DNA of 60,238 nucleotides, the filler included. It is 6 parts of 6 records of this genome, joined end to end, with 100 filler letters (N's around TTAATTAATTAA, not from the genome) between each part and the next. Parts side by side here need not be neighbours in the genome. Positions count along the whole stretch, not along the records: positions 15,549 to 23,459 come from DRR723986_6913; 5 more parts are not named here. One strand, written 5' to 3'. Positions 1 to 60,238 of this stretch are shown piece by piece. Every line of letters begins with the position of its first letter. The stretch's first letter is position 1. The notes below the pieces were generated by a model, which saw nothing but the letters and a program-made list of their open reading frames with translations, searched no databases and was not told where the DNA came from. Made by a program: the position numbers and the translations under genes.

Positions 1-642
1 GATTTGCTGGCCTGCAATCTGGATCAGGGGCAACCCGGCTTTCCAGCCACAGTTCTGCCCGAGTTTCTAGAAAAGATGGGTGTCCCCAATCGGATCGAAT
101 ATCAGGATACTTACTCTATTGTGATGGACAAGGTTCCAGAAGGGCGGACATTCTGCGCCCTGTGTTCACGATTGCGTCGGGGCAACCTGTATCGAGTCGC
201 GCGCGAGGAAGGCTGTTCCGCCGTGGTGCTGGGTCATCATCGTGACGATATACTCGAGACATTTTTCATGAATCTGTTCCACGGTGGGCGCCTTGCGACC
301 ATGCCCCCAAAACTGGTCAATGAAGAGGGTGATCTTTTTGTCTATCGCCCACTGGCCCATGTGGCCGAGGTGGATTGCGAAAAGTTCGCACGGGCCATGA
401 ATTACCCCATCATCCCCTGTGATTTGTGTGGCAGCCAGGATGGGTTGCAGCGCCAACAGGTCAAACAGATTCTCGATGGCTGGGAAAAGAACAGCCCCGG
501 TCGTCGTCAGGTGATGTTTCGCGCCCTAATGAACGCGCGCCCCTCCCATCTTTTGGACCCAAAGCTTTTTGACTTTCAGGGGCTTGCGTTGAATTTTGAC
601 AAAAAAGAGGAAAATTCTGGGGAAATTCCTCGCCTGCGTTAA
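1..642 (+). CDS. ttcA: tRNA 2-thiocytidine(32) synthetase TtcA, 5'-truncated by window edge
   Basis: [28 protein letters not shown] motifs; frame open from base 1. Confidence 0.95.
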
Positions 643-694
643 CGTCTGACTCAGACTGATCGTCATAGGGTTCCCATGCACGCCTTGCGTCCAT

Positions 695-2257
695 GTGAAA
701 GGCCCGATGATACCAATGCGGACAAACTCTCTGTTATCCCGTTTTCGCTCTCAAATCGTCCCGATTTTAACCGGGCCGCCGATTCTTGCCTTTTTGCCGG
801 CACTCACCCTTGGGGCCTTTTGGACCGGGGGGGAAACAGCCCTTGTGTTGGCGGCTCTTGGTTTCCCGTTGGTCTTTGCCTTTGCAGGGGCTCTGGGGCG
901 CTGGCCCGCCGCTTCTGCTACGGGTCGCGATGGGGTGACGGGCCTGTTGTTGCGGGATGGCTTTCAAAAAGTCGTGGAACAGACGTTTGAACACGCCGCG
1001 CGCACTGAGCTGCGCACCGCCTGTTTTGTGATCGAATTGGACGACTACCCCGAATTGGTCAGCCAACACGGGCAAAGCGCGGGTGATAGCATTGCCCAAC
1101 GCAGTGGCGAACGCATTCAGGCAACTCTGCGTGACAACGATACGGTTGCGCGGCTTGGGGACCGCAAATTTGCGGTTTGCCTCTCTCCTGTTCCACAGTT
1201 GGATCTGGAACTGTGTATTCAACTTGCGGGGCGTATCCAGAATTCGATTGAAGAACCCATTTCGCTGGATGGTTTGGCAGTTTACGTGTCTTGTTCCGTC
1301 GGCTTCTGTCAGCTTAATCGCGCGCCAGGCAAGACCGCAACGGATTGGCTGGATGCTGCCACCACCGCTTTGCACGAGGCCCATCAGGCCGGCCCTTCAG
1401 CAATCCGAGCCTATTCAGAGGATATGCGGCGCAAAACCCGAATCAAAAGCGATCTTCGCGGTGAAATTGTTGCAGCTCTCGAGAATGGGCAAATCCAACC
1501 TTGGTATCAGCCACAAATTTCCACAGATACAGGCAAGGTTACCGGCTTCGAGGCACTCGCACGTTGGACCCATCCCGTGCGCGGTATCATCAACCCTGAT
1601 GTTTTCCTGCCCTTGATTGATCAGGCTGGACAGATGGAGCGTTTGGGTGAGGTGATCCTTTATCATGCCCTCACCTCGCTGAAAGCATGGGATCGTGCTG
1701 GCGTGAGTGTTCCGCGGGTTGGGGTGAACTTTGCCTCTGATGAATTGCAAAACCCGGGACTGGTAAACAAGATTCAATGGGAACTGGACCGCTTTGACCT
1801 AAAGCCCGAGCGGCTGTCGGTTGAAATCCTGGAAACCGTTTTTTCAAACACCCCGGATGACACGATCACACGCAACATCACTGGTTTAGGGGCTCTTGGG
1901 TGTCGGATTGACCTTGATGATTTTGGAACGGGCCATGCCTCCATTGCCTCGATCCGGCGTTTTTCAGTGTCACGCATCAAGATTGACCGTTCCTTTGTCA
2001 TGAAAGCCGATTGCGATCCTGAACAACAACGTATGATCGGGGCCATTCTAACCATGGCCGAACGATTGGAACTAGAAACACTGGCTGAGGGAGTTGAAAC
2101 TGTCGGGGAACATGCCTTGTTGGCCCAATTGGGCTGTGACCATGTTCAAGGCTTTGGAATTGGTAAGCCCATGCCGTTCGAACAGACCCTTGATTGGATT
2201 GCCACGCATGAAGCCAAATTGCAGGGAACCCCACGAATTGGGCGTGAAACAGGTTGA
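695..2257 (+). CDS. Membrane-anchored GGDEF(degenerate)-EAL protein, probable c-di-GMP phosphodiesterase
   Basis: N-terminal TM segments; ARLGDRKF replaces GGDEF; EAL domain with FEALARW, DDFGTG, KIDRSF, AEGVET, QGF; exact start uncertain (GTG 695 or a later ATG). Confidence 0.9.
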   Translation: MKGPMIPMRTNSLLSRFRSQIVPILTGPPILAFLPALTLGAFWTGGETALVLAALGFPLVFAFAGALGRWPAASATGRDGVTGLLLRDGFQKVVEQTFEHAARTELRTACFVIELDDYPELVSQHGQSAGDSIAQRSGERIQATLRDNDTVARLGDRKFAVCLSPVPQLDLELCIQLAGRIQNSIEEPISLDGLAVYVSCSVGFCQLNRAPGKTATDWLDAATTALHEAHQAGPSAIRAYSEDMRRKTRIKSDLRGEIVAALENGQIQPWYQPQISTDTGKVTGFEALARWTHPVRGIINPDVFLPLIDQAGQMERLGEVILYHALTSLKAWDRAGVSVPRVGVNFASDELQNPGLVNKIQWELDRFDLKPERLSVEILETVFSNTPDDTITRNITGLGALGCRIDLDDFGTGHASIASIRRFSVSRIKIDRSFVMKADCDPEQQRMIGAILTMAERLELETLAEGVETVGEHALLAQLGCDHVQGFGIGKPMPFEQTLDWIATHEAKLQGTPRIGRETG

Positions 2258-2383
2258 AATCTCGGGGATTCGGTAAAATATGCCGCGTCCTACCCGCCCA
2301 ACAGAGGCGATTCCGCTTGACCTTTGCCCTCGCACTCTGTTGAACCCACCGTTGTCTTTCAATGCACAAGGTGGCTGTCCCCG

Positions 2384-4204
2384 ATGGACGATCAGAACAA
2401 GAATCTCATCCTTGCAACCGCGCTCAGCTTTGTCGTGATCCTTGTATGGTTCGTGCTGTTTCCGCCGCCCGAAGCAACGGCGCCGACAGAAGAAGCAAGC
2501 ATAAGCGCCGTCGAGAATAGTGTTGCACTCGCGCCTTCAACTCCGGATGCGCAAGCCGCTGCAGCCACTCAGGCCGAAGCGTCAGCTGATGACGAATCGC
2601 CGCGTGTTGCGATTGAAACCGCCCGTCTGACGGGTAGCGTTTCGCTCAAAGGTGGCCGCATCGATGACCTGTCCCTCAAGGACTACCGGGTTTCGCTTGA
2701 TGACGACGCCGAGATCGTAAAAGTCCTCTCTCCTGTAGGAACGCCATCGGCTTACTATGCATTGTACGGTTGGGCCCCCGGCGCGGGCCTGGCGCTAGAG
2801 GATGTGCCTGGTGCCAACACTGAATGGTCCCTCGAAGAAGGGACCGAGCTGAGTGTCGACACTCCGATCACGCTGTCTTGGACAAACTCCAAGAACATGA
2901 TCTTCCGTCGCACACTCGCCGTCGACGACAACTATATGTTCTCGGTGACCCAATCCGTAGAAAACGGATCAGACACCACGGCCAGCATGGCACCTTATGG
3001 TATCTTGGCCCGTCACGGCATTGGCGAAGATGCTGACCTGCCTGACCTCAAGAATTTCTTCATCCTGCACGAAGGTGTCGTTAACGTCACCGATGGCACA
3101 TTGACAGAAACAGACTATGATGACGTCCGCGATTTCGAAGTGAATCCAAACGAAGGCGCGCAAGCTGAAATCTATCAGGTTCAGAAAGATGGCTGGATCG
3201 GCTTTACCGACCACTTCTGGATGACAACGTTGATCCCAGAAGCCGGGCAATCGTTCAAAGCAGCCGCCAAATACGACAACCGTCGCAAGATTTACCAAAC
3301 CGAAACCGTTCTGCCGACAATGACTGTCGCCCCCGGTGCAACCGCCGAAGTTTCGACCCAATTGTTTGCTGGTGCTAAAGAATGGGAAGCCATCCGAAAC
3401 TACGAGAAAAACGGTGTTATCGACTTTCTCAACAGCATCGACTGGGGTTGGTTCTTCTTCCTGACCAAGCCGATTTTCTGGCTGCTGCACAATATTAACC
3501 AACTCATCGGCAACATGGGCTGGTCGATTATTGGTCTGACACTGATTATCAAGGCGGCGCTCTTCCCGCTGGCGTACAAATCCTACGTTTCTATGGCGAA
3601 GATGAAAGAACTGCAGCCGCAGATGGAGGCTTTGAAAGCCGCCGCTGGGGATGATCGCCAGAAAATGCAGCAAGGCATGATGGAGCTCTACAAAAAGGAA
3701 AAGGTAAACCCAGCCGCTGGTTGTTTGCCGATCCTGCTGCAGATCCCAATCTTCTTCTCGCTGTATAAAGTGATCTTTGTCACGATCGAACTGCGTCAAG
3801 CCCCCTTCTTTGGACCGTTCCAAGACCTAAGCGCGCCTGACCCAACCTCGTTCATGAACTTCTTTGGCTTGATGCCATGGGGCGGACCCGAAGCGGGCAC
3901 GCTGATGGCAACGATCTTTATCGGCATCCTGCCACTGTTGCTTGGTATTTCCATGTATCTGCAACAAAAGCTGAACCCGGCCCCCACGGACCCGACTCAG
4001 CAGATGATTTTTGCTTGGATGCCTTGGGTCTTTATGTTCATGCTCGGCAGCTTTGCCAGTGGCTTGGTCGTATACTGGATCGCGAACAACACGATCACGT
4101 TCACCCAGCAGTATTTGATCATGCGCAGCCAAGGCTACAAACCGGATATCTTCGGCAACATCAAATCCGGCTTTAAACGCAAGTCCAAGGCAGATGAAAA
4201 ATGA
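2384..4204 (+). CDS. yidC: Membrane protein insertase YidC
   Basis: MDDQNKNLILATALS start, periplasmic domain, IDWGWF, GCLPILLQIPIFF, LYWIANN-type C-terminal motif (VVYWIANN). Confidence 0.97.
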   Translation: MDDQNKNLILATALSFVVILVWFVLFPPPEATAPTEEASISAVENSVALAPSTPDAQAAAATQAEASADDESPRVAIETARLTGSVSLKGGRIDDLSLKDYRVSLDDDAEIVKVLSPVGTPSAYYALYGWAPGAGLALEDVPGANTEWSLEEGTELSVDTPITLSWTNSKNMIFRRTLAVDDNYMFSVTQSVENGSDTTASMAPYGILARHGIGEDADLPDLKNFFILHEGVVNVTDGTLTETDYDDVRDFEVNPNEGAQAEIYQVQKDGWIGFTDHFWMTTLIPEAGQSFKAAAKYDNRRKIYQTETVLPTMTVAPGATAEVSTQLFAGAKEWEAIRNYEKNGVIDFLNSIDWGWFFFLTKPIFWLLHNINQLIGNMGWSIIGLTLIIKAALFPLAYKSYVSMAKMKELQPQMEALKAAAGDDRQKMQQGMMELYKKEKVNPAAGCLPILLQIPIFFSLYKVIFVTIELRQAPFFGPFQDLSAPDPTSFMNFFGLMPWGGPEAGTLMATIFIGILPLLLGISMYLQQKLNPAPTDPTQQMIFAWMPWVFMFMLGSFASGLVVYWIANNTITFTQQYLIMRSQGYKPDIFGNIKSGFKRKSKADEK

Positions 4205-4938
4205 AGGGCGCAGTAACCAGTCTCTGGCGACACCCCATCAAAAGTCACGGACGCGAACAGCTGTCCAATGTCACACTAATCCCCGGGCAAACCATGCCCG
4301 GGGATCGTGTTTGGGCCGTTGCCCATGAGGCGTCAAAAGCAGACGGGTCTGAGTGGGTGTCTTGCGCCAATTTCAGCAGGGTGGCCAAAGCGCCTGAATT
4401 GATGGCTATGACGGCACAGCTGAACGGGGATCAAGTCACCCTGATGCACCCCAAGCGCCCTGATTTGACATTTGCACCAGACACACAGGCGCATCTGTTT
4501 TTGGATTGGGTTAAACCACTGATGCCGGAAAACCGGGCCGCATCTGCGCGCATCCTGCGTGTGCCGGGGCGGGGCATGACGGACAGCGATTTCCCCTCTG
4601 TGACGCTTTGTAACGCAGCTTCCCATCGTGCGGTCGAAACTCAGATGGGTCAAGATCTGTCCATTTCGCGCTGGCGGGGCAATCTCTGGTTCGAAGGCCT
4701 GCCTGAATGGGTAGAGTTCGACTGGATGGATCGCGACGTACAAATCGGTGACGTTATCCTACGGGTGCGTGAACGCACCGAACGCTGCGCAGCAACCACA
4801 ACAAACCCCGAGACAGGCGCGCGCGATGCGGATACCCTCGCAGCACTGCAGACTTGGGGTCACAAAGATTTTTCGGTTCGCGCCGAGGTGATCCAGGGTG
4901 GCGACATCCGGATCGGAGACGAGGTACAACCGCTATGA
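4201..4938 (+). CDS. MOSC domain-containing protein
   Basis: HPIKSH, GDRVWA, RWRGNL, RC motif, GGDIRIGD; ATGA overlap with yidC. Confidence 0.9.
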   Translation: MKGAVTSLWRHPIKSHGREQLSNVTLIPGQTMPGDRVWAVAHEASKADGSEWVSCANFSRVAKAPELMAMTAQLNGDQVTLMHPKRPDLTFAPDTQAHLFLDWVKPLMPENRAASARILRVPGRGMTDSDFPSVTLCNAASHRAVETQMGQDLSISRWRGNLWFEGLPEWVEFDWMDRDVQIGDVILRVRERTERCAATTTNPETGARDADTLAALQTWGHKDFSVRAEVIQGGDIRIGDEVQPL

Positions 4939-5588
4939 CCGGTATGACATTCACAGTGGCCGAAGAGCCGGATCAGATCACTCAAGAACGCGGGCGCAAG
5001 CTGTTCGCAGGGGAATCCCTGTTCGTCAAAGGCGTCGTGGCTATGTCTGGCCTGCCGCCAGCCGACCGGATGGAGGTCTGCTTCGCAGGGCGCTCCAATG
5101 TTGGGAAATCGAGCCTGATCAACGCGCTGACCGGCACCAAAGGATTGGCGCGTGCGTCCAACACCCCTGGTCGAACGCAAGAGATCAACTATTTCACCCA
5201 AGGCCCCGATCACTATCTGGTCGACCTTCCGGGCTATGGGTATGCAAATGCTCCGCTGGCCGTGGTGGAAAAGTGGCAACGTCTGCTCAAGCAATACCTG
5301 AGCGGTCGTCAGACACTCCGCCGGGCATTTGTTCTGATTGATGCGCGTCACGGCGTAAAACCTGTGGATGATGAAATCATGTCGCTGTTGGACAGTGCCG
5401 CTGTGACCTTTCAATGTGTCATGACCAAGATCGACAAAGTTAAAATCAAGGACAAAGACGCCGTTCTGAAACAGGTTCAGGCAGCATTGGCGAAACACCC
5501 TGCGGCCTATCCGGAAATTGTGCTGACATCGTCTGAAAAAGGCGAAGGTATTCCAACACTGCGTTCGATCATCACGACACTCGAATGA
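4935..5588 (+). CDS. engB: Ribosome biogenesis GTPase EngB/YihA
   Basis: GRSNVGKSS P-loop, TPGRT, DLPGYG, TKID; ATGA overlap with the MOSC gene. Confidence 0.96.
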   Translation: MTGMTFTVAEEPDQITQERGRKLFAGESLFVKGVVAMSGLPPADRMEVCFAGRSNVGKSSLINALTGTKGLARASNTPGRTQEINYFTQGPDHYLVDLPGYGYANAPLAVVEKWQRLLKQYLSGRQTLRRAFVLIDARHGVKPVDDEIMSLLDSAAVTFQCVMTKIDKVKIKDKDAVLKQVQAALAKHPAAYPEIVLTSSEKGEGIPTLRSIITTLE

Positions 5589-5950
5589 TTTTAACCCGTC
5601 TTCTTGCCCTGCTCACGATCGTCACGCTGGCATTGTCCAGCGCGATCCCGCAAGGCTGGATGCCGACTGCAGGCGCTGACGGTCAGGTTCTGTTGGTGAT
5701 TTGTACCGGAGATGGCCCGACAGAACGTTGGGTCGATCTGGACCAAGATCACCCGCCTCATGATGACACAGATTCCCGGATGCCCTGCCCATTTGCAGCA
5801 ACTCCAGAGTCTACCTTTGACCAGCCCGATCTTTTGATCCTGACATTGGCTGCGCCGTTGAGCGCGCGTTGGGATCACGCAGATTTCACACACCGTAGCG
5901 CAGGTATGCACTGGCGCTATGATGCCCGCGGCCCGCCCATCCTCTCCTAA
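5585..5950 (+). CDS. DUF2946-like (CruR/CutF-like) exported leader protein with C-terminal RGPP motif
   Basis: Signal peptide, ICTGDG, His/Asp-rich segment, CPFA, C-terminal ARGPP; directly upstream of a PepSY-TM gene. Confidence 0.8.
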   Translation: MILTRLLALLTIVTLALSSAIPQGWMPTAGADGQVLLVICTGDGPTERWVDLDQDHPPHDDTDSRMPCPFAATPESTFDQPDLLILTLAAPLSARWDHADFTHRSAGMHWRYDARGPPILS

Positions 5951-6017
5951 CTTTCGCGAACATAAACAAAGCAAGATGGCCCGCATACAGATGCGAGGCC
6001 CCGTTCCGATATGGAGA
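5943..6017 (+). promoter_or_regulatory. Putative SD-sequestering RNA structure between DUF2946 and PepSY-TM genes
   Basis: TCTCC 5943-5947 complementary to SD GGAGA 6013-6017; TCG(C)GAAC pairs with GTTCCGA 6003-6009; inner hairpin GGCCCGCAT/ATGCGAGGCC. Confidence 0.55.
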
Positions 6018-6024
6018 ATTCCCA

Positions 6025-7428
6025 ATGGCGATGGACAGCCAACACGTGGCCGCAGATGCGAGCCAAAGCGATTTCGCGCAAAAATTCTATTTCGCTGCCT
6101 GGCGGTGGCACTTTTATGCGGGGTTATTCGTAATTCCGTTTCTGATCATACTGGCCGTAACAGGCCTGATGATGATGTTTTTGACACAAGTTGATGGGCG
6201 GGACGGTGAAAAGATCGCCGTCGCCATTCAGGGCGAACCCTTGGCCGTATCGGCCCAAGCCGATGTCGCCCTGGCCGAAGTGCCTGGTACAGTTGTTGAA
6301 TGGATTGGGCCCAAGGCCGCCGATTTGGCGACCGTATTCCGTGTCAAAACCGAAACCGGGCAGCTTATGGTCGCTGTTGACCCTTATGCAGGCGAAGTTT
6401 TGCAAACGTGGGATCGCCGCGCCGGGTGGTATGACTTGGCCGACAACATTCACTCAACGCTGTTGATTGGGGATACCGGTGACCGGTTGTTAGAGATCGC
6501 GGCGGGGCTCTCACTGGTGCTGGTGTTTACTGGCCTCTACATGTGGTGGCCGCGTGGCAATGGGGTGTCGGCCTTTGTTCCAAACCTGCGGGCACGGGGT
6601 CGCGCACTCTGGAAATCCTTACACGCAGTTGTTGGCTTCTGGATGTCTGGTCTCCTGGTTTTATTCCTTATCTCAGGCCTGTCCTGGGCTGGTGTCTGGG
6701 GTGGTATGATCGTTCAACCCTGGAGCAGCTTTCCTGCAGAAAAGTGGGACAATGTTCCCCTGTCGGATGACATTCACGCCAGCATGAACCACGGCAGCCA
6801 AAACGATGTGCCATGGGCGCTGGAACAGACACCAATGCCCGCTTCGGGATCGAATGCAGGCATCACAGGCATTCCAAAAGGGACCAAGGCTGACATTAAT
6901 TCGATGGTCGCCCTTGGATCAGCTTTGGGCATGGATGGTCGTTTCCGCGTCGCCTATCCAAGCAGCGACACAGGGGTCTGGACCTTGAACCGGGACAGCA
7001 TGAGCAGTGATTCGACCGATCCCGTCAATGACCGCACTGTGCATGTGGATCAATTCACGGGCAATATCCTCGCCGATGTGCGCTATGCCGACTATTCGGT
7101 CATGGGCAAGGCAATGGCCTTGGGCATCCCCTTGCACATGGGCCTGATGGGGCTGTGGAATTTCATCCTGAACACCGTGATCTGCCTGTCTGTGATCTTT
7201 GTCTGTGTGTCAGGTGTGGTGATGTGGCTGAAACGCCGACCGTCGCAAGCCGGGCGTTTGGCGGCTCCACCGCTGCCTGCTGAGCTGCCGTTCTGGAAAG
7301 GCGCAGTCATGATTGGCCTGTTCACCTCGATGGCATTTCCGCTTGTCGGGCTAACGCTGTTGGCCGTGCTTGCGTTTGATTTGCTGGTTCTCTCGAACAT
7401 CCCGGCGATGAAACGCGCGTTCAGCTAA
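6025..7428 (+). CDS. PepSY-associated TM helix protein (putative heme-binding metal reductase/uptake protein)
   Basis: WRWHFYAG, IHSTLL, LHAVVG, PLHMG conserved His in TM helices; PepSY-like VDPY and VDQF repeats. Confidence 0.9.
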   Translation: MAMDSQHVAADASQSDFAQKFYFAAWRWHFYAGLFVIPFLIILAVTGLMMMFLTQVDGRDGEKIAVAIQGEPLAVSAQADVALAEVPGTVVEWIGPKAADLATVFRVKTETGQLMVAVDPYAGEVLQTWDRRAGWYDLADNIHSTLLIGDTGDRLLEIAAGLSLVLVFTGLYMWWPRGNGVSAFVPNLRARGRALWKSLHAVVGFWMSGLLVLFLISGLSWAGVWGGMIVQPWSSFPAEKWDNVPLSDDIHASMNHGSQNDVPWALEQTPMPASGSNAGITGIPKGTKADINSMVALGSALGMDGRFRVAYPSSDTGVWTLNRDSMSSDSTDPVNDRTVHVDQFTGNILADVRYADYSVMGKAMALGIPLHMGLMGLWNFILNTVICLSVIFVCVSGVVMWLKRRPSQAGRLAAPPLPAELPFWKGAVMIGLFTSMAFPLVGLTLLAVLAFDLLVLSNIPAMKRAFS

Positions 7429-7434
7429 ACGGAT

Positions 7435-7462
7435 CGAGGTCCCGTCGGCGGGCGGGACCTCG
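7435..7462. terminator. Stem-loop between convergent genes
   Basis: CGAGGTCCCGTC-GGCG-GGCGGGACCTCG; no U tract. Confidence 0.5.
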
Positions 7463-7516
7463 GGTGCGTGGCACGATTGCGTCCCTATGACATGCCGCGC
7501 ACCAAATTCGGCCCGC

Positions 7517-8245
7517 TCAGACGTGCTGAGCGCCGTTCACTTCGATCTCTGCACCTGAGATGTATGAGCTCCCCTCTGAGCACAGGAAATAGATCGCAGC
7601 AGCGACTTCCTCAGGTTGGCCGAGCCGTTGCAGGGGTAATTTCTCTACAATCTTGTCTGTACCGGGGCTGAGTATCGCCGTTTCCACCTCGCCCGGGGCG
7701 ATTGCATTGACCCGTACCCCCAAGGGGCCAAAGTCATGCGCCATTTCCCGTGTCAGCGCCGCCAAGGCCGCCTTGGAGGTCGCATAGGCCGCGCCAGCAA
7801 AGGGATGCACCCGAGACCCCGCAATCGACGTCACATTGACCACTGCACCCTTTGCAGCCGCCAGTTCCTCTTTCAATCCGCGCGCCAGCACGACCGAGGC
7901 AAAGAAATTGACGTGAAAGACCTGCCCCCATGTCATCAGGTCCGTCTCAAGCGTGTTCAAACGTTCTCCGTCAGGCCCTTTGGGTGAGACACCCGCATTG
8001 TTGACCAATGCGTCCAACTTGCCGCCCACCATTTCCTGAATAAGGCCAACTGCGTTGATCGTATCCGCCGGATCACCCAGATCAAGTTGCACGTGGTTGT
8101 CGTTGCCACTGCTCCATGGACACCCTTCGGGCAGGGGATTACGCGAGCAGGTGATCACGCGCCAGCCTTCGGCATCAAAACGCCGGACGGTGGCATGACC
8201 GATTCCGCGACTTGCCCCAGTCAGTAACATTATCTTTTGTCGCAT
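7517..8245 (-). CDS. fixR: FixR-like short-chain dehydrogenase/reductase
   Basis: TGASRGIG, CPW, NNAGVSPK, SRVHPFAG, YATSK; recalled resemblance to Bradyrhizobium FixR; ATG at 8245. Confidence 0.75.
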   Translation of the reverse strand: MRQKIMLLTGASRGIGHATVRRFDAEGWRVITCSRNPLPEGCPWSSGNDNHVQLDLGDPADTINAVGLIQEMVGGKLDALVNNAGVSPKGPDGERLNTLETDLMTWGQVFHVNFFASVVLARGLKEELAAAKGAVVNVTSIAGSRVHPFAGAAYATSKAALAALTREMAHDFGPLGVRVNAIAPGEVETAILSPGTDKIVEKLPLQRLGQPEEVAAAIYFLCSEGSSYISGAEIEVNGAQHV

Positions 8246-8361
8246 AGCCAATCCGATCCAATGATTTCGCCGCGACCCTAGCACCAGTGTCGCGGCCCGC
8301 AATGCAAGTCTTGGCATATCCGTTCAAAGGCCCTAACACGGTTGCCCAAAGGGACATGACC

Positions 8362-9225
8362 ATGAAGAAGCAAAACATGAACCGCGACTGGATTGCGACC
8401 GCCGCCACACTCTCAAGCGCTTTGCCATATTTGCAGCGTTACGATGGAGCCATTGTTGTCATCAAGCTAGGCGGTCACGCCATGGGCAGTGACGAAGCAA
8501 TGGAAAGCTTTGCCCGAGATATCGTGCTGATGCAGCAGGTCGGGTTGAACCCCGTGATCGTGCATGGCGGGGGTCCGATGATCAACGCAATGCTCAAGAA
8601 GCTGGATATTCAATCCGAGTTTGTGAACGGCAAGCGCGTGACCGATGCCGCCACCGTCGAAGTCGTTGAAATGGTTCTGTCCGGTGTCGTGAACAAGCGG
8701 ATCGTACAGGCCATCAATGCTCAAGGTGGAACGGCCGTGGGCCTATCCGGCAAAGATGCGCACCTGATGACCTGTGACCAGACAGATGCATCGCTGGGCT
8801 TTGTTGGAACCCCTGTCGATATGAACCCCAAGTTGCTGCACGACCTCTTTGCCAATGACGTGATCCCTGTAATCGCCCCCTTGGGTGCAGGTCGTAACGG
8901 TGAGACATTCAATGTAAACGGCGACACGGCTGCCGGGGCCATTGCTGCGGCTCTCAAGGCCGATCGCTTGCTACTGCTGACCGATGTCTCTGGGGTTAAG
9001 AACGCGGATGGCGAAGTCGTGACCGAGCTCAAGACCGGCAAGATTCGCGAAATGACCGCGGATGGCACCATCGCCGGTGGCATGATCCCAAAAACCGAAA
9101 CTGCCCTTGATGCCATCAACGGCGGCGTTCGTGCTGTTGTCATTCTGGATGGACGGGCCCCCAATGCCTGCTTGCTGGAACTGTTCACTGAACATGGTGC
9201 AGGGTCATTGATCCGACCTGACTAA
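8362..9225 (+). CDS. argB: Acetylglutamate kinase
   Basis: [32 protein letters not shown]. Confidence 0.97.
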
Positions 9226-9282
9226 CGGATTTGTGTCGTATTCTGGCTTGCGCACCGACTTCACATGCGCAAGCCTGAATGC

Positions 9283-10077
9283 ATGGAACATGAAACCCTT
9301 ATCCGTCTGGCCATTTTCCTCGGCCTCTTTGCACTTTTCGCAATTGCCGAGGCAATACATCCGCGCCGTCCCCGGACGATTAGCCGTCAGAAGCGGTGGG
9401 TGACCAACGTGTTGATTACGGTCCTCAATACCATCATGCTACGGGGCCTTGCGTTTACCCTGCCCCTCCTCGCTGTTGGTGCAGCACTGGATGCGCAGGC
9501 CAATGGTTGGGGGCTGTTCAATCATATCACTTGGCCCAACTGGGTCGAAGTGCTGATCAGTGTTCTGATTTTGGATTTCGCGATTTGGGCCCAGCATCTG
9601 ATTACCCACAAGGTGCCGATCCTTTGGCGTCTTCATCGCGTCCATCATGCCGATCGGGATATGGACGTCACAACCGCAATCCGGTTTCACCCTATTGAGA
9701 TTGCGCTCTCCATGCTGCTCAAGATCGGTCTGGTCTATCTGTTGGGACCCAGTGCCCTAGCCGTGGTTCTGTTCGAGATCCTGCTCAATGGGACAGCGCT
9801 GTTCAATCATGCAAATCTACGACTGCCCCTTGCAGTGGATGCCGTGGTGCGTAGGGTTCTGGTAACGCCCGACATGCATCGCGTCCACCACTCGGTGCAC
9901 AGGCAGGAACACGACAGCAACTATGGCTTTGCCCTGTCTATCTGGGACCGAATGATGGGAACTTATACGGCACAGCCAAGCGAAGGGCACGACGACATGA
10001 CCGTTGGTTTGAAATGGCAGGACACGCGCCCTGCGCAACTGAGGTGGAGCCTTATGCTCCCCTTTCGCCGCAAATGA
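9283..10077 (+). CDS. Sterol desaturase / fatty acid hydroxylase family membrane protein
   Basis: His boxes QHLITH, LHRVHH, NHAN, MHRVHH; SNYG; TM segments. Confidence 0.9.
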   Translation: MEHETLIRLAIFLGLFALFAIAEAIHPRRPRTISRQKRWVTNVLITVLNTIMLRGLAFTLPLLAVGAALDAQANGWGLFNHITWPNWVEVLISVLILDFAIWAQHLITHKVPILWRLHRVHHADRDMDVTTAIRFHPIEIALSMLLKIGLVYLLGPSALAVVLFEILLNGTALFNHANLRLPLAVDAVVRRVLVTPDMHRVHHSVHRQEHDSNYGFALSIWDRMMGTYTAQPSEGHDDMTVGLKWQDTRPAQLRWSLMLPFRRK

Positions 10078-10727
10078 CGTATGTCGATATTGAAAGCGCT
10101 GCTCTTGAAGCGGGCTTAATCGTTATGGGCGCGCAACACCCGCGCGTGAGCGACGCCAAAGAATTGGATGATGGAACCCTAATACTATTGGGGGCTGGAC
10201 GGGAGTTTTGGCCTGTCCTACAGGGCTCCTCTGAATGGCAGGACCAATCTCCAAACCCGGTTGATCGTTGGTCGACCCGGGTTGTTTCGGGCTTAGCAAA
10301 CAGATTTGGGGCTACGGCTCATTTCCCATTCGGTGGCCCACCCTACACACCGTTCATTGATTGGGCGTTAAAGTCCGGGCGCGCCTTTCTGAGCCCTGTT
10401 GGCGCCATGGTCCACGACACCGCCGGCATGATGATTTCCTACCGTGGCGCATTACATTTTTCTCGGGAATTCGATATCCCATTCCCAATGTCCAGTTCCC
10501 CTTGTGAAGGGTGCCCTGCGCCCTGCACAACCGCCTGTCCGGTTGGCGCGCTCAATTCCGACACGTTCTACAAACTCGATACATGCCACGCGTATCTTGA
10601 TACAGATAGCGGCCAGTCGTGCATGACCAGCGGCTGTGCCGCGCGTTTAGCCTGCCCCATCAGTGTTACGTTTGACCGCGACCCCGCCCAAACTGCCCAC
10701 CATATGAGAGCCTTTCACCCGTCATGA
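10074..10727 (+). CDS. 4Fe-4S ferredoxin-like protein of unknown function
   Basis: CEGCPAPCTTACPVGAL plus C-terminal C...GCAARLACP; ATGA overlap with the upstream gene. Confidence 0.8.
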   Translation: MTYVDIESAALEAGLIVMGAQHPRVSDAKELDDGTLILLGAGREFWPVLQGSSEWQDQSPNPVDRWSTRVVSGLANRFGATAHFPFGGPPYTPFIDWALKSGRAFLSPVGAMVHDTAGMMISYRGALHFSREFDIPFPMSSSPCEGCPAPCTTACPVGALNSDTFYKLDTCHAYLDTDSGQSCMTSGCAARLACPISVTFDRDPAQTAHHMRAFHPS

Positions 10728-11218
10728 CACGCACCTTGATCCTGACCCGACATGCGAAATCCAGTTGGGGTGACGCATCTTTACCAGATCATGCACGTCC
10801 GCTGAACACACGTGGAAAGGCCTCTGCACAAGCGGTCGGTGGGTGGTTAAAGACCCAAGGTCACATACCGGATCAGGTCCTCAGTTCATCATCTCAGCGG
10901 ACACGGGAAACGTGGGATCTGATGAACTTGGAGGCCGATATCACCTATACCGACTCGCTTTATCATGCGTCGTCCCAACAGATGATGGATGGTCTGTGCG
11001 AGGCCAGCGGCGACGTTGTTCTGATGCTGGGGCACAACCCTGGAATTGCTGATTTCGCCAGGCGGTTGGTGCGAACGTTGCCAACCCACCCTCGGTATCG
11101 GGACTATCCCACCTGTGCGACAGCTGTGATCGAATTTGACGCTGAGGATTGGGACGTGGTGCAATGGCACAGCGGACGGGTGCTGGCCTTTGTCCTGCCG
11201 CGCGAATTGCTGGAATGA
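10724..11218 (+). CDS. SixA-like histidine phosphatase
   Basis: LTRHAKS, RPLNTRG, SSSQRTRET, LGHNP. Confidence 0.9.
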   Translation: MTRTLILTRHAKSSWGDASLPDHARPLNTRGKASAQAVGGWLKTQGHIPDQVLSSSSQRTRETWDLMNLEADITYTDSLYHASSQQMMDGLCEASGDVVLMLGHNPGIADFARRLVRTLPTHPRYRDYPTCATAVIEFDAEDWDVVQWHSGRVLAFVLPRELLE

Positions 11219-11246
11219 CAAAGGCCGGGAACAAGCCCGGCCTTTG
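11219..11246. terminator. Bidirectional intrinsic terminator
   Basis: CAAAGGCCGGG-aacaag-CCCGGCCTTTG between convergent genes. Confidence 0.7.
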
Positions 11247-11283
11247 CAACGATATGTAAGGGATTTAACCCGTTCAAAGCACC

Positions 11284-12075
11284 TTAGTGGCCAAGGATCT
11301 GGCTGAGGAACAGCTTGGTCCGATCTGATTGCGGGTTGTTAAAGAACTCTTCTGGTTCGTTCTGTTCCACAATCTGCCCCGCATCCATAAAGATCACGCG
11401 GTTCGCAACCTGACGAGCAAAGCCCATCTCGTGCGTCACGCAGAGCATGGTCATACCTTCTTCGGCCAGCTCGATCATGGTGTCGAGCACCTCTTTGATC
11501 ATCTCAGGGTCCAGCGCCGATGTTGGTTCATCAAACAACATGATCCGCGGCATCATGCACAGCGATCTGGCAATCGCCACACGCTGCTGCTGACCACCCG
11601 ACAACATGCCCGGATACTTATGGGCCTGCTCTGGAATTTTGACCTTTTCCAAGAAATGCATCGCACGCTCTTCGGCCTCTTTCCGGGGCGTCTTGCGCAC
11701 CCAGATCGGAGCCAACGTACAGTTTTCAAGGATCGTCAGATGCGGAAACAAGTTGAAGTGCTGGAACACCATGCCAACTTCGGAGCGGATCTTGTCGATG
11801 TTCTTGAGGTCATTTGACAGCTCAGTCCCATCCACAATGATCTTGCCCTGTTGGTGCTCTTCCAACGCATTCAGACAGCGGATCAGGGTCGATTTCCCCG
11901 AGCCCGAAGGCCCGGCGATAACGATCCGTTCGCCTTGATTAACGGTGAGGTTGATATCCCGCAACACGTGGAACGACCCGTACCACTTGTTCATGTTCGA
12001 GATTTCAATCGCGACCTCATCCGAGACCTGCATCTTTGAACGGTCGATTTCGCGGTTTGTAGCAAGTTCAGACAT
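11284..12075 (-). CDS. bztD: General L-amino acid ABC transporter ATPase (BztD/AapP)
   Basis: [25 protein letters not shown]; operon context. Confidence 0.93.
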
Positions 12076-12087
12076 AGGTTGAACTCC

Positions 12088-13392
12088 TTAATGGTGGCCA
12101 GTCTGAAGCTTACGCTCCAGATACATGGAATATCGGGACATAGAGAAACAGACGATGAAGAACAGGAACGCGATAAAGGCGAACAGTTCCCAATAGATGC
12201 CGTTCCAGGCGGTATCGGCGCGGATGGCACTTGCCAATCCAATCACGTCAAACAACCCGATAATCGACACCAGCGTCGTATCTTTAAAGATCCCAATGAA
12301 TGTACTCACGATCCCAGGAATAGAGATTTTCAGAGCTTGCGGCATGATGATCAACCGCTGCGCCTGCCAGTAATCCAGACCCAGACTGTCAGCGCCCTCA
12401 TATTGACCACGTGGCAAAGCCGCGAGGCCGCCCCGGATCACCTCGGCCATATAGGCGGCCGAAAAGAGGGTCATCATGATCATGACACGCAGAATGATGT
12501 CAAAATTCGTGCCTGGCGGCAGGAAAATGTTCAACAGCAACGACGCCACAAACAGCAGAGTGATCAGTGGCACACCGCGAATGAATTCGATGAAGCCCAC
12601 ACACAATGCTTTGACAATCAACAGATCCGATTGCCGCCCCAAGGCGAGAACAATACCGATGGGCAGTGACACACCAATGGCCACAACACCCAACAAGATC
12701 GCAAGCATGAAACCACCGAACTTACGGCTGGCGACAGCTTCGAGCCCAATGGGCATAGCCGAAGACAGCGCCTCGACGATTGGACCTGACAAAACCAGCC
12801 ACCAGATCACAGCAACTGAAACGCCTGCAATCATCGCAATCAATTCGCCAACAGCTTCGGTTGCGTATTTGATGATCAAGTAAGCGATGACAAAACCAAC
12901 AGCCGCACTGAGCGGACCCCAAATTGTGCCACCCCACATCAGGAACACCATCAGGAAGGGATAGGCTGCCGTCAAAATCAGCATCTTGGACGACACACGA
13001 TCCGAGAACAGGATCGGGCTCAGCGCTGCAAGCAGCAGGACCAAAGACAGGATTGGGCGCCAGTACATATCGCTCGGATAGAACCCGAACAACAACTGCA
13101 ACCAACGATCGTTGATAACGCCCCAACATGCGTGACCATGGGTAGATCCCCATGTTGCTTTCATGATCTCGCGGCATTCGCCCAGTGAATCGGCATTCCA
13201 AACAGATTGGAATACCCAAGGCAGAGCCCCCGCCAACACGTAATAGATCGCAGCAATAGCAACGATGGTCAGCGCAGAGTTAAACCAGCCTGAAAACAGG
13301 TTGTGTCTGGCCCAGCCAATCACCCCAACTTCGGAGGCAGGCGGTGCCTTTTCCGGCAACATTTCTGTGCGGACAAATGAAACTTCACTCAT
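12088..13392 (-). CDS. bztC: Amino acid ABC transporter permease (BztC/AapM)
   Basis: FIRGVPLI, AEVIRGG, EAA-like loop, FKDTTL. Confidence 0.92.
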   Translation of the reverse strand: MSEVSFVRTEMLPEKAPPASEVGVIGWARHNLFSGWFNSALTIVAIAAIYYVLAGALPWVFQSVWNADSLGECREIMKATWGSTHGHACWGVINDRWLQLLFGFYPSDMYWRPILSLVLLLAALSPILFSDRVSSKMLILTAAYPFLMVFLMWGGTIWGPLSAAVGFVIAYLIIKYATEAVGELIAMIAGVSVAVIWWLVLSGPIVEALSSAMPIGLEAVASRKFGGFMLAILLGVVAIGVSLPIGIVLALGRQSDLLIVKALCVGFIEFIRGVPLITLLFVASLLLNIFLPPGTNFDIILRVMIMMTLFSAAYMAEVIRGGLAALPRGQYEGADSLGLDYWQAQRLIIMPQALKISIPGIVSTFIGIFKDTTLVSIIGLFDVIGLASAIRADTAWNGIYWELFAFIAFLFFIVCFSMSRYSMYLERKLQTGHH

Positions 13393-13393
13393 A

Positions 13394-14662
13394 TTACCGC
13401 TCCACCAATTTGACGCTGTTGTTGTACCAGTTCATCACAGCCGAAATGCTCAACGAGATGATCAGATAGGCAAGCATCAGCAACAGAACACATTCCAGCT
13501 CGCGGCCGGTCTGGTTCATCGTGATACCACCCATTGTGCCCGTGATATCCATATAACCAACCGCGATTGCCAAGGACGAGTTCTTGGTCAGGTTGAGATA
13601 GTTGGAAATCATTGGCGGAATGATCACACGCAGCGCTTGTGGCAGGATCACCAGACGCATGGTCTTACCCGGGCGAATGCCCAAAGCCGACGCGGCCTCG
13701 GTCTGACCTTTAGAGATCGCCAAGATGCCGGCCCGTACGATTTCCGCGATAAACGCAGCTGTGTACAGAGACAGAGCAAGCCAGAGGGCGATCAGCGAGT
13801 TCCGCATGTGCGTCCCGCCTTTGAAATTGAACCCTTTGAGTTCAGGATAGCCAAAGTGACAGCCCAGAACCGTAAGTAGGATGGCCATCGGCACAAACAG
13901 CAAACCTAGCTGGATATACCAGATCTTGGGGCGGTCACCGGTCGCCTCTTGCGTCGCAGCCGCTTTGGCAGCCACTTTACGCATCGCAAAAATGCTGAGC
14001 GCAAGAACTGCAATAACAGCAACGAGGTCCAAAGAGATGTCAAACCGCAGGCTGGAATCACCAAACAAGTGAATATTGCCCAAGCTGCGCGAGAACAGAA
14101 ATTCCGGGATATAGACACCCCGGTTCGTCACAGCAACACTGTCAAACAGGTTCATTGTTGCTGTTGGTTCCGCACCACGGAAGGCGCGCGGTGCCGGAAG
14201 GCTTTCGATCATAATGGCCATCGCCAAAACGATCCAAAGCAGAACGGGCACGTTCCGGAACATTTCTACGTAAACGGTCATGATCCGCGCAACCAGCCAG
14301 TTCGATGACAATCGCAGAACGCCGACAAACACCCCAATGATGGTGGCCGTGATACAGCCCAGAACAGCAACCACCAGCGTGTTCAACAAGCCCATCAGGG
14401 CAGCACGCAGGTGAGTATCCCGAGAGGTATATTCCAGCAGTCGCTGGTTGATGTCATAGCTGGCAGGTTCGCTAAAGAACCCAAAATCAATGGGTTTGCC
14501 CAAAGCGGCGAGGTTCTGCGCAGTGTTGTTGATAAGCCAAGCAGCCAACAACATAAAACAGAGCATTGCGATGACTTGGATCGTGGCTGATCGATACCGC
14601 GTATCATAAAGGAGCATCGACAGCCGGAACTGCTCCTTAGGCGGGTCAGTGAGAGTCGTCAT
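13394..14662 (-). CDS. bztB: Amino acid ABC transporter permease (BztB/AapQ)
   Basis: GLLNTL, FRNVP, AEIVRAG, LTKNSSL. Confidence 0.92.
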   Translation of the reverse strand: MTTLTDPPKEQFRLSMLLYDTRYRSATIQVIAMLCFMLLAAWLINNTAQNLAALGKPIDFGFFSEPASYDINQRLLEYTSRDTHLRAALMGLLNTLVVAVLGCITATIIGVFVGVLRLSSNWLVARIMTVYVEMFRNVPVLLWIVLAMAIMIESLPAPRAFRGAEPTATMNLFDSVAVTNRGVYIPEFLFSRSLGNIHLFGDSSLRFDISLDLVAVIAVLALSIFAMRKVAAKAAATQEATGDRPKIWYIQLGLLFVPMAILLTVLGCHFGYPELKGFNFKGGTHMRNSLIALWLALSLYTAAFIAEIVRAGILAISKGQTEAASALGIRPGKTMRLVILPQALRVIIPPMISNYLNLTKNSSLAIAVGYMDITGTMGGITMNQTGRELECVLLLMLAYLIISLSISAVMNWYNNSVKLVER

Positions 14663-14751
14663 GACCTATGTGTATCCCCGTGAGACCCTGATTTGTCTTT
14701 CGGCGAAGTTTCTCTTCGCTCACTGAAATCAGGCACGTTTTTGAAAAGGCA

Positions 14752-14781
14752 AAAAGGGCGCAGGTTTCCCCGCGCCCTTTT
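14752..14781 (-). terminator. Intercistronic stem-loop after the binding-protein gene
   Basis: AAAAGGGCGC...GCGCCCTTTT, giving a U tract on the minus strand. Confidence 0.65.
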
Positions 14782-14791
14782 CACATGATGT

Positions 14792-15448
14792 TTAGCGGAA
14801 TGGGGGCGAATACAGCAGGCCGCCTTCGGTCCACTGTGCGTTCAGACCACGTGCCAGACCGATGGGGGTTTCTTCGCCGATGTTTTTGGCAAAGATTTCA
14901 CCATAGTTGCCGCCCGCCATGATGGCGCGCTTGGCCCACTCGGCGTCCAGACCCAGCATTTCACCCAGAGTCCCTTCGGAACCAAGCAGACGCTTGATTT
15001 CTGGGTTGTCTGTCGAAGATGCGATTTCAGCAACGTTTGCCGAAGTCACGCCCAGCTCTTCTGCTGTGATTACAGCGTTCAGAGTCCAGCGTACGACATC
15101 ACCCCATTCGTTGTCGCCGTGGCGAACCAACGGGCCCAGAGGCTCTTTGGAGATGATTTCGGGCAACAGAGCGTGCGCCGCAGGATCTTCGAAAGATGCG
15201 CGTGTGGCCGCCAGACCAGATGCGTCGGTGGTGTAAACGTCGCACGCACCAGCCAAGTACTGCTGCTGAGCTTCGGCGTTTGTTTCGATCGGAACCGGCT
15301 CATAGCTGATGTTGTTGGTGCGGAAGAAGTCCGCCAAGTTCAGCTCGGTGGTTGTCCCGGTCTGAATGCAAACAGTTGCACCATCCAGATCTTTGGCGGA
15401 CGAAACGCCCAGCTCTTTGGGGACCATGAAGCCCTGACCGTCATAGTA
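14792..15448 (-). CDS. bztA: Amino acid ABC transporter substrate-binding protein (BztA/AapJ), 5'-truncated
   Basis: GATVCIQTGTTTE, ISKEPLGP, GNYGEIF, GGLLYSPPFR. Confidence 0.93.
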   Translation of the reverse strand, partial: YYDGQGFMVPKELGVSSAKDLDGATVCIQTGTTTELNLADFFRTNNISYEPVPIETNAEAQQQYLAGACDVYTTDASGLAATRASFEDPAAHALLPEIISKEPLGPLVRHGDNEWGDVVRWTLNAVITAEELGVTSANVAEIASSTDNPEIKRLLGSEGTLGEMLGLDAEWAKRAIMAGGNYGEIFAKNIGEETPIGLARGLNAQWTEGGLLYSPPFR

Positions 15449-15548
15449 NNNNNNNNNNNNNNNNNNNNNNNNNNNNNNNNNNNNNNNNNNNNTTAATTAA
15501 TTAANNNNNNNNNNNNNNNNNNNNNNNNNNNNNNNNNNNNNNNNNNNN
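15449..15548. other. Artificial contig spacer
   Basis: N44-TTAATTAATTAA-N44 (stops in all six frames). Confidence 0.99.
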
Positions 15549-16505
15549 CCAACGGTCCCACGGCATTTCCTGATTGCCATAGTTGCACTCGTAATACCGA
15601 TGATGCAGCTGGTGATAAAACGTCCCCAGTGCCAGTTTGCGCTTGTCCTTAATCAGCAAATCCTCATAGCCCGTATGGCTCATCGCCGCGCCGGGGCCCT
15701 GAAACACGATGTGGAAATACAAGTGGATCGGGTGCGAGGCCACGACCCAGTGGATGCACAGCGTGGTCAGATAGATAAAGTGCTCCACCGGGTGCATCGA
15801 AAATCCCGACCACGGGCCAATGCAGACATTTCGGTGATGCAGCGCATGCACGCGCCGATATAGGAACGGTTGATGCAGCAGCCGATGCACCCAATAGAAA
15901 TGAAACGCTGACCACATCGGAATGATCACCAGAAACGCCAAAAACCAAACCGGGCTTTCGGCGAAGGTAATCGTAGGCGTGTACCCATTCGCCATCAGCC
16001 ACATGGACACCACCTGAAACCCGGTCAACTGCAACACGCCCGAGCCAAGCGACCAGAACATATTGTCCAGCACCTGGTCCTTGAAATCCCACAGCTTGTT
16101 GTTCTTGCCCTGATCGCGGCGTTCGAACTTCAGCTTTTTCCCCTGCGCCTTGCGCATGTAAAAATACCAATGCAGCGTGCCCGCCACCGCAAAGATCATC
16201 ACAAAGTTGATGACATAGATCTGCGCGATCCAGCCAAAGGCAAAGCTCTGCGCCGTGTCCAACGACGGATAAAAGAAATACCACAGCGCCACGGCCGCGA
16301 TGGCCATGCACACCCGCTCGCTCAGCGTCAGCCAATTGCGCGCCAACCACCCCAGCAAAAAGGCCGGGTTGGGCGGCCACTGAAAGATCGACGGATCCTG
16401 CAGCGGCAATTCCGGGTGATAATTCCACTCACGCGTCATATCCTGCATCTGCGCATCCGAAGGTGACGCAGACATATGATCCAGATTTGGGGTCGTGTCG
16501 GTCAT
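15549..16505 (-). CDS. Sterol desaturase / fatty acid hydroxylase family di-iron membrane enzyme, 3'-truncated
   Basis: HFYWVHRLLH, VHALHH, SHTGY, YHQLHH, CNYG, PWDRW. Confidence 0.88.
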
Positions 16506-16539
16506 TCTGGCGCCTCCCTCTTGGCCAAAACTCAGGTCT

Positions 16540-17379
16540 TTATTGGTGCAGCGGGGTCCAGCGGTCCAAGGCTTCGCTCAACTTGTCGGCCTCGCCCGGC
16601 AGCATCCCAACGGTATGGGCTGCGTCCGGAAAGGCACCAGATTGCACGTCTGTGCGGAACCCTGTCAGGGACTTGTCCCGCTCGGCCGCCAACGCCTTGC
16701 GGATCGTTGCCACATCACCCCATGCCTTGGCGTGGCGTGGTGGGTTTTCCACATCACCGCAGATGTCCTCCATGAACGAAAAGATGATATCGCCCCCCGA
16801 CCCGGCCCCGATAGAATGGGTCAACAGCGTGGTTTTAGAATTGATCGCCTGCAACGCCTCAACCGCAACGCATTCCACTTCGACCGCTGCGGCACCTGCA
16901 TCCTCATACCGGCGCATCCAGTCGAGTAACTTCATCGCCTCCTCGGCTGTCTTGCCAAACGTCTTTAATCCCCCTGTTAGGGTCGATTTTCGCGGCACCA
17001 GCCCCACATGGCCCTGCACGGCAAGCCCCTCGTTGGCGATCAATTCAACGATCCCCATACCGCGGGGGGTAAAGATCGCATCGGCACCCTTTTCCGCCGC
17101 CTTCATCGCCGCCGTCAGGCATTCCTGCGGCTCAAAATATTGGCACATTGTCTGGCTTGAGGTGATGAACGTGTCCGGCGCACCGGCGCGAACCACATCG
17201 TAATCCTGATCTGAAATGGTGATCAAATCGATCCCCATCTCCTGACAGGCGCGCGCTTCACCCTCACTCACCGCAGATACTTGGGTCATCTTTTTGCCAA
17301 CCGCCTTGTTGGCGCGCAGGCAATCCACCGTCAAATTGCGACGCGCAGGCTGGCCGCCATAGGTATAGATATTCTTCAT
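16540..17379 (-). CDS. Divergent PanB-like (ketopantoate hydroxymethyltransferase family) protein
   Basis: VRAGAPDT, GHVGLVP, GGLKTFGK, AGAAAVEVECV, SIGAG, GAFP; lacks the canonical AYD, GDSLG, DxPF and KxEG motifs. Confidence 0.82.
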   Translation of the reverse strand: MKNIYTYGGQPARRNLTVDCLRANKAVGKKMTQVSAVSEGEARACQEMGIDLITISDQDYDVVRAGAPDTFITSSQTMCQYFEPQECLTAAMKAAEKGADAIFTPRGMGIVELIANEGLAVQGHVGLVPRKSTLTGGLKTFGKTAEEAMKLLDWMRRYEDAGAAAVEVECVAVEALQAINSKTTLLTHSIGAGSGGDIIFSFMEDICGDVENPPRHAKAWGDVATIRKALAAERDKSLTGFRTDVQSGAFPDAAHTVGMLPGEADKLSEALDRWTPLHQ

Positions 17380-18494
17380 TCTGTTTCGCCCATCGCGCTT
17401 AGGTAAATGTCATGAAAATGGCGCATCGCATGTTCTGAAATGTCGTGCGCGTCCGGGTCGGTGATGTACCATCCTTGTGTGTACCCGCGCTGATGCAGCC
17501 CCTTTTGCACGTTTTCACACAAATCGCGGTCCTCAATCGACACCACATCCGTGGACCACTCAGCCCGCAACCGCGCGCGCTCGGCCATGCCCGGATCGGT
17601 TGGTGCAACAGTGGTCAGCGACAGCGACTCTCGTTCCGTCAGATCCGGCGTGACCGGATCAAACCGCGAGGCATAAAACCCCTGCGCACCGGGAAACTGG
17701 CCAAAGATGGTGTTCGGGAACAAAAACCAGAACTGTCCCGTGGTCACATCATGCTCCAGATCCAGCGGAAAGGCGGCATTGTCGGCCTTCATCGCCGTGG
17801 GCGCATTTTGATAGGTATAGTTCTGGTACAGCTCAAACCTGCTCTGGGCGATGTCCATCATATCGTCAAACGAATGGTGCGCCGGGCCGCAGTGGTGGCA
17901 TTCCAGATAGTTGTCCAGCATCACCTTCCAGTTGGATTTGCAGGTATAGGTATGGCCATAGGCGGCCTCCCCTTCGACCACCAGATTGGGCAGATCCGGC
18001 ACACAGGCCAAAATCTGCGCCTCAAGCCCCGGCGCAAATTCGGCCAGCGGCTGCGCCTCGAGATCAAGGTTCACAAACAGGAAATCAACAATCCGATCCA
18101 CCCGGATTTCCGACAACCCAATGGTGCTGCGCTCTGGCGCGTCGGTATTGCCGCGCTTTTGCATTCCCCGTAACGCCCCATCCAACCCAAAGGTCCAAGC
18201 GTGATACGGACAGGTCAAAACCGCCTTATTCCCCGATCCCGTGACCAATTGATGCCCCCGATGCGGGCAAACGTTGTAGAACGCCCGTATGTCGCCCACA
18301 CGATCTTTGACTAGGAATATGTTCTGATCAAACAGGCTGAGCGTTAGAAAATCGCCGGGGTTCTCAAGCTGTCCGGCATGACCGGCCAATTGCCAACTGT
18401 TCAGCAACAGCTCTTTCTCGCGATCCAAAATCCGCGTGTCCGTATAGTACCGGGCGGCAAGCGTGCGCGTCCGGGCTGGAGGGGTGTCCAACAT
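17376..18494 (-). CDS. Rieske oxygenase alpha subunit, CntA/YeaW-like
   Basis: CPHRGH...CPYH Rieske motif; NWKVMLDNYLECHHCGPAH; ED...VQKGL; ISEH; ATG at 18494. Confidence 0.9.
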   Translation of the reverse strand: MLDTPPARTRTLAARYYTDTRILDREKELLLNSWQLAGHAGQLENPGDFLTLSLFDQNIFLVKDRVGDIRAFYNVCPHRGHQLVTGSGNKAVLTCPYHAWTFGLDGALRGMQKRGNTDAPERSTIGLSEIRVDRIVDFLFVNLDLEAQPLAEFAPGLEAQILACVPDLPNLVVEGEAAYGHTYTCKSNWKVMLDNYLECHHCGPAHHSFDDMMDIAQSRFELYQNYTYQNAPTAMKADNAAFPLDLEHDVTTGQFWFLFPNTIFGQFPGAQGFYASRFDPVTPDLTERESLSLTTVAPTDPGMAERARLRAEWSTDVVSIEDRDLCENVQKGLHQRGYTQGWYITDPDAHDISEHAMRHFHDIYLSAMGETE

Positions 18495-18543
18495 GGGGTA
18501 ACCTTTCTGGCGTGTCGTCTGGCGGGGCAAACCCGCCAATCGC

Positions 18544-19299
18544 TTAGCTGGCGTAATCTGATCCTTCGGCGTCCAGGATCGCTTTCATTTCGCGCATATG
18601 TGCCTCAGCCTGGCTTGGGTAATCCTCAAGCTCTTGCGCGGTTTTCTCGGCAATCTCGTCGCTGAGAATGCGCAGTTTCTGACCCGTCTGCAGGGCGCGA
18701 ATATAGGTTTCCGCAGCCCGCTCGAAATAATACAGCCGATTGAACGCATCTGCTGCATCGCTGCCGATCACCAAGACGCCATGGTTGCCCATGATCATCA
18801 CCTTTTTCTTGGGATCACTCAGCATTGATGCACAGCGCTCGCCTTCGCTCTCAAACGCAAGACCGCCGAATTCTTCGTCAATGACATAGCGGTTGTAAAA
18901 CGTCGCCGTGTTTTGATCGATCGGGGGAATGTTGCTATCCGCCAGCGCCGCCAACACCGTGGCGTGGATCGAATGCACATGCATCACGCAACGCGCGTGC
19001 GGGCAATGACGGTGGATCGAGCCGTGCAATCCCCATGCGGTCGGGTCCGGCGCGCCGGGTTTATCCATCGTGGTCGGATCATTGGCATCCAGAAACAACA
19101 GGTTTGACGCTTTGACCCGGTCGAAATGCATCTGGTTCGGGTTCATCAAGAACTGCGACCCATCGTCATTCACCGCAAGGCTAAAATGGTTCGCCACCGC
19201 CTCATGCATGTTCAACTTGACGGTCCAGCGAAAGGCCGCAGCCATATCAACACGTTCGGACCAATGATCCATATTGGGTCGCAGGTTGGTAACGCTCAT
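18544..19299 (-). CDS. Class II aldolase/adducin family protein
   Basis: NHFS, GLHGSIH, HVHS, GNHG metal-binding motifs. Confidence 0.9.
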   Translation of the reverse strand: MSVTNLRPNMDHWSERVDMAAAFRWTVKLNMHEAVANHFSLAVNDDGSQFLMNPNQMHFDRVKASNLLFLDANDPTTMDKPGAPDPTAWGLHGSIHRHCPHARCVMHVHSIHATVLAALADSNIPPIDQNTATFYNRYVIDEEFGGLAFESEGERCASMLSDPKKKVMIMGNHGVLVIGSDAADAFNRLYYFERAAETYIRALQTGQKLRILSDEIAEKTAQELEDYPSQAEAHMREMKAILDAEGSDYAS

Positions 19300-19394
19300 G
19301 GTCGAATCTCCGGAATGGCGGGGTAAGTGTGTCAGCTGGTTAAAACCTGCATCCCTCGCCTCTGTTTGACCAATGAAAAAAACATGGGTATCTC

Positions 19395-19409
19395 ATTAGC
19401 GTTACTAAT
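19395..19409. promoter_or_regulatory. LysR (GcvA-type) binding box
   Basis: ATTAG-cgtta-CTAAT palindrome fitting T-N11-A, between divergent genes. Confidence 0.65.
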
Positions 19410-19418
19410 ACCAAGGTT

Positions 19419-20300
19419 ATGCAAATGCAAAATCCACTGCCGCCGCTGGGCTGGCTGCGCACGTTTGAAGCAGCAGCGCGCCATTTGTCGTTCACCGGGG
19501 CCGCGCGGGATCTGAACATGACCCAAAGTGCGGTGAGCCAGCAGATCAAATCGCTCGAGGGGCATCTGGGGCGCCCCCTGTTTCACCGCCGCCCCCGTGC
19601 GCTGGAACTGACCGAAGCCGGGATCACATACCTGCCCGTAGTCCGCGAGGCCTTTCGCACCTTGGTGCGTGGCACACGGGCGGTTCTGGGCGATCAACAG
19701 AACACCGTTCAGGTTCAATCCAACCTGACCTTTGCAGTCAACTGGCTGGCCCCCCGCCTGCCGGCTTTCCGGGCTCTGCATCCCGAGGTACAGCTGAACA
19801 TTTCAACCGAATTGTGGGAACCCCGCGAAATGGCCGAAGGCGCAGCAGTTGAGGTCCGGTATTCCCTGCGCCCGGCAGATACAGTCCGCACCGAATTGCT
19901 GCGAACCGATCACTACTATCCCGTCTGTGCGCCTGACTTTCCTGTGACGCTGAATACCCTGCAAGACCAACCGCTGTATGACTGTTCCAACCTGCTGTCG
20001 AATTGGGCAAACTGGGCTGAGGATCAGGCTCTAACATGGACCAATCCGCCGATAACCTATGCGACGACCTATATGGTCAGCCTGTCTGTTGCGATGGCTG
20101 GCGGGGGGCTTTGCCTCGCACATGATACAATCGTCCAAGGCCTGATCAAAGACGGCCGCCTGATCGCGCCGTTTGAACACCGCGCAAAAATGCCCGAGGC
20201 CTACTACCTGCTACTGTCCCCCCAAGCCGAAGAAACCCCGGGCGCCATCGCGTTTACCACCTGGCTGCGCGCCGAAATGGCCGCCGAGCAAACGCCCTAA
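19419..20300 (+). CDS. LysR family regulator, GcvA/AmpR-like
   Basis: LPPLGWLRTFEAAARHLSFTGAARDLNMTQSAVSQQIK; WLAPRL. Confidence 0.93.
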   Translation: MQMQNPLPPLGWLRTFEAAARHLSFTGAARDLNMTQSAVSQQIKSLEGHLGRPLFHRRPRALELTEAGITYLPVVREAFRTLVRGTRAVLGDQQNTVQVQSNLTFAVNWLAPRLPAFRALHPEVQLNISTELWEPREMAEGAAVEVRYSLRPADTVRTELLRTDHYYPVCAPDFPVTLNTLQDQPLYDCSNLLSNWANWAEDQALTWTNPPITYATTYMVSLSVAMAGGGLCLAHDTIVQGLIKDGRLIAPFEHRAKMPEAYYLLLSPQAEETPGAIAFTTWLRAEMAAEQTP

Positions 20301-20355
20301 CCCAAAGCCCTCCCGCCCGTCGTCAAGGCCCCTCACGGGACCTCTCCTCCCGTTG

Positions 20356-20394
20356 GGCCCGGCACGCGCGGGCATAGCCCGCGCGTGCCGGGCC
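20356..20394. repeat. Perfect 18-bp inverted repeat, REP-like element
   Basis: GGCCCGGCACGCGCGGGC-ATA-GCCCGCGCGTGCCGGGCC between convergent genes. Confidence 0.8.
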
Positions 20395-20448
20395 TCCCTG
20401 CCGTCCGCAGGACGCAAGACCAAAGGTCGCGCAGATTGGATGGGTAAC

Positions 20449-20877
20449 TTAGCCCTCAGAAATCGGGCGACTGGGCACCCACGCATAGCCATCCGCACAC
20501 AGAATATAGCTCTCGCGCAGCCCATGCGGTTTGTTCGCGGCCTCTTGCAGTACCATCGCCCCCGCCGCCTTGGCCCGTTCGACGGCTGCATCGGGATCTG
20601 TTTCGTACAGACGTATTTCTAAGCCTGCCCCGCGTGGTGGGTTCTCTGGCAGCAGCCCCAGCAGGGGATTCGAATGATAGGTCTGATCCGAATGCAGCTG
20701 AAACACCTGATCGCCATAGGTGACAATCGCAAAATCCGCCGTCACCTGATGCGACTTCATCTCAAAAACAGTCTCTAAAAAAGCGCATTCTGCCCTAACG
20801 TCCCGCACCAGCAGGTTCAAACCGATCCCGCGCAAAGACCGCCCAAACCCACCTGCATCTATTGTCTCGTAATCCAC
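20449..20877 (-). CDS. VOC/glyoxalase family protein
   Basis: GLNLLVRDV, FQLH, EIRLY, KPHGLRE, DGYAW; GTG start. Confidence 0.85.
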   Translation of the reverse strand: MDYETIDAGGFGRSLRGIGLNLLVRDVRAECAFLETVFEMKSHQVTADFAIVTYGDQVFQLHSDQTYHSNPLLGLLPENPPRGAGLEIRLYETDPDAAVERAKAAGAMVLQEAANKPHGLRESYILCADGYAWVPSRPISEG

Positions 20878-21021
20878 TGGCCCACCTCCGCTCGCATTCC
20901 ACCTGAAACTCTGCCCCTCCGCCCCGACTACAGCAAGACCTTCCCGCCCCGTAACATGACCCTTTTATGATACCGCAACACGGGGGGTTGCACCCGCCGC
21001 AACATTCGGGAAAGTTGTGAC

Positions 21022-22824
21022 ATGGAACATACCCCTTTCCCAAGCTGGCCCGACGTCGCCCCCCAATTGATCGCCGTAGCAGCAGGCCGCGCGCCTGCAG
21101 ATACTGTCATCCGAGGCGGCATATGGGTGAACGTGCACACCCGTGAAACGCTGCCCGATCATTCCATTGCCATTGTTGCAGGTCGCATCGCCTATGTAGG
21201 ACCTGACGCCAGCCACTGCATTGGACCTGACACGCAGATCATCGAGGCCAATGGGCGTTATATGCTGCCCGGTCTGTGCGACGCACATATGCATATTGAA
21301 TCGGGCATGCTAACCCCTGCAGAATTCGCCCGTGCCGTTATCCCGCATGGCACCACCTCAATGTTCACCGACCCGCATGAGATCGCCAACGTTCTGGGTC
21401 TCGACGGGGTGCGCATGATGCATGACGAGGCGCTGCTGCAACCCGTCAATATCTTTACCCAAATGCCATCCTGCGCGCCCTCGGCCCCGGGACTGGAGAC
21501 AACCGGATACGAAATCACCCCTGATGACGTCGCCGAGGCAATGACATGGCCCGGTATCATCGGTTTGGGCGAAATGATGAATTTCCCCGGCGTGACCAAT
21601 GCCGACCCCAAGATGTTGGCGGAAATCGCTGCCACCCAACGCGCCGGTAAGACCGTCGGCGGGCACTATGCCTCGCCCGATCTGGGACCAGACTTTGCCG
21701 CTTACGTTGCTGGTGGACCGGCGGATGACCACGAAGGCACCTGCGAAGCCGACGCCATTGCCCGGATGCGTCAGGGTATGCGGTCCATGATCCGGCTAGG
21801 CTCGGCTTGGTATGACGTGGAAACACAAATCACGGCGATAACCGAAAAAGGTCTGGATCCACGCAACATGATCCTGTGCACCGATGACTGCCATTCGGGC
21901 ACCTTGGTCAATGACGGCCACATGAACCGGGTTGTGCGTCACGCCATTGCGTGCGGATGCGATCCGCTGATCGCGCTGCAAATGGCCACCATCAACACCG
22001 CGACGCATTTCGGTTTGGAACGCGACATCGGGTCGATCACGCCGGGGCGTCGGGCCGACATTATCCTCAGCTCGGACCTGACTGACCTGCCAATCGAACT
22101 CGTCATCGCGCGGGGCCAAATCGTGGCTGAAAACGGCTCTATTCAAGTCGATTGCCCCCATTTCGACTGGCCCGACCACGCCCGCGGCACGGTTCATCTG
22201 GGTCACAGCCTAACCGGCACCGATTTCGAAATCCATGCACCCGATGGGGCAAATTCGGTCCGCGCCAATGTCATCGGCATGGTTGAAAATCAAGCCCCGA
22301 CCAAAGCGCTCAAGGCCGACCTGCCGGTACAGGATGGCTTGGTCCAAGGGGACGGTGACACCTGCCAGATCGCGCTGGTGGAACGCCACCGCGCGACGGG
22401 GGGCGTCACAAACGCCTTTGTGTCGGGCTTTGGCTACGCCGGCGCCATGGCGATGGCCTCGACCGTCGCTCATGACAGCCACCACATGATCGTGGTCGGC
22501 ACCGACCGGGATCAGATGGCACTGGCCGCCAACCGCCTAGCCGAGGTCGGCGGCGGTGTCACCCTGTTCAAGGACGGTCAAGAACTGGCATTGGTCGAAC
22601 TCCCCATTGCGGGCCTGATGTCCGACAACCCCGCGACCGAGGTCGCCGCCAAAGCCGACACATTGGTCGCCGCGATGCAGGCCTGCGGCTGCTCGCTGAA
22701 CAACGCTTATATGCAACACTCCTTGCTGGCGCTTGTTGTCATCCCCGAACTGCGCATCTCGGACAAAGGATTGGTAGACGTGCGCACCTTTGAAATGATC
22801 GACCTGCTGGAGCCCGCTGAATGA
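21022..22824 (+). CDS. ade: Adenine deaminase (Ade/AdeC type)
   Basis: PGLCDAHMHIES, DPHEIANV, GEMMNFPG, DDHE, CTDD, TVAHDSHH. Confidence 0.95.
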   Translation: MEHTPFPSWPDVAPQLIAVAAGRAPADTVIRGGIWVNVHTRETLPDHSIAIVAGRIAYVGPDASHCIGPDTQIIEANGRYMLPGLCDAHMHIESGMLTPAEFARAVIPHGTTSMFTDPHEIANVLGLDGVRMMHDEALLQPVNIFTQMPSCAPSAPGLETTGYEITPDDVAEAMTWPGIIGLGEMMNFPGVTNADPKMLAEIAATQRAGKTVGGHYASPDLGPDFAAYVAGGPADDHEGTCEADAIARMRQGMRSMIRLGSAWYDVETQITAITEKGLDPRNMILCTDDCHSGTLVNDGHMNRVVRHAIACGCDPLIALQMATINTATHFGLERDIGSITPGRRADIILSSDLTDLPIELVIARGQIVAENGSIQVDCPHFDWPDHARGTVHLGHSLTGTDFEIHAPDGANSVRANVIGMVENQAPTKALKADLPVQDGLVQGDGDTCQIALVERHRATGGVTNAFVSGFGYAGAMAMASTVAHDSHHMIVVGTDRDQMALAANRLAEVGGGVTLFKDGQELALVELPIAGLMSDNPATEVAAKADTLVAAMQACGCSLNNAYMQHSLLALVVIPELRISDKGLVDVRTFEMIDLLEPAE

Positions 22825-23459
22825 GCACCCTCAAGACCCCGAACACCCCGGCCCCCACAGAATTCACCGATCCCCTAGCAGCCGTCGCCCGGTTGGAGGA
22901 GTTGTACACACAGGCCACCACATTCCTGTGCGACAGCTTTAGTGATGTGCTGGCCACCGGCCCGGCAGATGCATTCTTTCGCGCCTACTACCCCGAAATT
23001 CGGATCACCACGACCAGCTACACCCAGATCGACACGCGGCTCAGCTTTGGTCATGTGGCGAACCCGGGCACCCATGCCACCACGATCACCCGCCCCGATC
23101 TGTTTCGCGCCTACCTGACCCAACAGATTGCGCTGCTGATCCAGAACCACGGCCAACCCGTCACAATCGGCACATCAACCACCCCAATCCCGGTGCACTT
23201 TGCCGTGGCCGCCAACCCCAACATCACCGTCCCGCAAGAGGGCGCAGCCGGGTTCACCCTGCGTGACATGTTTGATGTGCCGGACCTGTCCACAACCAAC
23301 GACGATATCGTCAATGGCACCCATGTCCCGGAAAACGGCACCGGCCCGCTGGCCCTGTTCACCGCCCAGCGCATTGATTACTCGCTGGCCCGCCTGTCCC
23401 ATTACACCGCCACCGACGCCGAACATTTTCAGAACCACGTGCTGTTCACCAACTACCAG
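22821..23459 (+). CDS. amn: AMP nucleosidase, 3'-truncated
   Basis: YYPEIR, TITRPDLF, IPVHFA, DDIVNG, RIDYSLARLSHYT, FQNHVLFTNYQ. Confidence 0.92.
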
Positions 23460-23559
23460 NNNNNNNNNNNNNNNNNNNNNNNNNNNNNNNNNNNNNNNNN
23501 NNNTTAATTAATTAANNNNNNNNNNNNNNNNNNNNNNNNNNNNNNNNNNNNNNNNNNNN
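23460..23559. other. Artificial contig spacer
   Basis: N44-TTAATTAATTAA-N44. Confidence 0.99.
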
Positions 23560-23561
23560 AG

Positions 23562-24086
23562 TTCTCGGGCGGGCAGCGGCAGCGCATCGCCATCGCCCGC
23601 GCGCTGGCGATGGAGCCCGACCTTCTGGTTCTGGACGAGGCGGTGGCCTCGCTCGACGTGTCCATCCAGGCGCAGGTGCTGAACCTCTTCATGGACCTGC
23701 GCAGGCGGCTGGGGCTGACGGCGATCTTCATCAGCCACGACCTTGGCGTGGTGCGCCACGTCTGCGACCGCGTCGCGATCATGTACCTTGGTCGCGTGGT
23801 GGAAACCGGCAGCGCCGAGGCGCTTTATACCGACCCGCAGCACCCCTACACCCGGGCGCTTCTGGCCTCTGTCCCGACGCTGGGCACGGGCCGCGCGGCG
23901 TTCCAGCCGATCAAGGGAGAGATCCCCTCGCCGCTGAACCCGCCGCCGGGCTGCGCCTTCCATCCGCGCTGCCCGCACGCCGGGCCGCGCTGCCGGGCCG
24001 AGGTGCCCGCGCTGGTCCCGGCGGGCCCCGGTCAGGCGGCCTGCCATCTGCACGACGGCGGCACAGGACAGGAGCAAGCGGCATGA
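23562..24086 (+). CDS. Oligopeptide/dipeptide ABC transporter ATPase (OppF-like), 5'-truncated
   Basis: [33 protein letters not shown]-terminal domain. Confidence 0.92.
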
Positions 24087-25546
24087 GCGACCTTGGCACC
24101 CGCGTCGGGCGGATCAACGACATTCTCTGCGGCGTGAACCTGCTGCAATGGGACAGCCGCACCAAGATGCCGGCGGGCGGCGCCGCCGCGCGCGGCCAGC
24201 AGATCGCCACGCTGAAGGGGCTGGCGCGCGAGATGATCCTTGCGCCGGAAACGCAGGCCGCCGCCGAGGCCGCGCTGGACGGTCCCGACGCCGACGCCGC
24301 CCGCGTGGTTCTGGAGGCTGCGGCCTATCACGCCGCCCTGCCCGCCGCGCTGCTTCAGGCGCAGGCCGAACAGGGCGCCGAGGCCGGTCAGGCGTGGCAA
24401 GAGGCGCGCCGCACCGCCGATTTCGCGCTGTTCCGGCCCTATCTGGAACGCTCCGTCGACCTCGCGCGCCAGCAGGCTCAGGCGCTGGGGTACGACGCGC
24501 ACCCCTACGACCCGCTCGTGGATCTTTACGAGCCGGGCGAGACGGCGGCCTCTCTCACGGCGCTCTTCGACGGGCTGCGCGCGGGCATCCGGCCAATTCT
24601 CGACGCGGCGCGGGACAGGGAGCCGCCCCGGCGCGACTTCCTCTTCCGCCACTACCCGAAGGCGGACCAGCAGCGCCTTTGCCACAAGCTCGCGGCGCTG
24701 ATGGGCTACGACTTCGACCGGGGGCGGCTGGACACCACCGTCCACCCCTTCGAGATCTCGATGACGCGCGGCGACGTGCGCATCACCTCGCGCTGGCGCG
24801 AGGATTACCTGCCCATGGCGATCTTCGGCTCGCTGCACGAGACCGGCCATGCGATGTACGAACAGGGCGTGGCGCCGGGCCTGACGCGCACCGCCTTCGC
24901 GACCGACCTGCGGCTGCTCTACGCCGTGGGCGGCACCAGCTTCGGCATGCACGAAAGCCAGTCGCGGCTGGTCGAGAACCACATCGGCCGCGCGCTGCCC
25001 TTCTGGCAGGCGCATTTCGGCCTTCTGCGCGATGCCTTCCCCGAGCAGTTGCGCGACGTGACCGCCAAGGACTGGCACGCGGCGATCAACCACAGCGCCC
25101 CCGGCCTGACGCGGGTCGAGGCGGACGAACTGACCTACGACCTGCACATCATGCTGCGGGTGCGGCTGGAAATGGCGCTGCTGGACGGCAGCCTTTCGGT
25201 GGCCGACCTGCCCGAGGCGTGGAACGCCGCGATGCAGGAGGACCTTGGCCTGACGGTGCCGGACGACGGCGCGGGCTGTCTGCAGGACGTGCATTGGTCG
25301 ATGGGCTATTTCGGGTCCTTCCCGACCTATACGGTGGGCAATGTCACCGCCGCCGCGCTCTTTGCCGAGGCACGGCAGGACGCCGGGCGGCAGGCCGCGC
25401 TGGAGCGGGGCGACCCCGCGCCGGTGCTGGCTTTCCTCGAGGACAAGGTCTGGCGGCACGGGCGCACCAAAACCCGCGCCGAGATCTGCGGGCCGATGGA
25501 CACGGGCCCCTATCTCGCCCACCTCGAGGCCCGCTTCGCCGGGTGA
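24083..25546 (+). CDS. Carboxypeptidase, M32 (Taq) family
   Basis: [35 protein letters not shown]. Confidence 0.95.
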
Positions 25547-25747
25547 GGCCGGGCGGAAAGCCCTTGGCCGCGCAGCGGTCGGGAGTCTGGGAGTGGCCGG
25601 AAAGGGCTTTCCCCCTGCCGCGCGGTCAGGGCGCCTCAGGGGCGTTTGGTCCGTGACGCGCGCGCCGGTTTACGGGCGCTTCGGGGGAGGGTCGGCGTGG
25701 TCCCGGCAAGCCGCAGCGCGTGCGCCGCGCCGCGCGCCTCTTGCGCC

Positions 25748-26542
25748 CTAGCCGTTCGCCGAACCGAAGAGCGTGCCCATTCCGCCGTCCACGCGCAGGT
25801 CCACCCCGGTGACGAAGCCCGCCGCGTCCGAGGCGAGGAAGAGCGCCGCCTCCGCCACGTCCCATGCGGTGCCCTGACGGCCCATCGGCACCTTGGCTGC
25901 CCGCGCGCGGGCCAGCGCCTCGGGGTCGGTGCCCGGACCGATGAAGCTGGCGGCGTGGGGCGTGTCGATCATCCCCGGCAGGACGCAGTTGGCGCGGACC
26001 CCGCGCCCGGCGTATTCGATGGCCACCGACTTCGACAACCGTTGCAGCGCCGCCTTCGACGCCTCGTAACCGACGTAGCGGTAAGGCCCGTTCGACTCCC
26101 CCGCGAGGCTGGAGATGTAGACGATGGCGCCGCCGCCGTCCTCGAGCAGCGGCAGCGCCGCCTGCGTGCAGTGGAAAGCCGCGTCGAGGTTCACCGCGAA
26201 GACCTTTTGCCAGTCGTCGAAACTGGTCTGTTCGACGCCGCCCGGCGTGCTGATGCCGATGTTGAAATGCAGGATGTCGAGGCCCCCCATGGCGCGCGCC
26301 GCCTCTGCCATGGCGCCTGCCGCGTCCGGGTCGGTCATGTCCCCGGCAAAGACCTGCGCCACGCCGCCCTCGCCCCGGATCAGCGCCGCCGTCGCCTCGG
26401 CGGCCTCCGCGTTGCGATCGACGCAAAGCACCTCGGCCCCCTCGCGGGCGTAGAGCACCGCCGCCGCCTTGCCGTTGCCCCAGCCCTCGCCGACCGATCC
26501 GGCGCCGATCACCACGGCGTATTTGCCCGCCACCCGGCCCAT
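25748..26542 (-). CDS. Short-chain dehydrogenase/reductase
   Basis: GAGSVGEGWGNG, YEASK, PGMIDTP, VDGG; real start ATG 26542 overlaps the dctM stop. Confidence 0.92.
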   Translation of the reverse strand: MGRVAGKYAVVIGAGSVGEGWGNGKAAAVLYAREGAEVLCVDRNAEAAEATAALIRGEGGVAQVFAGDMTDPDAAGAMAEAARAMGGLDILHFNIGISTPGGVEQTSFDDWQKVFAVNLDAAFHCTQAALPLLEDGGGAIVYISSLAGESNGPYRYVGYEASKAALQRLSKSVAIEYAGRGVRANCVLPGMIDTPHAASFIGPGTDPEALARARAAKVPMGRQGTAWDVAEAALFLASDAAGFVTGVDLRVDGGMGTLFGSANG

Positions 26543-27906
26543 CAGTCGAAGACCTTGTTCGGCAGCCACATCGCCAGATCCGGCCAGGCGATGGCCACAC
26601 CGAGGATCACCAGCTGCAAGAGCACGAAGGGGATGATCCCCCGGTAGATGTCGCGCATCGACAACAGGTTGCCCGCCGCGCCCTTGAGGTAGAAGAGCGC
26701 AAAGCCGAAGGGTGGCGTCAGGAAGGAGGTTTGCAGGTTCAGCGAGACGAGGATGGCGAACCAGTAGATCATGTCGCCCCGCGCCACGTGCTCGCCAAGG
26801 TCCATGACCTGCACGATGGGCGCGAAGATCGGCAGCATGATCAGCGTGATCTCGATCCAGTCGAAGAAGAAGCCCATGACGAAGACCATGCCCATCATGG
26901 CGATCAGCAGGCCCCAGTCGCCGAAAGGCAGCGCATTGGCGGTCTCGACGATGAAGTGCTCGCCGCCGACCTTGCGGAAGATGTAGCTGAAGGCGGTCGC
27001 GCCGACGAAGATGAAGAACAGCATCCCCAGCGAGCGGATGGAGCCGTCCATGCTTTCCGACAGGCTGGCGCGGTTCAGGCGGCCACGCAGCGCGCCCAGC
27101 AGCAGCGCGGCAAAGACGCCGACGCCAGAGGCCTCGGTCGGCGTGGCGATGCCGCCGAGGATCGAGCCCAGCACGGCCACGATCATGACCAGCGGCGCCA
27201 GCACCGATTTCAGCGACTCCAGCCACAGCCCGGCGCGGTCCTCGTCCCAGGCGGGCTGGCGAGGCGCGATAGAGGGTTGCAGGGCAGAGCGCAGGACGAT
27301 GTAGACCACATAGGCGCCCGACAGCAGCAGCCCCGGCATCAGCGCGGCGACGAACAGCCGCCCCAGCGAGATCGACAGCAGGTCGCCCATGAAGACCAGC
27401 ATCACCGAGGGCGGGATCAGGATGCCCAGCGTTCCCGCGCTGGCCACCGTACCTGCGGCAAGGCCCTTGTCATAGCCGCGCTCCACCATGGTCGGGATCG
27501 CCAGCGCAGTCAGCATCACCACCGAGGCGCCGATGATGCCGGTGGCGGCGGCGAGGATCGTGCCCATCAGCACCACCGCCAGCGCAAGACCGCCGGGCAC
27601 CACGCGCATCAGCCGTTGCAGCGTCAGAAGCAGGTCTTCGGCGATGCGTGTCTTCTCCATGATGAGACCCATGAAGATGAACATGGGCGCGGCGACCAGA
27701 ACGCCATTCTCGATGGTGCCGGAAAAGATCCGGTTGGGCAGCAGCGTTGCATGAACCAGCCGCATGTCGCCGGTCCAGACGGCGAGCAGGCCGAAGACCA
27801 GCGAAATGCCCATGAGCATGATCGCCACGGGCGCACCCGAGAAGAGTGCCACCACCAGCGACAGGAACATCGCGCCGGGCAGCGCGGCAGAGATCAACTC
27901 GATCAT
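26542..27906 (-). CDS. TRAP transporter large permease (DctM)
   Basis: AAPMFIFMG, GTLGILIPPS, ATPTEAS, QTSFLTPPFG. Confidence 0.95.
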   Translation of the reverse strand: MIELISAALPGAMFLSLVVALFSGAPVAIMLMGISLVFGLLAVWTGDMRLVHATLLPNRIFSGTIENGVLVAAPMFIFMGLIMEKTRIAEDLLLTLQRLMRVVPGGLALAVVLMGTILAAATGIIGASVVMLTALAIPTMVERGYDKGLAAGTVASAGTLGILIPPSVMLVFMGDLLSISLGRLFVAALMPGLLLSGAYVVYIVLRSALQPSIAPRQPAWDEDRAGLWLESLKSVLAPLVMIVAVLGSILGGIATPTEASGVGVFAALLLGALRGRLNRASLSESMDGSIRSLGMLFFIFVGATAFSYIFRKVGGEHFIVETANALPFGDWGLLIAMMGMVFVMGFFFDWIEITLIMLPIFAPIVQVMDLGEHVARGDMIYWFAILVSLNLQTSFLTPPFGFALFYLKGAAGNLLSMRDIYRGIIPFVLLQLVILGVAIAWPDLAMWLPNKVFD

Positions 27907-28424
27907 ATCCGCGCCTCCAGATCGGGGTTTCTCAGCGCGGCAAGGCAGCGGAACAGCACCGACAGCCCGCCGAAGATGGTCAGCACCGCGCCGATGGGAA
28001 TGGCGGATTTGATGATCCAGCGGTTCGACAGGCCGACCCCGCCGGGCGAGCCTTCGCCGCGCTGGAAGCTGCGCAGGGTGAAGTCATAGCCGTACCATGT
28101 CAGCAGAGCCATGAAGGGCACGAGGAAGGCCACGATGGCCACGATCTCGAACCACAGCCGGGTGTTGCGGCGCATGTGCTGGCTGATGAGGTCGATGCGG
28201 ACGTGGGCGTTCTCGACATAGGCATAGCCGAAACACAGCACCGCGATGGCGCCGTGCAGGTGCCACTCCAGCTCCTGCAACTTGAACGAGCCGGTGGAGA
28301 AGAACCGCCGCCCGACTACGTCGTAGAGGATGACGGCCATCAGCACCAGCAAGAGCCAGCCGCAGAGTTTGGCCACCGCCCGGCACGGCAGCGCCAGCCG
28401 TTCGGACCACGTCAGCAATGTCAT
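27903..28424 (-). CDS. TRAP transporter small permease (DctQ)
   Basis: ELEWHL, HVRID, four TM segments. Confidence 0.93.
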   Translation of the reverse strand: MTLLTWSERLALPCRAVAKLCGWLLLVLMAVILYDVVGRRFFSTGSFKLQELEWHLHGAIAVLCFGYAYVENAHVRIDLISQHMRRNTRLWFEIVAIVAFLVPFMALLTWYGYDFTLRSFQRGEGSPGGVGLSNRWIIKSAIPIGAVLTIFGGLSVLFRCLAALRNPDLEARI

Positions 28425-28476
28425 GAGAAACCCGTGAGCGAAGGGCCGGGCGGCGCGTCAGCCGCCCGGCAGCCGG

Positions 28477-29499
28477 TTACTTGATGTAGGCGAGGTCCGC
28501 CCACTTTGCGAAGTCCGTGCGGAACTGCGACAGGCTTTCCCACGCGCGCTTGAAGTCGGCGTCGGCTTCGGATTGCTCGGCCGCGACCTCATCCCATGCG
28601 CCGCGGAAGGCCGCCATCATCTCGTCGTTCCACTTGTGGACCTTGACGCCCGCCGCTTCGAGATCGGCCAGCGGCTGAAGCTGCTTGGCCTCGCCCTCGG
28701 CGGCGGTCAGGGCGACGTTGGCGGCGCAGGCGGTCTGGATCGCGAACTGCTTCTGCTCGTCCAGCCCGTCCCAGACGTCCTGATTGATGATGAAGGTGAT
28801 GAGCGAGGTCTGCTGGTGCCAGCCGGGGAAGTAGTAGTTGCCGGCATAGTCGTTCATCGACACGGCCTGGTCAATCAGCGGGAAGGACACTTCGGCGGCG
28901 TCGATGGTGCCTAGACGCAGGCCGGTCAGCGTGTCGGCCACCGGCATCGACTGCGCCTCGACGCCCAGCTTCTGCATGACGTTGGCGCCAAGGCCGAAGA
29001 TCCGCATCTTCACGCCTTGCAGGTCCGCGGGCGTGTTCACCTCTTCGGCGAACCAGCCCGAGGCCTCGGGGACGAGGATCGTGCACAGTTCCGTGTGGAT
29101 GTTGTAGGGCGCGGTGATCTCGGCCCAGATGTCCTTGCCGCCGCCGTGATACCACCACGCGGTGTATTCCCGCACGTCCGGGCCGAAGGGCACGGCGGTG
29201 AAGATCGCGGCCGAGGGGATGATGCCCTGAGCGAAGCCCGGAGAATACCAGCCCGCGTCGACCGCGCCGGTGCTGATCGCGTCCCACATCTCGTTGCCGC
29301 CGACGATGGCGCCGGGTTCGTTGAACTCGATGGTCAGCTCGCCGCCGGTCAGCTTGGACACCTGCTCCGTCAGGCGCACGCCGCTGTCACCCAGAAGCGG
29401 CAGCGAGGACGGGTAGATCGACTGCATCACCAGATCCTGCGCATGGGCCGCGCCGGTCAGGGCCATGGACAACGCCACGGCAGAGGTCAGGGTCTTCAT
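28477..29499 (-). CDS. TRAP transporter substrate-binding protein (TakP/FcbT1-like DctP)
   Basis: Signal peptide, AVPFG, GWF, KMRIFG, IDAAE, YYFPGWHQ. Confidence 0.93.
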   Translation of the reverse strand: MKTLTSAVALSMALTGAAHAQDLVMQSIYPSSLPLLGDSGVRLTEQVSKLTGGELTIEFNEPGAIVGGNEMWDAISTGAVDAGWYSPGFAQGIIPSAAIFTAVPFGPDVREYTAWWYHGGGKDIWAEITAPYNIHTELCTILVPEASGWFAEEVNTPADLQGVKMRIFGLGANVMQKLGVEAQSMPVADTLTGLRLGTIDAAEVSFPLIDQAVSMNDYAGNYYFPGWHQQTSLITFIINQDVWDGLDEQKQFAIQTACAANVALTAAEGEAKQLQPLADLEAAGVKVHKWNDEMMAAFRGAWDEVAAEQSEADADFKRAWESLSQFRTDFAKWADLAYIK

Positions 29500-29525
29500 G
29501 GGATCTCCTCCAGACTATGATGGTG

Positions 29526-29542
29526 TGTCCATATCGTGGACA
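29526..29542. promoter_or_regulatory. Putative IclR operator 1
   Basis: TGTCCA-tatcg-TGGACA perfect inverted repeat upstream of dctP. Confidence 0.7.
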
Positions 29543-29656
29543 TCTGTTCTTGGGCGTCAGGGTAAGCACCGCCACGGGCAGGTGTAAACAGGAAAGTGCA
29601 ATCCTCTTGCCAAGGCCCGAGCCATCGCGCACGATTGAGAAAGGCGAGGAGAAAAC

Positions 29657-29673
29657 TGTCCACATGATGGATA
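29657..29673. promoter_or_regulatory. Putative IclR operator 2, overlapping the IclR start codon
   Basis: TGTCCA-catga-TGGATA, second copy of the same motif. Confidence 0.65.
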
Positions 29674-30488
29674 TGCGTGAGATCAACGGCAAGGATGCGG
29701 GCGGGGCGCAAAGCGTCGACCGCGCGCTGGGTCTGCTGTCGCTGATCGGGCAAGGCGGCGGCGCGCCGGTGCCGATGGCGCGGCTGACGGAGGCCACCGG
29801 CCTCAGCCGCCCCACCGTGCGGCGCCTGATGCTGGCGCTGATGCGCGCGGGTTTCGTCGTGCAGGACGAGGGCAGCCGGGGCTACGCGCCGGGGCCGGAA
29901 AGCTATGTGCTGGGGCTGATGGCGCGGCGGCGGCTGGACGTGGTGAAGGTCGCGATGGACAGCCTCGTGCGGCTCGCCGAGGAAAGCGAGGAAAACACCT
30001 ATCTTTCGCTGCGGCGGGGGGCCTACTCGCTCTGCGCCCACCGCGAAGAGGGCAGCTATCCGATCCGCACGCAGGCGCTGAAGACCGGCGACCGTCACCC
30101 GCTGGGCGTTGGCGCGGGCGCCATGGCCATCCTTGCCGCCCTGCCCGATTGCGAACGGGCGCGGGTGCTGGACACCATCGGCCCGCTGCTGGCCGAGCGG
30201 TATCCCGGCTATACGCCCGAGGTCGTCGCCTCCAGCATTGCCGATGCGCAGGCAAGGGGCTGGGCGCTGAATCCCGGCCTCTACCTGTCGGATTCCTGGG
30301 CCATCGGCATGGCCGTGCGTGCCCCCGGTTTCGACGGCCAGCCCGGAGAGGTCCTGGCCGCCATATCCATCGCCGCCATCGACCGGCGGCTGGGCCCCGA
30401 CCGTCAGGACCACCTTGCCGCCCTGCTGCGGCGCGAGGTCGCCCGGATCGAGGCCCTGATAGAAATTCAGTTGCAGGGGCGGCCCTGA
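29664..30488 (+). CDS. IclR family transcriptional regulator
   Basis: QSVDRAL, GLSRPTVRRL HTH, GDRHPLGVGAG effector domain. Confidence 0.93.
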   Translation: MMDMREINGKDAGGAQSVDRALGLLSLIGQGGGAPVPMARLTEATGLSRPTVRRLMLALMRAGFVVQDEGSRGYAPGPESYVLGLMARRRLDVVKVAMDSLVRLAEESEENTYLSLRRGAYSLCAHREEGSYPIRTQALKTGDRHPLGVGAGAMAILAALPDCERARVLDTIGPLLAERYPGYTPEVVASSIADAQARGWALNPGLYLSDSWAIGMAVRAPGFDGQPGEVLAAISIAAIDRRLGPDRQDHLAALLRREVARIEALIEIQLQGRP

Positions 30489-30513
30489 CCGCCGCCCGAG
30501 GGAGGACAGAACC

Positions 30514-31035
30514 ATGACAGAACACCCGCAGATCGTCGGCTGGGCGCATTCGAAGTTCGGCAAGGCGCCCGAAGAGACCCTCGTCGCGCTGATGCAATCG
30601 GTGGTGCCGGACGCGCTGGCCCATGCGGGGATCGGCGCGCAGGACGTCGACGGCATCTTCGTCGGCACCTACAACAACGGCTTCTCCAAGCAGGCCTTCG
30701 AGGGCGCGCTGGTCGGCATGGCCGTGCCCGAACTGGCGCATGTCCCCGCCGTCCACATGGAAAACGCCTGCGCCACCGGGTCGGCGGCGCTATACGGGGC
30801 GCTCGATTTCATCGCCGCGGGGCGCGGCAAGGTGGCCCTCGTGGTCGGCGCCGAGAAGATGACCGCCACCCCCGGCGCGCAGATCGGCGACATCCTGATG
30901 ACCGCAGCCTGGGGCGAGGAGGAAAGCAGCGACGCGGGCTTTGCCGGTGTCTTCGGCCAGATCGCGGACGGCTATTTCCAGCGTTACGGCGACAACTCGA
31001 TGGAACTGGCGATGATCGCCGCCAAGAACCATGCC
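30514..31035 (+). CDS. Thiolase-family acetyl-CoA acyltransferase (SCP2-like type), 3'-truncated
   Basis: HSKFG, ENACATGSAA, VGAEKM, AKNH. Confidence 0.9.
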
Positions 31036-31135
31036 NNNNNNNNNNNNNNNNNNNNNNNNNNNNNNNNNNNNNNNNNNNNTTAATTAATTAANNNNNNNNN
31101 NNNNNNNNNNNNNNNNNNNNNNNNNNNNNNNNNNN
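31036..31135. other. Artificial contig spacer
   Basis: N44-TTAATTAATTAA-N44. Confidence 0.99.
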
Positions 31136-31136
31136 G

Positions 31137-31541
31137 ATGATCATGCCCGTGATGGTGCTGGCGCTGCAAACCACCGCCCAGATCAGCCGCTATATGCGCG
31201 GTGCGATGCTGGACAACCTCAATCAGGACTATGTGCGCACAGCCCGTGCCAAGGGCCTGCGCGAGGGCGTGGTGGTCATGGTGCATGTGCTGCGCAACTC
31301 GATGATCCCGGTTGTCACCGTGATTGCCCTTGGCATGCCCGCGATCTTTGGCGGTGCGATCATCACCGAGAACGTGTTCAAGGTGAACGGCATCGGCCAG
31401 CTTCTGCTGACCGCGCTTTTTGCCAATGATCTGCCGATGGTGATGACCCTGACCTTTATCTTCGCCATCCTGATCGTTCTGTTTAACCTGATTGCCGACG
31501 TCCTCTATGGCGCGCTTGACCCGAGGATCCGCTATGACTGA
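31137..31541 (+). CDS. Peptide ABC transporter permease (OppB-like), 5'-truncated
   Basis: DYVRTARAKGL, GAIITE, LDPRIRY. Confidence 0.92.
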   Translation: MIMPVMVLALQTTAQISRYMRGAMLDNLNQDYVRTARAKGLREGVVVMVHVLRNSMIPVVTVIALGMPAIFGGAIITENVFKVNGIGQLLLTALFANDLPMVMTLTFIFAILIVLFNLIADVLYGALDPRIRYD

Positions 31542-32532
31542 GCAACCTATCCCCGCAAGCCCCATCGAGGCCGATATCGAGACCTTTGGCGCGCTCACCG
31601 ACAAAGAGCCGCAAAAGCCGCCGCGCAGCCAGTGGCGTGATGTCTGGGACCAGTTCCGCAAACACAAAGGCGCGGTCTTTGGTGGGGGGTTCCTGATCTT
31701 CATCACCTTTGCCGTGATCTTTGGCCCCTATCTGTGGGACGTGGATCCCAAGGGGCTTGATATTCGCAACAAGAACTGGCGCCCGGTCTACACCCTGCTG
31801 TGGGACGCTGACGCCAAGGCCGGTTGGGCGCATCCCTTTGGCACCGATCAATTGGGCCGCGACATCATGGCCCAAATGATTGCCGGTGGCCGTGTGTCCA
31901 TGTCCGTTGGCTGGCTGGCCATGGGTCTGGCGCTGGTGATTGGCACCGCGATTGGCGTGGTCGCTGGCTACTTCAAGCGGCTGGATTTCTGGCTGATGCG
32001 CTTTACCGATCTGGTGCTGTCGCTGCCGATCTTGCCACTGGTTCTGTTGGCCGTAACCCTGTTTCGCCAGCCGCTGAACTCGCGCTTTGGGCCAGAGGGC
32101 GGCATGTTCATCCTGATCGTTGCGGTGATCGGCCTGACCTCATGGATGCAAACCGCGCGGATCGTGCGCGGCGACATTCTGGCGCTCAAGGAACGCGAGT
32201 TCATCCTCGCCGCCCGTTCTATCGGGACCACCTCGGGCAAGATCATCCGCCGCCACCTGCTGCCCAATGTGATCTCGCCCATCATGGTGTCCGCCACCCT
32301 TGGCCTTGCCACCGCGATCATCACCGAAAGCGCGCTCAGCTTTCTCGGTGTTGGCTTCCCGTCGGACTACCCGACATGGGGCAAGCTGCTCGCGGATGCG
32401 GTGCAGCGGATGCAGGACTTCCCCGAGCGTGTTTTGCTGCCGGGCATCGCGATCTCTCTGACGGTGCTGAGCGTGAACTATCTTGGCGATGGCCTGCGCG
32501 ATGCGCTTGATCCACGGATCCGCGGCCGATAG
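31534..32532 (+). CDS. Peptide ABC transporter permease (OppC-like)
   Basis: HPFGTDQLGRD, EFILAARSIG, ESALSFLG, GDGLRDALDP. Confidence 0.94.
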   Translation: MTEQPIPASPIEADIETFGALTDKEPQKPPRSQWRDVWDQFRKHKGAVFGGGFLIFITFAVIFGPYLWDVDPKGLDIRNKNWRPVYTLLWDADAKAGWAHPFGTDQLGRDIMAQMIAGGRVSMSVGWLAMGLALVIGTAIGVVAGYFKRLDFWLMRFTDLVLSLPILPLVLLAVTLFRQPLNSRFGPEGGMFILIVAVIGLTSWMQTARIVRGDILALKEREFILAARSIGTTSGKIIRRHLLPNVISPIMVSATLGLATAIITESALSFLGVGFPSDYPTWGKLLADAVQRMQDFPERVLLPGIAISLTVLSVNYLGDGLRDALDPRIRGR

Positions 32533-32595
32533 GCAAATAAGGATCAACGCGCCGACCCCGGCGCGTTGAGCTGAACAACGTTCTGACAAATCAAC

Positions 32596-32631
32596 AAAGG
32601 GTGGAGGATGTTTTGATCCTCCACCCTTTTT
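32596..32631 (+). terminator. Intrinsic terminator after oppC
   Basis: AAAGGGTGGAGGAT-gttttg-ATCCTCCACCCTTTTT; preceded by another hairpin at 32544-32569. Confidence 0.8.
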
Positions 32632-32737
32632 CAGAACAAAATCCCACCCAATAGCCATCGATCACATTCTCATATGCTTGATTGGCAATGTATATCGCGC
32701 CAAATGGGAAAATATTCCGATTTTGGAGATTACGGCG

Positions 32738-33811
32738 ATGTTTGAGTCTTTTGGCTTTGAAGAAACCACCGCGCGGCAGGCGTCTGTTCTGCTGGCGGCG
32801 ATCATTGGTCTGGTGTTTGGCGTTCTGGCACAGCGCACCAAGTTCTGTTTCCGCCGGTCTTTGGTTGGCGAAGACCGCCGTGCCGCAGGCGGCGTCTGGT
32901 TGATGGCATTGGCATTCGCACTGGTCGGCACCCAAGGCGCGGTTGCCGCCGAATGGATCAGCTTTGACGAACACCGCTTTATGTCCTCTGCCCTGCCCAT
33001 TCTCGCCATCGCCGCCGGTGGCCTGCTGTTTGGCGCAGGCATGGTGCTGACACGTGGCTGTATCTCTCGGCTGACGGTTCTCTCCGGCTCTGGCAACCTG
33101 CGTGCGGCGCTGGTGGTGCTGGTCTTTGCCCTGGTGGCCCATATGACGCTGAAGGGCGTTCTGGCCCCTCTGCGCGTGGCTCTGGGCAGCGTCACTGTTG
33201 AGATGGGTGATTACATCAGCCTCGCCGCCCTGCCCGGCGGCGCATGGGTCTGGACCGGCCTGATTGTCATGGTCGCCCTGATCTTTGCCCTTCAGTCCGG
33301 CAATCCGGTTGGGCAATTGGTGATGGCGGCCTTGATCGGCCTTTTGGTGCCTGCCGCATGGGTCGGCACCGGCTTTGTCCTCTTTGACGATTTCGACCCC
33401 ATCGCGATGGAAAGCCTGTCATTCACCTCTCCGGCATCGGAAACCCTGTTCTGGAGCATCGCCAGCAGTTCGATCCCCGCCGGTTTCGGAACCGGCCTTC
33501 TGGGCGGCGTGTTTGTCGGCGCCTTGCTGGCCAGCCTGCTATTTGGCGGCTTCCAATGGCAAAGCTTTGAAGCGCCGCGTCAGACGGGGCGTTACCTGCT
33601 GGGTGCGGCCCTGATGGGCGTTGGCGGTGTATTGGCCGGCGGCTGTACCCTTGGCGCGGGCCTGTCAGGTGTGCCGACACTCTCTGTGGCCGCCATTCTC
33701 GCAATTGTGATGATTGCGGTCGGGGCCAAAGTGACCCACGCCCTGCTCAGCCAAGACGCTTACGCAGACGCCGCACCATCCACCAAACAGCCCCCACTAC
33801 CGGCAGAGTGA
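32738..33811 (+). CDS. YeeE/YedE family sulfur-compound (thiosulfate) transporter
   Basis: FCFRR, GMVLTRGC, LAGGCTLG Cys motifs; multi-TM. Confidence 0.9.
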   Translation: MFESFGFEETTARQASVLLAAIIGLVFGVLAQRTKFCFRRSLVGEDRRAAGGVWLMALAFALVGTQGAVAAEWISFDEHRFMSSALPILAIAAGGLLFGAGMVLTRGCISRLTVLSGSGNLRAALVVLVFALVAHMTLKGVLAPLRVALGSVTVEMGDYISLAALPGGAWVWTGLIVMVALIFALQSGNPVGQLVMAALIGLLVPAAWVGTGFVLFDDFDPIAMESLSFTSPASETLFWSIASSSIPAGFGTGLLGGVFVGALLASLLFGGFQWQSFEAPRQTGRYLLGAALMGVGGVLAGGCTLGAGLSGVPTLSVAAILAIVMIAVGAKVTHALLSQDAYADAAPSTKQPPLPAE

Positions 33812-35030
33812 TCAACGAGATGAGCATGCCTTTGCTCATCTCCATCACCCCCGCCAATGGATAGAGCAAATACCCGGTGAGCGAGACCGCGTAATAGCTG
33901 ATCGCCACAACCGAAAGCCCCTCAACGGTATGTTGCAACCGCAACTGCAAATCGGCGCGGCGGTCCATACTGGCCAGAATGGCCTGGTTCTGGGCCGAGC
34001 GTTCCACATCCACCCGCGTCCTGAGCAACTCACTGGCACGGATCGCCCGCGCCGATGTCTCCTTGAGCCGCGCCTCGGTGGATTGCACGGTGCGCATCGC
34101 AGGCTCATAGCGGCGCATCATAAATTCGCCAAAGCCTTGCCGCCCCATGAACCGCGACTCCCGCAGCGCCAGGATGCGCTGGTTGACCAAGGCCTGATAG
34201 GCCCCCGTCGCGCCCAACCGGTAGGCCGATTGCACCGACAACGTCTCAAGTTCAACCGAGATATCCAAAAGCGCATGCAGCGTGTCCTCCGCCACCGCTG
34301 AGGATCCGCGCATCTGCGCCATCAGATCGGTCAACTTGCTATCAAGCCGGTTCAGCTGCGGCGACATTTCCTTGACCATCGCAAAGCCAAGCATCGAAGC
34401 CGCCTTGTAGGTCTCGATCTCGCAAAGCCGCTGCAAAATACGTCCGATGCGGCGTTTGCCTGTGGTCTCGGCCGTGAAGATTGCCATGCGCAGATGGCCC
34501 GCCGGATCAATCCGGAAATCGGTGGCCACCACGGCAGCCCCCTCCAGCACCGTGGCCACCGCAAGGCTTTCTGGCACAAACCAATTGCGCAGCTGAGCGG
34601 CGATGGCTGTGTCTTCCTCGAGGCGCGGCATCAACCGCAGCAGCGCCGATGTGATGCGCCCGCCCGGCACGGCCTCAAGCCAATAGTCGGGGAAAACATC
34701 AAACTCCGTCGGATCAAAGGGCCGGTCCGACACGTTTTGCGAAAACACCGTGTAGGTCACAAATTCCGTATGCTGTTCCCACTTGAGCCAGTATTTCCCC
34801 ATCTCGCCGTAGTAATGCGTGGCATCCGCACCGGGATGCGGCGCACCGTAATGATCCAGCAACGCCACCAAATGCGCGTGATCGGCGCTGCGGTCCCGCT
34901 TGGCCGGATCGGGTGAGGGCTGGATCGCCAGAAACACCGCCGTTGAGGGCGCTGCAAGCGATGGAAAGGGCCGCGCATGAAGCTCCCCCGAAAGGGCATA
35001 GCGGTTGGGGTGGTCTTTGATCGGGGCCAT
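33747..35030 (-). CDS. DUF3422 family membrane-anchored protein
   Basis: ELHARPF, KWEQHTEF, RLCEIETY, LRTRVD, VEGLSVVAISYY. Confidence 0.88.
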   Translation of the reverse strand: MAPIKDHPNRYALSGELHARPFPSLAAPSTAVFLAIQPSPDPAKRDRSADHAHLVALLDHYGAPHPGADATHYYGEMGKYWLKWEQHTEFVTYTVFSQNVSDRPFDPTEFDVFPDYWLEAVPGGRITSALLRLMPRLEEDTAIAAQLRNWFVPESLAVATVLEGAAVVATDFRIDPAGHLRMAIFTAETTGKRRIGRILQRLCEIETYKAASMLGFAMVKEMSPQLNRLDSKLTDLMAQMRGSSAVAEDTLHALLDISVELETLSVQSAYRLGATGAYQALVNQRILALRESRFMGRQGFGEFMMRRYEPAMRTVQSTEARLKETSARAIRASELLRTRVDVERSAQNQAILASMDRRADLQLRLQHTVEGLSVVAISYYAVSLTGYLLYPLAGVMEMSKGMLISLITLPVVGAVWWMVRRLRKRLG

Positions 35031-35162
35031 AGGTCAAATCCGGGCAGTCGGGGACATTTCGCCCACCATAGGGAAATTTTCCGGCCTGAATAGAGAAAAA
35101 TGTTATAAATCAGCACCTTGGCGGTGTACTTCGGTATACTGAAAACCAATGGCTTGCCGTTA

Positions 35163-35633
35163 TCACGCCCCTGACGCCCGAAAGACCCAAAGCGCCCGAC
35201 CGCAAAAGACCCCCGAAACAATGGACAGCAGCGCGGCAAATCCAAACTGAAACAAAGCCATAGTCAAAACCTCCGGCGCCACTTCAGACACCAGACCAAC
35301 GACAAAGTTTCCTGCAAAAACGCTCATCATCAAAATCAGCGTCATCGGCTCTCCCGCCAGTTCAACCCGGTTGCCGTCCCGCGCAATCAACCAACGCTTT
35401 TGCACCGCCATGCCAGTTCTGACGCCTAGGGCCGCAAAGACAGCAAACACCGCCCAAATCCACGCGTCTGCTGGCAGCGCGGCAATGGCCCGGATGCCAA
35501 GCACACCTAAAAGCGGGATCACATAGATCAGCGCCACAGGCACCCGCCGGCGCTGCATGGACCGGAGCCCCACGACGAGCAACAAAAAGAACAGTGGGAA
35601 CACCCAAAGCGGGATATTGGCGAGAATGGTCAT
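35163..35633 (-). CDS. Hypothetical membrane protein (DUF6622-like)
   Basis: IPLWVFPLF start, five hydrophobic segments, C-terminal GR motif. Confidence 0.7.
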   Translation of the reverse strand: MTILANIPLWVFPLFFLLLVVGLRSMQRRRVPVALIYVIPLLGVLGIRAIAALPADAWIWAVFAVFAALGVRTGMAVQKRWLIARDGNRVELAGEPMTLILMMSVFAGNFVVGLVSEVAPEVLTMALFQFGFAALLSIVSGVFCGRALWVFRASGA

Positions 35634-35776
35634 AACGGCTCCTGTGCGCGATGTGTCTTGGGGCCGGTTTTCAGGATCTGCGGTAGGCTGTGCAATGCCG
35701 CTTGCGCCAGCAGCCCCGCAAAGACGTGAACAGCCCGCAGTGTTGTTCGCGCAGCGTCAATGACACGGCCTGCGCC

Positions 35777-35812
35777 AAAGAAAAACGCCCCACCATTTCT
35801 GGCAGGGCGTTT
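35777..35812 (-). terminator. Intrinsic terminator after pntB
   Basis: AAACGCCC...GGGCGTTT with an A-run giving a U tract on the minus strand. Confidence 0.7.
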
Positions 35813-35825
35813 GATCTGAATGCAC

Positions 35826-35870
35826 CGGAATTTTTCAAAAATTCCGCACCGTTTTCTTTGAAAGAAAACG
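35826..35870. repeat. Tandem pair of 21-bp palindromes (REP-like)
   Basis: CGGAATTTTT-C-AAAAATTCCG, cac, CGTTTTCTTT-G-AAAGAAAACG. Confidence 0.8.
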
Positions 35871-37304
35871 TCAGTCGATCATCGGCAACAGTTTGTCCAA
35901 AGACGCTTTGGCATCGCCATAGAACATCCGCGTGTTGTCTTTAAAGAACAACGGGTTCTCGATCCCGGAATAGCCCGTGCCCTGCCCGCGTTTGGACACG
36001 AACACCTGCTTGGCCTTCCAGCATTCCAGAACCGGCATACCGGCGATTGGGCTGTTCGGATCATCCTGTGCTGCCGGGTTCACGATGTCGTTGGAGCCGA
36101 TCACGATTGCCACGTCAGTATCGGGGAAATCATCATTGATCTCATCCATCTCCATCACGATGTCATAAGGCACCTTAGCCTCGGCCAGCAGCACGTTCAT
36201 GTGGCCCGGCAAACGCCCCGCAACGGGGTGAATGGCGAAACGCACATTCTTGCCCTTGGCGCGCAGCTTTTTCACCAGCTCAGACACCGCTTGCTGGGCT
36301 TGCGCCACCGCCATGCCGTAACCGGGGATGATGATCACGCTGTCGGCCTCGTTCAAGGCCGCTGCAACGCCATCCGCTTCAATCGCGATCTGTTCGCCCT
36401 CAACCGCCATCTGCTCGCCTGCGGGGCCACCAAAGCCGCCCAGGATCACGCTGATGAACGACCGGTTCATCGCCTTACACATGATATAGCTCAGGATCGC
36501 ACCGGAGGAGCCGACCAGCGCACCAACCACGATCAACAGATCATTGCCGAGGCTAAAGCCGATCGCCGCCGCGGCCCAACCGGAGTAGGAGTTCAGCATC
36601 GAAACAACCACCGGCATGTCCGCGCCGCCAATCCCCATAATCAGGTGATAGCCGATAAACAGCGCCGCCAGTGTCATCAGGAACAGCGGGAAGAAACCGC
36701 CGGTGTTGAAGTACCAGATCAGACAGATCAGCGACAGGATTGCCGCCGCCGCATTGAGGATGTGACCACCGGGCAGTTTGGTCGCGGCAGAGTTCACCCG
36801 CCCCGCCAGCTTGCCATAGGCGATGACAGAGCCTGTGAATGTGACCGCACCAATAAAGATACCAAGGAACAGCTCAACCCGCAGGATGGCGATCTCAACA
36901 CCGTCTTTCTTGGCCAAAAGCGCGGCAAAGCCTTCGGTCGCTTTCTTTGCGGCGTCGTCCATCGCCATCACATTGCCCAGCTCAAAATGGGCGTTGAAGC
37001 CGACAAAAACCGCTGCGAGACCCACCAAAGAGTGCATCGCCGCCACCAGTTCCGGCATCTGGGTCATCTGAACCCGCGTGGCCAGCTGATACCCGATGGC
37101 ACCGCCACCGGCGATCAGGACCAGAGACAAAAGCCAAAAGCCCGAGCCCGGCCCGATCAATGTGGCCGCAACCGCCAGCGCCATGCCGACAATCCCGTAC
37201 CAGACCGCGCGTTTGGCGCTTTCCTGTCCAGACAGCCCGCCAAGGCTGAGAATGAATAGAACGGCCGCAACGACGTAAGCTGCTGTTGTAAAACCAAAAT
37301 CCAT
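35871..37304 (-). CDS. pntB: NAD(P) transhydrogenase beta subunit
   Basis: [41 protein letters not shown]. Confidence 0.98.
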
Positions 37305-37316
37305 GAACCCGCTCCC

Positions 37317-37343
37317 TTAAGATTTCTGGAACATGGCGAGCAT
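37317..37343 (-). CDS. pntA: NAD(P) transhydrogenase alpha subunit, C-terminal fragment
   Basis: MLAMFQKS-stop directly upstream of pntB. Confidence 0.8.
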   Translation of the reverse strand: MLAMFQKS

Positions 37344-37344
37344 G

Positions 37345-37444
37345 NNNNNNNNNNNNNNNNNNNNNNNNNNNNNNNNNNNNNNNNNNNNTTAATTAATTAA
37401 NNNNNNNNNNNNNNNNNNNNNNNNNNNNNNNNNNNNNNNNNNNN
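37345..37444. other. Artificial contig spacer
   Basis: N44-TTAATTAATTAA-N44. Confidence 0.99.
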
Positions 37445-37445
37445 G

Positions 37446-37748
37446 CCTTGGCATGCGCAGGTTTTTGCGCTGACGGTGCATTTGCACGAAAGGGGGCTGT
37501 TTACCTGGCCCGATTGGGCGGCGCGGTTTGGCGCCACCCTAGCGCGTCACGGGCTGGCGCGCAGCCTGGATGGCGGCGACGACTATTTTGTCGCATGGCT
37601 GGAGACGCTGGAAAGCTGGCTGGCCGAGGCGGCGCTGGCCCGCCCAGACCAGCTAGAGGCGCTGCGCGCGGCATGGCAGGCGGCGTATCTGTCTACCCCT
37701 CACGGTGCGCCTGTTCACCTGCCCGCAGGCACCCTAGCCGATAGCTGA
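37446..37748 (+). CDS. Nitrile hydratase accessory protein (P14K-like), 5'-truncated
   Basis: PWHAQVFALTVHLHERGLFTW, DYFVAWLETLE, AYLSTPHG. Confidence 0.85.
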   Translation, partial: PWHAQVFALTVHLHERGLFTWPDWAARFGATLARHGLARSLDGGDDYFVAWLETLESWLAEAALARPDQLEALRAAWQAAYLSTPHGAPVHLPAGTLADS

Positions 37749-37871
37749 GCATCGTGAATTATCGCACCCCTGTGATGGCGGGGTGGGGGCGAGAGGTGAA
37801 TTTCCGGTTTCGCTGGCGCGCGGGCGTCGTTATACGGTCACGGGTTTCAGCCGTCAGGAAGGATCTTTGGC

Positions 37872-39167
37872 ATGGCAAATGTTGTGGTCGTGGGCGCACA
37901 ATGGGGCGACGAAGGCAAGGGTAAGCTGGTTGATTGGCTGTCCGAGCGCGCCGATGTGATCTGCCGCTTTCAGGGTGGGCACAATGCGGGCCACACGCTG
38001 GTTATTGATGGCAAAGTATACAAGCTGAACGCGCTGCCCTCGGGTGTGGTGCGGGGTGGCAAGCTGTCGGTCATCGGCAATGGCGTGGTGCTGGACCCGT
38101 GGCACCTGGTGCAGGAAATCGCCAAAATTCAGGCGGAAGGTGTTGAAATTTCACCACAAACCCTGATGATTGCGGAAAACACGCCGTTGATTTTGCCGAT
38201 CCATGGCGAACTTGACCGCGCCCGCGAAGAAGCGGCCATGAGCGGCACCAAGATCGGCACAACCGGGCGCGGCATTGGCCCGGCTTACGAAGATAAAGTG
38301 GGCCGGCGCGCCGTGCGCGTGGCCGATTTGGCCGACGAGCAAACCCTGATCGCGCGGGTCGATCGCGCGCTACAGCACCACGACCCGCTGCGCCGTGGTT
38401 TGGGAATCGATCCGGTTGATCGCGATGCGCTGATTGCGCAGCTGAAAGAGATTGCGCCGCATATCCTGCCCTATGCCGCCCCCGTGTGGAAGGTGCTGAT
38501 GGAAAAGCGCAAGGCAGGCAAACGGATTTTGTTCGAGGGCGCCCAAGGGGCGCTGTTGGATATCGATTTTGGCACATATCCTTTCGTGACCTCGTCGAAT
38601 GTGATCGCCGGGCAGGCGGCAACGGGCGTGGGCATGGGGCCTGGCTCGATCGATTATGTTTTGGGTATCGTAAAGGCCTATACCACCCGCGTGGGCGAGG
38701 GGCCGTTCCCGACCGAGCTGTTTGACGAAGATGGCAACCGCCTTGGCACCCGCGGGCACGAATTTGGCACTGTCACCGGGCGCAAGCGCCGCTGTGGCTG
38801 GTTTGATGCCGCCTTGGTGCGCCAAACCTGTGCCACATCGGGGGTGAATGGGATTGCACTGACCAAGCTGGATGTGCTCGATGGGTTTGAAACCCTGAAA
38901 ATCTGTGTGGGCTACGAGCTGGATGGCACGCGGCTGGATTACCTGCCAATGGCCGCCGAGGCGCAGCAGCGCTGCGTGCCCATTTACGAGGAAATGGACG
39001 GGTGGTCAGAATCGACCGAAGGGGCGCGCTCGTGGGCGGAGCTGCCGGCCAATGCCATAAAATATGTGCGCCGCGTGGAAGAGTTGATCGAATGCCCCGT
39101 TGCGCTACTTTCTACCTCGCCAGAACGGGATGACACAATTTTGGTCACCGATCCGTTCGCAGATTGA
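37872..39167 (+). CDS. purA: Adenylosuccinate synthetase
   Basis: [39 protein letters not shown]. Confidence 0.99.
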
Positions 39168-39195
39168 TACACAGGCTACAGCGGGGCAGGGCAGC

Positions 39196-39456
39196 ATGGC
39201 ACTAAGCTACAAGGCGCGCAGACGGTGGGCATTGGTGATTTTGCTGATTGGCATGCCTGCCTATATCGTCGCCGCTGTCAGCGTGGTGAATATGATCGAG
39301 CGCCCCTCGATCTGGGTTGAGCTGCTGGTTTACGTGGCGCTGGGCATCGTTTGGGCGCTGCCGTTCAAATTTATCTTTCGCGGGGTTGGCCAAGCCGACC
39401 CCGACGCCCCAGAAACCGACGCCCCTAACCCCGGCGACACCCACCCGCATAACTAG
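39196..39456 (+). CDS. DUF2842 family small membrane protein
   Basis: MALSYKARRRW, two TMs, WALP, GVGQADPD. Confidence 0.8.
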   Translation: MALSYKARRRWALVILLIGMPAYIVAAVSVVNMIERPSIWVELLVYVALGIVWALPFKFIFRGVGQADPDAPETDAPNPGDTHPHN

Positions 39457-39513
39457 AAAATTCGCCCAAAAGGCGTTTTGCGGCACCGCTTTGCTGGGGG
39501 GCTGGCAGTGGGC

Positions 39514-41562
39514 CTAGCCCGCGCGCGCGCTGCGTGGGCGGAAATTGGTCTGCGATGATACGGCAAAGCGGCCATTTGGCATTTTGCGCAGGCGGCCCTG
39601 GCGCAGCAATGTGCCCAGGCTGCGCATGCCGTCTTCGCGGCTGAAATCATGGCCCAACGCGTTGCGCGCATGGGCCAGCAATTGCGGGCGGGTAAAGGCC
39701 TCGTGCCCCTCGATATCGGCCATATAGGCGGCAGCCGCTTCTAGAATTTCAGCCAGGCTGGTAGCACCGGACTGATCGACAAAATCCACAAAATCCGGTG
39801 CATTTTCGGCAGCTTTTGTTGCGATCTGCGGGGTTGGTGCCGGCACCTGCACCCGGCGTGGGCGCACCAGCGTGCTGTCTGCGGGCGATGGGCTGGCAGG
39901 CTGCGGCGCGGCTTGGGTATCGATGCGCTGTTCGGCCACCAGGCGCAAAGGCGCGGCTTGGGTGGCGCTGGCCGATTTCGCGGCCATCATCGCCTCGCCC
40001 AAGCTAAGGGGTGGCTTTTGCGCGGGCACCGGGCGCACCACATCGGCCAGATCGGCGCGATAGGCCGCGCCACTGCCGTCGGGGCGCGGTGCGGTGCCGG
40101 CGGCAATGTCGGCGCGGGTGGCGGCCACGGCTGCGCGCAAATGCGCAATCGCTTTGTGGCGGTTGGCGGTGTCGGGCTGGCCCATTTCCTTATCGGTTTT
40201 TGCCAAAAGCCGCTGCATATCGGCATCGGTGCCGGCCTGCGACAGGCGCGGCTGTGGGTTTGGTGCTGCGGGGGGCAGATCTGCAAAAAGCGCGTTATCT
40301 TCGATCTCAGCAATGTTGTCTGCCGTGTCAGCGCCTGCATCTTGGGCGCCCGCGTCGCCGGCCAGGGCGCTTTCAAGCTCGGCCTCGATTTCGGCCAGTT
40401 CGCGGCGCAATTCTGCCTCGTCTTCTGCGGGCAACGAGCTGGCCACCCCGCCCGCCTCTGCCCCCTCTACAGCGGTTTCGGGGGCCCATAGGCTGGGGCT
40501 GTCTTCGCTGTCGTCTTCGTCATCGATCGGCTCTAACCGGCCGGCGGCCAATGCGGCCTCGAAATCGGCGCGGCGCATTTTCATCACGCGCGGGCCCGGC
40601 GCTGCATCATGCAAGGGCTGGGCTGTGTCGGTGTCGTCTTCGTCGAATGTTTCGATTTCGATCATGTCCTCGTCATGATCACTTTCAGGCCCCGCCGCAG
40701 CCTTGGCGCTGGCAGGCGCCACTGTGGCTGCGGCGTCGGGCCCTGCCCCTTGGGTTGTGTCGCGGTCGAGCAGACCCGCGGCATCAACCCCATCCGCATC
40801 CAGCGGGTTGGGGGGCGCTGGCGGTTGGGCATCAGAATATGCGCCAAGGCCGGCCATGGTGTTATCGGTGGTGTTTTCGCTTGTGTTTTCTGTGGCGTCT
40901 TCGGGCAGATCGTCGGCGGTGTATCCCGCGCTGTTTTGGGCGGCGGCCAATGTGGCCTCTTGAACGGCGCTAAAGTTGTCCTCGCCCTCGCCCTCATCCT
41001 CGCCGATGTCGGCGGCAATATCGGCCGCAAGGCTGGCCAGATCGGCCTGTTCGGGCATGGCATTCGTGGCCGGTGTCGCCATAAAGGCCGCAGCGGTCAA
41101 AAATGGTTCGGCGTGCTGATCTTCCGAGAAATCCTGCGCCGCGGTATCGGCCCCTGCCACAACCTGGCGGATGCGCTGCAACCGCGCGGCAATGCTGTTA
41201 TCACCTATTTCAGCCTTGGCCGCGGGCTGTGGGCTGGGGGCAGGTTGGGGGGCCGCGTTGGCCTGTGGCAGCTGCACTTGTGGCAGGGCTGGCGCCGGGC
41301 TGGGTGCCGGGGCCGGGCGCAAAATCAAACGATCGCCGTTTTGTTCGGCCGAAACGGCAAGCGCGCTGCGGCGGGCGGCCAGCTGCGCCAGCATTTCACC
41401 ATCCAGTTTTGGCGGCTCTGCGCCGAAATAGCGGTCATCAGCGGCCAAATCGCGGAAATATTCTGAAATGGCTTTCATCATTTCAAATGAATCATCGAAG
41501 CCTTCCAAAGTGCAGGAAAAGGTTCCGTAAGAAACAGTTAAAATTTTACTTGTACCAACCAT
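39514..41562 (-). CDS. Conserved hypothetical protein with a long acidic low-complexity core
   Basis: KILTVSYGTFSCTLEGFDD N-terminal domain; D/E/A/P-rich linkers; C-terminal wHTH-like FSREDGMRSLGTLLRQG; ATG at 41562. Confidence 0.85.
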   Translation of the reverse strand: MVGTSKILTVSYGTFSCTLEGFDDSFEMMKAISEYFRDLAADDRYFGAEPPKLDGEMLAQLAARRSALAVSAEQNGDRLILRPAPAPSPAPALPQVQLPQANAAPQPAPSPQPAAKAEIGDNSIAARLQRIRQVVAGADTAAQDFSEDQHAEPFLTAAAFMATPATNAMPEQADLASLAADIAADIGEDEGEGEDNFSAVQEATLAAAQNSAGYTADDLPEDATENTSENTTDNTMAGLGAYSDAQPPAPPNPLDADGVDAAGLLDRDTTQGAGPDAAATVAPASAKAAAGPESDHDEDMIEIETFDEDDTDTAQPLHDAAPGPRVMKMRRADFEAALAAGRLEPIDDEDDSEDSPSLWAPETAVEGAEAGGVASSLPAEDEAELRRELAEIEAELESALAGDAGAQDAGADTADNIAEIEDNALFADLPPAAPNPQPRLSQAGTDADMQRLLAKTDKEMGQPDTANRHKAIAHLRAAVAATRADIAAGTAPRPDGSGAAYRADLADVVRPVPAQKPPLSLGEAMMAAKSASATQAAPLRLVAEQRIDTQAAPQPASPSPADSTLVRPRRVQVPAPTPQIATKAAENAPDFVDFVDQSGATSLAEILEAAAAYMADIEGHEAFTRPQLLAHARNALGHDFSREDGMRSLGTLLRQGRLRKMPNGRFAVSSQTNFRPRSARAG

Positions 41563-41702
41563 CGTGCATCGCTTTCTGTTGCTTGCAACTGTCCTTATAC
41601 CACCAAGCAGATGCCAAAACGTGAACGATTTTGCGTTCATTGCGGTATCATTTCATGGCCAGATTGTGGCTTTGTTGCCGAAATCGGGGGAAATGGGGCG
41701 AA

Positions 41703-42389
41703 ATGAACGTAATCGTTAACAAATCTGGCCCAATTTTGCTGGTCGGGGGGGGCGAGGCCCCGGTGGCCGAGGTGCAGGCGCTGGCGCGGCAATGCGTGGC
41801 GGTGGTGGCGGCCGATGGCGGGGCAGATGCGGTGCTGGGCGCCGGGCTGGTGCCTGATGCGGTGATCGGTGATTTAGATAGCCTGTCGGCACAGGCGCGT
41901 CTGCGCATTCCTGCCCATCAGATCCATTTTGTGGCCGAACAAGAGAGCACGGATTTTGAAAAGGCCTTGTGCCGCACAGCGGCGCCCCTGGTTTTGGCGC
42001 ATGGCTTTATGGGGGCGCGGCGCGACCATGAATTGGCCAATTTTAACACGCTTGTGCGCCATCCCCACCGGGCCTGTATTTTGCTGGGCAGCAGTGAGCT
42101 GGTGCTGCATGTGCCGCCACATTTGCATGTGGATGTGCCCCAAGATACCCGCGTCTCAGTATTTCCAATGGCGGCGGTGCGGGCGCGCTCGCGCGGGTTG
42201 GTCTGGCCGCTTGATGGGCTGGATCTGGCGCCTTGGGGGCGGGTGGGCACCTCGAATCGGGCCCAAGGGGCGTTTTCGATTTCTCCGCAGGCACCTGGGC
42301 TTTTGCTATTGTTGCCGCGCAGCTGCCTTGATGCGGTGGTTAAGGCGCTGGCTGTGCCCGGCCCGGCCTGGCCCGCGCCCGCAGCATAA
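41703..42389 (+). CDS. thiN: Thiamine diphosphokinase
   Basis: AADGGA, IGDLDS, EQESTDFEKAL, GARRDH, GTSN. Confidence 0.88.
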   Translation: MNVIVNKSGPILLVGGGEAPVAEVQALARQCVAVVAADGGADAVLGAGLVPDAVIGDLDSLSAQARLRIPAHQIHFVAEQESTDFEKALCRTAAPLVLAHGFMGARRDHELANFNTLVRHPHRACILLGSSELVLHVPPHLHVDVPQDTRVSVFPMAAVRARSRGLVWPLDGLDLAPWGRVGTSNRAQGAFSISPQAPGLLLLLPRSCLDAVVKALAVPGPAWPAPAA

Positions 42390-43254
42390 CGAAAAGCCCC
42401 GCCGACACGCTGATGGCAATGCCCAGCTGCGCCATGGCATTGGGCCAGTCGCCAAATATCCATAGGCCCAAAACCGCAGCGACGGGAATTTCCAAATATT
42501 GCAGCGGCGCCAAATCTGCCGATGGCGCAAAGCGCAGCGCATATGTGACCAATAAATGCGCAACCGTGCCCAACACCCCGATACCCAGTAATAATAGGGC
42601 CGTTTGCGGCGATAATGCGCCCCAGGCTGGCGCCGGGCTGTGGGGCGCCCAAAGCGGGGCCAGCACCAGCCAAAGCCCCACCAGCGGTGTGGCCAAAAGC
42701 GCGCTGAGCGCTTGCAATGCAATGGGATCGGCGCTTTGTGCCAAGCTGCGGGTAAGCAGCATGAACAGGGCAAAACACAAGGCCACCATCAGCGGCAAGA
42801 TCGCCGCCGCCCCGGCCATGGTCATGCCGGGCTGAACAATCAACAAAGTGCCGCCAAAGCCCAGCAGGCAAGCCCCAAGCTGGCTGGCGCCAACCCTCTC
42901 GTTCAAAAAGACCCGCCCCAAAACCAACAGCAAGAACGGCATCACAAACACAATCGCCACGGTTTCCGCCAGGGGCAGCTGGCGCAATGCGGCGAACATC
43001 ATGGCGATGGCTGCAAGGTGCAACAGGCTGCGCAGCGCCATCAGCCACCATTGCCGCGCCGTTAGCCGCCATGGGCGCCGCCCAAGCACCACCCACGGCA
43101 GCAAAAGCACCGCCTGCATGCCAAACCTGACCAGCAGTAATTGGCCCAGGCTGATCTGGTGGCTTAGGGTTTTGGCCAGCGCATCCCCCAAGGGGGCCAG
43201 CAGGCAAAAGCCCAGCGTCAATGACACGGCAAGAAGGGGGCGGTGTGCGCTCAT
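42340..43254 (-). CDS. DMT/EamA family transporter
   Basis: Ten TM pattern; LPLAE, FLNERVG, IVQPG, LAPLQY, IFGDWP. Confidence 0.9.
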   Translation of the reverse strand: MSAHRPLLAVSLTLGFCLLAPLGDALAKTLSHQISLGQLLLVRFGMQAVLLLPWVVLGRRPWRLTARQWWLMALRSLLHLAAIAMMFAALRQLPLAETVAIVFVMPFLLLVLGRVFLNERVGASQLGACLLGFGGTLLIVQPGMTMAGAAAILPLMVALCFALFMLLTRSLAQSADPIALQALSALLATPLVGLWLVLAPLWAPHSPAPAWGALSPQTALLLLGIGVLGTVAHLLVTYALRFAPSADLAPLQYLEIPVAAVLGLWIFGDWPNAMAQLGIAISVSAGLFVMLRARARPGRAQPAP

Positions 43255-43417
43255 GCCTGCACGCTAGGGGGGGCTGCGCGCTTTGGCAATCATCAGCTGC
43301 GTGCGGGGCGGCGGCCGCATATATTATTGCCATTATTGCAAACATATTCACGAAATATATTGCGTATGGGCCGGGGCATCTTATCTTTGCACCAAATGAC
43401 ATAAGGGAGGCTTTGCA

Positions 43418-44386
43418 ATGACACGTATCCGTCCGTCGCGCCGCGACATGTTGAAACTGGCCGCGGTGGCACCGGCCTTTGCGCTGCCCGCCCGCGCCAG
43501 CGCCCAGCTGGGCGCGCCTGGGTCTGCCAACCCGGGGTATTTCAATTTTAACATCGGCCAGGCGCGGGTGACGATTTTGTCGGATGGGTATTTTTCACTG
43601 CCCACGTCGGGCTTGGGCGTGAATGCCCCCCGCGACGAGGTAGAGGCGTTTTTAGAGCGCCATTACCAAAACCCCCAGCAGGGCTATTCGCACACCAACC
43701 ATCTCTATGTCGAGCTGGGCGAGGCGCGTGTACTGGTTGATGTGGGCTCGGGCAACCGCTGGTTTGAAACCACGGGCCAGCTGCTGGCCAATATGCAGGC
43801 CGCAGGGATTGACCCGGCAGGCATTACCCATGTGGTCATCACCCATGCGCACCCCGACCATATCTGGGGCATTCGCGATGATTTTGACGAGCCGATTTTC
43901 CCCGATGCGCAGTATTTTATTGGGCGGGCGGAATATGAGTATTGGATGCAAGATGAATTGGTGAACAAAGTCGCGCCGGAAGAGCAGCAATTCGTTCTGG
44001 GCGCGGTGAATTCGATCAGTGCCGAGGGGCTGGATTGGGGGCTGTTGAGCAACGACCAAGAGGTGGCGCCGGGCATTCGGGTGATCGATACCCCCGGCCA
44101 CACGCCCGGGCACCAAAGCGTGGTGGTGGAGTCAGAGGGCAAGCAGCTGATCGCGCTGGGCGATGCTATGAGCCATGCCTATACGAATTTTGCCCATCCC
44201 GAATGGTTCAACAATTTCGATGCAGATGGCGCGCAAACCGTGGCCACACGCCAACGCCTGCTGGATATGGCGGCAACCGATCGTATGGCGGTTTTGGGGT
44301 ATCATTTTCCCTTCCCCGGCGTCGGCCATGTGATGCGCGAGGGCGATGCCTTCCGCTTTGTTCCGGCGCTTTGGCAATTCGGGTAA
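43418..44386 (+). CDS. Tat-exported MBL-fold metallo-hydrolase (MPH/OPHC2-like)
   Basis: SRRDMLK Tat motif, THAHPDH, TPGHTPGH, GD, YHFPFPG. Confidence 0.9.
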   Translation: MTRIRPSRRDMLKLAAVAPAFALPARASAQLGAPGSANPGYFNFNIGQARVTILSDGYFSLPTSGLGVNAPRDEVEAFLERHYQNPQQGYSHTNHLYVELGEARVLVDVGSGNRWFETTGQLLANMQAAGIDPAGITHVVITHAHPDHIWGIRDDFDEPIFPDAQYFIGRAEYEYWMQDELVNKVAPEEQQFVLGAVNSISAEGLDWGLLSNDQEVAPGIRVIDTPGHTPGHQSVVVESEGKQLIALGDAMSHAYTNFAHPEWFNNFDADGAQTVATRQRLLDMAATDRMAVLGYHFPFPGVGHVMREGDAFRFVPALWQFG

Positions 44387-44529
44387 GGCCTGCGTTGTGG
44401 TGCCGGGGCGGCGCACCCGCCCCGGTGGTCTGACCTTACGGCCCTCTGGCCAAGCGGGGCTGGCTGGGGTAATTGGCCACAAGCACCGCGCCAAGATTCC
44501 CGGCGCGGCCCAGCATGCAAGGGGACACC

Positions 44530-45666
44530 ATGACCGATAGCGCAAAATTCGAGGCCCCCGGCCCGGTGGAAGAAAACTGGCGGGACGCGATTTCCTCGGT
44601 CGAGGAAATCATCGAGGATGCGCGCAACGGGCGCATGTTCATTTTGGTGGATCATGAAGACCGCGAAAACGAAGGCGATCTGGTGATACCGGCCCAGATG
44701 GCCACGCCCGAGGCGATCAATTTCATGGCCACCCACGGGCGGGGCCTGATTTGCCTGGCGCTGAGCAGCGCGCGGATTGATCAGCTGGGGTTGCAGCTGA
44801 TGAGCACGAATAACTCGTCGCGCCACGAAACCGCCTTTACCATTTCGATCGAGGCGCGCGAGGGGGTGAGCACGGGCATTTCCGCCCATGATCGTGCGCG
44901 CACGATTGCGGTGGCGATTGATGCGGGCAAGGGTGCGCAAGATATTGCCACGCCGGGCCATGTATTTCCGCTGCGCGCCCGCGATGGCGGGGTTTTGGTG
45001 CGCGCGGGCCATACCGAGGCGGCGGTGGATGTCAGCCGCCTGGCGGGGTTGAATGCCTCGGGGGTGATTTGCGAGATTATGAACGAAGATGGCACCATGG
45101 CGCGGCTGCCCGATTTGGTGACATTCGCCCAGCGTCATGGTTTGAAAATCGGAACGATCTCGGATTTGATCTCGTATCGTCGCCGCCATGATAACCTGGT
45201 CAAGCTGCGCAGCGAGCAGCAGGTGCTCAGCGAATTTGGCGGCGAATGGACGATGCGGGTGTTCAATGATGAAACCCAAGGTGCCGAGCATATTGCGCTG
45301 ATCAAGGGCGATATCACGGGCGATGCGCCTGTTTTGGTGCGCATGCATGCCCTGGACCCGCTGCGCGATATGGTGGGGTTGGGCCCCCAGGGCCGCGCGT
45401 TCGAGTTTAGCAATTCGATGAAGATGATTGCCGAACATGGCCGCGGTGTGGTGGTGCTGCTGCGCGATGTGCACATGAAAATGGCGGCCGAGGGCGAGGT
45501 AAGCCCGCAGACATTGCGCCAATATGGTGTGGGGGCGCAGATCTTGTCCAGCCTTGGGGTGGGGCGGATGGAGCTTTTGACCAATTCCGGTGCACCGCGG
45601 GTGGTGGGGCTGGACGCCTATGGTCTGGAAATCATCGGAACCCGCAAGATCACTGGGGATATATAA
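44530..45666 (+). CDS. ribB: DHBP synthase fused to a degenerate GTP cyclohydrolase II domain (RibBX)
   Basis: DRENEGD, GISAHDR, PGHVFPL, GHTEA, CEI; C-terminal domain lacks the Zn-binding Cys residues. Confidence 0.93.
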   Translation: MTDSAKFEAPGPVEENWRDAISSVEEIIEDARNGRMFILVDHEDRENEGDLVIPAQMATPEAINFMATHGRGLICLALSSARIDQLGLQLMSTNNSSRHETAFTISIEAREGVSTGISAHDRARTIAVAIDAGKGAQDIATPGHVFPLRARDGGVLVRAGHTEAAVDVSRLAGLNASGVICEIMNEDGTMARLPDLVTFAQRHGLKIGTISDLISYRRRHDNLVKLRSEQQVLSEFGGEWTMRVFNDETQGAEHIALIKGDITGDAPVLVRMHALDPLRDMVGLGPQGRAFEFSNSMKMIAEHGRGVVVLLRDVHMKMAAEGEVSPQTLRQYGVGAQILSSLGVGRMELLTNSGAPRVVGLDAYGLEIIGTRKITGDI

Positions 45667-45667
45667 G

Positions 45668-46216
45668 ATGGCAGCCAACGAACAGCACTATATTTTGCCG
45701 CGTGCCAGCTTTGATAAGCCGGTGAAAATTCTTATCGTTGTGGCGCCTTATTACAAAGATATTGCCGATAATCTGGTGGCAGGTGCCAAGGCCGAGATCG
45801 AGGCTGCCGGCGGCAGCTGGGAGTTGATCGAGGTGCCCGGCGCCCTGGAAGTGCCCACCGCCATTGCCATGGCGGGGCGGATGGCCAATTTTGACGGCTA
45901 TGTGGCGCTGGGCTGCGTGATACGGGGCGAGACGACACATTACGATACGGTCTGCAATGATAGCAGCCGTGGGATTACCTTGCTGGGTTTGCAGGGCTTT
46001 TGCATTGGCAATGGCATTTTGACGGTTGAAAACCGCGCTCAGGCCGAGGTGCGTGCCGATCCGGGCGCGCAAAACAAGGGCGGTGGGGCTGCGGCTGCGG
46101 CCTTGCATCTTGTGGCGCTTGGCCGTAAGTGGGGCGCTCCGCGCCGGGGCGTGGGGTTTAGACCGGCGTTTGATGAATATCAGGTGGCCGGCGCATCCAA
46201 GGACACCATTTCATGA
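45668..46216 (+). CDS. ribH: 6,7-dimethyl-8-ribityllumazine synthase
   Basis: VPGALEVP, LGCVIRGETTHY, GILT, NKGG. Confidence 0.95.
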   Translation: MAANEQHYILPRASFDKPVKILIVVAPYYKDIADNLVAGAKAEIEAAGGSWELIEVPGALEVPTAIAMAGRMANFDGYVALGCVIRGETTHYDTVCNDSSRGITLLGLQGFCIGNGILTVENRAQAEVRADPGAQNKGGGAAAAALHLVALGRKWGAPRRGVGFRPAFDEYQVAGASKDTIS

Positions 46217-46692
46217 CAGACCGCTCTGCCCGGCAGGCCGCCGACCGCCGCCAACGCAAATCTGCATCGCGCCTTTATGCGGTGCAGGCGCTGTTTCAGA
46301 TGGAACAATCGGGCCAAACCAGCAGCGCGATCGTTGCCGAATTTATCGACCACCGTTTTGGCGCCACCTACGAGGGCGATGAAATGGCCGATGGCCACCC
46401 CGAGGTGTTTCGCACCCTCGTGGAAGAGGCGGTGAACTGGCAGGCAAAGATTGACCAGATGACCGACCGTGCCTTGGTGGAGAAATGGCCGCTGGGGCGC
46501 ATCGATTCGGTGTTGCGCGCCTTGTTTCGGGCGGCGGGTGCCGAATTGCTGACGCAAGACACCCCGCCCAAGGTGGTGATCAAGGAATTCGTCGATGTGG
46601 CCGGCGCCTTTTTTCCCGACGGGCGCGAGCCGAATTTTGTGAACGCTGTGCTGGATCACATGGCGCGCCAGGCCAAGCCCGAGGCGTTTTAG
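46213..46692 (+). CDS. nusB: Transcription antitermination factor NusB
   Basis: RLYAVQALFQ, RID, VVIKE, FVNAVLD. Confidence 0.95.
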   Translation: MTDRSARQAADRRQRKSASRLYAVQALFQMEQSGQTSSAIVAEFIDHRFGATYEGDEMADGHPEVFRTLVEEAVNWQAKIDQMTDRALVEKWPLGRIDSVLRALFRAAGAELLTQDTPPKVVIKEFVDVAGAFFPDGREPNFVNAVLDHMARQAKPEAF

Positions 46693-46796
46693 CCCAACGC
46701 GGCGCGCTGGGCGGCCAAAACCCGCCGGTGCGCCAGGATAGGCCTTGAACATCGGCGCCCAAGGGTTAGCTTAACCCTAGTAGCGGAGGAGTTCCC

Positions 46797-47117
46797 ATGC
46801 CCAAGCTGGTGCGCCTGTATATCGTGAATGTTCTGATCGGCTTTGCCTTGGCTGGGCTGTTCGTGGCGATGATGCTGTATTTCAACATCGCAAACCTGTG
46901 GCATCTGGTCAGCCATTCCGACAAAGGCATTTTGGCTGTGTTCGTGCTGTGGCTGGCCAATGGTATCGTCTTTGCCGGTGTGCAATTTGCCATCGCCGTC
47001 ATGGGCATGAAAGATGATGACGATGACGAGCCGCGTGGCGGCCGGCGGCGCCCGATCCGGGTGGATATGTCGCGCCCGATCATGGTCAAAGCCACCGCAG
47101 GGCGCGGCAAGCGTTAA
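46797..47117 (+). CDS. Small hypothetical membrane protein
   Basis: GGAGGAG SD; two TMs then a DDDDDE and Arg-rich tail. Confidence 0.8.
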   Translation: MPKLVRLYIVNVLIGFALAGLFVAMMLYFNIANLWHLVSHSDKGILAVFVLWLANGIVFAGVQFAIAVMGMKDDDDDEPRGGRRRPIRVDMSRPIMVKATAGRGKR

Positions 47118-47334
47118 GGCGGTTGCGAGCCGCGGAGCGTTGGGCCGCGGCGCGGCGATCCGACGTCCGTGAATGGCACTTTATGCCCGCCAAGTCCGTA
47201 TGACCTTTAGACCTGCGCCTGCATCCGCCAAATCGCTGTGCCGGGGGGCGGCCCAGCGATGCGCGGCGGCCTGTCGGCCTTGCTTCCGCGCAGCCATACC
47301 CAGCCGTTCCATTCCTCAGCGAAAAGTGGCGGGC

Positions 47335-47387
47335 CCGCAGCAACCGTTTGGTTATCTCATTCCCGAGGACCTGTATATACAGGTGGG
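47335..47387 (-). ncRNA. ssrS: 6S RNA, 3' part only (rest lost at contig end)
   Basis: Minus strand CCCACCTGTATATACAGGTCCTCGGGAATGAGATAACCAAACGGTTGCTGCGG resembles the 3' half of Rhodobacterales 6S RNA as recalled; not model-tested. Confidence 0.65.
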
Positions 47388-47487
47388 NNNNNNNNNNNNN
47401 NNNNNNNNNNNNNNNNNNNNNNNNNNNNNNNTTAATTAATTAANNNNNNNNNNNNNNNNNNNNNNNNNNNNNNNNNNNNNNNNNNNN
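47388..47487. other. Artificial contig spacer
   Basis: N44-TTAATTAATTAA-N44. Confidence 0.99.
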
Positions 47488-47489
47488 TG

Positions 47490-47786
47490 ATGCCGATGAT
47501 CAACGAGGCGGTCTATACGCTGTATGAAGGCGTCGGAAATGTCCAATCCATCGATCAATCCATGAAACTTGGCGCCAACCATCCGATGGGGCCGCTGGAA
47601 CTGGCTGACTTCATTGGTTTGGATACCTGCTTGGCGATCATGAACGTTCTGCACGAAGGACTGGCAGATACCAAATACCGTCCCTGCCCGCTCTTGACCA
47701 AATACGTCGAAGCCGGATGGTTAGGCCGCAAAACAAACCGCGGATTTTACGATTACCGCGGTGATACACCCGTACCAACCCGGTGA
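47490..47786 (+). CDS. hbd: 3-hydroxybutyryl-CoA dehydrogenase, 5'-truncated
   Basis: [35 protein letters not shown]. Confidence 0.93.
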
Positions 47787-47792
47787 AAAACT

Positions 47793-47815
47793 AAGGGGCC
47801 AAATGGCCCCTTTTT
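47793..47815. terminator. Intrinsic terminator between convergent genes
   Basis: AAGGGGCC-aaat-GGCCCCTTTTT. Confidence 0.8.
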
Positions 47816-47836
47816 GCTGCGCGTCCACACGCAAGA

Positions 47837-48733
47837 TTAGCGTTTTTTACCCAGAGACAGCGTATAGTTTCGCAACCAGGCCATAAATCCACGCGGGTCT
47901 TTTTCTAGGAGCGCCATATCCTGATCGGAAATGGGCTCTCCGATAACCGGAGCCTGTGGTTTATTGCACGACCGTACGATTTCATGCAGCAACAGGCCCT
48001 GCCGCAAAATCGGAGAGACCCGGTTGGCGATCTGATACCATCTGGAATTGCAGCCCGGGAAAAAGATTGGCACCACTGTTGCCCCTGACCGGCGGATCAT
48101 TTTGGCCGTGAAAACGTTCCACTCCTGTTCGATCGCCGGACCAAACAGGCTATCCGACGACATGACAACCCCAGACGGGAACAATGCGACGACACCACCT
48201 TCCTTGAGGTGCGTCATAGTTTTCGCCCGCATTTCCATCATTTTGGCCTGCGCTTCAGGGTCATGGGGAAAAGGGACTGGGATCATGAAAGAGGTCGCGG
48301 CCTCGTCCAAACCCGTCAAAACCGACCGTGTGAGGATGCGATAGTCTTGTCGAACACGGCCAATCAGATCTGCAAAAATCATACCGTCGACCATGCCATG
48401 GGGATGGTTCGCCACAACAACCACAGGGCCATCTTTGGGAATGCGCGCGATCTGTTCTTCGGGGGTTAGCAGTTCGATCCCCATCACATCCAGCGCACCA
48501 CGCCAGAACTTTTGCCCACGATGCTGTTCGTTGATTTTCTCGAACTTCTTAACCATGCGCAGGATCGTCAGCTTACCTGTGCACCACTCGACCAATTTGA
48601 TCAGAGTAGACGTCCAAGCGTCATCAAACGAATTCGCATATGTCAGAGTACGGCGGTCATAGATTTCCCCCTCAGACGCATCCGTCTCAGGCGATTGAGA
48701 AACTTTGTCCTTTTGCGCGGTATTGTCCGTCAC
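47837..48733 (-). CDS. Lysophospholipid acyltransferase family protein
   Basis: NHPHGMVD (HxxxxD), ALFPSG, VVPIFF. Confidence 0.88.
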   Translation of the reverse strand: MTDNTAQKDKVSQSPETDASEGEIYDRRTLTYANSFDDAWTSTLIKLVEWCTGKLTILRMVKKFEKINEQHRGQKFWRGALDVMGIELLTPEEQIARIPKDGPVVVVANHPHGMVDGMIFADLIGRVRQDYRILTRSVLTGLDEAATSFMIPVPFPHDPEAQAKMMEMRAKTMTHLKEGGVVALFPSGVVMSSDSLFGPAIEQEWNVFTAKMIRRSGATVVPIFFPGCNSRWYQIANRVSPILRQGLLLHEIVRSCNKPQAPVIGEPISDQDMALLEKDPRGFMAWLRNYTLSLGKKR

Positions 48734-48774
48734 CTTAAGATCTTTCCGTTCTTCACGATGTCAGACGGGATCGA

Positions 48775-49044
48775 TCAGAATCCTTCGCCAAACTTATCGG
48801 CCACCAAAGCTTCAAGCGCTTCTGCCAACGCCTCAGCATCCGGTCCAGACGTCTCGACGTCAATAGAGGTTCCACGAGAGGCTGCCAACATCAAAAGGCC
48901 CATAATGCTATCGCCTCCGGTAGAAAGCCCGTCTTTTGACACCTCGGCAGAGGCATCAAAACCTTCGACCACCTCAACCAACTTGGCTGAAGCACGTGCG
49001 TGCAAGCCCTTTTCATTAACGATTTTAAAAGTGCGTTGGGTCAT
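48775..49044 (-). CDS. Phosphocarrier protein HPr/NPr
   Basis: GLHARAS, SIMGLLML. Confidence 0.95.
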   Translation of the reverse strand: MTQRTFKIVNEKGLHARASAKLVEVVEGFDASAEVSKDGLSTGGDSIMGLLMLAASRGTSIDVETSGPDAEALAEALEALVADKFGEGF

Positions 49045-49058
49045 ACGGTTTCGCTTGT

Positions 49059-49451
49059 TCACTCGATTGATACGTTTTGTGTATTAATGTATTTTTTGCC
49101 CGCTTCCATCGCGTTGCGCACGGCATCAGCAATTGGCAGGTCTCTGCATTTGGCAAGCTTGATTAGCATAGGGAGGTTCGCACCGTACAAGATACGGCGA
49201 TCAGCCGGCGAACATGCCTTTAGGCTGAGGTTTGAGGGGGATCCTCCAAACAAATCCGTAACCACGACAACACCCTGCCCGGCATCGACCTGATCAGCCG
49301 CCGCACAAATCTCTCGTTGCTTGAGGTCACGATCGTGTTCCGCTTCGATTGCGATGGCGATCAGCCCTACTTGTTGCCCGATGACATGCTGCATAGCCGC
49401 CAGATACTCTCTGGCTAATCCACCGTGCGCAACAATCACTATCCCGATCAA
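49059..49451 (-). CDS. PTS EIIA component, mannose/fructose family
   Basis: MIGIVIVAHG, TDLFGGSPSN, GANLPML. Confidence 0.93.
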   Translation of the reverse strand: MIGIVIVAHGGLAREYLAAMQHVIGQQVGLIAIAIEAEHDRDLKQREICAAADQVDAGQGVVVVTDLFGGSPSNLSLKACSPADRRILYGANLPMLIKLAKCRDLPIADAVRNAMEAGKKYINTQNVSIE

Positions 49452-50338
49452 ACTGGCCTCGCATCCTTTAAACGGCGCTCTATCACCCGGTGCCTAGTTG
49501 ACACCTGCTGACCATCAGCTGCAAGAGCCTTTGCCATCGTTTCAGCCAAAGTTACGGATCGATGTTGCCCGCCCGTGCACCCAAACCCTATTGAGAGGTG
49601 TGTTTTTCCTTCGGCTTTAAACCCAGGAATGAGAAGCTCGATCAAATCGAGAACCCGGGTAAAGAACGGCTGAAACTGAACATCTGACTTCACATACTCA
49701 GACACAGATTGATCTTTTCCGTTTAAATGGCGCAATGACGGAACCCAATGGGGGTTCGCTAGAAAGCGGCAATCAAACACCATGTCCAACCCTGGAGGGG
49801 TGCCCGTTTTATAAGAAAACGATTCAACCGAAATCGCCAAGGCACGCCCCTCACAGGGGGCAAACCACTTCTCGACTTCAGCCCGCAGCTGGTGGACATT
49901 CAAATCAGAGGTATCAATATAGAAGTCCGCACGATCCTTGATCGTTGTCAGCAAACCCTTTTCATGCGCGATACCTTCTTCGACACTGCGCGTGGCCGCC
50001 AAATGATGACGCCGTCTGGTTTCTGAGAAACGATGCAACAGAACATTGGCACTGCAATCCAAATATAAAGTATCGCACTCTATCTCTTGGTTTTGCTTTA
50101 GCTTGGAAACGAGCCCCAAGAACCCTTCTGTCGAAAAGTCCCGGTTTCTAGGATCCAACCCCAAGGCAATCGGACCATCCTTGGTTTCATTTTCTAGGAA
50201 ACTTGCCGACAGGCCCATCGGTAAATTGTCGATCGCTTCGAATTCGAGATCTTCTAGAATGTTTATTGCCGTTGATCGCCCAGCACCCGAAGGGCCAGTA
50301 ACCAAAACCACCTGCTTCTTCGTCATCGGTGCACCCAT
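49448..50338 (-). CDS. rapZ: RNase adapter RapZ / P-loop protein
   Basis: TGPSGAGRS, DNLP, SFSYK, FDCRFL.NP, GCTGGQHRS. Confidence 0.93.
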   Translation of the reverse strand: MGAPMTKKQVVLVTGPSGAGRSTAINILEDLEFEAIDNLPMGLSASFLENETKDGPIALGLDPRNRDFSTEGFLGLVSKLKQNQEIECDTLYLDCSANVLLHRFSETRRRHHLAATRSVEEGIAHEKGLLTTIKDRADFYIDTSDLNVHQLRAEVEKWFAPCEGRALAISVESFSYKTGTPPGLDMVFDCRFLANPHWVPSLRHLNGKDQSVSEYVKSDVQFQPFFTRVLDLIELLIPGFKAEGKTHLSIGFGCTGGQHRSVTLAETMAKALAADGQQVSTRHRVIERRLKDARPV

Positions 50339-50793
50339 TCCGAGCTTGCCAGCCCCCTCTTGAGAAATTGAATGATCGCTGCACCAAAATGTGGGGTGGC
50401 GACATTGTAAAACAAGGGAACGATCTGACTAAGAACCTGGACTTCGCGCCGTTCAGGCAAACGCTGTGTTTCTGTTCTGCTGAGGTCAATAACCGCAGCC
50501 AACGATGCGTCTGTTGCAAACGAAGCCCGAAGTATCCCCATCCCACGTGCTTCGATAAGGCCTTTAATGGTCTCAGGAGCGGAAACGGTTGTTCCGCCTC
50601 CGGCTGTCATCAAAACCACCCTGTCATCGGCAACCAAGTCTGCACCATAGGCCATCAATTGCATCGAAAGCTCTGATTTTCCTGACCCTGACGGCCCGAC
50701 AATAAGCACGGCTTGCCCTCTGATCGCGACACTGCTGGCATGAACCACTGCCCGATCCTGTCCGAGCACCGACGCTAAAGCTTTGAGGGTCAT
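50323..50793 (-). CDS. hprK: HPr kinase/phosphorylase, short alphaproteobacterial form
   Basis: [24 protein letters not shown]. Confidence 0.9.
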   Translation of the reverse strand: MTLKALASVLGQDRAVVHASSVAIRGQAVLIVGPSGSGKSELSMQLMAYGADLVADDRVVLMTAGGGTTVSAPETIKGLIEARGMGILRASFATDASLAAVIDLSRTETQRLPERREVQVLSQIVPLFYNVATPHFGAAIIQFLKRGLASSEWVHR

Positions 50794-50800
50794 CTATACT

Positions 50801-52510
50801 TTACACCGGCAAACCAACAACAAATCGTGCACCGAGGGGATCGGACGTGATATCCGCTTCGGTTGGACGAATGTTTTCGGCCCAAACCACACCACCATGC
50901 GCCTCAACAATCTGCTTAGAAATCGCCAGACCCAGACCCGAATTATTACCAAAATGTTCTTCGGGTCGTTGTGAATAGAACCGCTTGAAGATCTTTTTAA
51001 GCGCCTCTTCGGGAATACCAGGCCCGGTATCCTCTACAACAACCAACACCCGATTGGACCGCCGACGTGCCCAGACCCGGATGGCATCCCCGTCTTCGCA
51101 GAACGAAACCGCGTTTGTTATGAGATTAACAAAAACCTGCGCCAGCCTCGCTTCGAGACCGTGAATAACAATCGGATCGGGCGGTAAGTCCGCGATATAA
51201 TCGATCCCCTTGTTGCGGGCATCTTCACCCAAATACTGGTTCAGGTTCCCGAGCATGTTCAGAAGATCAAAGCTTTCCTCTTCTTCTTTGACCAGCTCTG
51301 CGTCCAGTCGCGATGCATTAGAGATGTCACTGACAAGCCGGTCCAGACGTCGCACGTCATGCTCAATGACGTCCATCAGCTTATTGCGCTGATCATCTCT
51401 TTTGATCATGCGCAGCGTACCGACGGCGGATTGCAAGCTCGCAAGCGGGTTTTTGATTTCATGCGCAACGTCGGCCGCAAACTGTTCGTTGCCGTCGATC
51501 CGATTATACAGCGCAGACACCATCCCGCGCAGCGCACGGCTCAGGCGACCGATTTCATCAGGCCGTGCGGTCAAATCTGGGATTCGAATACGCCCGGGGT
51601 TCACACGACGCGTGTGGCGATCACGGCCAAGTTCCGCAGCCTCAGCCAAGTCAGCCAAAGGGTTGGCAATCGTTGATGCAAGCACAAGGCTCAGCCCAAC
51701 TGACACCAACAATGCGACAACAAAGACTTGCAGAACGCTTTCACGTTCGCGGCGCGCCAGTGAATCGATTTCTCCTGCGGGGCTGGCCATCGCCACAACC
51801 CCGATTGGATTCCCATTCTGCAAGATCGGAGTTGCCGCCGCAAAGATAGTCCCCCCCGTCGAATCCACAACGGTTTCGACACGCGCACCACCTGCCAAGG
51901 CAGCGGGCACAAGTACTTTTACTTGCTGCTCTAGAACCGGTGACACAACAGTAGAGGGCGTGGAGAACACAGAAGATACTGCCGACCACATCGCCGTTAG
52001 ACCGTCGCTAATGACCGTTTTGCCACCATCGCTGCCCTCAAGCGCAGCAATCGCATCATTTTGCTCGCGCCCTTTGACCTGACCGATCAGGTTCTCAGCG
52101 CCATCAAAAACAAAAACCTCGACACCGGATCGAAGGCTGAGCCCATCCAGAGTTTCAGTTACGTCGATGCCATCCCCAGTTGCTAGATTAACCGGGGTAC
52201 CTGACGACAACTGCGCCTCAAACACATCGGCAACCAGTTGCGATTCACCAACCAATGCCCCCGCCCGTTGCAGAACAAGTCCGTCGCGCGAGTCATTGAG
52301 ATACAGAATCCCAGATACCAAGATCACCAAAGCAATCAGGTTAAAGGTCACGATCTTGCGGGTCAGCGGAGAGCCCCGCAAGGAAAACAGGCTACGGCGC
52401 GCACGCTTAACCCGCAGCTCCTGCGACACGGTGCTTTGGGGGGCGACCCAATCGTCGCCCAGCACCACATCGCCGCTCCGATCAGTCTGAGATGTACCGG
52501 TATCGCGCAC
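50801..52510 (-). CDS. chvG: Sensor histidine kinase ChvG
   Basis: SPLTRKI, HAMP, DVAHEIKNPL, DTGPG, NSGLGL; context. Confidence 0.93.
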   Translation of the reverse strand: MRDTGTSQTDRSGDVVLGDDWVAPQSTVSQELRVKRARRSLFSLRGSPLTRKIVTFNLIALVILVSGILYLNDSRDGLVLQRAGALVGESQLVADVFEAQLSSGTPVNLATGDGIDVTETLDGLSLRSGVEVFVFDGAENLIGQVKGREQNDAIAALEGSDGGKTVISDGLTAMWSAVSSVFSTPSTVVSPVLEQQVKVLVPAALAGGARVETVVDSTGGTIFAAATPILQNGNPIGVVAMASPAGEIDSLARRERESVLQVFVVALLVSVGLSLVLASTIANPLADLAEAAELGRDRHTRRVNPGRIRIPDLTARPDEIGRLSRALRGMVSALYNRIDGNEQFAADVAHEIKNPLASLQSAVGTLRMIKRDDQRNKLMDVIEHDVRRLDRLVSDISNASRLDAELVKEEEESFDLLNMLGNLNQYLGEDARNKGIDYIADLPPDPIVIHGLEARLAQVFVNLITNAVSFCEDGDAIRVWARRRSNRVLVVVEDTGPGIPEEALKKIFKRFYSQRPEEHFGNNSGLGLAISKQIVEAHGGVVWAENIRPTEADITSDPLGARFVVGLPV

Positions 52511-52543
52511 GAAAGCCTCTTTTCGACTGCCTAAAATGGCAGA

Positions 52544-53251
52544 TTACTCCTCGTTATACCTATACCCGATCCCATACAGCGTCTCAATCGCTGCGAAATC
52601 CGGATCTGCACTGCGCATTTTTTTACGAAGCCGCTTGATGTGGCTGTCGATGGTCCGATCATCAACATAAACTTGATCATCATAGGCCACATCCATCAGC
52701 TGATCCCGGCTTTTTACAAACCCCGGACGCTGTGCCAGCGCTTGCAGCAGCAGAAATTCGGTCACGGTCAACGAGACATCTTTGCCTCTCCAACTGACGG
52801 CATGACGCAGCGGATCCATGCGCAAATCCCCGCGCTCCATCACCTTGGTTTCGCCGCCAGTGGTTGTACCGGCCTCGTCCCCGGCGATCGCATCCTGACG
52901 TCGCAACAACGCGCGAATGCGCTCAACAAGCAGACGCTGCGAGAACGGTTTCTTCACATAATCGTCTGCGCCCATCCGAAGACCAAGCACTTCGTCGATT
53001 TCATCATCCTTTGAAGTCAGGAAGATAACCGGCATCTGTGTTTTCTGGCGCAGACGCTGCAACAGGTCCATTCCATCCATTCGCGGCATCTTGATGTCCA
53101 ACACTGCCATATCGGGCAGCTTTTTGTTGAATGCGTCAAGCGCGGCCTGTCCATCATTATACGTTTCGACCTCAAAACCTTCGGCTTCGAGAGTCATGGA
53201 AACCGACGTCAGGATATTCCTGTCGTCGTCCACCAAAGCAATCTTTGACAT
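52544..53251 (-). CDS. chvI: Response regulator ChvI
   Basis: [33 protein letters not shown]. Confidence 0.96.
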
Positions 53252-53421
53252 ATGAATGCCCCTATGCTGCTCATTATTGCCTTATTTTTTTCTTATTCAT
53301 CGCTGCTTTCCCCCCGCGAATCAATCGATAACTACGTCCCCGCGGTCCATTTCCTCTGATTAGAGGCAAAAATGCCTTACCGATGGTTAATTCGTAGCCG
53401 ATAGGAACCGCTGGATTTTGA

Positions 53422-53456
53422 TGGTTGCGCTAAACATCGCCTTGGTTGCGCTAACT
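53422..53456. promoter_or_regulatory. Tandem LacI-type (CceR-like) operator sites upstream of pckA
   Basis: TGGTTGCGCTAA repeated at 53422 and 53443 (21-bp period), each close to TGTTAGCGCTAACA. Confidence 0.6.
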
Positions 53457-53590
53457 GCGTTAAAGCGTCCTGTTCACGCCCCAAATCGTCATGCTAAGAC
53501 CCGCCTCAACCGACAATTAGTCGGCTCAACGCCCCCCCACGGCAACGGGCGCCTCAATGGCACTCAACGCCGCCACAGGAGAAGACACAC

Positions 53591-55189
53591 ATGACATCTG
53601 GACGGGTTAACCCGCAATTCCGCCTCGAAGATCAGGGCATCGAGGGTCTGGGCAATGTCTATTACAACTTTATGGAACCGGCGCTGATCGAAGCCGCGCT
53701 CAAGCGGAACGAAGGCACGCTCGGCAACGGCGGCGCGTTTCTGGTTACCACCGGCAAATTCACTGGCCGATCGCCCAAAGACAAACACGTCGTCAAAACT
53801 GACAGCGTGAAAGACACCATCTGGTGGGAAAACAACGCTGAGATGAGCCCCGAAGGGTTCGACGCGCTTCATGCCGACATGCTCGAGCATATGAAGGGTG
53901 GCGACTACTTCGTTCAGGATCTCGTAGGCGGTTCCGACCCTGCGCATTCTATCAACGTGCGCATGGTGACCGAGCTGGCATGGCACAACCTGTTTATCCG
54001 CCACCTGCTGCGTCGCCCTGCGCGCGACGAGCTGAACGAGTTCATCGCGGATTTCACCGTGATCAACTGCCCCAGCTTCCAAGCGGACCCGGCGAAACAC
54101 AACTGCCGCTCTGAAACTGTAATTGCGATGAACTTTGACAAAAAGATCATCTTGATTGGTGGCACAGAGTATGCGGGCGAAAACAAAAAATCCGTCTTCT
54201 CGCTGTTGAACTACTTGCTGCCCGAAAAAGGCATCATGCCAATGCACTGCTCGGCAAACCACGCACACGGCAACCCCGTTGATTCGGCTGTGTTCTTTGG
54301 CCTTTCCGGCACCGGTAAAACCACCCTGTCCGCAGACCCGTCGCGCACATTGATCGGCGATGACGAGCACGGTTGGTCAGACCAAGGCACTTTTAACTTC
54401 GAAGGAGGTTGCTACGCCAAGACCATCAACCTCAACGCCGAAGCTGAACCCGAAATCTACGCGACCACGTCCAAATTCGGAACCGTGATCGAAAACATGG
54501 TTTTCGACGAAGAAACCAAAGAGTTGGATTTCGACGACGATTCCCTGACTGCCAACATGCGCTGTGCCTATCCACTCGAGTATATCTCGAACGCGTCGGC
54601 ATCGGCTCGTGGCGGCCACCCAAAAAACATCATCATGCTGACCTGTGACGCGTTTGGTGTTCTGCCTCCAATCGCGCGTCTGACACCTGCTCAGGCGATG
54701 TATCACTTCTTGTCTGGCTTCACGTCTAAAGTGGCCGGAACAGAGCGCGGTGTAACAGAGCCACAGCCGACCTTTTCGACCTGCTTTGGCGCCCCCTTCA
54801 TGCCGCGTCGCCCCGAAGTTTATGGCAACCTGTTGCGCGACAAGATTGCCCAGCACGGTGCGACTTGCTGGTTGGTAAACACCGGCTGGACTGGTGGGGC
54901 CTATGGCGTTGGATCGCGAATGCCAATCCGTGCAACCCGCGCCTTGCTCACTGCCGCGCTTGACGGTTCCTTGGCCGACGCTGAGTTCCGCAAAGACTCC
55001 AACTTTGGTTTTGATGTTCCCGTCTCTGTCCCTGGTGTTGCCGAAGTCCTGCTGGACCCGCGCCGCACATGGGATGATCAGGAAGCCTTTGACAAGCAAG
55101 CGGCTAAATTGGTTCAAATGTTCTCGGACAACTTCGAACAATATATCCCATATATTGATGAAGATGTGAAAGCCGTCGCCATCGGTTAA
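53591..55189 (+). CDS. pckA: Phosphoenolpyruvate carboxykinase (ATP)
   Basis: [38 protein letters not shown]. Confidence 0.98.
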
Positions 55190-55230
55190 GCCGAACCTTA
55201 CAAATGCGGGGCCCCAATGCCCCCTCCTTT

Positions 55231-55261
55231 AAGCCCGTTGCAAAATTGCAGCGGGCTTTTT
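55231..55261 (+). terminator. Intrinsic terminator after pckA
   Basis: AAGCCCGTTGCAA-aa-TTGCAGCGGGCTTTTT. Confidence 0.8.
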
Positions 55262-55419
55262 GATACCCGAAATGGCCCAGCTTTCTACGTCAAATGGTCG
55301 GGTGATCAGCGGACAATTGAAGAATTTATGTAACATAAATAGGTATTTGCCTGCATTTCAGAAACACCCCGACCAAAAGCATTTGATGGGGAATGCAGAA
55401 TAAGATATGTATGACGCCA

Positions 55420-55509
55420 CAAAGAATAGGTTCGACGCTATTTAGCGTCGAACCCGATCGATGAAAATGCTAGCAGCTACCACCACTCACTCAAGGGCAG
55501 CCTGAATAT
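55420..55509 (-). ncRNA. Candidate ~90-nt small RNA
   Basis: Minus-strand promoter TTGACA-N16-TAAAGT (55543-55516) and 12-bp hairpin 55429-55454 followed by TATTCTTT; no convincing ORF. Confidence 0.5.
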
Positions 55510-55515
55510 CCTATA

Positions 55516-55552
55516 ACTTTATAATCTTGCTCGCATGTGTCAACATGAGACA
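55516..55552 (-). promoter_or_regulatory. Sigma70-type promoter with overlapping imperfect palindrome
   Basis: -35 TTGACA 55538-55543 and -10 TAAAGT 55516-55521; TGTC-aacatga-GACA 55538-55552; plus-strand TATAAT at 55520-55525. Confidence 0.6.
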
Positions 55553-55630
55553 AAATAGGGCGCTGTGGTTTTTCGACCCAGCACGAAGGCAGCCACCTTT
55601 GGCAACACTCAGCTTGGGCAAATAGCAATA

Positions 55631-55924
55631 ATGATAGAAATATCCAAATTAGCAGAACTCAGAAAACTCATGATGAGCATGGAGCGGTCTCTGGGCTTGC
55701 AAGACCTCTCAGCAGTTGAGCGTGATATTTATTACGCGGCGAGCGAGCTTTCGCAAGAAGGTCGCGATGTACGCACCGTCGGCTTAATTGAACATTCGTT
55801 GCTCGAGAGCGTTTCGCGGCCAACCTTTTTCCGGGCGCTGAAATCTCTTGTGACCAAAGGGTATCTGTCCCAATGTCATTCGGTCAATCGAGGGCGCTAT
55901 CTCGTTAATGAGCCACACGCTTAA
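55631..55924 (+). CDS. Small winged-helix DNA-binding protein
   Basis: LSAVERDIY, VSRPTFFRALKSLVTKGYL, RGRY wing; ATG at 55631. Confidence 0.78.
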   Translation: MIEISKLAELRKLMMSMERSLGLQDLSAVERDIYYAASELSQEGRDVRTVGLIEHSLLESVSRPTFFRALKSLVTKGYLSQCHSVNRGRYLVNEPHA

Positions 55925-55954
55925 CAGAGGCGTTCGCCAGCCGCGGTACCATTT

Positions 55955-56497
55955 TTGCGATCAGTCATCCTTGAAACCCTAGTTGCTTCGGCTGCCTACC
56001 TGCTGGCGTTTTTGATAACGTTCGAAGTAGTCATGCCGCTGCAAAATGCCTTTTTCCCAGAATATCCGAGCCACGCCAGCTTGCTGTTTCTTCCCCATGG
56101 CATTCGCGTTTTGACCGCTTGGTTGCTGGGGTGGCGGGCGATCTATGCCCTGCTTCCTGCAGTTTTCTTGGTTTTTGTGTATTTGGGCGGAATGGATGCC
56201 TTTTTGCCCAGCCGATTGGCTGCGATTGCCATTGCTGTCACCACTGTTCCACTGACTTTCTACGCGCTAAAAGCCCTGGGTTGGGATCTGTTTCCCAGAC
56301 CTGACACCGCGCCATGTTGGCCCTGTGTGATGGCGGTTGGAATCATCACCTCGCTTATGATTTCCGGGCTTACAAACCTCGCCTTTGGCAGCGCGACTGT
56401 CGAATATTTCGCCTATCTTATCGGGGATGTCGCAGGTTTATTCTTTCTCATGCTGGGCCTCCTGCTTATCTTCCGGGTAACGCGCCGCCGAGCCTGA
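55955..56497 (+). CDS. Stand-alone MASE1-like membrane protein
   Basis: SLLFLPHGIR, five TMs, YLIGDVAG; TTG start uncertain. Confidence 0.7.
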   Translation: MRSVILETLVASAAYLLAFLITFEVVMPLQNAFFPEYPSHASLLFLPHGIRVLTAWLLGWRAIYALLPAVFLVFVYLGGMDAFLPSRLAAIAIAVTTVPLTFYALKALGWDLFPRPDTAPCWPCVMAVGIITSLMISGLTNLAFGSATVEYFAYLIGDVAGLFFLMLGLLLIFRVTRRRA

Positions 56498-56615
56498 GGC
56501 CTTTTTGATTTCTCAAATGTGTTTTTTAAGTTTCGGCAAAGTCACCCGGCCCCTTGAGCGGACTGAAATCAATCGTGTCTAGTCGGGTGAAACACCGACT
56601 AGAGATTGGGCCTTT

Positions 56616-58133
56616 ATGACATCATCACCACGCCCCGCCCGTTCTGGCCGCAAGAGTCGCCTTGCTCAGCGCGCCGCACCGCCAAAGGTTCATCCCTGCC
56701 CCCCCGGCCAAGCCGGAGGACGTTACAAACCCTTGAGCGATTCAGAATTGCACGCGATCTACGAAACCGCGCTGCGGCTGCTCGCAGAGCTTGGGATGGG
56801 AGAGACCCCCGAACGCTTGGTTGGGCCACTTTTGCAAGCTGGTGCCACGGAACAAAATGGCCGGTTGCTGTTTTCCGAAGAAATGGTGTGCTCAGCGCTC
56901 GCCGCGGCCCCCAAGACATTTGTCCTGCACGGGCGCGACCCCGCCCGAGATATCGAAGTTGGCGGAAACCGGGTCTTTTTCGGCACCGGTGGTGCAGCGG
57001 TTCAGACGCTCGACATTGACACCGGTCAATACCGACCATCGACCCTTATGGACCTACGTGATTTCACCAGATTGCAAGACAAGTTGACCAACGTCAGCTG
57101 GTTTACCCGATGCTGCATCGCAACAGATGTGCCGGACAATTTTGATCTGGACACAAACACGGCCTACACCCTTCTGCGACATACAACCAAGCCGACGGCA
57201 ACGGCTTTTACCTTGGCCGAACACGTTTCACCAATTGTCCAAATGCTTGATGTCGCAGCAGGAGGGAACGGTGCCTTTGCACAGCGCCCCTTTATGAAGG
57301 CGCACATCTCTCCGGTGATTTCGCCAATGCGCTATGCAGAAGATGCCGTAGACGTTGTTTTTGAATGCTTAAGGCACAATATCCCGGTGTCCTGCATCAC
57401 GGCCGCACAAGCAGGCGCAACGGCCCCGGCCACATTGGCGGGCTTTCTGGCCCAATCCTTGGCGGAAACGCTGGCCAGCCTGATCATGGTGCAGGTTCTC
57501 AAGCCTGGTCACCCCATGGTCTTTTCCAACTGGCCGCTGGTCATTGATTTACGCACCGGGGCTTTTGCCGGTGGGGGCGGTGAAATCGCTGTTCTCAATG
57601 CAGCCTCCGCTCAACTTTCCAATTGGCTTGGCCTGCCGTCTGGTGTTGCCGCTTCGATGACGGACGCCAAAGCGTTGGATGCGCAGTATGGGGCTGAAAA
57701 GGCCATGACATCCCTTGCCGCAGCTCTGGCTGGTGGGAATTTGATCTATGAAAGTTCCGGCATGACTGCATCCCTGCTCGGGGTTAGTTTTGAGGGGTTT
57801 GTGCTGGACGATGAAATGCACGCCCACACCTACAGGGCTCTGCGCGGTGTCGAGGTGACCCCGGAAAACCTTGGGTTCGATGCGATCTGTGACGCGGTTT
57901 TGGGCGAAGGTCATTTTCTAGGCGGCGCGCATACCCTTTCCGCCATGGAGCGCGACTATTTCTACCCCTCTTTGGCGGATCGCGATTCACCAAAGGTGTG
58001 GCATGACAAGGGCGCACCTGATGCTTGGTCCATAGCCCGAGACAAGGCACGCCTGATTCTTAAGGAGCACCATCCGGTTTACCTGTCCGACGAACAGGAC
58101 AAAGCCATTCGCGATATACTTCCGCTTTTGTGA
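56616..58133 (+). CDS. Non-pyrrolysine trimethylamine methyltransferase (MttB) family protein
   Basis: AGATAPATLAG, DLRTG, MTDAK, GGNLIYESSG, GHFLG; no in-frame TAG. Confidence 0.92.
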   Translation: MTSSPRPARSGRKSRLAQRAAPPKVHPCPPGQAGGRYKPLSDSELHAIYETALRLLAELGMGETPERLVGPLLQAGATEQNGRLLFSEEMVCSALAAAPKTFVLHGRDPARDIEVGGNRVFFGTGGAAVQTLDIDTGQYRPSTLMDLRDFTRLQDKLTNVSWFTRCCIATDVPDNFDLDTNTAYTLLRHTTKPTATAFTLAEHVSPIVQMLDVAAGGNGAFAQRPFMKAHISPVISPMRYAEDAVDVVFECLRHNIPVSCITAAQAGATAPATLAGFLAQSLAETLASLIMVQVLKPGHPMVFSNWPLVIDLRTGAFAGGGGEIAVLNAASAQLSNWLGLPSGVAASMTDAKALDAQYGAEKAMTSLAAALAGGNLIYESSGMTASLLGVSFEGFVLDDEMHAHTYRALRGVEVTPENLGFDAICDAVLGEGHFLGGAHTLSAMERDYFYPSLADRDSPKVWHDKGAPDAWSIARDKARLILKEHHPVYLSDEQDKAIRDILPLL

Positions 58134-58157
58134 AGAAGTGCGTCGGCCTCTGCACCA

Positions 58158-58925
58158 CTACCCCAGCAGAGCTCGGCGCAAAAGGTTCAGCCCAGCGATC
58201 AACAACACCACTAAGGTCAGTTTTCGAAACGTCGCTTGATCGATTCGATCTTGGAACAGCCCCCCAAGCCACATGCCTACTGTCGCAGGCAGCACCAACA
58301 GAAGTGAGAAAGGCAGGGTCTCCGCGCGCAGAACCCCCGATCCAATATGCGCGACAGCAAGCGCCACTGCCCCCAACCCATAGATCACGCCCTGAACGCG
58401 CATCTGGTCCTGCTTAGGGGTATCCAGGGCAGTCAAATATGCGACAGTTGGCGGACCCCAAACCCCTGACATCCCCCCAATGCATCCCGCTATCGCGCCA
58501 ATACCAGCATCCAACCGTGCGGACTGCTGATGCACCCTGAAACGAATTCCCAACAGTTGCATCACAACAAATACAACAACCGGAATCGCGATCATCAGCA
58601 TGAACGTATTTGGCTGAACGCGCGTCACCAACTGAGCACTGGAGAGCAGAAAAACCAATCCAACCAGCAAGAAAACCCTGAACCTCAAAACCGAAGAAAT
58701 TGCCGCTGCTCGTCCAGATCGCAGCGCCTGCATCCCATTTGCCACCACTGTCGGGACAATAAGTCCAGCAAGGGCCCAATCCGGAGGCACGATCATGGTC
58801 AGGCCTGCGATCAAAATCATAGGCATGGCAAATCCGACCAACCCCTTGATCAAACCCGCCAGGGTGGCAATCGCAAATATCAGCGCTAATTCTGCCGGAG
58901 TGATGATCGAAAAAATTGAGGTCAT
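58158..58925 (-). CDS. TauE/SafE family exporter
   Basis: AGLIKGLVGF, GGMSGVWGPP, GMWLG...ID. Confidence 0.88.
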   Translation of the reverse strand: MTSIFSIITPAELALIFAIATLAGLIKGLVGFAMPMILIAGLTMIVPPDWALAGLIVPTVVANGMQALRSGRAAAISSVLRFRVFLLVGLVFLLSSAQLVTRVQPNTFMLMIAIPVVVFVVMQLLGIRFRVHQQSARLDAGIGAIAGCIGGMSGVWGPPTVAYLTALDTPKQDQMRVQGVIYGLGAVALAVAHIGSGVLRAETLPFSLLLVLPATVGMWLGGLFQDRIDQATFRKLTLVVLLIAGLNLLRRALLG

Positions 58926-58953
58926 CCCTCTCTCATACACCCCTCGCTCATGC

Positions 58954-59030
58954 TGCACCGCAAAAAAATGTCACGTAATTTTAGAACCAAACGCAAGCCC
59001 CTAACGTATTTATGTTGCGCTGCACGTGCA
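58954..59030. promoter_or_regulatory. Putative PhaR-type boxes upstream of mcd
   Basis: TGCACCGCA 58954-58962, TGCGCTGCA 59016-59024, palindrome TGCACGTGCA 59021-59030. Confidence 0.5.
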
Positions 59031-59068
59031 AAGTGATATGACCAAGCGACCCAAGAAGGATGTGATTC

Positions 59069-60238
59069 ATGGCCCATGATGGACAGGATATTTCGACGAT
59101 GACAAACCCCGTGATTTTGCCCGAACTTCTGAGCCTCACCGGTGCGGCGATTGCCCCGGTCAACGCCGTTTTTGAAGCCGCGCGTGAGTCTGTGCGCGTC
59201 ATGGTCAGTGCCGATGGCAAGATTTCCGGTGCCTTGATCGAAGCCAACCAGACAGCAGCACACGGCCTGTCATGGCTCGCAACCTATCAGCAATCCTTGC
59301 AGCAAATGCACCGCTGGGCCGAAACTCTGAACGGCGACGGCAAGTTTGGTGAAATCGAACAGCTGTTGCTTCAGATCGCCTTTGGTGAGTACCTGCACCA
59401 GATCGCTGGCGGCATTCCAATGAACCAGGGCGAAGTTGTCCGCCTGCAAGACATGGGTCTTGGCTGGGATGCGCTAGCTGGTTTCCAAGCTGCCGAGGTT
59501 CAATCTTTGATGGCCTCAGGCAATTCGCAAGCCGCCCGGTCACGCCTCGTTGAATTGATGGAAGAGCAAGCAGGCTCCACCATGTACGGCACCTCAGGGC
59601 TGGACGAAGAACTGGAAATGATCCGTGATCAGTTCCGCCGCTATGCGGTCGAAAAAGTCGAACCTTATGCACATGAATGGCATCTCAAAGATGAATTGAT
59701 CCCGATCGAGATCATCAATGAGCTGGCTGAAATGGGCGTCTTTGGTCTGACCATCCCCGAAGAATTCGGCGGATTTGGCCTGTCCAAGGCCTCCATGTGC
59801 GTTGTCTCCGAAGAGTTGTCGCGCGGCTACATCGGTGTTGGCTCGCTTGGCACCCGGTCCGAGATTGCGGCCGAACTGATCATCGCGGGCGGTACGGACG
59901 AGCAGAAAACCAACTGGCTGCCCAAAATCGCCAGTGCTGAAATTCTGCCGACCGCAGTCTTCACCGAGCCTAACACCGGATCCGACCTTGGCTCTCTGCG
60001 CACCCGCGCGGTCAAGAATGCCGATGGCGATTATGAAATCACTGGCAACAAGACTTGGATCACCCACGCTGCGCGGACCCACGTGATGACGCTGCTGGCG
60101 CGTACTGACCCCAGCAATGACAACCACCGCGGCCTTTCAATGTTCTTGGCCGAGAAAACCCCAGGTGATGACGCCAACCCCTTCCCCACCGAAGGTATGA
60201 CAGGCGGCGAGATCGAAGTCCTCGGCTATCGCGGCATG
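59069..60238 (+). CDS. mcd: (2S)-methylsuccinyl-CoA dehydrogenase (ethylmalonyl-CoA pathway), 3'-truncated; absent from the ORF track because it has no stop
   Basis: Manual translation: MAHDGQD...AAHGLSWLATY...QIAFGEYL...GLDEELEMIRDQFRR...EELSRGYIGVGSLGTRSEIAAE...FTEPNTGSD...GEIEVLGYRGM, with the Mcd-specific N-terminal extension. Confidence 0.9.
   Translation, partial: MAHDGQDISTMTNPVILPELLSLTGAAIAPVNAVFEAARESVRVMVSADGKISGALIEANQTAAHGLSWLATYQQSLQQMHRWAETLNGDGKFGEIEQLLLQIAFGEYLHQIAGGIPMNQGEVVRLQDMGLGWDALAGFQAAEVQSLMASGNSQAARSRLVELMEEQAGSTMYGTSGLDEELEMIRDQFRRYAVEKVEPYAHEWHLKDELIPIEIINELAEMGVFGLTIPEEFGGFGLSKASMCVVSEELSRGYIGVGSLGTRSEIAAELIIAGGTDEQKTNWLPKIASAEILPTAVFTEPNTGSDLGSLRTRAVKNADGDYEITGNKTWITHAARTHVMTLLARTDPSNDNHRGLSMFLAEKTPGDDANPFPTEGMTGGEIEVLGYRGM

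Follow-up and report, generated by a model that had tools for sequence, protein, structure and literature searches.

A LysR-linked operon of a marine Roseobacter-group bacterium combining a CntA-like Rieske oxygenase with a PanB-like protein: a candidate system for trimethylammonium catabolism

Ketopantoate hydroxymethyltransferase (PanB) uses 5,10-methylene-tetrahydrofolate (5,10-methylene-THF). We take Asp45, Asp84, Lys112, Glu114 and Glu181 of the Escherichia coli structure to be its functional residues, with Asp84, Lys112 and Glu114 presumably holding Mg2+ and the 2-oxo acid. In methylamine catabolism, the GcvT-fold THF-binding domains of Tdm, DmmD and the dimethylglycine and sarcosine oxidases act as C1-capture modules. 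MocD, MocE and MocF are said to form a three-component oxygenase of rhizopine catabolism, and we know of no mention of a PanB-like or PurU partner in the moc literature. For the Rieske oxygenase CntA, two studies describe Tyr203 as a pi-cation contact to the ammonium, Glu205 as a bridging residue and His208, His213 and Asp323 as iron ligands (PMC7948474, PMC10952381). The characterised group Va enzymes named in one of them (CntA, choline monooxygenase and OxyBAC) are not demethylases, the known N-demethylases belonging to group Vb (PMC7948474), so that a C1 product is not the default for a Va signature.

The window, the whole stretch of 60,238 nt analysed here, consisted of six contigs joined via N44-TTAATTAATTAA-N44 linkers. 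A four-gene operon and a LysR gene were carried by a 7.9-kb contig (15549-23459), and the host of the operon was a marine Roseobacter-group bacterium. An ABC transporter at 11284-15427 was located on a separate contig.

Locus layout and conservation

The contig contained the following features:

15549-16505, minus strand: FA_hydroxylase-type gene encoding a membrane di-iron hydroxylase ('sterol desaturase family'; Pfam FA_hydroxylase); 3' end cut
16540-17379, minus strand: PanB-like gene, 279 aa (PF02548)
17376-18494, minus strand: CntA-like Rieske non-haem-iron oxygenase, alpha subunit, 372 aa (Pfam Rieske and Ring_hydroxyl_A; group Va signature)
18544-19299, minus strand: class II aldolase/adducin-fold gene, 251 aa (PF00596; NCBIfam PRK07490)
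19343-19382, no strand assigned: two more conserved intergenic blocks (7-locus alignment)
19395-19409, no strand assigned: inverted repeat ATTAG-N5-CTAAT, a LysR-type T-N11-A box (sequence inspection; half-site conservation)
19419-20300, plus strand: LysR-family regulator of the GcvA-like subfamily (Pfam HTH_1 and LysR_substrate), divergent from the operon

The Rieske gene overlapped the PanB-like gene by an ATGA (17376-17379) that contains the stop of the one and the start of the other, and only 49 nt separated the aldolase and Rieske genes and 34 nt the PanB-like and hydroxylase genes. This coupling and the short gaps argue for a single transcript as the likely arrangement. The LysR box (ATTAG-CGTTA-CTAAT) lay inside the 119-nt divergent region between the LysR and aldolase genes. 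Its half-sites were kept in all seven aligned loci apart from a single mismatch in L002; the 5-nt spacer was variable. The intergenic blocks GGATGCAGGTT and TTTTTTTC(A/G)TTGGTCAAA (operon strand) were invariant or nearly so in their columns across the seven loci and may represent a promoter or activation site; a consensus promoter scan gave no match in this region. ORF, domain and alignment evidence agreed with the earlier note on this DNA, which had described the co-oriented genes, the short gaps, the ATGA overlap and the divergent LysR gene with its box. The reductase and transporter that it had listed as missing were found neither within the operon nor in that of the nearest relative. The LysR protein scored 227.9 bits with NF008352 (GcvA), under the cutoff of 288, and its second-best model was a choline-sulfate utilisation regulator (161 bits, cutoff 324.8). 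The divergent LysR orientation was retained in L085, L086 and L001-L004.

The full contig was collinear with that of one relative (90.75% nucleotide identity across 7,946 nt) and the same gene order was found again in three further genomes, so the arrangement is not due to chance. The exact four-gene set occurred in four other genomes only, all of the Roseobacter group; the combination is confined to a small clade. Among close relatives, the content of the insert varied, with presence or absence of Rieske, TauD-type, M24, second PanB-like or second hydroxylase genes. L002 had no Rieske gene, and in the otherwise syntenic operon of L004 a fatty-acid-desaturase-type oxygenase and a Rieske ferredoxin replaced the Rieske oxygenase. 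A sister operon contained a dioxygenase gene (280 bits with TmpA and 273 bits with gamma-butyrobetaine dioxygenase models) and also encoded a DddP-like M24 protein. At the usual chromosomal site in other Rhodobacteraceae, the aldolase gene was flanked by genes for a GbdR-like regulator and a CaiD-like hydratase. Such neighbours in related loci point to trimethylammonium compounds. A literature search found no account of this cluster; the earlier note knew of no characterised pathway with this gene combination.

The Rieske oxygenase, the PanB-like protein and the hydroxylase

The Rieske reading frame was open upstream to a TTG at 18539 (ORF span 17376-18539). The true start is likely the ATG at 18494, since the five closest orthologues (window, L085, L086, L001 and L003) all begin with MLDT there and, in G001, the part upstream of it contains a TAG. 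The top solved match was the CntA structure PDB 6y8j (E 3.2e-60, full length, residues 26-378), and identity to E. coli YeaW was 36%. The motifs CPHRGH...CPYH and NWKVMLDNYLECHHCGPAH were present. The protein retained all group-Va (quaternary-ammonium) signature residues of CntA and kept the equivalents of Tyr203, Glu205, Cys206/Cys209 and the iron ligands His208, His213 and Asp323; the signature motif was unchanged across the seven Rieske orthologues. It is a relative of CntA, as had been claimed. Five of the seven carnitine-pocket residues differed, all to smaller ones (Y225S, N270G, Y295T, Y315S and F319V, by column count in the 6y8j alignment), and the protein fell in a clade of its own (100/100 support), separated from YeaW by a long branch. 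The Rieske and PanB-like genes were adjacent in five of the six genomes holding a Rieske orthologue at an identity of at least 55%. One of these five adjacent pairs was at the distant locus L027, where a ferredoxin reductase gene came next.

The PanB-like protein matched PF02548 with 103 bits, over profile positions 69-258 only, and the NCBIfam panB models with 80-86 bits (cutoffs 207-272). Its predicted structure had the TIM-barrel PanB fold (TM 0.73-0.78, 19-23% identity). The equivalents of Asp84, Lys112 and Glu114 were changed to Ser/Ala, Phe/Tyr/Leu and Pro. Relative to PanB, the protein also lacked a loop of 21 residues. The Glu181-equivalent and the GHxGLxP, E-C-V and IGAG motifs were retained. 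A canonical PanB was additionally present in all five genomes tested. The protein belongs to a separate family of ketopantoate hydroxymethyltransferase paralogues and is not PanB itself.

An oxygenase of the fatty-acid-desaturase, hydroxylase or Rieske type adjoined the PanB-like gene in 35 of 80 loci. Counted by component, the 80 loci contained a fatty-acid-desaturase-type oxygenase (22), a Rieske ferredoxin (20), a hydroxylase (13), a ferredoxin reductase (9) and a Va Rieske oxygenase (3). The queries used found no oxygenase in 45 loci, mostly of Planctomycetota, Burkholderiales and Ca. Actinomarina. The oxygenase gene lying upstream overlapped the PanB-like start, or ended at most 6 nt from it, in 12 of 15 loci. 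PurU, over its NCBIfam cutoff, adjoined the PanB-like gene in six of the 80 loci, where the PanB-like proteins were only 34-36% identical to that of the window. In the PanB-like tree, the window protein fell within a (starred) clade of 10 rows having three kinds of partner, and PanB-like/hydroxylase pairs without any Rieske enzyme were found in 10 loci. Rhizobial PanB-like loci with a moc-type series also held LacI, IolG and sugar-type ABC genes.

The hydroxylase scored 69.9 bits with PF04116 (cutoff 31), and its translation contained the His boxes HRLLH, HALHH and HQLHH. It could be read for 319 aa up to the contig end (N run from 15548) and lacks approximately 24 aa; the orthologue in L085 was 97% identical and 343 aa long. 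A sequence search for solved relatives found none.

Proposed pathway and alternatives

The reading we favour, with a probability of roughly 0.45, is that the LysR-controlled operon would serve the aerobic breakdown of a trimethylammonium compound other than carnitine, with a C1 unit passed to folate. Quaternary-amine catabolism is the probable part of this reading, and the C1-to-folate step via the PanB-like protein is tentative. The CntA-like oxygenase, with electrons from a reductase encoded elsewhere, would hydroxylate a carbon attached to the quaternary nitrogen, and the translationally coupled PanB-like protein would load the C1 unit (hydroxymethyl or formaldehyde-level) onto tetrahydrofolate, yielding 5,10-methylene-THF. 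The membrane di-iron hydroxylase may carry out an additional hydroxylation or dealkylation. What is left of the skeleton would be the substrate of the class II aldolase-fold enzyme, which probably acts as a decarboxylase-type enzyme and not as a sugar-phosphate aldolase. We infer both the substrate class and the regiochemistry (trimethylamine release versus demethylation). Of the betaine-type degradation put forward in the earlier note, the general idea gained support from the Va signature and the TmpA/gamma-butyrobetaine-like, DddP-like, GbdR-like and CaiD-like context, but nothing specific to homoserine betaine or DGTS was found. Likewise, a folate-bound C1 role of the PanB-like protein gained support, with PurU in 6 of 80 loci, but a simple reverse-PanB retro-aldol reaction on a 2-oxo acid is doubtful because the Asp84, Lys112 and Glu114 equivalents are lost.

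Retro-aldol chemistry is nevertheless part of one alternative, in which a CntA-type C-N lyase would hydroxylate the backbone carbon by the nitrogen of a non-carnitine betaine, giving trimethylamine and an aldehyde or 2-oxo acid, and PanB-like C-C cleavage would transfer a hydroxymethyl group to folate. The Va signature is common to trimethylamine-forming CntA, the PanB fold, Glu181-equivalent, GHxGLxP and IGAG are retained, and any reaction making methylene-THF fits the PurU linkage. We consider this route unlikely, given the three replaced active-site residues and the lost 21-residue loop; moreover, three unrelated partner oxygenase types are easier explained by a small common product.

The aldolase gene raises the question of whether there is a single pathway. 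Its product scored 144.8 bits with PF00596 and 410 bits with NF005689 (cutoff 260), and its nearest solved relatives were 3ocr, NovR and TqaM. Of 201 Rhodobacteraceae genomes, 125 had a member of the family over the cutoff, mostly as a single gene without the other operon genes. In 12 of 18 sampled loci, the aldolase gene occupied the same syntenic site by itself. Its place in one pathway is uncertain because it is mostly solitary elsewhere. These counts, and the differing insert content of close relatives, would fit a variable insertion spot by a conserved housekeeping-like aldolase gene, with independent modules for different compounds. However, the LysR gene was present only where extra genes come after the aldolase and its box was conserved, the ATGA coupling and short gaps favour one transcript, and the Rieske/PanB-like and PanB-like/hydroxylase pairs were seen again in unrelated contexts, which makes this explanation quite unlikely.

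For homoserine betaine, the hydroxylase would cut the head-group ether of DGTS or glyceryl-trimethylhomoserine, the Rieske enzyme would release trimethylamine and 4-hydroxy-2-oxobutanoate, and the PanB-like protein or the aldolase would yield pyruvate and a C1 unit. Chemically, this route is coherent. The larger pocket of the Rieske enzyme would suit a substrate branched at the nitrogen-bearing carbon, a lipid substrate suits a membrane-bound hydroxylase, and a literature search (including excerpts of bioRxiv 10.1101/2021.03.10.434842) found no described catabolic pathway for homoserine betaine or the DGTS head group. No gene or context was specific to homoserine betaine, and the gamma-butyrobetaine/TmpA-like and DddP-like genes of the sister islands and the Cai-like genes flanking the aldolase point to other onium compounds. 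The proposal is very unlikely, as the class II aldolase fold differs from that of pyruvate aldolases, the PanB-like active site is remodelled and the 10 PanB-like/hydroxylase pairs do without a Rieske enzyme. A plain carnitine/gamma-butyrobetaine monooxygenase (cntA) locus has close to negligible probability: CntA heads the solved matches and relatives' genomes encode a YeaX-like reductase domain elsewhere, but the Rieske protein is only 36% identical to YeaW in a separate clade (100/100), 5/7 pocket residues are altered, and cntB, a malate-semialdehyde dehydrogenase and a BCCT transporter were not found beside its gene.

Comparison with described systems

With CntA/CntB (YeaW/YeaX), the Rieske oxygenase shares full-length homology, the Rieske cluster motif, the His-His-Asp iron site, the bridging Glu, an aromatic residue at position 203 and Cys-X-X-Cys. 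It differs in identity (36%), in its own clade and in five of seven carnitine contacts; its gene adjoins no reductase, transporter or malate-semialdehyde dehydrogenase gene and is coupled to the PanB-like gene. The PanB-like protein shares with PanB (PF02548; PDB 1m3u, 1o68 and 3vav) the TIM-barrel fold and the GHxGLxP, E-C-V and IGAG motifs. Unlike PanB, it falls below the NCBIfam cutoffs at 19-23% identity, has the 21-residue deletion and the lost Asp84, Lys112 and Glu114 equivalents, and is an extra copy next to true PanB (5/5 genomes tested), located in oxygenase clusters and not with panC. The hydroxylase has the Pfam domain and the histidine boxes of the FA_hydroxylase superfamily, which includes alkylglycerol monooxygenase, and its N-terminal part contains hydrophobic segments.

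The proposed logic is that of the GcvT-fold C1-capture modules, which would trap the formaldehyde-level carbon of oxidative demethylation as methylene-THF; the PanB-type barrel is unrelated to the GcvT fold, and the PanB-like activity is putative. PurU as a neighbour is shared with sox-type clusters. The PanB-like protein is the hub of the system, with oxygenase partners of several types. At rhizobial loci, a MocD/MocE/MocF-type series (desaturase-type oxygenase, Rieske ferredoxin and ferredoxin reductase) immediately precedes the PanB-like gene, whereas in the window this series is absent and the Va Rieske oxygenase fills the equivalent position.

Gene layout and regulator of the operon contig

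Five N44-TTAATTAATTAA-N44 linkers (15449–15548, 23460–23559, 31036–31135, 37345–37444 and 47388–47487) mark the window as six concatenated contigs, so adjacency across the linkers is without meaning. The operon lies on a contig of 7.9 kb (15549–23459), on which genes were assigned from an ORF listing combined with Pfam and NCBIfam scans. The gene set and LysR box described in the earlier note were both confirmed, the box as a repeat seen in the sequence.

Features of the operon contig, with bit scores against model cutoffs where these apply; the remaining operon and LysR genes were assigned by ORF and domain scans.
15549–16505, minus strand: FA_hydroxylase-type membrane protein (PF04116, 69.9 vs 31)
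16540–17379, minus strand: PanB-like gene
17376–18539 as ORF, minus strand: Rieske oxygenase alpha subunit
18544–19299, minus strand: class II aldolase-fold gene (NF005689, 410.2 bits vs cutoff 260; PF00596, 144.8)
19419–20300, plus strand: GcvA-like LysR gene
20449–20877, minus strand: small gene (142 aa) between LysR and adenine deaminase
21022–22824, plus strand: adenine deaminase (over its cutoff)

The Rieske stop and the PanB-like start overlap as ATGA, with 49, 34 and 119 nt between the other genes. For the Rieske gene, the ATG at 18494 is the most probable start, which makes the protein 372 aa long; an MLDT start at this ATG is common to the five closest orthologues (the window and loci L085, L086, L001 and L003 of other genomes), and the read-through part upstream of it contains a TAG in one relative. 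The hydroxylase gene runs off the contig end, with 319 aa present vs 343 in a 97%-identical orthologue. The 142-aa gene has a glyoxalase/VOC-fold counterpart in locus L094, and its position is kept in 10 related loci.

An ABC transporter at 11284–15427 was considered as an operon member and rejected, since a contig linker places it on the preceding contig. This transporter (11284–15448) is of the polar-amino-acid type and comprises an ATPase and two permeases of unusual length (434 and 422 aa); the contig end truncates the 5' end of its substrate-binding-protein gene, which matches profile positions 115–250 only. Elsewhere in the window, the contig at 23560–31035 has a G+C content of 0.66–0.72 (window positions 24001–30000) vs 0.52–0.62 in the remainder, carries many long overlapping ORFs on both strands, and is possibly a foreign island or else a contig with another origin.

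The ATTAG-N5-CTAAT repeat lies at 19395–19409. Its half-sites were conserved in seven aligned loci, with one mismatch in L002, and the spacer was variable, as would be expected if a protein binds there; we regard the repeat as a putative binding site. A scan for consensus promoters and terminators found nothing within the intergenic gaps, and the terminator-like sites (10 vs 5.8 expected) were all inside genes. The regulator scored 227.9 against the GcvA subfamily model NF008352 (cutoff 288), and its second-best model was a choline-sulfate regulator. By its profile scores the protein is GcvA-like rather than GcvA.

Distribution and genomic setting

The closest database relatives of the PanB-like protein, at 95–98% identity, were named Phaeobacter. 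The whole contig was collinear with contig C19 of genome G051 (locus L085; 90.75% nucleotide identity over 7,946 nt), where the order is likewise adenine deaminase, small VOC-type gene, LysR / aldolase, Rieske, PanB-like and hydroxylase, followed by an RidA-type gene on the opposite strand and a second hydroxylase paralogue. When the PanB-like alignment was scanned against one genome per prokaryote species, 80 loci were kept, two of which (L001 and L003) held all four genes together; the set was also found, from the Rieske side, in L085 and L086. Rieske orthologues at ≥56% identity occurred in 4 of 201 sampled Rhodobacteraceae genomes, and no record in a plasmid collection contained the whole operon (0 records covering ≥80% of the query). 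The operon is real, conserved and narrowly distributed. The four genes do co-occur in other genomes; neither a reductase nor a transporter adjoins the operon in L085.

Of these 201 genomes, 125 encoded a member of the aldolase family scoring above the family cutoff. At the syntenic aldolase site, sampled in 18 loci, AMP nucleosidase and adenine deaminase lie on one side; on the other are a GbdR-like AraC regulator, an acyl-CoA dehydrogenase, an NDP-forming CoA ligase and a CaiD-like (crotonobetainyl-CoA hydratase-like) enoyl-CoA hydratase. The latter flank, exemplified by L101:7789-12987 and likewise by L095, L098, L100 and L002, looks like a CoA-level gamma-butyrobetaine/crotonobetaine module, for which BcoAB of S. 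meliloti serves as comparison (PMC8364193). The finding's other genes were absent beside the aldolase in 12 of the 18 loci, one or two hydroxylase genes followed it in three, and a gamma-butyrobetaine/TmpA-like dioxygenase preceded it in one.

Contents varied even among close relatives. In both L001 and L003 the inserted genes encode a TauD-type dioxygenase (280 bits to TmpA, 273 bits to gamma-butyrobetaine dioxygenase) and an M24 protein of DddP-like type (307 bits); the place of the dioxygenase is taken by a second PanB-like gene in L086. L002 is without the Rieske gene, and L004 has an FA-desaturase-type oxygenase with a small Rieske ferredoxin at the Rieske oxygenase position. Together with the synteny of the aldolase, this variation marks the operon as a variable island grown from a LysR-aldolase(-hydroxylase) core.

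The aldolase itself belongs to the class II aldolase/adducin family PRK07490, with NF005689 and PF00596 both over cutoff, and its nearest solved relatives include the decarboxylase- and oxygenase-type members NovR and TqaM. The class II aldolase fold is other than that of the pyruvate aldolases. Since the gene is mostly solitary elsewhere, the aldolase is the pathway member with the least certain role. The hydroxylase belongs to the FA_hydroxylase superfamily, with HxxxH and HxxHH boxes and an incomplete C-terminus; a sequence search of solved structures found nothing for it.

The Rieske oxygenase and the substrate class

The assignment of the Rieske protein as CntA-like held. The CntA structure match spans its whole length (E 3.2e-60), and it shares 36% identity with E. 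coli YeaW. Two studies describe group V as enzymes acting on quaternary ammonium substrates, and define clade Va by an aromatic residue 203 in pi-cation contact with the ammonium and a bridging Glu205, some members also having a Cys206-X-X-Cys209 pair (PMC7948474, PMC10952381). At the Va signature site the window protein reads DNYLECHHCGPAH, with aromatic 203, Glu205 and the cysteine pair all present (DNYLECHHC), and the signature positions were invariant in 7/7 orthologues. The [2Fe-2S] motif (CxH...CxxH) is present as CPHRGH...CPYH, and the mononuclear iron ligands H, H and D align with His208, His213 and Asp323 of CntA.

The substrate pocket differs. Counting columns in a HMMER alignment with CntA, only Tyr203 and Phe258 of the carnitine-contact residues were kept, and the changes were Y225S, N270G, Y295T, Y315S and F319V. 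With Ser, Gly, Thr, Ser and Val at five contact positions, the alignment predicts a roomier pocket than in CntA and makes carnitine improbable as a substrate. The seven orthologues grouped as one clade with 100/100 support in a tree of 20 rows, parted by long branches from YeaW and from two other Rhodobacteraceae paralogue clades, which have Phe at 203. Among the CntA-like oxygenases of Rhodobacteraceae, this operon stands for a third lineage, and a survey that labelled it cntA would probably be wrong. The most distant orthologue in the family sample (56%; L087:9898-12894 in genome G194) is followed by an AMP-binding acyl-CoA-synthetase-type gene, not a PanB-like one, and has its own divergent LysR gene.

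No CntB/YeaX-type reductase was found on the operon contig or within 9 kb downstream in L085. YeaX-like and NAD_binding_1 matches occurred only elsewhere in genomes G051, G001 and G103. The sole strong YeaX-like match of each relative (G051:C8:159016-159939, G001:C34:157251-158174, G103:C14:45568-46491) sits inside an open frame of about 1,070–1,090 aa and is apparently fused to other domains.

Taken together, the Va signature, the neighbour genes in related loci (gamma-butyrobetaine/TmpA-like, DddP-like, GbdR-like and CaiD-like) and the choline-sulfate model of the LysR protein point most plausibly to a quaternary-amine (onium) substrate, with a probability of roughly 0.65. The class of substrate in the earlier proposal is thereby retained; its particular compound, homoserine betaine (the DGTS head group), is possible but singled out by no finding.

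The PanB-like protein and a proposed one-carbon transfer

The PanB-like protein is not PanB. It scored 80.5 against TIGR00222 (cutoff 207.55) and 86.2 against NF001452 (cutoff 272), its Pfam domain match (103 bits) covers profile positions 69–258 only, and its identity to solved PanBs is 19–23%. All top PDB matches of its predicted model (pLDDT 82.6) were nevertheless PanB, with TM 0.73–0.78 vs 0.52 for the next fold. The five genomes tested, among them a 1.1-Mb Ca. Actinomarina genome, each encoded a canonical PanB (262–317 bits) and a separate PanB-like paralogue (72–86 bits). Retention of both types in the Ca. Actinomarina genome implies that the PanB-like role is worth keeping in streamlined genomes. 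In this genome (G003) the two genes lie at C1:618625-619212 and C2:43736-44500, with no oxygenase beside the PanB-like gene.

Alignment with the canonical PanBs of the five genomes located the differences. Asp45, Asp84, Lys112, Glu114 and Glu181 (E. coli numbering) are conserved active-site residues of PanB, Asp45 and Asp84 being those that hold the Mg2+ to which the 2-oxo acid binds. The PanB-like proteins keep GHxGLxP, E-C-V (the Glu181 equivalent), IGAG and an acidic residue at the Asp45 position, whereas the 21-residue loop after Asp45 is deleted, Asp84 is replaced by Ser/Ala, Lys112 by Phe/Tyr/Leu and Glu114 by Pro, and an invariant Thr-Pro-Arg appears instead. The fold is that of PanB; the panB cutoffs are not reached and active-site residues are replaced.

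The neighbours of the family are oxygenases of several kinds. Any oxygenase was present in 35/80 loci: an FA-desaturase-type enzyme in 22 (directly upstream in 15), a hydroxylase in 13 and a Va Rieske oxygenase in three. The queried oxygenases were absent in 45/80, mostly from Planctomycetota, Burkholderiales and Ca. Actinomarina. A small Rieske ferredoxin occurred in 20, a ferredoxin reductase in nine and PurU (formyl-THF deformylase, over the NCBIfam cutoff) in six of the 80 loci. In 12 of the 15 loci with an upstream oxygenase, its end overlapped the PanB-like start or lay within 6 nt of it. Plasmid CP081100 carries a minimal operon of LysR / beta-hydroxyacid-dehydrogenase-like gene, PanB-like gene and sterol desaturase. 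A tree of 80 PanB-like rows and four canonical PanBs, from which four loci with matches <230 residues were excluded, set the family cleanly apart from PanB. The window fell in a starred ten-row clade with five Rieske-partnered, four desaturase-partnered and one hydroxylase-only member, and desaturase-partnered members lay on both sides of the deepest splits. Because the tree mixes these partners, the PanB-like protein is the constant hub and the oxygenase type is interchangeable. A complex prediction for the Rieske and PanB-like proteins scored 0.00 and is neutral as to binding.

Rhizobial loci follow the order LacI / desaturase-type oxygenase, Rieske ferredoxin, reductase, PanB-like, then PurU or IolG (inositol 2-dehydrogenase, over cutoff), and sugar-type ABC genes are present. 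The oxygenase set resembles the moc-type oxygenase of O-methyl-inositol catabolism. PurU regenerates THF from formyl-THF and occurs in demethylation gene clusters. The rhizobial clusters have the appearance of a moc-like route in which demethylation of O-methyl-inositols is connected to folate. Examples are L063:4108-9807, L076, L069, L079 and L080.

For the PanB-like protein, we tentatively favour transfer of a formaldehyde-level C1 unit to tetrahydrofolate. The half-site it keeps is other than the metal/2-oxo-acid part; three kinds of hydroxylating oxygenase, unrelated to one another, are coupled to it, and their sole obvious common product is hydroxymethyl/formaldehyde from N- or O-methyl groups; and PurU is a neighbour. 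A broader and somewhat more doubtful proposal is a hitherto unrecognised folate-dependent C1-capture family serving oxygenase demethylases and dealkylases, the window operon carrying out stepwise aerobic demethylation of a trimethylammonium compound. Partner oxygenases of the Rieske, FA-desaturase or FA-hydroxylase type would release hydroxymethyl/formaldehyde from N-methyl or O-methyl groups, and the PanB-like protein would pass it on as 5,10-methylene-THF. In the window, dealkylation of the ammonium group would proceed in steps, first by the Rieske enzyme and next by the membrane hydroxylase(s), with no release of trimethylamine. The scope could extend from marine quaternary-amine catabolism to the rhizobial O-methyl-inositol clusters with PurU.

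The main rival is CntA-like chemistry, in keeping with the Va signature, in which trimethylamine and a carbonyl product are formed and the PanB-like protein then removes a hydroxymethyl group by C-C cleavage, a role to be set against the replaced Asp84, Lys112 and Glu114. The homoserine-betaine/DGTS scheme of the earlier note is a special case of this rival, chemically neat but singled out by nothing found here.

Quaternary amines, among them betaines, carnitine-like compounds and the head groups of betaine lipids, serve as major C and N currencies between phytoplankton and Roseobacter-group bacteria. Whether they are demethylated or release trimethylamine makes a difference to marine nitrogen and to climate-active gases. 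If C1 capture by the PanB-like family were confirmed, a PanB paralogue family linked to three unrelated oxygenase types and PurU would represent a new function for the PanB fold, and would account for the supply of C1 units from oxygenase-dependent demethylations to the folate pool with no free formaldehyde on the way. A literature search, with subscription journals and supplements outside its scope, found neither the four-gene set nor a PanB paralogue acting together with oxygenases described, and nothing on how the homoserine-betaine/DGTS head group is catabolised, in agreement with the earlier statement that no characterised pathway with this gene combination is known.

Compared with known systems, the operon is a variant of the CntA-type quaternary-amine oxygenase systems, and the more general interest lies in the link between PanB-like protein, oxygenase and folate. 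Unlike CntA proper, in which Phe258, Tyr225, Asn270, Tyr295, Tyr315 and Phe319 are reported carnitine contacts, the window enzyme keeps only Phe258 of these, and no CntB/YeaX-type reductase adjoins it. With PanB the PanB-like protein has the fold in common, whereas the pantothenate-pathway role of PanB belongs to the other copy in 5/5 genomes.
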